From the NCBI GenBank assembly GCA_034717975.1, contig JAYEMF010000067.1, positions 1 to 35,084 of the forward strand: a stretch of 35,084 bases of DNA, written 5' to 3'. The position numbers were made by a program, and so were the translations under genes. Below the pieces are notes generated by a model, which saw only the letters and a list, made by a program, of their open reading frames with translations, searched no databases and was not told the DNA's origin. Below, one piece after another: positions 1-35,084 of the stretch. Position 1 is the first letter of the stretch. Every line of letters begins with the position of its first letter. This DNA comes from Campylobacterota bacterium. Its GTDB lineage: Bacteria > Campylobacterota > Campylobacteria > Campylobacterales > Sulfurimonadaceae.

Positions 1-8
1 GTTTTTAT

Positions 9-14
9 TGTCAA
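9..14 (-). promoter_or_regulatory. Putative sigma70 -35 hexamer (TTGACA) of a promoter reading out of the window
   Basis: + strand TGTCAA at 9-14 is TTGACA on the minus strand, with A/T tracts upstream (15-66). The -10 would lie outside the window. Confidence 0.35.
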
Positions 15-66
15 GGGTTTGTGGAAAGAATTTTGAAAGTTTTTCGAATTTGTTAAATCACTACTC

Positions 67-690
67 TTAATTGTACGTAATATAGGAGTATCCGGTCTCT
101 GCAGTTACCGTTATCGTGGCACTATTTCCACTGCCGTCTGTAAAGGTATAGTTGCAGTCATTGTTCATTTTGTTAGCTACATGGGAGGATGTATTAAAAG
201 CAGTATAGGGCCTGCCGATATGATCAAAGATGATTCTTTTTGTACAGGTTGATGTCATACTGACAATATTGTATTTTTTACCCAGCATGACATCATTATA
301 CCAACCATCATGATCAGTACAGGTATTATTGTATATCAGAGTATTGGTCAATGGATCTCGGGCAGCCTCTTGACTAGTGTATCTTCCTATATTGAGCCCA
401 TTTACAGTATTTGTCAAATCAGCATCGGATCCAACACTATAATAGGCACCGCACGTACTGCTATTGACAAAATCTATGTGCCATCGTGCTATATACCATT
501 TTGACTCTTTGTGATTATATACATTATCTGTCATTGCCAAATGTTGGGTGTATTTGATATGAGACAGAACTTGTTCGCCCATTTCGTAGATACTGTCTCG
601 ATCCATTCGCGGAATTATTGCTGCAGATAATATTCCGATTACCACTATAACAAATACTAACTCCAGCATTGTAAATGCCAATCTTTTCAT
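67..690 (-). CDS. Prepilin-type N-terminal cleavage/methylation protein (type IV pilin / T2SS pseudopilin-like), copy 1
   Basis: Class III signal peptide MKRLA|FTMLELVFVIVVIGIL with F1, E5 and a hydrophobic helix. ATG at 690 chosen; the ORF track extends to GTG at 699. Confidence 0.85.
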   Translation of the reverse strand: MKRLAFTMLELVFVIVVIGILSAAIIPRMDRDSIYEMGEQVLSHIKYTQHLAMTDNVYNHKESKWYIARWHIDFVNSSTCGAYYSVGSDADLTNTVNGLNIGRYTSQEAARDPLTNTLIYNNTCTDHDGWYNDVMLGKKYNIVSMTSTCTKRIIFDHIGRPYTAFNTSSHVANKMNNDCNYTFTDGSGNSATITVTAETGYSYITYN

Positions 691-804
691 CCAGATCACT
701 TTATAACTTTTTTGTGATATTAGCAGAACAGAAAGATTATGTCAAATAATTGTGATAAAAATAAAAAAAGAGGGAATTAAGATGTTCTAGGGACTAAAAT
801 ATTA

Positions 805-1356
805 TCACCACTCTATATAAGAATAACCAGTTTCCTGAATGACAATAATATTAGCTGTCTCTCCACTGGCAGTAATTGTAATATTCAAATCATTTGCTAA
901 GATATTAGATACACTACCACCAACCCCGCTATGTGGTCGACCCAAATGGTCAAACACAAGAGTAAAAGGATCAGCAGCTGCAGTACCAGTTGGATAATCT
1001 AGGTCAATAGTAGCACTATATTTATTATCTAAATCATAATCATCTGTTCCATCTATCTCTTGTTTAGTTAATGGATCAAGTGCATAAGAAGTACCAGTTC
1101 CTTTAGAGATACTATATGTCTCATTTCCTGCATCAAATGTAATAAGCCAACGATTTTGAAACCAATTTGCATCAGTATCATCATAAACATTATCTGTCAT
1201 TGCCAAATGCTGTGTATACTTGATGTGCGAAAGCAACTGTTCACTTGCCTCATACACAGTATCTCTGTCCATTCGAGGAATGATTGCGGCTGCTAAAATC
1301 CCGATTACAACAATGACAAAGACGAGTTCAAGCATAGTAAAAGCAGATTTTTTCAA
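805..1356 (-). CDS. Prepilin-type N-terminal cleavage/methylation protein, copy 2 (paralogue of 67..690)
   Basis: MKKSA|FTMLELVFVIVVIGIL; TTG start with AAGG upstream; N-terminal ~58 aa nearly identical to copy 1. Confidence 0.85.
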   Translation of the reverse strand: MKKSAFTMLELVFVIVVIGILAAAIIPRMDRDTVYEASEQLLSHIKYTQHLAMTDNVYDDTDANWFQNRWLITFDAGNETYSISKGTGTSYALDPLTKQEIDGTDDYDLDNKYSATIDLDYPTGTAAADPFTLVFDHLGRPHSGVGGSVSNILANDLNITITASGETANIIVIQETGYSYIEW

Positions 1357-1392
1357 AATTAATACCTTGGTTAAATAAATCTAGTATTTACC

Positions 1393-1401
1393 ATTATATC
1401 A
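1393..1401 (-). promoter_or_regulatory. Extended -10 promoter element (TGaTATAAT) for the prepilin gene at 805..1356
   Basis: Perfect TGnTATAAT on the minus strand ~37 bp upstream of the start codon. Confidence 0.55.
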
Positions 1402-1483
1402 CAAGAAACAAAAAGAGTTAAAAAAGGGAAAAGAAAAGGAAGGTGAATACTCAAAAGAATTGTTTGTCAACTGCAACCCAAGA

Positions 1484-1560
1484 GCGCAAAAAGCGCGAGG
1501 ACCTGCTGCCGAAGCAATTTAAGCGATAGCGTAGTCACAGGGGCTTTGCTCCTGTGACGT
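1484..1560. repeat. REP-like multi-hairpin intergenic element downstream of aclA
   Basis: GTAG at 1531-1534 leads into hairpin GTCACAGGGGC-TTT-GCTCCTGTGAC (1534-1558), with small hairpins GCGC-AAAAA-GCGC and TGCT-GCCGA-AGCA. GC-rich patch in an AT-rich spacer. Confidence 0.45.
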
Positions 1561-1573
1561 ATTAATAATATAC

Positions 1574-3376
1574 TTAAATCTCTTCTGCTTTTTGTACGTC
1601 GTAAAGAATATCGTCCATTGGGTGGCGATACATTGGCATTGCAAGACGTTTTTCATCAAGGATATGTCCGATGAAACCGATTGAACGACCGACGATGAAG
1701 AATGCGTTAAGTGTTCCAGATTCGATGAACTCATTGATCTCATCTTCCGGGTAACCCAATGCTCTCCACATATCTACCATCAAAATACCGATAGTACCAT
1801 CAACATTAAGGATCAGGTTCTCTTTTTTCGATGTTGTCAATGCTTCAACCGTTCTTGCATAGTCAAGAAGTGGTGTAGCCGGGAAATGCTCAGCTGCATA
1901 GTCCATTAAACCTTTGACACGAAGGTCAGGGTTTTTAAGTGACTTGATACGGTGACCGATTCCTGGGATTGGCACACCTTCGCCTTTCATATATTTCAGG
2001 AAGGCTTTTGGATCAAGGTTGTTGTCATCAGCATATTTGAAGTACTGAGCGGCACCATCGATTGCGCCACCGAAACGTGGACCAATAGTCAGAAGACCAG
2101 TAACCAGTGACTCGACAACAGATTTACCGGCACGAGCTGTTACTTTTGCATTGTGAGCACCAGATACTGCCGGACCGTGGTCTGCAACAGTTTTCATTAC
2201 TGTCTCAATAAAGTCTGTAGCCCATTTCGGATACTGTTTTTTGAACCATAACAGTGATACAACATCACCAATACCTTTGCCCGTATCTGGAGTAGCCACT
2301 GAAGAGATAGGGAAACCGGCGTAAGTCGCTTCATCACCACGGTCGTCAGAGATCGTACAGATGAACTGCTTGCTTCTTCTGACTTTAGGGCATACATTCA
2401 TATCCGGTTCTGCAATAGCAGGAATATTTAAAGATTCGAAAACCTCTTTGATTTTTGCCGGAAGATCATTGAATGTCGCCGGTACATGAATACCTGCTTC
2501 AGCCATTGCTCTGTTTTTATACTCAGCAGTCTCAGACTCAGCATTTGCGGAAGCACCTGCATGACCGAACTGAACACCAGAGTCATAATACTTGGCAATC
2601 GTACCGATACACCAAGCGATAATTGGCTTAGTCAACTTACCTTCTTTAATGGCTTCGATGACTTTGTACTCTTCAGTACCGCCAACTTCACCAAGAAGAA
2701 TCATATATTTAACTTCTGGGTTTTTTTCCATTCTAAGTAAGTTATCAATGAAAACAGAACCAACGAAACGGTCACCACCAATAGCAACACCCTCAGCAAT
2801 ACCATCAGCATTGATAGAGATAATGTTAGAAAGTTCGTTGAACAGACCACCTGAACGTGTTACAAGTCCACAAGAACCTGCACGGTGAAGTTTCGATTGA
2901 ACGATATTTTCAATAGTTCCACCAATATTTGCTACTTTAAATGCACCTGGAGTGATTGCACCAACCGTTGCCGGTCCAATAACTGTTACATTTTTCTCAC
3001 GTGCAGTTTGGTTCATACCACGAGCAAGTCTTTCAGGGATTCCCTCAGCAGTAATCATCATTGATGAGAAACCACCAATTTCCAATGCTTCCATTGTTAC
3101 ATCATAAGCTGTACGGAATGATGCAAAGTTTAAAAGCACATCAGCTTGAGGCTGAGCTGCTTTTGCATCAGCAGTTGTTTTATAAAGGGGTACCATGATC
3201 TCATCTGGACCGTAAAAGAATTTCTCAAACTTATTATTGCTTGTAGGTGCAACGATTGCAGCTACTGAAGGAGTTTCTCTTTTGATTGTATAGTCATAGT
3301 CAAACATTCTTTGGATAGCAGTCTTGTTGTTATTCCAAAAAATGGCTTGGGTGTCTTTTGTATATAATTGTTGCAT
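1574..3376 (-). CDS. aclA: ATP citrate lyase alpha (large) subunit
   Basis: 600 aa; SCS-alpha-like region (GPATVG, RSGGL, GEVGG, phospho-His motif FGHAGA) fused to a citrate-synthase-like C-terminus (DHGPAVSGAH, PGIGHR, LNVDG). Confidence 0.95.
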   Translation of the reverse strand: MQQLYTKDTQAIFWNNNKTAIQRMFDYDYTIKRETPSVAAIVAPTSNNKFEKFFYGPDEIMVPLYKTTADAKAAQPQADVLLNFASFRTAYDVTMEALEIGGFSSMMITAEGIPERLARGMNQTAREKNVTVIGPATVGAITPGAFKVANIGGTIENIVQSKLHRAGSCGLVTRSGGLFNELSNIISINADGIAEGVAIGGDRFVGSVFIDNLLRMEKNPEVKYMILLGEVGGTEEYKVIEAIKEGKLTKPIIAWCIGTIAKYYDSGVQFGHAGASANAESETAEYKNRAMAEAGIHVPATFNDLPAKIKEVFESLNIPAIAEPDMNVCPKVRRSKQFICTISDDRGDEATYAGFPISSVATPDTGKGIGDVVSLLWFKKQYPKWATDFIETVMKTVADHGPAVSGAHNAKVTARAGKSVVESLVTGLLTIGPRFGGAIDGAAQYFKYADDNNLDPKAFLKYMKGEGVPIPGIGHRIKSLKNPDLRVKGLMDYAAEHFPATPLLDYARTVEALTTSKKENLILNVDGTIGILMVDMWRALGYPEDEINEFIESGTLNAFFIVGRSIGFIGHILDEKRLAMPMYRHPMDDILYDVQKAEEI

Positions 3377-3385
3377 TCTTTCTCC

Positions 3386-4723
3386 TTACTTCTCTAGTGC
3401 CATACGCACGATATCGGTTACGTGTGTCTCTGGTCCATAAACTTCGATATAAAGTCCAAGTCTGTCAGCAGCTTCTTTGATGTCTTTTAAACCTTTTTCG
3501 TAGTTTGGTCCACCACGTCTAACATAGATCTTAAGGTCAACAGCTTTCATTTTATCAGCGTATACTTCAAAGGCCTGAATGATACCTGTAAAAGTTTTTG
3601 CAACATCTGTAAAGTTAGCGATAGCTCCACCGATGATCATAACTTTACCACGACCCTGAGGATCTGGTTCTCTTGTCATGAGGTCAAGCAGTGTTTCAGC
3701 GTAGAATTTCGTCTCTCCTGTAGTTGGACCACCGGAGTACTCACCATAGTTAGCAAGATCATCAATACCAGCCATGTCAGCAATAGTATCAGCATAAACA
3801 ACTGAAGCACCACCACCTGCTACCATTGTCCAGATTCTGGCTTCTGGTTTAAGTAGAGTAAGTTTAAGTGAAGCACCTGTTTTAGCATCGGCTTCTTCAA
3901 TAGCTTCGACTTCCGGAGATTTTGCTTCCATCCCAAATGCAGTAGGATACTCAACATCACCCCACTCGTCTACCATCAAGAATCCGGCAGTATCGTCAAG
4001 CTTTGCAACCATATCGAGTAGTTCGATTTTGTTACCTTGCATAACAAACGGATTGATCTCAAGGTATGCGAAGTTTAATTCACGGTAAGCTTTAAAGAAA
4101 CCGATACAAAATTCTGCAAATTGAGCTTTATCTTTTTCAGCTACGTCAGCAGGGACATTTGCTCTGATTTTTTCAGCGATCTCATCTTCAGTTGCAGTAA
4201 TAGGGAATGCTACTTCAGTAACTTTTTCATCCCAACCCTCTTCAACTTCCATTCCACCTTCTGCAGACATGTAAATAACATCATCATCACCAACACAAGT
4301 TGCTGATACATAATACTCTTCAGCTTGTTCGTGTGGTGTAAATGGCTCAACAACAAAGTGAGTTAACTTATCTACACTTGGCTCACCAGTAGGAGTATCA
4401 CCATCAAATGAAAAATAAACTGATTGCTCAGTAGAAGATTTATCATCGATCCATGAAGCCGCTTTAGCCAAAGAGACATCACCTGGTTTAGCATCTCTAA
4501 AAAGTACCAAATCATTTTTACCACGTTTACCAAACAGCATGTCCGGTTTAGCAACTAATGTCTTTTCATTCAACCATGTTTTAGTTTTTGCAGCCTCAGT
4601 CAGTTCTGATCCGTTTTGAACCATAACTGTTTCATATGCATATGTAAAATCTGGAAAATACTTATCCCAATGCTTTGCCAAAATTGACTTTGCGTCAAAT
4701 TCTCTAATCGCTTTTTGAGCCAT
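3386..4723 (-). CDS. aclB: ATP citrate lyase beta (small) subunit
   Basis: 445 aa; MAQKAIREFDAK start, KPDMLFGKRGK ATP-grasp, VAGGGASV, NYGEYSG, GGAIANFT and RRGGPNY motifs; adjacent to aclA. Confidence 0.95.
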   Translation of the reverse strand: MAQKAIREFDAKSILAKHWDKYFPDFTYAYETVMVQNGSELTEAAKTKTWLNEKTLVAKPDMLFGKRGKNDLVLFRDAKPGDVSLAKAASWIDDKSSTEQSVYFSFDGDTPTGEPSVDKLTHFVVEPFTPHEQAEEYYVSATCVGDDDVIYMSAEGGMEVEEGWDEKVTEVAFPITATEDEIAEKIRANVPADVAEKDKAQFAEFCIGFFKAYRELNFAYLEINPFVMQGNKIELLDMVAKLDDTAGFLMVDEWGDVEYPTAFGMEAKSPEVEAIEEADAKTGASLKLTLLKPEARIWTMVAGGGASVVYADTIADMAGIDDLANYGEYSGGPTTGETKFYAETLLDLMTREPDPQGRGKVMIIGGAIANFTDVAKTFTGIIQAFEVYADKMKAVDLKIYVRRGGPNYEKGLKDIKEAADRLGLYIEVYGPETHVTDIVRMALEK

Positions 4724-4752
4724 TGCAACTCCTTCTGAAATGTTTGAACGTC

Positions 4753-4761
4753 ATTTTACCA
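4753..4761 (-). promoter_or_regulatory. Extended -10 element (TGgTAAAAT) for aclBA
   Basis: TGnTAAAAT 30 bp upstream of the aclB ATG, followed by an AAGGAG ribosome-binding site. Confidence 0.5.
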
Positions 4762-4812
4762 TGGATAATCTATATGATATCTTCAGGTAATATCTATGTG
4801 ATGATGAAATAG

Positions 4813-5997
4813 CTAAATGTGTGTTTTTGAAACATATATTTGGTATACAGGAACATCCTTGTAACGCACAGTAACATCTATGGCTTCACCATTTCGATGG
4901 TGTGTAAATCGGTTCATTTCACAGGTTTCAATGCCATAAAACTGCAAGCGAAGCTGCATTGCGTTGTTACCTGTATCTACACATGTGATATCAGAGCGAT
5001 ATAGTTCTTCAGCCAGCTCTTTAGCGATATGCTGGCGATAGGCAAAGTGCTTGGAAGGTCTCTCTATCACCCGGTAGAGCTCTTTGTGAAACAGTAGGAC
5101 CAGGGTATTTGCCAAAAGCAGGATAAATGAGATGGTAAAGAGCACTCTGTAGTTTTTACGAAAAGGTCTGAGTCTGACCCGGTATGAGTGAAAAAAATTC
5201 TGTGCAGCCAGAGGTAGTGCCAGTATGAGATAAGGGGCAAACACCTGAATCTCCATCTCCTGACGGAAAGAGAGTAGAAGTGAGCTGATCAAGGCTGTCG
5301 TCGACAGGTACCAGACAACTTCCTGCTGATGAGCGACAAAACGTCGATAGAGTACAAAAAAGAGATAGATAAAGACAATCGGAGAGAATATTGCGGCATA
5401 AAGACCCAATGTATCAAGAAAATGTCCTTGTGGTGCACCATGCGGCAGATAGTTATGAAAGTAGAGTGATACACTAAAGAGCAGCAGTGATATAACCAAC
5501 AATTGACTGTTTTTCTCTCGAAGGGCATAAAAGAAAAGTCCCAGATATAAGATTGCAAAGGATACATCTATCCAGAATACTGCGATTAAAAAGAGATATT
5601 GTACCCATTCTGAACGTTGCAGCAGTGTTACATAAAATAGAAGCAACATAATCACAAGCCCACTGTTATCCAACAAGAGTGCTGCACTGTTTACACCCGG
5701 TATCAGCATAAAAACAGCCAGTAACCAAAGCCTGTCATGCTCTCTTTTCAGGTAACGGCCGGAGATTTTATATAGCAACAGGGCAGATATAAGATGAACA
5801 ATCACCATAGGCAGTCGTAAAGCAAAATCATTCTGACCAAAAAGGTTTATCGAAGTGGTAATGATCAGGTTTAATAAGGAGGAAGAGTGATAGAGGAAAT
5901 CAGCTTCCCGGTAGCTGATAGAGAAGAGCGTCGTCTCATAAAAAAGCATGATGGCATCGATCCCAAACAGCAGGAAAAGAATGCTTCGGGTCATCAT
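4813..5997 (-). CDS. Polytopic membrane protein, ArnT/PMT-like glycosyltransferase (GT39-like)
   Basis: Many hydrophobic segments; 'FGQNDFALRLP' resembles the FGxxexxxRLP loop of ArnT/PMT-family enzymes. Start at 5997 or 5994. Confidence 0.65.
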   Translation of the reverse strand: MMTRSILFLLFGIDAIMLFYETTLFSISYREADFLYHSSSLLNLIITTSINLFGQNDFALRLPMVIVHLISALLLYKISGRYLKREHDRLWLLAVFMLIPGVNSAALLLDNSGLVIMLLLFYVTLLQRSEWVQYLFLIAVFWIDVSFAILYLGLFFYALREKNSQLLVISLLLFSVSLYFHNYLPHGAPQGHFLDTLGLYAAIFSPIVFIYLFFVLYRRFVAHQQEVVWYLSTTALISSLLLSFRQEMEIQVFAPYLILALPLAAQNFFHSYRVRLRPFRKNYRVLFTISFILLLANTLVLLFHKELYRVIERPSKHFAYRQHIAKELAEELYRSDITCVDTGNNAMQLRLQFYGIETCEMNRFTHHRNGEAIDVTVRYKDVPVYQIYVSKTHI

Positions 5998-6563
5998 AGT
6001 TTTAGAAAATTATCCAATATTTCATAGCCGAATTCACTCATGATGGACTCCGGATGAAACTGCACTCCAAAGATCGGTTTGTCCTTGATCTGCAGTGCCA
6101 TGATTTCACGGTCGTCTTCACTGTAGGCGGTCGGAACAATGCTCTGCGGAAGGGAGTCCTGTTCTACGATCAGCGAGTGATAACGTGTTGCCGTAAAGAT
6201 CTCCGGCATCTTGTTGAAAATCGCACATTCACCCAGACGCTCCATCTGTGATGTCTTGCCATGCATCATATTCTTGGCACGCACTACTTTCCCGCCGAAA
6301 ACCTGGGCAATACTTTGATGCCCCAGACAGATTCCAAGAATCGGTACCTGATTTTGAAAACGTTCGATCACGTCAAGAGAGACACCTGCATCATCCGGTG
6401 TGGCCGGGCCGGGTGAGATGATGATCTTTTCAGGCTTAAGTGCCTTGATCTCCTCTATACTCATCTCATCATTGCGGATGACTTTAAGATCGGCACCAAG
6501 TTCCAGACAATACTGCACAATATTGTAGGTGAAACTATCATAGTTGTCGATCATTAAAACCAT
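5994..6563 (-). CDS. pabA: Glutamine amidotransferase of aminodeoxychorismate/anthranilate synthase (PabA/TrpG)
   Basis: IDNYDSFTYN, SPGP, GICLGHQ (catalytic Cys), RYHSL and QFHPES motifs. Confidence 0.9.
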   Translation of the reverse strand: MVLMIDNYDSFTYNIVQYCLELGADLKVIRNDEMSIEEIKALKPEKIIISPGPATPDDAGVSLDVIERFQNQVPILGICLGHQSIAQVFGGKVVRAKNMMHGKTSQMERLGECAIFNKMPEIFTATRYHSLIVEQDSLPQSIVPTAYSEDDREIMALQIKDKPIFGVQFHPESIMSEFGYEILDNFLKL

Positions 6564-6632
6564 ATGGACGATCCTCGGTTGTTTTTAGTAACAGGATTAT
6601 AACGAAGCAAAACTAAAAAGTGTGTTCAACTA

Positions 6633-8129
6633 TTATTGCGCCGGATTGAGTGAAGCTATTGCCAGTTGTGCTATATCGATAAACCCATCTACACCAGGAA
6701 TAAACGGAATCAGTCCCGTTCCTATACCGCCCCAAATAATGAGCAGAGCCATCAAAGCGATGAGACTGATACTCAGGTCAAAAGAAAATTTCTTTTCTGC
6801 TTGAGTTGAAGGATAAAAGTACATCATTGCAATCAGTTTAAAGTAATAGTAGACCGAAATAAAAGCAGTAATTATCCCCAGGCCGGCAAGCAGTATCTGG
6901 CCCGACTCAATAGCCGCCGTGAAGATATAAAATTTTCCGAGAAAACCGATCGTTGAAGGAAAACCTGAGAGTGACAGCATAAAGACTGCCATCATCAGCG
7001 CAAGATAGGGACGCCGTTGTGCAAAGCCTTTAAAATCTTCATAGGTCATCTGTTTTTTACTTTCAGAAGCGATAAAACTCAAAATCCCGAAAGCACCTGC
7101 CGCACTTAAAAAGTAGGCGATCAGGTAAAACATGATCGCCGGTGCAGCCATTTCTGAGCCAAGACCTATCGATGCGATGGCAATAAGCATATAGCCACTA
7201 TGAACTATGCTCGATCCCGCGAGCATTCGCTTAACCTTTGACTGTGTAATCGCCAGCCATGATCCGCCGAGCAGTGTCAAAATCGTAAGAACCTGAAGCA
7301 TCTCGGTCCAGACTGCACTCACCGCGGCAAAGTCGATAAGGTAGAGTCGCAATGCGATGGCAAAGAGTGCGATTTTAAAGGTTGAGGCCATAAACATCGT
7401 AACCGGGTACGGTGCGCCATGATAGACATCAACGACCCAGGAGTGAAAGGGGACGGCACCGATCTTGAACATGATCGTCACCATAATAAAAGTACCGCCT
7501 ACAGTGATCAGTGTCAGATCCTGATCACCGGTTGCTCTGATATGCGCAGCAATATCACCCATATTTGTTGAGCCGACTGCCCCATAGATCAGTGCTGTTC
7601 CCAAAATAAAAAATGCCCCGGTCATCGATCCGAGGATCAGGTACTTCATCATCGCTTCGGAGCTGATCTTGTTGTTTTTGTGGTATCCCACCAGTGCATA
7701 GACACTGAGTGATGCAATCTCCAGGGCGATAAATGCCGTAACCAGTTCATTGGCATGGGCCAGTGTCATCATCCCAAAAACACTAAAAAGGATCAAAGCA
7801 AAATATTCGCCATTGTAGTAGTTTCGACTTTTGAAGTAGTCGGTATTGATCAGCAGGGTCAGCATCGCCCCTGCTGTAAACATCAGATCAAAAAGGGTTG
7901 AAAAATCATCGATGACATACATGGAACCGAAAATATCAGGGAAACTGTAGACTACATTCCCACTACCAAAGTTTGGCAGTTCAAGTACAAAAGAGAGTCC
8001 CAGGAAAAAGACAGCGACGAGATTCAGTTTATTCAAGTCAAATGCGCGGTTTCGGCTAAGCAGCATCAGGACAAAGGCACCAATAACAATAATTGCCATA
8101 GGCAAAATCTGTATAATTTCATGGATCAT
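6633..8129 (-). CDS. nuoN: NADH-quinone oxidoreductase subunit N
   Basis: Antiporter-like subunit; LEIASL, EAMMKY, FKIGAVPFHSW motifs; last gene of the operon; ATGA overlap with nuoM. Confidence 0.92.
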   Translation of the reverse strand: MIHEIIQILPMAIIVIGAFVLMLLSRNRAFDLNKLNLVAVFFLGLSFVLELPNFGSGNVVYSFPDIFGSMYVIDDFSTLFDLMFTAGAMLTLLINTDYFKSRNYYNGEYFALILFSVFGMMTLAHANELVTAFIALEIASLSVYALVGYHKNNKISSEAMMKYLILGSMTGAFFILGTALIYGAVGSTNMGDIAAHIRATGDQDLTLITVGGTFIMVTIMFKIGAVPFHSWVVDVYHGAPYPVTMFMASTFKIALFAIALRLYLIDFAAVSAVWTEMLQVLTILTLLGGSWLAITQSKVKRMLAGSSIVHSGYMLIAIASIGLGSEMAAPAIMFYLIAYFLSAAGAFGILSFIASESKKQMTYEDFKGFAQRRPYLALMMAVFMLSLSGFPSTIGFLGKFYIFTAAIESGQILLAGLGIITAFISVYYYFKLIAMMYFYPSTQAEKKFSFDLSISLIALMALLIIWGGIGTGLIPFIPGVDGFIDIAQLAIASLNPAQ

Positions 8130-9604
8130 TGCATACCTCCTATAGTACGCATCACCTCTGCCAATGTACTGTTGATCTGCGGTTCAAATAAAGGCATAAA
8201 CAGTGAAGGTGCAATCCCGGTAAGCAGAAGTAATACAAGGATCGGTGCAAGCATTAACATCTCCCGTAAATCCAGATCTTTAAAGGATGCAGTACAGCTG
8301 CCTGGCTGACCAAATATGGTACGCTGCAGCATCCAGAAGATATAGAGCATAGCAGATAGCATCGTGGTAGCTGTCAATGCACCGATCCAGATATTTGCCT
8401 TGAATGCACCGATGATGATCAGAAGTTCGGCAACAAACCCGCCTGTTCCCGGAAGCCCGGCGATACTGAGTGAGAAAAAGACAAAGAAAAAAGCAAAACG
8501 GGGCGCGGAGGAGGCGATGCCGCCAAGATTGTCAATGGTAACGGATCCGGCACGTTTATAGAGCAGACCGATCATTAAAAAGATACCGGCCGATGCCAAA
8601 GCATGGGTCGCAATAAAATAGAGACTTCCGCCCCAGGCATAACTGTTGGTCAAAAAGATCCCCAGTGCAATGAGGGAGAGGTGTGAACCAGACGAGTAGG
8701 CAAACATGCGGCGAAGATTCTGCTCATTGATGGCATGAATCGCATAATAGAGCATGCCGACAATAGCCAGAAGCATAATATAGGGAGCATAATAGGTCAG
8801 TGTCGTTTCGAACAGGCCGTACCCAAATCGCCAGATACCATAAACACCAAGTTTGGCCATGATCGCCGACATAATCACAACTGCCGGAGTTGGTGAAGAG
8901 CCATAAGCCGGAGCCATCCAGGTGTGAAATCCAAGCAGAGGGATCTTTATGGCGAATGCGAGCAGGAAGCCTGCCGCCAGCCAGATCGATGTTTTCGCAT
9001 CAAAACTCAGCGAGGCCAAATCATCCAGGGCAAAGCTCCAGCTTCCTGTCGTCTCAAAAAATGTGTAGCCGAGATAGAGAATAGAGAAGAGCATACTCAT
9101 CGATCCGAGAATGGTCATCAAGACGATCTTCATCGCGTTGTACTGATGTTCGCCATTGCCATAACGCCCGATCATTACAAAAATCGGCAGGAGCATCGTC
9201 TCCCAGAAGAGATAGAAGAGGATCATATCCAGTGAAAGTACGGCACCGGTAACACCCGTTTGAAGCAGCAGCATATTGTACCAATACCCTTTGCGCTCCT
9301 CTTTCCACATGTACATATATAAAATAGGCATCAACAGTGAAATCAGAGCCAGCAATACAAGCGAGAGGGCATCAACACCTACATAGTAGGTAATACCTGA
9401 GTTTTGAATCCAGGGCAGGACCCGAACAAACTGCATCTTGCCCGCCGGATCAAAATTGGCTATCACCACAGCAACAAGGAGCAAAACAGTCAGTGAAGTC
9501 AGCGCTGCACCCAGACGAAGCCAATAGAGCGGCACACGCAAAAGACCCAAGAGCAGCACAGCAAAGAGCGGCAAAAAGATGATGTCAGAGAGGATCTGTT
9601 CCAT
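8126..9604 (-). CDS. nuoM: NADH-quinone oxidoreductase subunit M
   Basis: FYLFWE, FAIKIP..FHTW, AKLGVYG, GLPGTGGFVAE motifs. Confidence 0.93.
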   Translation of the reverse strand: MEQILSDIIFLPLFAVLLLGLLRVPLYWLRLGAALTSLTVLLLVAVVIANFDPAGKMQFVRVLPWIQNSGITYYVGVDALSLVLLALISLLMPILYMYMWKEERKGYWYNMLLLQTGVTGAVLSLDMILFYLFWETMLLPIFVMIGRYGNGEHQYNAMKIVLMTILGSMSMLFSILYLGYTFFETTGSWSFALDDLASLSFDAKTSIWLAAGFLLAFAIKIPLLGFHTWMAPAYGSSPTPAVVIMSAIMAKLGVYGIWRFGYGLFETTLTYYAPYIMLLAIVGMLYYAIHAINEQNLRRMFAYSSGSHLSLIALGIFLTNSYAWGGSLYFIATHALASAGIFLMIGLLYKRAGSVTIDNLGGIASSAPRFAFFFVFFSLSIAGLPGTGGFVAELLIIIGAFKANIWIGALTATTMLSAMLYIFWMLQRTIFGQPGSCTASFKDLDLREMLMLAPILVLLLLTGIAPSLFMPLFEPQINSTLAEVMRTIGGMQ

Positions 9605-11490
9605 TACATTCCCTCCAGAGCACTAAGCATAGAGACTGACATAACAGCGATCCCTGCCAGGATATATAGCGCATAATAGCGCACTTTGCCGTTTTGCAGC
9701 TGGGCAAACAGGGCAGCGGCAGATCTGTAACTATTGACTAAAAGATGAATCACGCCATCAAACCCATGGCGATCGATCACCCGGTCAAACAGGTTGCTCA
9801 TCCCCAGAAGCGGTCTGACAATAACGCCTTCATAGAGTTCATCGATATAAAACTTGTTGATGACAACACGTTTCCAAAGCACTTTACGCTCTGGCGGCAT
9901 GGCTTCTGTCGCAAAAAGTTTGTAGGCCAATCCCATACCGATGACTCCCATCAGAACGTTAAGAGCTCCAAGAAGATACTCTTCTGTGTGGGAGAGATGC
10001 AGATCGACATCAGGCAAAGCGATAAACGATGCGAACCAGTTACTGCCGCCATAAGCTTCATTCATTCCGAGAAAACCTGCCGTAGCACTGCCAATGGCCA
10101 ATGCCACCAGCGGCCACGTCATCGTTTTTGGCAAGTGATGAAGCGAGGTATGCTCTTCTCCCTTTGCATGAAAAACGGTAAAAAGCATCCGGAACATATA
10201 GAAAGCGGTCAGCAGAGCCGTCAGCGTACCCATCCCCCAGATAAGATAATGTTCCGAAGCAAAAGCTGCTGCCAGAATGGCATCTTTACTGAAGAAACCT
10301 GCAAACGGCGGGATACCGCTGATGGCCAGTGTCGCAATCAGCATGGTCAGATAGACCAGCTTCAGATGACGACGCAGCGCGCCCATTTTAAAAATATTCT
10401 GTTCATGATGCAGGGCGATGATCACGGCCCCCGCTCCCATAAACAGCAGTGCTTTGAAAAAGGCGTGGGTAAAGACATGAAAAATTCCACTGCTGTAGGC
10501 TCCAAGTCCGACCGCAATAAACATATAACCAAGCTGCGACATCGTCGAATAGGCAAGAATTTTTTTAATGTCATCCTGATAGATGGCAATAACAGCGGCG
10601 AAGAGTGCAGATACGGCACCGACCATAGCGATAATCTCGCCAATCTGAGGGATTTCATTGTATAAAAAGCCAAAACGGGCCACCATGTAAACACCGGCCG
10701 TGACCATCGTCGCCGCATGAATCAGTGCCGAAACCGGTGTCGGACCGGCCATCGCATCAGGCAACCAGACATAGAGCGGAATCTGTGCCGATTTCCCCAT
10801 CGCCCCGACAAAGAGCAAGAGACCTATCAGTGGCAACAAAGCCGTATCAACAGTGCCTATCTCAGCCTGAATCATTGCAAAGGTGTAGCCGCTTCCCTCC
10901 AGTGCAACAAACAGCAGGGCCAGTGCCATAATAAAACCAAAATCCCCTACCCGATTCAGGATAAAGGCTTTGTTTGCCGCCTTGACATTGGCAGGGTCAC
11001 TGTAGTAAAAACCGATCAGCAGATAGGATGAGAGTCCGACCAGCTCCCATCCGACAAACATGATGATAGGGTTGTCTGCGAGCACCAACAGCAGCATACT
11101 TCCCATAAAGAGATTGAAATAAGTGAAAAACTTGCCAAATGCCGGGTCACCCTTCATATACCCTGCGGCATAGATATGGATCAGCGTACCGATAAGCGTA
11201 ATAAACGAGATCATAACGACACTCAGCCGGTCGGCCATAAAAGCTACTGCTATCCTGAAATCACCCAGAGCGATCCACTCGAAGAGCGTTGTGTGAAACA
11301 CAGCATCCATTTCACGATGAAGCATCTCCCAGCCTACCGTTAAAGCGAGTACAGTACTCATGACAGGTGCTAATATCCCTACAAATGAATAGAACCGGTA
11401 GCGCTCTTTTGATGGATTGGCGAGATAGACAACGCCCAAAAAGAGTGCCGAAAAGAAGGGGATCAGGACAATATAGATCAATGCACTCAT
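9604..11490 (-). CDS. nuoL: NADH-quinone oxidoreductase subunit L
   Basis: GWELVGLSSYLLIGF, GKSAQIPLYVWLPDAMAGPTPVSALIHAATMV, HAFFKALLF motifs. Confidence 0.95.
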   Translation of the reverse strand: MSALIYIVLIPFFSALFLGVVYLANPSKERYRFYSFVGILAPVMSTVLALTVGWEMLHREMDAVFHTTLFEWIALGDFRIAVAFMADRLSVVMISFITLIGTLIHIYAAGYMKGDPAFGKFFTYFNLFMGSMLLLVLADNPIIMFVGWELVGLSSYLLIGFYYSDPANVKAANKAFILNRVGDFGFIMALALLFVALEGSGYTFAMIQAEIGTVDTALLPLIGLLLFVGAMGKSAQIPLYVWLPDAMAGPTPVSALIHAATMVTAGVYMVARFGFLYNEIPQIGEIIAMVGAVSALFAAVIAIYQDDIKKILAYSTMSQLGYMFIAVGLGAYSSGIFHVFTHAFFKALLFMGAGAVIIALHHEQNIFKMGALRRHLKLVYLTMLIATLAISGIPPFAGFFSKDAILAAAFASEHYLIWGMGTLTALLTAFYMFRMLFTVFHAKGEEHTSLHHLPKTMTWPLVALAIGSATAGFLGMNEAYGGSNWFASFIALPDVDLHLSHTEEYLLGALNVLMGVIGMGLAYKLFATEAMPPERKVLWKRVVINKFYIDELYEGVIVRPLLGMSNLFDRVIDRHGFDGVIHLLVNSYRSAAALFAQLQNGKVRYYALYILAGIAVMSVSMLSALEGM

Positions 11491-11801
11491 GCGCCCTCTT
11501 TTGTCTGCACTAAGTTTGCGAAGCTATCACTGTCAAGCGAACGTTTACTGCGTACTAGCTGAATGATCATCGCCAGGAAAACGGCGGCTTCTGCTGCAAT
11601 AACAGCGATCAGAAGCAGAACCATAACGGAGCCGTTCATATCGCCAAAAAGGCGTGAAAATGTCACCAGCAGAAGGTTGACAGCACTTAACATCAGCTCG
11701 ATCGACATATAGACCACGAAAAGATTTCTGCGACTGACAATGCCGATCAACCCCATACTAAAAAGCAGTGTAGCGAGCATAAAAAATGGTTCAGGCGTCA
11801 T
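11487..11801 (-). CDS. nuoK: NADH-quinone oxidoreductase subunit K
   Basis: 104 aa, three hydrophobic segments; RRN, SIELML and AAEAA motifs. Confidence 0.92.
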   Translation of the reverse strand: MTPEPFFMLATLLFSMGLIGIVSRRNLFVVYMSIELMLSAVNLLLVTFSRLFGDMNGSVMVLLLIAVIAAEAAVFLAMIIQLVRSKRSLDSDSFANLVQTKEGA

Positions 11802-12300
11802 GAGAACTCTCCTTTCTGGCTATAACGATGGCAGCGACCATCGCCGTGAGCAGCAGCACTGAGACAATTTCAAATGGCAGGACCCAGGAGCTGAAAAGTT
11901 CATCGCCCATCATCTTCAGGGTGCCATAACCCTCTTTTGTATTTTCAAAACTTCGATGCAGATAGGTCAACGACTTATACATCAATATGGAAAATGGGGT
12001 GACCAGAAGTGCTGAGAGGAGCATCCACTGCAGTTTCAGCGGCTCTTGAGGAAGATTTTCCTCTTTGAGGTTTACCGAAACAACGACCATCAATGCAAGT
12101 ACCACAACCGCACCGACAGAGACCATGATCTGTGCCAGAAAGAGAAAGCTGTTCTCCAGCAGGGCAAATATCCCGGCCAGTGCCAGCATAGCTACCATAA
12201 AGCTAAATGCACTAAAGAGCGTCTGCTTAAACCAGAGCATGCCGGCAGCACCGCCAACAAGAAAAAGCGCCAACATGGCAAATATACTATTTTCGAGCAC
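11791..12300 (-). CDS. nuoJ: NADH-quinone oxidoreductase subunit J
   Basis: AQIMVSVGAVVVL and PFEIVSVLLL motifs. GTG at 12300 with a GAGGAG RBS is preferred to the longer ORF start at 12369. Confidence 0.88.
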   Translation of the reverse strand: MLENSIFAMLALFLVGGAAGMLWFKQTLFSAFSFMVAMLALAGIFALLENSFLFLAQIMVSVGAVVVLALMVVVSVNLKEENLPQEPLKLQWMLLSALLVTPFSILMYKSLTYLHRSFENTKEGYGTLKMMGDELFSSWVLPFEIVSVLLLTAMVAAIVIARKESSHDA

Positions 12301-12811
12301 GGCTCTTCTCCTCTCCGAATGCACCTTTATGGGCAAGCAGCTGCTCCTTTTCCAGGAGAAAATCTTCACGTCTGTTACCGGTCAAAGAGAAGATACCTGT
12401 ATCCATCCGGATCGCATCACACGGGCAGGCTTCAACACAGTAGCCGCAAAAGACACACTCAAGGGTATCGATCGCAAAACGTTTAGGCATCTTCTCATCC
12501 ATCTCGTCTTCACGCTCTGTCGCTTCAATGAAGATACACTCTGACGGGCAGGCGGTCGCACACATAAAACAGGCCACACAGGCGATCGAATCATCTTCGC
12601 GATGCGTCAACCGATGCAGACCACGATAACGATCAGTGATATCAGTCGGCTGCTCTTCAGGATACTCCAGTGCATCAATGGCATTGGTGTCGGCAACATT
12701 CCCCATGAGATGTCTGAAGGTGATTTTCATACCCTCATAAACAGCCGGCAGGTAGAGTTTATCTTTCACGCTCCTGCCGTAACGCGGAACAACTTTGATC
12801 TTATGGTCCAT
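12287..12811 (-). CDS. nuoI: NADH-quinone oxidoreductase subunit I
   Basis: YPEE..RYRG; two CxxCxxCxxxCP [4Fe-4S] motifs. Confidence 0.95.
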   Translation of the reverse strand: MDHKIKVVPRYGRSVKDKLYLPAVYEGMKITFRHLMGNVADTNAIDALEYPEEQPTDITDRYRGLHRLTHREDDSIACVACFMCATACPSECIFIEATEREDEMDEKMPKRFAIDTLECVFCGYCVEACPCDAIRMDTGIFSLTGNRREDFLLEKEQLLAHKGAFGEEKSRARK

Positions 12812-14100
12812 CAGGTCACTCCCACGACGACAATTGCCGTAATAAAAAGATTGAGCAGGGAGAGCGGCAGCAGATAATACCAGCCAAGATGCTGTACCTG
12901 GTCATATCGAAAACGGGGAAGCGTCCAGCGCACCAGAATGAAAAAGAGATTGAAAAGCATCAGCTTGGTAACAAAAACAGCCACCTGCAGAAGTGTCACG
13001 GCGATAGACGTCCCCAAAGCTGAAGGGAAGAGAGTAAGGTAGAGCAAGATAGCTTCAATCAACAGCGTCATCCCGATCAGTGCAACGGTAAGTACTTTCG
13101 TCTCAAATTCCCGACTGCCATCGCTCACGACCGAAGAACGGACGCAATTGTTTTTTCGCATCCAGCGGATCATCCCGTAAACGATGAGCGGCAGGACGAA
13201 CATCAGGCCCCAGGCAAAATAAGTGAAGTGTTCCAGCAGATACGCCGTACTCACCCAGGGAAGCTGATAACCGCCAAAAAGCATCGTAATGATCACGGCA
13301 CTGGCCGTATTCATCGCCACATACTCCCCCATAAAATACATTGCGAACTTCATCGCCGTATATTCGGTCATATATCCGGCGACGATCTCACTCTCACCCT
13401 CGGAAACACTGAACGGAGCCCGATTGGTTTCGGCAAAAAGCGCAACGATAAAGATCACGGCAGCAAGCGGCTGAACGATCACACCCCAGGCCGGTAAAAA
13501 CCCCAGAAGCGTTCCGCTTTGCCACTGTACCATTGCATTAAAATCAATCGTATTGTAGGTAATGACAAAAGCAATAACGCTCAGGCCAAGCGGTAACTCA
13601 TAACTCAGCATCATAGAACCTGCACGCGAGGAGCCTAAAAGTGCGTATTTGTTATGGCTCAGCCAGCCGCCAAAAAAGATACCGATCACGCCAACCGCTC
13701 CGATCGCCATATACCACAGTACGCCATAATCAACCGGCAGCGGCTGAACAGGCAGACTCTCACCGTTAATAACGATATTGTCCGCAAAAGGGATCACCAT
13801 AAAAGCCAGCAGTGCCGCTACGAAAGTGATCACTGGCGCAAGCATCATCAGCCACCGGCCGCTCTTGATATGCGAAGGGTAATACTCCTCCTTCAAGACC
13901 AGTTTAACGACATCGGCAAATGACTGCACTACACCACCCAGACGGAACCCTGCGACATTGGTCCTGTTCGGTCCCAGACGGTCCTGTATCAGCCCCGCGC
14001 CACGCCGCTCCAGCCAGACCAGTATCGGGATCATCATCAGTGCCAGCAGAGCACCCAGTGCAAAGGAGCAGATAGCGACGATAATGGCTGCCAGACTCAT
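12811..14100 (-). CDS. nuoH: NADH-quinone oxidoreductase subunit H (long form, ~429 aa)
   Basis: ERR..QDRLGPN, ADVVKL, AETNRAPF, RWTLPRFRYDQ motifs; ATG at 14100 follows an AAGGAG RBS. Confidence 0.92.
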   Translation of the reverse strand: MSLAAIIVAICSFALGALLALMMIPILVWLERRGAGLIQDRLGPNRTNVAGFRLGGVVQSFADVVKLVLKEEYYPSHIKSGRWLMMLAPVITFVAALLAFMVIPFADNIVINGESLPVQPLPVDYGVLWYMAIGAVGVIGIFFGGWLSHNKYALLGSSRAGSMMLSYELPLGLSVIAFVITYNTIDFNAMVQWQSGTLLGFLPAWGVIVQPLAAVIFIVALFAETNRAPFSVSEGESEIVAGYMTEYTAMKFAMYFMGEYVAMNTASAVIITMLFGGYQLPWVSTAYLLEHFTYFAWGLMFVLPLIVYGMIRWMRKNNCVRSSVVSDGSREFETKVLTVALIGMTLLIEAILLYLTLFPSALGTSIAVTLLQVAVFVTKLMLFNLFFILVRWTLPRFRYDQVQHLGWYYLLPLSLLNLFITAIVVVGVT

Positions 14101-15488
14101 CGGCTTACTCCTTGCAGCAGATCGATCCATTCACTCACCGTCGGTACCGGCTCGTTACGGTAGACTGCTTTGGCACAGAACTGTTCGACTCCATCTTCAT
14201 TGCTAAGCGACCCTGAACTTTCAGAGAATGTAGCCAGCGGAAGGATCAGACCTGCATTCATCGCCTGATGTGTCTGGAAACTGATACATGCATCGGCCGT
14301 GAGCGCATCGGCATCAGGATGGTTGAAGTTGATCAAGAGCCCGATCGGTTCATCTTCTGGAATGTCAGTCGCAATACCAAGTTCTTCAACGGCTTTTGCA
14401 TTGGCTGCACGCTGTGAAGAGCGGAGCCAGTCATCACCAAAATCTTCATCCGCATAACACGCCATCGGAGCGTAAAGCTTCGCCCCGAGATCGTCTGCAA
14501 ATTTCTGAATTGCTTCGAGCTCTTCCGTATAAAGATTCGCATCTGCAAGCATAACAATCTTTTCACCATTTGCTTCAACCATATGTAGACATGCTGTCAC
14601 TGCCTTATCTTGTTCAACGACCTCTCCACTCACAAGTGATTCCAGTTGGCGATTTTCCTGGAGTGTTTTATAACTGAGGCGTCCCGCATCACAGATAAAA
14701 TGGCCGTTGACCTCGCTGTTCTCACGCGGTCGGAAACGGTAGATCCTGTCGTCCTTATATTTTTCACGGTTATGGTCAATAAAGATATTGCACCCTTTGG
14801 CACAACCGTGGCAGACCGATGGTGTCGATGTCAGAAACCAGACCCGCTGGGCAAAACGGAAATCCTTGCTAGTCAATGCTCCGACCGGACAGAGATCAAC
14901 GACATTCATAGCATACGGGTTGTCAAGCTTTTTCCCCGGCATCGTACTCACACAGGCGTGATCACCCCGTCCGATAATGCCAAGTTCGTGGGTTCCGGTG
15001 ATCTTATCGGTAAAACGTGTACAGCGGGCACACAGAACGCAACGCTCCTGATCAAGCATAACATTGCTGCCAAGATCGACATGTTTACGATGGTGGACTT
15101 TATCGGCCTGATCGATCTTCGAGTCATACAGGCCATGATCCATGTAAAAATCCTGGAGTTTACACTCACCCGCCTGATCGCAGACAGGACAGTCAACCGG
15201 GTGATTGATGAGTTCCAGCTCGAGGATATTTCGACGTACCCCGTCTATATTTTCCCCTTTGGTACGGACGATCATCCCCTCTTTTACCAAAGTATCGCAA
15301 GCGATCTGCGGCCGTTTCTGTCCCTCGATCTCCACCATACACATCCGGCAGTTTCCATCCGCACCCAGAGCTTCATGGTAACAGAAGTAAGGCACCTTGA
15401 TCTCGTGTTTGATAAGAAGATCGATAAGCAAAGAGCCTGTCTCTGCTGTAAGGCTCTCATTGTCGACCGTAATCTGCACCTGACTCAT
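14097..15488 (-). CDS. nuoG: NADH-quinone oxidoreductase subunit G (C-terminally shortened)
   Basis: FCYH..GNCRMC..C (N1b), HPVDCPVCDQAGEC (N5), CVLCARC..CPVG (N4), CHGCAKGC..ICD (N7-type); 463 aa. Confidence 0.88.
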   Translation of the reverse strand: MSQVQITVDNESLTAETGSLLIDLLIKHEIKVPYFCYHEALGADGNCRMCMVEIEGQKRPQIACDTLVKEGMIVRTKGENIDGVRRNILELELINHPVDCPVCDQAGECKLQDFYMDHGLYDSKIDQADKVHHRKHVDLGSNVMLDQERCVLCARCTRFTDKITGTHELGIIGRGDHACVSTMPGKKLDNPYAMNVVDLCPVGALTSKDFRFAQRVWFLTSTPSVCHGCAKGCNIFIDHNREKYKDDRIYRFRPRENSEVNGHFICDAGRLSYKTLQENRQLESLVSGEVVEQDKAVTACLHMVEANGEKIVMLADANLYTEELEAIQKFADDLGAKLYAPMACYADEDFGDDWLRSSQRAANAKAVEELGIATDIPEDEPIGLLINFNHPDADALTADACISFQTHQAMNAGLILPLATFSESSGSLSNEDGVEQFCAKAVYRNEPVPTVSEWIDLLQGVSR

Positions 15489-16735
15489 CGCGTTCCCTTC
15501 GCTTCAAATTCGCTGCGAAACTTACCGATGAATGAGCGGATAACGATCGCCACTGCCGGAGCAAAGACGCAGATAGTTTTGCCGTCCATTGTATCGGCCA
15601 GTTCCAGCAGTTTATCAAGATCTTCACCCGAGCCCTCGCCATCAAGCACTCTGCCTACCAAGGTATCACTCCAGCCTGTTCCTTCGCGGCACGGTGTACA
15701 CTGTCCGCATGATTCGTGATGATAAAATTCCAGCAGATTTTTCAGGGCTTCGACCATATCGGTATCTTCATCCATAACAATCATTCCGCCAGTGCCCAAT
15801 GCACTCCCCATCACTTTTAAGGTCTCGTAATCAAGGTTGGCACACGCCACCTCATCGGCTGTCAATACCGCGGTCGATGCACCGCCGGGAATGACGGCTT
15901 TCAATTTTTTTCCGCCGCGGACACCGCCGCCGAAGTGATTAATATACTCCAGCATCGGTGTACCGAACTCTGCTTCATACACTCCCGGGGTCTCTACATG
16001 GCCGCTCATGGCAAAGAGCAGTGTTCCGGGGCTGTGTTCTGTACCGAAGTCACGATGCCCTTTGGCACCGTGTTTAACTATATAGGGTACGGAAGCGATT
16101 GTTTCGACATTATTGACCAGAGTAGGATTGTCAAAATACCACTCCGGCTCTTTCTGTTTCGGTTTAAGCCGCGGATGCCCCCGTTTGCCCTCCATCGACT
16201 CCAGAAGTGCCGATTTTTCGCCACAGATATATGCACCTGCTCCACGATGGATCGTGATATCAAGACGATAGTCATGCCCCATTACTTTCTCTCCGAGAAT
16301 ACCCTCGGCATACGCTTCATCAATCGCCTGCTGAAGCGTCTGCTGAAACTGATAATATTCGCCACGAATGTAAATGTATGCGTCATGCGCTTTGATGGCA
16401 TAACAGGTGATGATGATCCCCTCTATCAGCAGATGCGGGTCTTTCGTGATGATCTGACGATCTTTGAACGTGCCCGGTTCGCTCTCGTCGCAGTTGACGG
16501 CAAGGTAAGAGGGCCGTTCATCATCTTGGGGCATCAGTGCCCATTTATTGCCCGCCGGTGCACCGCCGCCGCCCTTACCGCGCAGGCCGCTCTCTTTAAT
16601 GATCTCAATAATCGCTTCTGTTGAGAGTGCAAATGCCGATGCTACGGCGTTATAACCGCCGTGCTTCTTCGCCACCTGAAGGGTATGGCTGTTTTCAATG
16701 TCAAACTTTCGGCTTACAATTCGGCTCTCTCTCAT
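15485..16735 (-). CDS. nuoF: NAD(P)H-quinone oxidoreductase subunit F (FMN, cluster N3)
   Basis: SGLRGKGG, NCDESEPGTFKD, YIRGEY, GAGAYICGE, NNVET, ESCGQCTPCREG..C motifs. Confidence 0.93.
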   Translation of the reverse strand: MRESRIVSRKFDIENSHTLQVAKKHGGYNAVASAFALSTEAIIEIIKESGLRGKGGGGAPAGNKWALMPQDDERPSYLAVNCDESEPGTFKDRQIITKDPHLLIEGIIITCYAIKAHDAYIYIRGEYYQFQQTLQQAIDEAYAEGILGEKVMGHDYRLDITIHRGAGAYICGEKSALLESMEGKRGHPRLKPKQKEPEWYFDNPTLVNNVETIASVPYIVKHGAKGHRDFGTEHSPGTLLFAMSGHVETPGVYEAEFGTPMLEYINHFGGGVRGGKKLKAVIPGGASTAVLTADEVACANLDYETLKVMGSALGTGGMIVMDEDTDMVEALKNLLEFYHHESCGQCTPCREGTGWSDTLVGRVLDGEGSGEDLDKLLELADTMDGKTICVFAPAVAIVIRSFIGKFRSEFEAKGTR

Positions 16736-17202
16736 CTGAGTTCCTTCAGGATATCATCAATCTTTTCAGGGGTCAGATTTTCATAGTAGCGGTCGTTGAT
16801 CTGCATAACAGGTGCGGTACCACAAGAGCCAAGGCACTCTACCTGGGTCAATGTATAGCGCCCGTCTTCACTGCTCTCCCCCACGTTGATATCCAAACGC
16901 TTTTTGAGATGATCGAGCATCTCTGCTTTGCCGCACAGCGCACAGGAGAGTGTTTTACAGAGTTGGATATGGTACTTTCCGACCTCTTCAAGATTGAACA
17001 TCGTATAAAATGTTGCCACACGGTAGATCTCCATCGGCGGCGTGTCAGTCAGTTTGCCAATCTCCTCTATTGCCTCCAGCGAGATCATCCCCTCCTGGTA
17101 CTGTGCCATCCAGAGGCAGGGTAGCGAAAGTGCTTTTGGAGAGGGATAACGTTTTTTAAGTGCTTCGATCTTTTCCCGGTTTTCATTACTAAACGCGAAC
17201 AT
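16732..17202 (-). CDS. nuoE: NADH-quinone oxidoreductase subunit E
   Basis: VATFYTMF; CKTLSC..CLGSC [2Fe-2S] N1a motif. Confidence 0.93.
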   Translation of the reverse strand: MFAFSNENREKIEALKKRYPSPKALSLPCLWMAQYQEGMISLEAIEEIGKLTDTPPMEIYRVATFYTMFNLEEVGKYHIQLCKTLSCALCGKAEMLDHLKKRLDINVGESSEDGRYTLTQVECLGSCGTAPVMQINDRYYENLTPEKIDDILKELR

Positions 17203-18905
17203 TATCTATCCATCTCCCCGGCAATAATATTGAGGCTTCCCAAGGTCAAAATGGCATCCCCCACCTGATAATTCTCAATGATCTTCGGATAGGCTGCCAT
17301 ATGTACGAAACTCGGTGCTCTCACTTTTACTTTATAGGGTGTTCCACTGCCGTCACTCACAATATAGAATCCAAGCTCGCCATTGGCCGCTTCAAAAGCG
17401 CCATAATACTCCCCTTTGGGAACTTTAACCCCTTCATAGACCAGTTTAAACTGATTTATAGTCCCCTCGATGGTGTTATAGACAGCCGGTTTTGGCGGCA
17501 TCGTGATCCGGTGATCAGCTACATTGATCGGACCATCCGGGATCGACGCAGCTGCCTGACGGATAATACGCATACTCTGTAACATCTCTTCAAAACGTAC
17601 CATCAATCGGTCATAGGTATCGCCCACCGAACCGACGACCATATCAAAATCGAAGGTATCATAATAGTAGTGCGGTGAAGCAAAACGCAGATCGTACGCC
17701 ACGCCGCTTGCCCGAAGATTGGGACCGGTAAACCCATAGGCGATCGCCTGCTCGGCACTTACCGGCGAGACATCCTGCAGACGGTCCTGGAAGATGCGGT
17801 TATGCTCGGTCATCTTCAACGTCTCGGCGATACCGGTGTCAATCTTCTTCAGTACATCGTCGAGATCTTCTTTCCAGCCCTCATAGAGATCATGCGTCAT
17901 CCCGCCGATACGCATGTAGCTGTTGGTCAGTCGCGCACCGGTCAATTTACTTAAAAAGTCATACGCATCGTTACGCGGATTAAAGAGGTACCAGTAGTTC
18001 GTCTGCCCTCCCATATCTAGCAGTCCTGCTGCCAGACAGACAAGGTGATCGATAACACGGGAGAGTTCGGCAAGGATCACCCGGATAAAAATACCGCGAT
18101 CAGGCAGTGTGATGCCGATCATCTCCTCAACAGTTTTGACAAAAGCGATATTGTTCATCAATGCCGAACAGTAGTTCAGTCGATCCGTGTAGGGGATGAT
18201 CTGATTGTAAGTATGGTTTTCGCAACTCTTCTCAAAACCGCGGTGAAGGTAGCCGATCTCACTTGCCCCGGCAACAATCTTCTCACCATCAAGTGCTGCC
18301 AGCGTCCGGATGGTTCCGTGACTGGCCGGATGCGAAGGTCCCAGGTTCAGGATCATCAGTTGATCGCGTTCCTGATCCAGTCCCCTCTCCTCGAGCAGCG
18401 GATTCAACTCATCCATCATATCCTGTGTCTGGGTACACTGCTGCCCTTCGGTGATCTCATAATCTTTACGAAGCGGATGCCCTTTAAACTCATTGTGGTT
18501 AAGAATGCGTTTAGGGGTAGGATGGCTTTGAAAAACAATACCGTACTGGTCCCACACTTCACGTTCAAGCCACTCCGCCGCTTCAAAGAGAGGGACCAGA
18601 GTGGCAACACCCTCTTCCGGGTCACCCACAGCTACTTTCAAGGCCATAACTTCTTTAAAGCCACTATGTCGGAAGAGATATACCAGTTCAAATCGGCTTG
18701 AAGAGGGGTGCGGCATCGCGAGGTTGTCAACGGCTGTAATATCCAGCAGCAACGTGTAGCTCATCGCTTCTTTCATATAACGCACCATCTCAACCAGTTT
18801 TCCCGGTTCTGCCAGAATCATCGGCGTTGTACCCATCATTTTAAGTAACGAAGCGGTTTCAAACTGCTCCAATAACGGCTGACAAGGCATACACTCACTC
18901 TTCAT
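17202..18905 (-). CDS. nuoCD: Fused NADH-quinone oxidoreductase subunit C/D
   Basis: NuoC motifs (EREVWD, GHPLRKDY) are in frame with NuoD motifs (NLGPSHPASHG, IGYLHRGFEK, DRLNY, GEMDR); no NiFe CxxC pairs. Start at 18905 or 18890. Confidence 0.9.
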   Translation of the reverse strand: MKSECMPCQPLLEQFETASLLKMMGTTPMILAEPGKLVEMVRYMKEAMSYTLLLDITAVDNLAMPHPSSSRFELVYLFRHSGFKEVMALKVAVGDPEEGVATLVPLFEAAEWLEREVWDQYGIVFQSHPTPKRILNHNEFKGHPLRKDYEITEGQQCTQTQDMMDELNPLLEERGLDQERDQLMILNLGPSHPASHGTIRTLAALDGEKIVAGASEIGYLHRGFEKSCENHTYNQIIPYTDRLNYCSALMNNIAFVKTVEEMIGITLPDRGIFIRVILAELSRVIDHLVCLAAGLLDMGGQTNYWYLFNPRNDAYDFLSKLTGARLTNSYMRIGGMTHDLYEGWKEDLDDVLKKIDTGIAETLKMTEHNRIFQDRLQDVSPVSAEQAIAYGFTGPNLRASGVAYDLRFASPHYYYDTFDFDMVVGSVGDTYDRLMVRFEEMLQSMRIIRQAAASIPDGPINVADHRITMPPKPAVYNTIEGTINQFKLVYEGVKVPKGEYYGAFEAANGELGFYIVSDGSGTPYKVKVRAPSFVHMAAYPKIIENYQVGDAILTLGSLNIIAGEMDR

Positions 18906-19413
18906 CAAGTTTACCTTTGAATTCCGTGTTTCGCACTTCAAATGTCGGCTCTCTCCACAACTGCTTCTGGATCTGGATCACCGCATCAAGCATCGCCTCC
19001 GGACGCGGAGGACAACCGGCGACATAGACATCTACGGGAACGATCTCATCGATCCCCTGCAGTGTCGTGTAGTTGTCATAAAAACCGCCGGTGGAAGCAC
19101 AGGCACCGACCGCAATCACCCATTTTGGTTCCGGCATCTGATCGTAGATCTGCTTGAGAATGGGAGCCTGCTTATAGCTTACTGTTCCGGCAACAACCAG
19201 AAGGTCAGCATGACGAGGTGAAAATCGGAGTACCTCCGCACCAAAACGGGAAATATCGTAGCGGCTGGCCGCAGTTGCCATAAACTCGATCGCACAGCAG
19301 GCCGTACCGAACACAAACGGCCAGAGTGAGGACTGTCTGCCCCAGTTGACCACCGCATCCACTTTTGTTGTGACGATACTGTCGCCAAGCAGATTGCTGT
19401 TACTCAGGTCCAT
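18895..19413 (-). CDS. nuoB: NADH-quinone oxidoreductase subunit B
   Basis: GTACCAIE, SPRHAD, GACA and GCPPRPE motifs (cluster N2). Confidence 0.95.
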   Translation of the reverse strand: MDLSNSNLLGDSIVTTKVDAVVNWGRQSSLWPFVFGTACCAIEFMATAASRYDISRFGAEVLRFSPRHADLLVVAGTVSYKQAPILKQIYDQMPEPKWVIAVGACASTGGFYDNYTTLQGIDEIVPVDVYVAGCPPRPEAMLDAVIQIQKQLWREPTFEVRNTEFKGKLDEE

Positions 19414-19763
19414 CGCAAGATTCCTGACTTGTAGACATAGATCAGCCCACCGACGAGCAGTCCGATAAAGACAAACATCTCCATCACGCCAAAGAGTCCC
19501 AACTCCCGCAGGTTCAGTGCCCAGGGAAACATAAAGAGCACCTCAACATCAAAGATCAGGAAAATAATACCGACAAGAAAGAACTTGACATTAAAGATAT
19601 CGGTAGGGTCTTTATGAGTAAGGCGGACACCCCCTTCATAAGGCTCGTTTTTTCGTACATTATCACTTTTTGCACCGAGATAGCGGGTAAGATGGAAAAG
19701 CAGGGGCAAAATGATAATAAGAGCTATAATCATGGCTGAGGCTAAAAGGAGGGAATCGGACAT
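19404..19763 (-). CDS. nuoA: NADH-quinone oxidoreductase subunit A
   Basis: PYEGG and FLIFDVE..FPWA motifs; 119 aa; first gene of the operon. Confidence 0.93.
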   Translation of the reverse strand: MSDSLLLASAMIIALIIILPLLFHLTRYLGAKSDNVRKNEPYEGGVRLTHKDPTDIFNVKFFLVGIIFLIFDVEVLFMFPWALNLRELGLFGVMEMFVFIGLLVGGLIYVYKSGILRWT

Positions 19764-19793
19764 TATCTTCGCTTCTCTGTTAATTTAAGTGAA

Positions 19794-19799
19794 ATTATA
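19794..19799 (-). promoter_or_regulatory. -10 element (TATAAT) of the nuo operon promoter
   Basis: TATAAT on the minus strand ~30 bp upstream of nuoA. Confidence 0.5.
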
Positions 19800-19843
19800 T
19801 CCAGACAGAGGTTATATTTGTGTTACAAAACGCATAAAAAAGA

Positions 19844-20659
19844 TCAATACCCGGCTTTAAGCTGCTCAATTCGCGCCCCGTAATGTGCGGCATCCTCAAA
19901 ACGCTTATATTTGAGCGCTCCGGCGTGCAGCTGTTCATATTTGCCGATCAGAACCTGACGAACAATGCTATCATCGTCACCATCGAGGTGTTTTTCAAGG
20001 GCGCGTGCCCGAAACCGATCCATTCCCCAGTGCTTCAGGGAGAGCTGATCGTCATGGCCGCCATATTTGTCGATCAGTTTCTCACTGATCAAGCCAACCT
20101 CATATTTCGCTAAAACCCGTAGCCAGAGATCATAATCTTCACACACTTCCAATGCTTCATCAAACAGACCGACCCTCTCTAACAAAGAGCGATGCACTAC
20201 TACTGATGATGGTGCGATATTGCAATACTCAAGTGAGTTCATAAAAGTGGTTTTAGCGGGTTTGCAATACTTTTTAGGAAGGGACACTTCTGCACCGTTA
20301 CGGATCCACCGTTCATCCGTGTAAGAAATCTTTAAATCGGGCTCTTTTTTATGGAGTGTCATCTGTCTGGCCAGCTTGTCAGGATGCCAGCTGTCATCAG
20401 AGTCCAAAAAAGCGATCCAATCGGATGAGGCCATCATAATGCCATTGTTTCTGGCGGAGGAGACACCCATGTTTTTCTGGCGGAGCAGCAGTACTTCTGG
20501 GTACATCTTTGCCACTTCGGACGTGGCATCCGTTGAACCATCGTCGACGACAATGATCTCTTCGGCCTTGCGAGTCTGATTCAGGACCGATTCTATCGCA
20601 CGGGCCAGCGTATTAACGCGGTTGTAGGCGGGGATGATGACCGAAACGGTAATTACCAA
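19844..20659 (-). CDS. Family 2 glycosyltransferase
   Basis: SVIIPAYN, VVDDGSTD, ARNNG, FLDSDD and EDYDLWLR motifs; TTG start overlaps the mqnE stop. Confidence 0.9.
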   Translation of the reverse strand: MVITVSVIIPAYNRVNTLARAIESVLNQTRKAEEIIVVDDGSTDATSEVAKMYPEVLLLRQKNMGVSSARNNGIMMASSDWIAFLDSDDSWHPDKLARQMTLHKKEPDLKISYTDERWIRNGAEVSLPKKYCKPAKTTFMNSLEYCNIAPSSVVVHRSLLERVGLFDEALEVCEDYDLWLRVLAKYEVGLISEKLIDKYGGHDDQLSLKHWGMDRFRARALEKHLDGDDDSIVRQVLIGKYEQLHAGALKYKRFEDAAHYGARIEQLKAGY

Positions 20660-21714
20660 ACCTTCAATTCATTGTAGAGACTGTCACGTTCAACGGGAAT
20701 AAACCCGCTGTTTTTAATGAGGTTTACAAACTCTTCCAGGTCGACACCTTGCGCACTTTTGGCACCGGCAGCAGAGTTAATAGACTCTTTCTCAATCGTT
20801 CCATCCAGGTCATTCGCACCAAATTCCTGGGCAACAAGCGCCAGGTTAACCGTTGACGTCACCCAGTACGCTTTGAGGTTTGGAACATTATCCAGAACAA
20901 TACGGCTGATAGCCATTGTTTTGAGAATCTCATGCGCGGTGATGAACTCTTTGACGTTGAGATAATTATTTTCACTTTGATAAACCAGCGGAATAAAACA
21001 GTTGAATCCTCCGGTTTTATCCTGAAGATCACGGATACGCATCATATGATCAATACGGTCTTTACGCTTCTCGACATGTCCAAAGAGCATCGTCACATTT
21101 GACTTGCGTCCGCGTTCATGCCATTTTTGGTGAATCTCAAGCCATTGGTCCGAGGTCACTTTTCCCTTGCAGATATAATCACGCACCTCTTCGTCAAAGA
21201 TCTCGGCACCCCCGCCCGGCAGTGAATCGACGCCATTTTCAATCATAATATCGATGATCTCATCATAACTTTTATGGTACTCTTCACTGAGAAAATGGAT
21301 CTCTGCGGCAGTCAGGGCTTTAATATGAAGCTGTGGATATTTGGCTTTGATCTTTGAAAATACGGTGGTGTACCAGTCCAGTCCGGTGTCAGGGTTATGG
21401 GCCGATACGATATGGACCTCTTTAATGCCGCGCGAAGCGATATCGTCAACGATATCCATAATCTCTTCATGTTTAAGGGTGTAGGGTTTAGGATTTTTCC
21501 GGCTGGCAGAATAGGCACAGAATTTACAGATATCTTTACAGATATTGGTCGGATTGATATGACGGTTGATATTAAAATAGGTCTTCTTATCATGCAGAGC
21601 CCGGCGTTTGATATCCGCCAGTTCACCCAGTTCAAAAAGGTCCATCTCATACAGTGACAGTGCCTCATCAAAATTGATCCGCTCGCCGGCTTTGATCTTT
21701 GCTGTTACGTCCAT
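20653..21714 (-). CDS. mqnE: Aminofutalosine synthase (radical SAM, futalosine menaquinone pathway)
   Basis: NRHINPTNICKDICKFCAY (CxxxCxxC), PGGGAEIF, TMLFGH, KAYW and GANDLDGT motifs. ATG at 21714 is better spaced from the AAGGG RBS than 21720. Confidence 0.85.
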   Translation of the reverse strand: MDVTAKIKAGERINFDEALSLYEMDLFELGELADIKRRALHDKKTYFNINRHINPTNICKDICKFCAYSASRKNPKPYTLKHEEIMDIVDDIASRGIKEVHIVSAHNPDTGLDWYTTVFSKIKAKYPQLHIKALTAAEIHFLSEEYHKSYDEIIDIMIENGVDSLPGGGAEIFDEEVRDYICKGKVTSDQWLEIHQKWHERGRKSNVTMLFGHVEKRKDRIDHMMRIRDLQDKTGGFNCFIPLVYQSENNYLNVKEFITAHEILKTMAISRIVLDNVPNLKAYWVTSTVNLALVAQEFGANDLDGTIEKESINSAAGAKSAQGVDLEEFVNLIKNSGFIPVERDSLYNELKVW

Positions 21715-21738
21715 AACCATCCCTTAATTAATCCGCGC

Positions 21739-21747
21739 ATTATAGCA
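21739..21747 (-). promoter_or_regulatory. Extended -10 element (TGcTATAAT) for mqnE
   Basis: Perfect TGnTATAAT on the minus strand in the mqnE/glnD divergent spacer. Confidence 0.55.
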
Positions 21748-21790
21748 AAAAGGATAAACTGGACCTTTAAATACACCTTTCAGGCATTTT

Positions 21791-24298
21791 ATGAATCTAA
21801 CTACTCAGATTGAAGACCTTATCGAACATAACGCTTCCGATTTTGAGATCTCAAAACTCTTTAAAAACTATCTCATCGAATACAAAAAATCTCTGCCCAA
21901 ACTCTTTGAATCATCGCAGGGAAAAGACTTTTTAGTCACACATACAAAAACGATTGACACGATCCTCACCCAAATGTACAAAGTAGTGCTTCGACGCACC
22001 TTTGGCAACTATCTGCCCATGCGTGGTTCCATCCCTATTGCTTTGATCGCCTTAGGCAGTTACGGGCGCGAACAGCTCTCCATTCACAGTGATATTGATC
22101 TGATGATCGTCTATGAACCCTGTGAAGGCTACAATACCAATACTATTATCGAAAAACTTCTCTACCTGATCTGGGATACAGGGATGAAGCTTGGCCATCG
22201 GGTCCACGAAGTCGAAGACATCTACAGGGCTTCCCAGGAAGATATCACCATCCGTACCGCCTTTATAGAGAGCCGTCTTATCTATGGATCCCCCTTTGCC
22301 TGGCATGCCTCGCAGCGTCAGTTTAACAAGATCCGCCATGATGATCCCAAAGGGTTTATCCTTGCCAAAATCGAAGAGGCGCATACGAGGCGCAAAAAGC
22401 ACCCCTGGTCGATGCAGCCCAATATCAAAGAGAATGTCGGTGGTCTAAGGGATTCGCACCTCCTGTTCTGGATCGCAACGACGATCTACGGCAATAGCAA
22501 TCTCAAAGACCTCAGCGGCAGACTCTTCAGCGATGAAGCTTATCGCGACTACCGTATAGCCCTTGAGCTGCTTTTTCGTGTCCGTAATGCCCTCCATCTC
22601 ATCACTGACAGACAGGAGGATCAGCTCCTCTTCGAACTTATGCCTGCTGTTGCCAAGATGCTCGGCTTTCCATCAGAACGAAAGATGGTGGCAAAAATAC
22701 TCGAAGCACAATGGCGGATCAACAGTTTTGCCCAGATCTTCATCAAGAAAATAGTGCGCCGCTACTTCAGTGAACCGGGCATGATCGCTTCTTATCGTCA
22801 GGCACGCATCGCCCCCGGTATCTATGCCATTGATGGACGGCTCTATGCCACTTACAGCCATAAACCAAAACCCATCAACACGCTGCTCGAACTGCTGATC
22901 GGCATGGAAGATATCAAATGGCGGTTTGATCCGAGCTTTCTCTCTCAGTTCACCTATGCATCCATCAAACACCCCCTGCCGGTAAAAACCTATACACTGA
23001 TGCGAAAACTGTTTGAGCGAAAACAGCTCTATCCCTATTTGAGCCTCTTCTATGATGCAGGTATTTTGCACCACCTTATCCCGGCATTTAAAAAAGTGCT
23101 TCACCTTCCCCAGTTTGACGGTTACCACCACTATCCGGTTGATCTGCACTCGATCAAATGTATCAAAGCCCTGGAATCGATAGATGAACCGTTTGTCAGA
23201 GAGCTCTATGAAAATCTTCTTCCTAAAGATAAACTGCTGCTAAAAGTAGCCGTCCTGCTTCACGATACTGGGAAGGGGCGCAAACAGGACCATAGCGAGG
23301 TTGGTCTCAAACTTATTATCGCCTATGCCAAGCGATTAAAATGGCCTGCCGAGATGCAAGAGCGTGCCGGACTCCTGGTCAGACACCATATCCTTATGAG
23401 CGATGTTGCCCAGCGTGAAGACATTCATAATGAGAAGACGCTTTACAAGTTTATGTCCAATATCAAAACAAAAGAGAACCTCACTCTTCTCTATATTCTG
23501 ACCTATGCAGACATCAATGGAGTGGGGCCTGGAACATATAACAGCTTTACCTCCAGACTGCTGCGTGAACTTTATGATGCCTCTATGGCAATTGTCGATC
23601 AGAGCGACCGCATTACCGATGCCACAAAACGCCTTAAAGTTGAACGGCGTATCAAAAAACTGGAAGAGTTCAGCACCTTGCCGCGTATCCTGAAAAAGCG
23701 TATTTTAGGTGTGGAATCCAACCTCTTCTACTTCAAACATACGCCTGAAGAGATTCTCTCCATCGCCAAATACGCCAAAGAGGTGAAAGAGTATGATTTT
23801 CGCCTCAGTACCGAAAGTGGCCTCACTATCGAGATTTTTCGCCGCATACCGTTAAACCTTGGCTATCTGCTTGGTAAACTAAGCTATCTTGATGTTGCCT
23901 CGATGGAGATATTTACGCTCTTTGACGAGATCAAGTACTTTAAGATAGATTTCTATCATCTTCCTGATCACGATTCACTCGAGCATATTGAGACCATCGT
24001 CGATGAGGCGTTTGATATGGAACAGCAGATCACCTTGAACAAGCCGGATATCAGACCCGAGGAGATCACCATAGATTGTGAACACTCCAAAACCTACGCA
24101 GCGCTCAATATCTATACGGCTAATCAGCGCGGACTGCTGGCCTATATTGCCAAAAGGCTGGATGAACATGATATTAACATCGCCACCGCTAAAATTCACT
24201 CGACCAAGACGCGTGCACGTGATCACTTCTTAATCGAAAAGAGTGCCAAACTATGTGATAATACGCAAAATATTATTGTGCTACTGACAGAGGATTAA
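21791..24298 (+). CDS. glnD: [Protein-PII] uridylyltransferase / GlnD-like nucleotidyltransferase with HD and ACT domains
   Basis: ALGSYGR..SDIDL nucleotidyltransferase motif, PNIKENVGGLRD, QFDGYHHYPVDLH, LLHDTGKG HD motif, C-terminal ACT-like region. Confidence 0.8.
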   Translation: MNLTTQIEDLIEHNASDFEISKLFKNYLIEYKKSLPKLFESSQGKDFLVTHTKTIDTILTQMYKVVLRRTFGNYLPMRGSIPIALIALGSYGREQLSIHSDIDLMIVYEPCEGYNTNTIIEKLLYLIWDTGMKLGHRVHEVEDIYRASQEDITIRTAFIESRLIYGSPFAWHASQRQFNKIRHDDPKGFILAKIEEAHTRRKKHPWSMQPNIKENVGGLRDSHLLFWIATTIYGNSNLKDLSGRLFSDEAYRDYRIALELLFRVRNALHLITDRQEDQLLFELMPAVAKMLGFPSERKMVAKILEAQWRINSFAQIFIKKIVRRYFSEPGMIASYRQARIAPGIYAIDGRLYATYSHKPKPINTLLELLIGMEDIKWRFDPSFLSQFTYASIKHPLPVKTYTLMRKLFERKQLYPYLSLFYDAGILHHLIPAFKKVLHLPQFDGYHHYPVDLHSIKCIKALESIDEPFVRELYENLLPKDKLLLKVAVLLHDTGKGRKQDHSEVGLKLIIAYAKRLKWPAEMQERAGLLVRHHILMSDVAQREDIHNEKTLYKFMSNIKTKENLTLLYILTYADINGVGPGTYNSFTSRLLRELYDASMAIVDQSDRITDATKRLKVERRIKKLEEFSTLPRILKKRILGVESNLFYFKHTPEEILSIAKYAKEVKEYDFRLSTESGLTIEIFRRIPLNLGYLLGKLSYLDVASMEIFTLFDEIKYFKIDFYHLPDHDSLEHIETIVDEAFDMEQQITLNKPDIRPEEITIDCEHSKTYAALNIYTANQRGLLAYIAKRLDEHDINIATAKIHSTKTRARDHFLIEKSAKLCDNTQNIIVLLTED

Positions 24299-24304
24299 AA
24301 ATAG

Positions 24305-26119
24305 ATGTGTGGAATTGTTGGATATATCGGCCAGAACGGCATTAAAGAAGTACTTCTCGATGGTTTGAAGGAGCTTGAATACCGCGGCTATGATTCGGCG
24401 GGAATCGCTGTATTGCAAGAGAAAAATTTTACCGTTTTTAAAGCAGTTGGAAAGCTGAAAAACCTACAGGAGAAAGCCTCCTCCTTTCAGCCAGATGGAT
24501 TTGGTATCGGTATCGGTCATACCCGCTGGGCAACCCATGGCAAACCTACAGAGCTCAATGCCCACCCGCACCTGGGCGAATCCTCTTATGTAGTCCACAA
24601 CGGTATCATCGAAAACTATCAGGAACTCAAAGCCGATCTCCTTAACAAGGGTGCTAAATTTCTAAGCCAGACCGATACGGAAGTAATTGTCCACCTTTTT
24701 GAACAGAACCTCAAGCATGCTGAAAATGCTTTCGACGCTTTCAAAGACATGCTGGAGCAGCTTGATGGAGCTTATGCGGTTTTGCTGGTGACCAAATCCG
24801 AGCCGGATACGATCTTTTTTGCCAAGAATGGTTCTCCAATGATCATCGGGGTGAATGCCGATGAGGAAAAATATTTTGCCTCTTCCGATACACCGCTTAT
24901 CGGCCATGCCAAAGAGGTGATCTATCTCCATGACGGTGCATATGGCTATGTCACACCTCAGGAGATCGCTCTATTTGATTCAACACATCAAGCTGCAGCT
25001 TTACAATTTGCAGCACTTCCGGAGTCCAAACTCTCTGCCCAAAAAGAGGGCTACCGTTTCTTTATGGAAAAAGAGATTTACGAACAGTCTGAAGTGATAG
25101 CCGACACCATGCTGGGGCGGCTCAAAGATGAGGAGATCGCTTTTGAGGAGCTTGATCTTTCACTCTTCGATGGTATCAATGAAGTGAAACTCGTTGCCTG
25201 TGGAACCAGCTATCACTCCGCCCTGGCTGCAAGCTACCTCTTTGAGCGTTTTTCAAAGATCCGAAGTTCTGTCGAGATTGCCAGTGAACTGCGATATAAA
25301 GAGCCGCTGCTCACACTAGACACACTTTTCGTCGTGATCAGCCAGAGCGGTGAGACAGCCGATACCCTTGAAACTCTGAAAATGGCCAAAACTGCCGGTC
25401 TCAAAACACTGGTCATCTGTAATGTTGACAACTCCTCTATGGTACGTCTCGCTGATGCGACGATCCTTACCCGTGCCGGTATCGAAAAGGGGGTTGCTTC
25501 GACAAAGGCCTTTGCTACCCAGATGGCCGTATTCTGGATGCTCTCACTCTACCTGGCAAAACTGCGCAATACACTCACATCCGAAGCACTCAAAAAGCAG
25601 ATCGGCTACCTGCGGGAAGTTCCTGCCAGTGTGACAGTCAGCGATGAGCTGCATGAACGCCTCCGCCGCCTCTCCAAACGCTACCTTCACGGTCATGGTT
25701 TCTTCTTTATCGGTCGGGACGTTTTCTTCCCGCTTGCACTTGAAGGTGCCCTTAAACTCAAAGAGATCAGCTACCTGCATGCAGAGGGTTACCCATCGGG
25801 TGAGATGAAACATGGCCCGATCGCCCTGGCCGATCCTGAACTCTTTACTATCGCTCTCATGCCACAGCATATGCTCTATGAGAAGACAAAAAGTAATGTC
25901 GAAGAGCTGAGTGCCCGCGACTCCACCATCTGTGCTATCAGCAACAAACTTTTTGATAAAGCCGATGATTTTATCCCGGTGGCTGATCGCGACCACTATA
26001 TGCTGGAATTTTTTGAGATGATGGTAGTTTTACAACTGCTCTCTATGGAAATTGCCATCCGTCTTGGCAATGATGTCGATATGCCAAGAAATCTCGCCAA
26101 AAGTGTTACCGTAGAGTAA
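24305..26119 (+). CDS. glmS: Glutamine--fructose-6-phosphate transaminase (isomerizing)
   Basis: MCGIVG, LEYRGYDSAG, GHTRWATHG, SQSGETADT, LKLKEISY and PRNLAKSVTVE motifs. Confidence 0.97.
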   Translation: MCGIVGYIGQNGIKEVLLDGLKELEYRGYDSAGIAVLQEKNFTVFKAVGKLKNLQEKASSFQPDGFGIGIGHTRWATHGKPTELNAHPHLGESSYVVHNGIIENYQELKADLLNKGAKFLSQTDTEVIVHLFEQNLKHAENAFDAFKDMLEQLDGAYAVLLVTKSEPDTIFFAKNGSPMIIGVNADEEKYFASSDTPLIGHAKEVIYLHDGAYGYVTPQEIALFDSTHQAAALQFAALPESKLSAQKEGYRFFMEKEIYEQSEVIADTMLGRLKDEEIAFEELDLSLFDGINEVKLVACGTSYHSALAASYLFERFSKIRSSVEIASELRYKEPLLTLDTLFVVISQSGETADTLETLKMAKTAGLKTLVICNVDNSSMVRLADATILTRAGIEKGVASTKAFATQMAVFWMLSLYLAKLRNTLTSEALKKQIGYLREVPASVTVSDELHERLRRLSKRYLHGHGFFFIGRDVFFPLALEGALKLKEISYLHAEGYPSGEMKHGPIALADPELFTIALMPQHMLYEKTKSNVEELSARDSTICAISNKLFDKADDFIPVADRDHYMLEFFEMMVVLQLLSMEIAIRLGNDVDMPRNLAKSVTVE

Positions 26120-26179
26120 TAACAGCTTCAGAGAATAGAGCTAAAGCGTGACTCTCTTTTCTGGTATGGAAGATAGACC

Positions 26180-28015
26180 CTAATACTCCTCTTCTAACTC
26201 ACCCTCTTTTAACATTGATCTGTCAAAGAGTACCACTCTGTTTCTTCCGGTGCTTTTTGCTTCATAGAGTGCTACATCGGCATACTTGATGCATTGCCAG
26301 AAGTTCTCACTCTGGTCCGGGAAGACTACGGCACCAATACTGATTGTTTTAGTGATAACTGTATTGCCGGCACGTATCTTTTTCTTGGCAAACGCTTCTC
26401 TGATTTTTTCAGCGACCGCATTGATATAGTCACTGTCACAGTTATAAAGAAGCACAATAAACTCTTCACCGCCAAAACGGACAACCATGTCAGATTCACG
26501 CACATTTTCTTGCAATGTCTGTGCAATAATCTTGATCGCCTCATCTCCAACATCATGTCCGTAAGTATCATTGACCATTTTAAAATAATCAATATCGGCC
26601 ATCAGAACACCGTAAGAGATATGGGTACGTTTTGACTGTTCAACGATCATGGCAATACTCTCTTCAAGGTACTGACGATTATAGAGCCCCGTTAATGCAT
26701 CCGTACGAGCCGATTTTTCCAGTATCAGTGTCAACTTCTTACTAACGATCTCAGGCTTGGCCGCATCAACATAATCCTTAATGGAGGGAAGCATGTTCCT
26801 GACTTTTTGTGCCTCTTCCTTGCTCCGAGTAATAATAGATAGAATAAAATCCATATCATTAGAAACGGCATACGGTACACAGATATACTGCACCTCTTTA
26901 TTATTCATTTTACTGCAAAGATCACTGAACTGGCACGAATCAACCACGGTATTGGTTCTATCTGCCCGACAACCACTTGTAAGATCACAAAAAATCTCTT
27001 TTTCACTATGCACTACTTCAGTGCTGTTATTGGTAGTATCTGCTTCGATAAAATTAAAATCATTCAGACCAAACTTCTCTCGCAGGACCAGAGCAAAACG
27101 ACTATAAACCTCATCAATACGTTCATCATGTTCGATCGCTTTGCGAAAACGATAGATGTCTGAAAGCCTTGAAACTGTATTTTTTACCTCTTTTAAGGGG
27201 TCTTTCTCATGGACTTTCTGCTCAGAGAGAAACACATGAATTTTCTGTTCAATCACATTCATAGTACTCTGGAGTTTTTCCAACAATGTATTGATCGAAC
27301 CTGCTACCTCTTGTGCATCCTCATTTTCCATTGTTACTACACGTTGTGAATAGTCACCTTCATCTGCCCGGCGCATTACCTGCCGGATCGATTCAAAGAT
27401 CAGCATATAGGGGCCAATCAGACGATTGAAAAAGATCTGTATGAACACTATCATTCCCAAGGCTATCAAAGCCGTATAGCCAACCGTCGACAGACCTTGC
27501 AGCTTCAGATCATTCATGTCCATCTCTATCGAGATTGCCCCGAGCGTATCTCCGACTTTCGCATCATGACACTGTAAGCAGTTGATAGGACCATTTTGCT
27601 CTGCTTTATAGGGCATTGTTACACGGTAGGTTGTACTCCCCAACAGATTATCTTGATAATCAATTGCCATTTTCCCACTACTGAGTACACTTCTATCTAT
27701 CGCGTCACGTACAAATTCATTCTCCATACCATCACCGTACTGGGTAACAACATTTGGACTCCGAACGATCCAGACACGTTTCATCTGCTCAAGTTTTTCT
27801 ACCTGTGAAATAAACTGACTTCGATTTGCCATAGTTCCATTGAGCATATGTGATGTCAAACCGATCTTGACAACATTGGCAACCGCTTCAGCACGTTCAT
27901 GAGCACCACGAACACCTGTATCTTTAATATCATAAGCGATAATAGCGATCATCAAGGTAAAGACAAAAGTCATAATGATCAATAAGGTAACTGAAACCTT
28001 GTTTTTACTTTTCAT
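26180..28015 (-). CDS. Membrane-anchored diguanylate cyclase (periplasmic CxxCH domain, HAMP, Cys-rich GAF-like domain, GGDEF)
   Basis: Two hydrophobic segments flank a CLQCH-containing region; DALTGLYNR, DIDYFK.VNDTYGH..GD, RESD I-site and RFGGEEF active site. Confidence 0.88.
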   Translation of the reverse strand: MKSKNKVSVTLLIIMTFVFTLMIAIIAYDIKDTGVRGAHERAEAVANVVKIGLTSHMLNGTMANRSQFISQVEKLEQMKRVWIVRSPNVVTQYGDGMENEFVRDAIDRSVLSSGKMAIDYQDNLLGSTTYRVTMPYKAEQNGPINCLQCHDAKVGDTLGAISIEMDMNDLKLQGLSTVGYTALIALGMIVFIQIFFNRLIGPYMLIFESIRQVMRRADEGDYSQRVVTMENEDAQEVAGSINTLLEKLQSTMNVIEQKIHVFLSEQKVHEKDPLKEVKNTVSRLSDIYRFRKAIEHDERIDEVYSRFALVLREKFGLNDFNFIEADTTNNSTEVVHSEKEIFCDLTSGCRADRTNTVVDSCQFSDLCSKMNNKEVQYICVPYAVSNDMDFILSIITRSKEEAQKVRNMLPSIKDYVDAAKPEIVSKKLTLILEKSARTDALTGLYNRQYLEESIAMIVEQSKRTHISYGVLMADIDYFKMVNDTYGHDVGDEAIKIIAQTLQENVRESDMVVRFGGEEFIVLLYNCDSDYINAVAEKIREAFAKKKIRAGNTVITKTISIGAVVFPDQSENFWQCIKYADVALYEAKSTGRNRVVLFDRSMLKEGELEEEY

Positions 28016-28123
28016 AAAAATTCCAAATATTTGTATTTTAATTATGAAAGATTCTATTGCATCAAAGATAAAAGAAGAGTTAAAAGGCCCTGAAGTCAGG
28101 GATTTGAAGTGTTGAGTAGGAAA

Positions 28124-28163
28124 AAATAGAAGTCCCAGTAACTGCGATAGGCAGTTATTGGGA
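28124..28163 (-). terminator. Intrinsic terminator downstream of mrp
   Basis: 13-bp stem with one mismatch (28133-28145 / 28151-28163), 5-nt loop, followed on the minus strand by CTTCTATTTTTT. Confidence 0.6.
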
Positions 28164-28170
28164 AAATTGG

Positions 28171-29325
28171 TTAGCTACAGCCGCAGCCACCGCCACTTGA
28201 TTGCTGCTGTTGAGCAGCTCCTGTTGAACAGGCTGATACTCCCGGAGCTGTTGTAGGCTGGACTGATTCATTGTCGACACCACCATTGGCATTGATTTCA
28301 TCGATCTGAGCCCATACATCTTCTGCCGCTGCCATAAAACGTTTAGCTGTTTCAGATTCCGGTGCTGCGTAGACAATAGGTTTTCCTTCGTCACCGCCCG
28401 TACGAACTGCCGGTTCGATTGGGATCTCGGCAAGGATCTTGCTGTCAAACTCTTCGGCAAGCGGTTGAGTTGTCCCTTTACCGAAGATATCGTACTCTAC
28501 ACCCGTATCTGGTGCGATAAAACCGCTCATATTTTCAACAACACCACCGATCGGAATGTTCAGTTTTTTGAACATATCCAGAGAGCGGCGGGAATCATCC
28601 AGTGAGACCATCTGAGGTGTTGTAACTGTAACACCAAGCGTCACCGGTACACTCTGTGCCAGTGTCAGCTGTGCATCACCGGTTCCAGGAGGCATATCGA
28701 TCACTAAACAGTCAAGCTCTGACCAGAGAATATCGCGCAGGAACTGCTCGATCGCTTTCATGATCATTGCACCGCGCCAGATCAGAGACTGACCATCTTC
28801 CATCAATGACCCCATGGACATCATCTCAACGCCATAAGCTTTAAGTGGAAGGACTTTGTTGCCTTCGATATCAGGTTTGACCGTTTCAAGACCCAGCATA
28901 CGAGGGATATTCGGTCCATAAATATCGGCATCCAGCAGACCCACTTTTTTACCCTGCATTGCCATTGCAATGGCAAGGTTCACCGATGTTGTTGATTTTC
29001 CGACCCCGCCTTTACCCGAACTGACCATGATGAAGTTCTTCACCTGTGGTGCGATGTTCTTACCTTTTGAAGAGCTCTCTCTAGGCATTTTTGGTGACTG
29101 AATATTGATCTTTGCTGTTGAAGCACCTGCTTTTTGCAGTGCTTCAGTCGCCTCATCTGTGATCTGCTGCGCCACTTCCGGAGCACTTGATGTGATCTCT
29201 ACAGTCACACTGACATCCGATCCAATGATCTCTATATTTTTTACAAAACCAAAAGTAACGATGTCTTTGCTAAACCCTGGATAAGCAACACTGCTTAACG
29301 CTGATTTGACGATCTCTTCTGTCAT
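28171..29325 (-). CDS. mrp: Mrp/ApbC/NBP35-family P-loop ATPase (Fe-S cluster carrier) with N-terminal DUF59-like domain
   Basis: SGKGGVGKST, DADIYGP, IDMPPGTGD and ENMS motifs. ATG at 29325 follows an AAGGAAG RBS; the ORF-track extension to 29370 runs into the MITE. Confidence 0.9.
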   Translation of the reverse strand: MTEEIVKSALSSVAYPGFSKDIVTFGFVKNIEIIGSDVSVTVEITSSAPEVAQQITDEATEALQKAGASTAKINIQSPKMPRESSSKGKNIAPQVKNFIMVSSGKGGVGKSTTSVNLAIAMAMQGKKVGLLDADIYGPNIPRMLGLETVKPDIEGNKVLPLKAYGVEMMSMGSLMEDGQSLIWRGAMIMKAIEQFLRDILWSELDCLVIDMPPGTGDAQLTLAQSVPVTLGVTVTTPQMVSLDDSRRSLDMFKKLNIPIGGVVENMSGFIAPDTGVEYDIFGKGTTQPLAEEFDSKILAEIPIEPAVRTGGDEGKPIVYAAPESETAKRFMAAAEDVWAQIDEINANGGVDNESVQPTTAPGVSACSTGAAQQQQSSGGGCGCS

Positions 29326-29356
29326 TTTCTTCCTTATGAATCTATATTTAAAGTAT

Positions 29357-29486
29357 CTCAACTTTCGCACATACCGTCACCCCGGACTTGATCCAGGGTC
29401 TACAGCTACAAAGTCTTAAACATAAAAACCACTAGATTCCGGGTCAAGCCCGGAATGACAGCCGTTTTTCATGTGCGAAAGTTGAG
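29357..29486. mobile_element. 130-bp MITE with perfect 16-bp terminal inverted repeats and 8-bp target-site duplication
   Basis: CTCAACTTTCGCACAT (29357-29372) and ATGTGCGAAAGTTGAG (29471-29486), flanked by direct repeats TAAAGTAT at 29349-29356 and 29487-29494. Confidence 0.85.
29375..29460. repeat. Inverted dimer of CGTC/GTCA-tagged REP-like palindromes inside the MITE
   Basis: cGTCA-CCCCGGA-CTTGA-TCCAGGG-TCTA (29375-29402) and, on the opposite strand, tGTCA-TTCCGGG-CTTGA-CCCGGAA-TCTA (29433-29460). Confidence 0.75.
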
Positions 29487-29575
29487 TAAAGTATATTTTA
29501 GAACTTTAGCAAAATAAAATAAGATAAAAATTGTCCTAAATCAATTATGCTTAAATTTTTAAGTTATGAAACGGT

Positions 29576-29672
29576 TTAACCTGCCGCTTTTGCATCTTCA
29601 GCAATTTTGGCAATGGCTTCAGGATTATCCATGATATCCTGAGAAATCTTGTAACTGCAAAACTTCGGTCCG
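29576..29672 (-). repeat. Duplicated 3' end of thiC (att-like direct repeat of 29765-29861)
   Basis: Encodes [31 protein letters not shown]; 51 bp identical (29622-29672 = 29811-29861) plus 46 bp with 12 mismatches. Confidence 0.9.
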
Positions 29673-29764
29673 TTATTATTGGAACGTGATATGAGCAAAG
29701 CCCATAACCCTACGCTTGCCGCTATGGCACTAAAGTATTGCACTTACGTGCAACATGTGTTGAC

Positions 29765-31189
<1,425 letters not shown>

Positions 31190-31376
31190 CTACGGCATCA
31201 AGAGCAGTACAAAAAATTTCAATTTTCTTTAAGGGCTTCATAAATATGTGCTGAAGCATTTAAAATTTCCACTTTAATAATGGTTGAAAATAGAAAAACA
31301 ATTTTACAGAAACAAGATAAAAAAAAGCTTTTTGACTGTATAATTTCGTAACATTTCAAGAGAAATAGGAGTTATA

Positions 31377-32498
31377 TTGTCTGATTTAACACTTATTCTC
31401 CTTGCTGCAGGCAGTTCAAGCCGTTTTGAGCATCCTGTTAAAAAGCAGTGGCTTCGTATTGGGCATGATCCTTTGTGGCTTTTTGTTACAAATAGACTCA
31501 ACAACGGCGGTTTATTTAATAAAATCATCATAACAGCTCATCCTGATGAAGTAACTTTTATGGACACTTACTCCGACCACATAGTCGTTGAAGGCGGAAA
31601 CAGCAGACAGGAATCACTACAGAATGCCCTCAGGCTGGTTGATAGTGAGTATGTTCTCGTCACAGATATTGCCCGTGCCTGTATTGATACCAAACTACTC
31701 AATACGATGATTGAGCACAAAGAAGAAGCAGACTGTATTGTTCCCTATCTCCCATCCATTGATACGATTGTCTATGGTGATGAGACCATTAACCGTGATA
31801 ATGTCAAACGTATTCAAACCCCTCAACTCTCACGTACCACTATCTTGAAAAAAGCGCTTGACACCGTGCATGAGTATACTGACGAAAGCAGTGCCATCAA
31901 AGCCAGTGGCGGCACCCGCTTCTTTATTGAGGGGCATGACGATGCCCACAAACTCACCTACCTGAGCGATCTCAGAAAAGTCCCTTGCCTTCAGCCGCCT
32001 GCTTCGGCGACCCTCCTTGGCAACGGCTTTGATGTTCATGCTTTTGAAGCGGGCAAACCGATGGTACTTGGCGGTGTCAATATCGATGCTGATTTCGGTT
32101 TCAAAGCACACAGTGACGGCGATGTCGCTATTCACGCCCTCATTGATGCACTTCTTGGTGCTGCGGGAATGGGTGATATCGGGATGCTTTTTCCTGACAG
32201 TGATGACATCTATAAAAATGCGGATTCCAAACTTTTACTTGAAAAGACAGTTACGCTGCTACATCGGTTTGGATACATCATCGTCAATGCCGACGTTACC
32301 ATTGCGGCAGAGACACCGCGTCTGGCTGAGTACAAAACACATATGCGTAAAGTGCTCGCTTCATTGATGTGCATTCCTGCCTCACGGATGAACGTCAAAG
32401 CGACTACTACAGAAAAACTTGGCTTTATTGGCCGTAAAGAGGGTGTAGCTGTAATGGCTACGGCTACATTAAACTATTTTAACTGGACGGATAAATGA
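31377..32498 (+). CDS. ispDF: Bifunctional IspD/IspF (MEP pathway)
   Basis: LAAGSSSRF..KQW, GGNSRQES, QTPQ (IspD); GFDVH, HSDGDV, GDIG.LFPD, KATTTEKLGF (IspF); TTG start with AGGAG RBS. Confidence 0.93.
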   Translation: MSDLTLILLAAGSSSRFEHPVKKQWLRIGHDPLWLFVTNRLNNGGLFNKIIITAHPDEVTFMDTYSDHIVVEGGNSRQESLQNALRLVDSEYVLVTDIARACIDTKLLNTMIEHKEEADCIVPYLPSIDTIVYGDETINRDNVKRIQTPQLSRTTILKKALDTVHEYTDESSAIKASGGTRFFIEGHDDAHKLTYLSDLRKVPCLQPPASATLLGNGFDVHAFEAGKPMVLGGVNIDADFGFKAHSDGDVAIHALIDALLGAAGMGDIGMLFPDSDDIYKNADSKLLLEKTVTLLHRFGYIIVNADVTIAAETPRLAEYKTHMRKVLASLMCIPASRMNVKATTTEKLGFIGRKEGVAVMATATLNYFNWTDK

Positions 32499-33382
32499 GA
32501 ATATTGATTATTGAGAATGAGATCTATTTGGCACAAAGTATTGCGGCCAAACTGGGTGAACTTGGACATACCTGCGATATGAGCAGCTCTACCAATGAGG
32601 CACTTAAAGGCATTCCTTATGACGTGGTACTTCTCTCGACAAGTATTAATGGACAAGATTTCTATCCGGTAATTAACGCCTATAAAAATGCTGTCATCAT
32701 TTTAATGGTAGCGTACATCAGCAACGATACTGTCTCAAAACCGTTGCAAGCCGGTGCCAAAGACTATATCTTAAAACCGTTTATGATTGAAGAACTCATC
32801 CGTAAGATTGAGCACTTTCAAGATTATGAACGTCTCAAGCGTCAGAATACAGCGTATGAACGCTACCTGAACCATACTTTTGACGCTGTCGATCTGGAAG
32901 AAGACTTCAGCAGCATTGAAGAGCCGCTTTTTATCTCCAGCAGTTTTCAAAAATATGCCGACGCCTTCGCATTTCGCTATGCTGATACGCATAAGAAGAC
33001 CTTGCATTTTGTCTCACTGACTTCACCGAAGGCACTCAGTGAGATTGCTTCTCAACCCGCTAGCGTTGTGATTTATGTCAGTGACTTCCAAACCCTTAAA
33101 AAAAGTGATCGTAAACCTTTCATGGATATGATCATCGACCGTGAAGTCATCGTTTCAAGCACCGATATGATAGATGGAATCGATTACGCCATTATCGAAA
33201 TCAAAAGTGAAAACAATGTTTTTGAACAGGGAGACATCCTTCCGATAGAAGACTATGTCAAATATATTGTCCTTAATTACCAGCATAAGTTTCCCGATAC
33301 CGAACTCTCAAAAAAACTGGGTATCTCACGAAAAAGTCTTTGGGAAAAGCGGAAAAAATATGGCATCATCAAAAAGAAATAG
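32495..33382 (+). CDS. Atypical orphan response regulator, HP1021/Cj1608 (CemR)-like; receiver domain plus C-terminal Fis-type HTH
   Basis: Receiver fold (ILIIENE..DVVLLS..DYILKPF) with Ser in place of the phospho-Asp; C-terminal ELSKKLGISRKSLWEK HTH; follows ispDF as in Helicobacter and Campylobacter. Confidence 0.8.
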   Translation: MRILIIENEIYLAQSIAAKLGELGHTCDMSSSTNEALKGIPYDVVLLSTSINGQDFYPVINAYKNAVIILMVAYISNDTVSKPLQAGAKDYILKPFMIEELIRKIEHFQDYERLKRQNTAYERYLNHTFDAVDLEEDFSSIEEPLFISSSFQKYADAFAFRYADTHKKTLHFVSLTSPKALSEIASQPASVVIYVSDFQTLKKSDRKPFMDMIIDREVIVSSTDMIDGIDYAIIEIKSENNVFEQGDILPIEDYVKYIVLNYQHKFPDTELSKKLGISRKSLWEKRKKYGIIKKK

Positions 33383-34553
33383 AACTCTCTTTATTGATAG
33401 TGAAGCGGTCTCTGCCCTTTCACTGGTAAAAGCGGGACTGCTTAAGCCTGTTGACAGACTCCTCAATCAAAAAGAGGCAGCAGAAGTGCTCAAAACTGGT
33501 CTGCTCGACGGCAGTACCTTTCCCTTTCCTTTTCTACTCGCTCCCAGTGGAAAGCGTAACAAAGAGGTTTTGAAAACTGCCCACTCTGGAGAAACCCTTG
33601 ATCTAATTACCCATGCGGGAGAAGTGGTTGGTGAACTTCTGGTTGATGAAGTCTTTCCCATCAATATCCAGGAACGTCTGCGCCAAATCTACGGAAGCGA
33701 TGATCGCTCACATCCCGGGGTAGCCTCAACCAGTAAGCGTTTGGGCAGCTACTCGGTGTCGGGTGAATACAGTATCGATACAACAAAACTTGAAGCAACA
33801 AAACAGTTTATTTTGGATGCCAAAGCGCGTATCAATGCACAACACACAACAGCTATCATGATGGCTGTCAATCCGCTTCACAGGGCCCATGAACGCCTGA
33901 TTCGCCAAACGCTTGAAAGCACTGACCTTATCGTCCTCTTTTTACTGAAACCTTATCAAAACAGCGGACTGCCATACGAACTTCGAGAGCATACGCTCAA
34001 ACACTTTATCAACAATTTTCTACCACAAAACCGTGTCATCATTGTTACCCTGGAAAACAGCTATCTTTTTGCCGGCTCCAATGAGGTTATCATCGATGCC
34101 ATCGTCGCCGGCAATTACGGATGTGATCAACTGATGATCGGTCAAAACCACGCCGGAGTGGGTATGTATTATGACCACAATGCCAATAAATCCGTCATCG
34201 ACCGGCTTCAAGGCATCAATATCAATATCAACATCGCTTCGGAGTATGTCTATTGCGATCAGTGCACCACACTGGTCAGTACCAAAACCTGTCCGCATGG
34301 AAGACATCACCACATCTCTTATCACTCCGATGCCATATTGGAACTGATTAAAACGGGTGTTATTCCACCAGCTGTACTTATGCGAAAAGAGATATCTGCT
34401 ACCATCTTGACACACCTGTTTCCGGGTCGTTTTAAAAATATTGAGAAGCTATACAATGCAATTATGCCGGTTCAGGGGCTTATCGAAGAGCACTCCGAAG
34501 CTGATTTCTATTCTGAACTGATGAAGCTCTATCAGACCACCTCACTGACTTAA
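33360..34553 (+). CDS. Sulfate adenylyltransferase (ATP sulfurylase)-like protein with divergent active site
   Basis: HPGV, NPLHRAHE, GQNHAGVG and CDQC..CPH Zn motif. ATG at 33360 preferred to 33255. Confidence 0.75.
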   Translation: MASSKRNRTLFIDSEAVSALSLVKAGLLKPVDRLLNQKEAAEVLKTGLLDGSTFPFPFLLAPSGKRNKEVLKTAHSGETLDLITHAGEVVGELLVDEVFPINIQERLRQIYGSDDRSHPGVASTSKRLGSYSVSGEYSIDTTKLEATKQFILDAKARINAQHTTAIMMAVNPLHRAHERLIRQTLESTDLIVLFLLKPYQNSGLPYELREHTLKHFINNFLPQNRVIIVTLENSYLFAGSNEVIIDAIVAGNYGCDQLMIGQNHAGVGMYYDHNANKSVIDRLQGINININIASEYVYCDQCTTLVSTKTCPHGRHHHISYHSDAILELIKTGVIPPAVLMRKEISATILTHLFPGRFKNIEKLYNAIMPVQGLIEEHSEADFYSELMKLYQTTSLT

Positions 34554-34564
34554 AGGATACCCGG

Positions 34565-35074
34565 ATGAATTGGTTTTTTCTCACCGTCGGATACAGTGGT
34601 CTTGCACCAAAAGCACCGGGTACTGTCGGAACCCTTGTCTCATTGCCTGTCGGTGTTGCCATTCTCGCTCTGCTTGGACCACAGACACTCTTTTTAGCTG
34701 CCCTTCTCGCCACCGTAGCCGGTATCAAGATGGTCGATCTTTATGAGGCTCAAAGCGGTATCCATGATGACAAACGAATTGTACTCGATGAACTCGCCGG
34801 AATGTGGATTGCCCTCTCTATCGCACCTGCAGTTATGTTTACCTCGTCTGAACTCTTTGCTTGGGAGAACGGCATTGCCATCCAGATCATCCTGAGTTTT
34901 ATACTCTTCAGGATCTATGATATCAAAAAGCCCTCGATCATCGGGAGAATTGACCGTGAAACAAAAGGGGGTATGGGCGTTATGGGTGATGATGTCATCG
35001 CCGGTTTCGCTGCAGGTATCACCACCGCCATCATCTGGCAGATCATTCTAAAACTTCTCTCTCTTTTCTCATAA
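34565..35074 (+). CDS. pgpA: Phosphatidylglycerophosphatase A
   Basis: SGLAPKAPGTVGT, HDDKRIVLDE, FRIYDIKKP and GVMGDD motifs. Confidence 0.92.
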   Translation: MNWFFLTVGYSGLAPKAPGTVGTLVSLPVGVAILALLGPQTLFLAALLATVAGIKMVDLYEAQSGIHDDKRIVLDELAGMWIALSIAPAVMFTSSELFAWENGIAIQIILSFILFRIYDIKKPSIIGRIDRETKGGMGVMGDDVIAGFAAGITTAIIWQIILKLLSLFS

Positions 35075-35084
35075 AACCTTTAAA

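Follow-up and report, generated by a model that had tools for sequence, protein, structure and literature searches.

A remodelled adenosine subsite in the NuoF subunit of Campylobacterota complex I and a possible shift towards NADP(H)

Complex I is, to our knowledge, treated as an NADH enzyme, with NADPH use so far obtained by engineering. Variants of Escherichia coli NuoF at Glu183 were reportedly described by Morina et al. in 2011, and removal of this glutamate is said to let complex I use NADPH. In the Cupriavidus necator soluble hydrogenase, the engineered HoxF variant E341A/S342R is stated in the accessible part of its description to have a relaxed NAD+ dependence and to accept NADP+ (PMC10127272). 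As a natural enzyme, Thermoanaerobacter kivui HydABC 'operates on NADP+', the nucleotide being held by Phe205 and Arg340 according to the available text (PMC10021017). The residues of Aquifex NuoF that contact the nucleotide are listed in the accessible sections of PMC9299107, where the backbone of Gly394 is described to hold a water molecule that bridges to the pyrophosphate.

For Campylobacterota, the available portions of four publications (PMC6682613, PMC5630845, PMC2147049 and PMC4794192) call the corresponding genes "canonical nuoEF" or assume NADH as the substrate, and in the affected groups these genes are currently annotated and discussed as ordinary NADH dehydrogenase. In the literature searched, with subscription journals mostly outside its coverage, no paper was found in which the nucleotide pocket of Campylobacterota NuoF is described as altered, and neither was a published NAD(P)H assay for the clade described below, in which the GEE motif of NuoF reads GEK.

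The nuoF gene and its operon

The window, the whole stretch of DNA that was analysed, comprises 35,084 nucleotides of a Campylobacterota bacterium of the Sulfurimonadaceae (GCA_034717975.1, contig JAYEMF010000067.1). On its minus strand, nuoF (15485..16735) encodes 416 aa in an open frame with zero stops, assigned by Pfam and NCBIfam profiles to the 51-kDa subunit of complex I with FMN and nucleotide binding. Recognized domains are PF01512 (Complex1_51K; E-value 1.4e-44), PF22461 (SLBB; 8.6e-10) and PF10589 (NADH_4Fe-4S; 1.4e-27), and the protein scores above the cut-off of the NCBIfam NuoF equivalog NF010120 (491.1 versus 389) and below that of the TIGR01959 nuoF_fam equivalog (536.1 versus 558.65 bits). 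Canonical NuoF is matched with a phmmer E-value of 7e-124 and, in Foldseek, 47-48% identity. The AlphaFold2 model (pLDDT 96.0, pTM 0.94) superimposes on 9g83_F and 8qby_F with TM-scores of 0.95-0.96 and an rmsd of 1.6-1.7 (Foldseek), and the fold is thus predicted to be unchanged despite the pocket changes. The ligands of cluster N3, Cys343, Cys346 and Cys349 (15689..15709, minus strand) together with Cys389, are all four invariant in both alignments.

Flanked by nuoE and nuoG, the gene belongs to a nuoA-N operon read from the minus strand, NuoE and NuoF being a textbook pair. Upstream, nuoE (16732..17202; 156 aa; PF01257, E-value 2.7e-53) is preceded by a fused nuoCD (17202..18941; 579 aa) and by nuoB (18895..19413) and nuoA (19404..19763) within the stretch 18895..19763. 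On the other side follow a short form of nuoG (14097..15488; 463 aa), whose TIGR01973 match is limited to profile positions 1-332 of 606 and which is equally short in relatives, and the profile matches for nuoH, nuoI, nuoJ, nuoK, nuoL, nuoM and nuoN (6633..14130). The complex I to which NuoF contributes the flavoprotein subunit is complete and bears NuoEFG. Among sequencing runs, none with RNA was listed for 14100..17200.

A second complex I is encoded in the genome by an epsilon-type operon at a separate locus on another contig (C5). Its GltD/NfnB-like subunit provides another possible route to NADPH, as does the PntB encoded in the same genome. Epsilon-type operons are recognized by missing nuoE and nuoF, both of which are present in the nuoF operon. 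Past nuoN by 1.9 kb, in agreement with the approximately 2 kb given in the initial annotation, lie two ATP-citrate-lyase-like genes on the minus strand, aclB (3386..4723) and aclA (1574..3376). The 'acl' name is our own reading, the succinyl-CoA ligase and citryl-CoA lyase families being matched weakly. A functional link derived from this adjacency was rejected, as aclBA adjoins the operon in only 2/8 relatives with an intact operon.

Remodelling of the adenosine subsite

Three segments of NuoF had been noted at the outset as deviating from the canonical sequence; all are found in the translation, and the three adenine-stacking phenylalanines are gone. Sites were compared between 26 clade members and an outgroup of 65 NuoF, mostly canonical and from other phyla, which remained among the matches listed once 2 clade members were set aside. 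According to phmmer alignments and this site comparison, the Gly-rich loop GLRGKGGGGAPAGNKWAL (residues 50-67; 16535..16588, minus strand) has changed from outgroup to clade by Arg54 to Lys, Ala57 to Gly, Phe59 to Ala and Phe67 to Leu, with Gly55 and Lys64 retained. In the alignments, the segment YICGEKSAL (residues 169-177; 16205..16231, minus strand) retains Tyr169 and Glu173 and has Glu174 replaced by Lys, the codon of which was read directly from the sequence as AAA at 16214..16216 on the minus strand, just as first annotated. The segment PRLKPKQKEPEWYF (residues 188-201; 16133..16174, minus strand), delineated in the same way as the Gly-rich loop, retains Lys191, while Pro193 is replaced by Lys or His, Phe194 is lost, Ala196 has become Glu and Gly199 has become Trp, Phe or Tyr. 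A second cluster of clade-specific changes is found from the fourth N3 cysteine onward (residues 389-399; 15539..15571, minus strand) with Leu391 to Phe, Asp393 to Pro, Ala395 to Val, Pro398 to Val and Val399 to Ile.

In phmmer alignments with Paracoccus 8qby_F and Mycobacterium smegmatis 8e9g_F, Lys174 is aligned with the second GEE glutamate, Ala59 and Leu67 with the two Phe of GAGF...KWSF, and Lys193-Gln194-Lys195, indel-free, with Pro-Phe-Pro. The further equivalences to Aquifex, E. coli and Thermus are offset arithmetic from alignment ranges; they place Lys174 at E183 of E. coli (174+9) and E185 of Thermus and Aquifex (174+11), the correspondence that the initial annotation had proposed for E. 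coli and T. thermophilus. With the contacts given in the accessible part of the Aquifex study (PMC9299107), Phe71 and Phe79, which contact the adenine, as well as Gly67 and Lys76 map by offset into residues 50-67, Lys202, Tyr205, Pro206 and Val207 map into residues 188-201, and residue 390 corresponds to Gly394.

On this offset mapping, the adenosine-side contacts (residues 59, 67, 174, 194, 195 and 196) are replaced in 6/6 cases, and instead of the canonical adenosine pocket, built in Aquifex by Glu185, Phe71, Phe79 and Tyr205, Lys174, Ala59, Leu67 and Gln194 are present. The contacts on the nicotinamide, pyrophosphate and FMN side (residues 55, 64, 84, 86, 92, 169 and 191), by offset Gly67, Lys76, Glu95, Glu97, Asp103, Tyr180 and Lys202 of Aquifex (PMC9299107), are invariant in 7/7 cases in 24 clade sequences. 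As judged from sequence, only the adenosine subsite of the nucleotide pocket appears to be rewired and the change appears selective. The hydride-transfer machinery is intact in its FMN loop, in the acidic residues on the nicotinamide side, in the lysines at the pyrophosphate and in cluster N3, as had been claimed for the FMN and N3 ligands.

The GEK motif is present in 120/120 close homologues and in 26/26 orthologues fetched from six Campylobacterota families, which makes the change neither a singleton nor a sequencing error, and the clade is monophyletic (SH-aLRT 100) with canonical sister sequences in a quick IQ-TREE tree. Column 174 holds Lys in 26/26 clade members versus Glu in 65/65 outgroup NuoF among the matches listed, a site scan of which found GEK in none, and among 150 representative clusters the single GEK carrier is a fragment from the same clade. 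The family numbers 18,777 hits. Glu, Phe, Phe and Phe at the changed columns occur in 100% of the 65 outgroup sequences among the matches listed and in 0% of the 26 clade members; in these counts, uncorrected for shared ancestry, the deviations lie far beyond chance. In the same comparison of 26 versus 65 sequences among the matches listed, 16 of 158 outgroup-conserved sites are replaced in the clade, 9/16 within the three nucleotide-binding segments (p = 8e-4), and five further replaced sites begin one residue past the Gly394 equivalent. Position 193 is His or Lys in 24/26 clade members and a new aromatic residue, Trp, Phe or Tyr, is found at 199 in 26/26.

A single remodelling of the adenosine subsite took place in the ancestor from which all Campylobacterota NuoF examined descend. 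Lys took the position of the acidic Glu, the three stacking aromatics disappeared, the neighbour of the lost Phe became His or Lys and a new aromatic residue arose five residues on. Carriers of the signature include Campylobacter hyointestinalis, C. lanienae, Sulfurospirillum, Arcobacter, Aliarcobacter and Malaciobacter. At column 194 the clade varies, with Gly in 9, Gln in 6 and Arg in 3 of 26 members, and the contact arginine of the T. kivui type appears not to be reproduced, with Arg in these 3/26 only and His or Lys in the neighbouring column 193 in 24/26.

Candidate use of NADP(H) and alternative readings

The best reading of the altered sequence is, as we hold with modest confidence, a NuoF specificity relaxed or switched towards NADP(H). 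The pocket would cease to repel the 2'-phosphate of NADP(H) and would probably bind it, with the Lys174 amine possibly reaching the phosphate, and the enzyme would act as a quinone oxidoreductase with a preference for NAD(P)H or NADPH. Across NuoF-like sequences, loss of the Glu tracks with loss of the aromatic residue at 194, which is missing in 12/14 sequences without Glu versus 6/131 with Glu (150 representatives, of which 5 were skipped and 145 scored), counts and statistic leaving shared ancestry uncorrected.

Of the NADPH use proposed in the initial annotation, the general direction is thereby supported by the adenosine-only rewiring, the HydB precedent and the coupling between Glu and aromatic residue, while strict NADPH specificity is doubtful, because pyruvate dehydrogenase E1 is recognized above cut-off in three Arcobacteraceae genomes with GEK NuoF, and PntB was not found in any of five genomes searched, these Arcobacteraceae included. 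In such organisms NADH must therefore be re-oxidised somewhere, and we think dual specificity likelier than strict NADPH specificity. The engineered HoxF E341A/S342R also speaks for the NADP(H) reading; against it speak the further possible sources of NADPH in the genome, PntB and the GltD/NfnB-like subunit, and the NF010120 score above cut-off. More tentatively, as a claim for which we see a real chance short of probability, the Campylobacterota NuoEF complex I may be a proton-pumping NADPH:menaquinone oxidoreductase of natural origin or, failing that, one that takes NAD(P)H.

It is possible, though we consider it the lesser expectation, that the enzyme has remained a complex I with a preference for NADH, in which the pocket changes tune the affinity, for instance by a weaker binding of NAD+/NADH that eases the release of product when electron transport is reversed or leads to fewer reactive oxygen species being formed, or represent a fixed historical accident that is compensated by the new aromatic at 199-201. 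By every family test in our analysis the protein is a NuoF within a complete operon, Trp, Phe or Tyr at 199 in all clade members could bring back adenine stacking, the Arcobacteraceae carriers have an NADH-producing pyruvate dehydrogenase E1 with PntB not found, and the available text of the four publications cited above assumes NADH. However, the exchange of Glu for Lys is a charge reversal at a column that is uniform on either side of the comparison and non-acidic also in the NADP+-dependent T. kivui HydB, and tuning of the affinity would not require replacing all six adenosine contacts.

The initial annotation had also considered another donor. That no nicotinamide dinucleotide is bound and electrons are delivered by ferredoxin, flavodoxin or another cofactor is improbable in view of the invariant residues at the FMN and on the nicotinamide side. 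The adenine-stacking residues are lost and, according to the accessible part of PMC6682613, Campylobacterota feed their other complex I from flavodoxin; against this stand the invariant pyrophosphate contacts, a pocket fold that is unchanged in the AlphaFold2 model as compared by Foldseek, and the separate epsilon-type complex I of the genome, which serves such donors. A sequencing or assembly artefact or a decaying gene, for which nothing was found in favour, is refuted by the clade-wide conservation, with an open frame, the same residues in all the independent sequences and 97 sites conserved in the clade and identical to the outgroup, and deserves practically no credence.

If NuoF indeed accepts NADP(H), no earlier complex I in nature would have been wired straight to the NADP pool. 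In a sulfur-oxidising autotroph such as the present bacterium, complex I would run backwards and transfer menaquinol electrons to NADP+ or NAD+ by means of the proton-motive force, and would supply the reverse TCA cycle and biosynthesis with NADPH, no transhydrogenase being needed. In heterotrophic relatives, it would run forwards and feed NADPH into respiration. The suggested tie to carbon fixation by the reverse TCA cycle is not general, because the signature is shared by heterotrophs, namely Arcobacteraceae, Sulfurospirillum and the Campylobacter fetus group. Models of reducing power would change for the sulfur-oxidising Campylobacterota, dominant in sulfidic, low-oxygen habitats, and likewise for Arcobacter, Sulfurospirillum and the C. 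fetus group. Reversal of the discriminating Glu to Lys in a natural lineage would mean that evolution matched the move of the engineers. Since cultures of several carriers exist and expression of NuoEF modules alone is feasible, the NADP(H) idea is directly testable.

Comparison with known systems

With canonical NuoF/Nqo1/NDUFV1, as represented by Paracoccus 8QBY_F, M. smegmatis 8E9G_F and Aquifex NuoEF 6HL2, the clade NuoF shares the domains and the fold, the FMN loop, the nicotinamide-side residues, the N3 cysteines and the nuoA-N operon. It differs in carrying Lys for the GEE Glu, in lacking the equivalents of Aquifex Phe71, Phe79 and Tyr205, in having basic or polar residues along the Pro-Phe-Pro stretch and in an altered segment past the fourth N3 Cys. 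The epsilon-type complex I of Campylobacter jejuni and Sulfurimonas denitrificans, in which NuoE/F are replaced and flavodoxin or a GltD/NfnB-like subunit is used, resembles the nuoF operon in its occurrence in the same phylum and in a non-standard electron input module, but it lacks NuoE and NuoF, whereas the operon described here keeps both and alters only the nucleotide pocket.

The E. coli Glu183 variants, as they are said to have been constructed, concern the same column but are engineered single substitutions, whereas the change in the clade NuoF is natural and clade-wide and is accompanied by the loss of all three aromatics. In C. necator HoxF E341A/S342R, as far as its accessible description goes, a Glu, which may be that of the GEE column, is likewise removed and an adjacent Arg added; unlike the clade NuoF, this is an engineered hydrogenase diaphorase outside complex I.

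T. kivui HydB (PDB 8A6T), a subunit of a soluble electron-bifurcating hydrogenase and not of complex I, has like the clade NuoF lost the second Glu and the Phe of PPFP, as Ser320 and Arg340 fall in columns 174 and 194 of the alignment (8a6t_B), and possesses Gly at the Phe position of KWxF, while NAD+-dependent A. woodii HydB retains GEE and PPFP. Unlike the clade NuoF, T. kivui HydB retains the first Phe (Phe205), and its basic residue is located in the Phe column, whereas the clade NuoF carries an invariant basic residue in the Glu column.

Residue replacements in the NuoF nucleotide pocket

The minus-strand nuoF gene (15485-16735) is a stop-free frame encoding a 416-aa NuoF, the translation of which contains the three deviating segments at residues 50-67, 169-177 and 188-201. 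In phmmer alignments with Paracoccus 8qby_F, the best PDB-sequence match (E-value 7.4e-124), and M. smegmatis 8e9g_F, the second Glu of the canonical GEE motif aligns to Lys174 (minus-strand codon 16214-16216, read in the nuoF sequence), two Phe of the GAGF...KWSF stretch to Ala59 and Leu67, and Pro-Phe-Pro without gaps to Lys-Gln-Lys, just as the initial annotation had read them: a Lys for the Glu, two lost Phe, and a third Phe lost with basic residues gained. By arithmetic on alignment-range offsets, together with column invariance, Lys174 would correspond to E. coli E183 and Thermus/Aquifex E185. The protein scores 536.1 with the NCBIfam equivalog TIGR01959, below the curated cut-off of 558.65, and passes NF010120.

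Column by column, 26 Campylobacterota NuoF sequences with Lys at position 174 (the GEK clade) were compared with 65 outgroup sequences from the matches listed. Both groups conserve the same residue at 97 sites (clade at least 90%, outgroup at least 85%), and of the 158 sites conserved to at least 80% in the outgroup, 16 carry a replacement in clade members (22, 54, 57, 59, 67, 174, 193, 194, 196, 199, 264, 391, 393, 395, 398 and 399). The three segments account for 32 of the 158 and for nine of these replacements (hypergeometric p = 8e-4), and five more replacements form a block immediately past the fourth N3 cysteine. In a description of Aquifex NuoEF, adenine is contacted by Phe71, Phe79, Tyr205, Pro206 and Val207, its ribose by Lys76, and the pyrophosphate by Glu185 and Gly394 via water and also by Lys202, with Gly67, Glu95, Glu97, Asp103 and Tyr180 on the nicotinamide side (PMC9299107). 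When the contacts so described are placed on the window NuoF by offset, all six adenosine-side positions (59, 67, 174, 194, 195 and 196) are changed in the clade, a minority of members retaining Pro at 195, and all seven others (55, 64, 84, 86, 92, 169 and 191) are invariant; as Gly394 becomes residue 390 by the same offset, the C-terminal block would adjoin the same nucleotide site. The AlphaFold2 model (pLDDT 96) superimposes on canonical NuoF with TM-scores of 0.95-0.96, so that the pocket backbone is predicted to be kept and its lining alone to differ.

Distribution and origin of the GEK type

GEK is not a singleton, as the check for clade conservation called for in the initial annotation makes clear: it occurs in 120/120 close homologues (the query and 119 matches, 72-88% identity), 103 of which fit the first pattern, the other 17 having a final Met instead of Leu. 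All 26 members of the clade set, 24 orthologues from families across the phylum and two from public contigs, combine GEK followed by Ser/Thr, GKGGGG, PRLKP without the following Phe, and an altered segment past the last N3 cysteine. Among same-family genomes, 72/301 have an orthologue-level match (58-100% identity, eight being fragments), as do 54 of 401 genomes sampled across the phylum. By coded family, the orthologue is found in 20/23 (f7), 18/19 (f11), 3/20 (f4), 10/158 (f3; 10/13 in genus g33), 1/1 (f14) and 0/118 (f2) genomes. Exact-sequence matches name as carriers Campylobacter hyointestinalis, C. lanienae and C. devanensis, Sulfurospirillum multivorans, S. halorespirans, Arcobacter nitrofigilis, Aliarcobacter cryaerophilus and Malaciobacter mytili, Candidatus Sulfurimonas marisnigri and a Sulfuricurvum; the signature is thus present in heterotrophs, too.

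Of 18,777 family members detected with HMMER among 1.84 billion representatives, the best 150 include just one with GEK, a 219-aa fragment from the same clade. Among the matches listed from public genomes, none of 78 non-Campylobacterota NuoF loci has Lys in this column, all being GEE save four longer GEA proteins. These four (L065, L069, L076 and L108; 348-615-aa frames) have PPRL for PPFP and come from Gemmatimonadaceae and Burkholderiales-type genomes. Outgroup frames below 390 or above 520 aa were excluded from the site scan and from a quick maximum-likelihood tree with 91 sequences, in which the 26 GEK sequences share a single branch (SH-aLRT 100); the sister sequences, from two uncultured 'delta proteobacterium' genomes and one of candidate division FCPU426, are all canonical. 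Sequence comparison thereby confirms a phylum-wide, single-origin remodelling of the predicted adenosine subsite, extending the observation beyond one gene.

Operon context and nucleotide specificity

The minus-strand operon is complete, with nuoA, nuoB, fused nuoCD (17202-18941, 579 aa), nuoE, nuoF, a short nuoG (14097-15488) and nuoH to nuoN. In the 463-aa NuoG the N-terminal iron-sulfur domains are retained and little is left of the molybdopterin-like domain; NuoG is just as short throughout the clade, at 441-469 aligned residues, against 520-544 aa for the closest outgroups. Two Arcobacteraceae loci carry a gene for citrate synthase between nuoF and nuoG, within the operon (L041:5217-6560 and L042:5284-6570, the latter with PF00285 at E-value 2.5e-128), so that citrate enzymes adjoin the same complex I there and, as ATP-citrate lyase, in the window. 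In genome G518 (L130:17381-18385) a leucine-rich-repeat protein gene comes after nuoF in place of nuoG, nor did nuoG-N turn up within 16 kb downstream, owing to either rearrangement or misassembly.

The ATP-citrate-lyase-like genes indeed lie 1.9 kb past nuoN, close to the 2 kb first noted for aclBA. The role in reductive TCA carbon fixation derived from this proximity is not borne out, as heterotrophs share the signature and aclBA follows the nuo operon in just 2/8 relatives with an intact operon; it would at best be one application of a general trait.

With respect to the nucleotide, the remodelled subsite on balance suggests a specificity relaxed or switched towards NADP(H). The proposed NADPH use is favoured by this remodelling and by the Thermoanaerobacter kivui precedent, while a strict NADPH specificity is disfavoured: three Arcobacteraceae genomes with GEK-type NuoF encode pyruvate dehydrogenase E1, PntB was found in none of the five carrier genomes searched, and carriers with the former and without the latter must re-oxidise NADH somehow. 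This need argues for dual specificity, unless NDH-2 exists. The main rival, a NADH enzyme with tuned affinity, is possible but less probable. Campylobacterota nuoEF has been termed 'canonical nuoEF' or 'resembling nuoEF from E. coli', or NADH is simply given as donor, in reviews and genome papers (PMC6682613, PMC5630845, PMC2147049, PMC4794192), and the literature searched, with most subscription journals outside its scope, yielded no account of a changed pocket or of NADPH use by this enzyme.

The genome of the window, of which this is the sole NuoF, has PntB (G000:C37:4034-5398), no Zwf and a GltD-like subunit, and would thus be supplied with NADPH without need of the GEK type. That subunit is encoded on contig C5, in a further complex I locus, which is of the usual epsilon type with separate nuoC and nuoD; its 664 aa (L122:4058-6052) combine the NuoF iron-sulfur domain, Fer4_20 and a GltD/NfnB-like pyridine-nucleotide oxidoreductase, and after it come two long copies of NuoG (761 and 829 aa). 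For Sulfurimonas denitrificans, a preprint suggested such a subunit as the NAD(P)H site (10.1101/717884). PntB occurs in just 5/301 family genomes, all five with GEK-type NuoF, which links the two by co-occurrence without showing direction.

Relation to NADP(H)-type enzymes

Of 145 scored representatives (five skipped), 14 lack the Glu; 12 of these 14 have no aromatic at column 194 either, as against 6 of the 131 in which the Glu is retained (Fisher p = 1e-11, a statistic that ignores relatedness). Also among the precedents are engineered substitutions of E. coli NuoF Glu183, which reportedly let complex I use NADPH. A NuoF-like group of 630-775 aa (P0215, P0229 and P0267) has GES and His/Arg for the PPFP Phe, as in T. 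kivui HydB, and may by this pattern comprise further NADP-type members. A second NuoF-like gene (35-39% identity, 450-580-aa frames; L020-L023, L039; G217, G131, G038, G228, G308), absent from the window's genome, occurs in another 32/301 family genomes, three genomes having both; with GEA for GEE and PPH for PPF it resembles the NADP type and may encode the diaphorase of a soluble hydrogenase.

According to a review, HoxF E341A/S342R makes a NAD+-dependent hydrogenase accept NADP+, though E341 may not be the GEE column (PMC10127272). The HydABC hydrogenase uses NAD+ in Acetobacterium woodii vs NADP+ in T. kivui, the NADP+ being held in structure 8A6T by a Gly-rich loop, Phe205 and Arg340 (PMC10021017). 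In the alignment, A. woodii HydB has GEE, PPFP and KWQF, and T. kivui HydB GE-Ser320, PP-Arg340 and KWLG; thus an NADP+ enzyme shares with the clade NuoF the loss of this Glu and of two of the three aromatics, and has gained a basic NADP+ contact in its pocket. Arg340, however, has no counterpart at the variable clade column 194, the conserved basic residues of the clade being Lys174 and His/Lys193.
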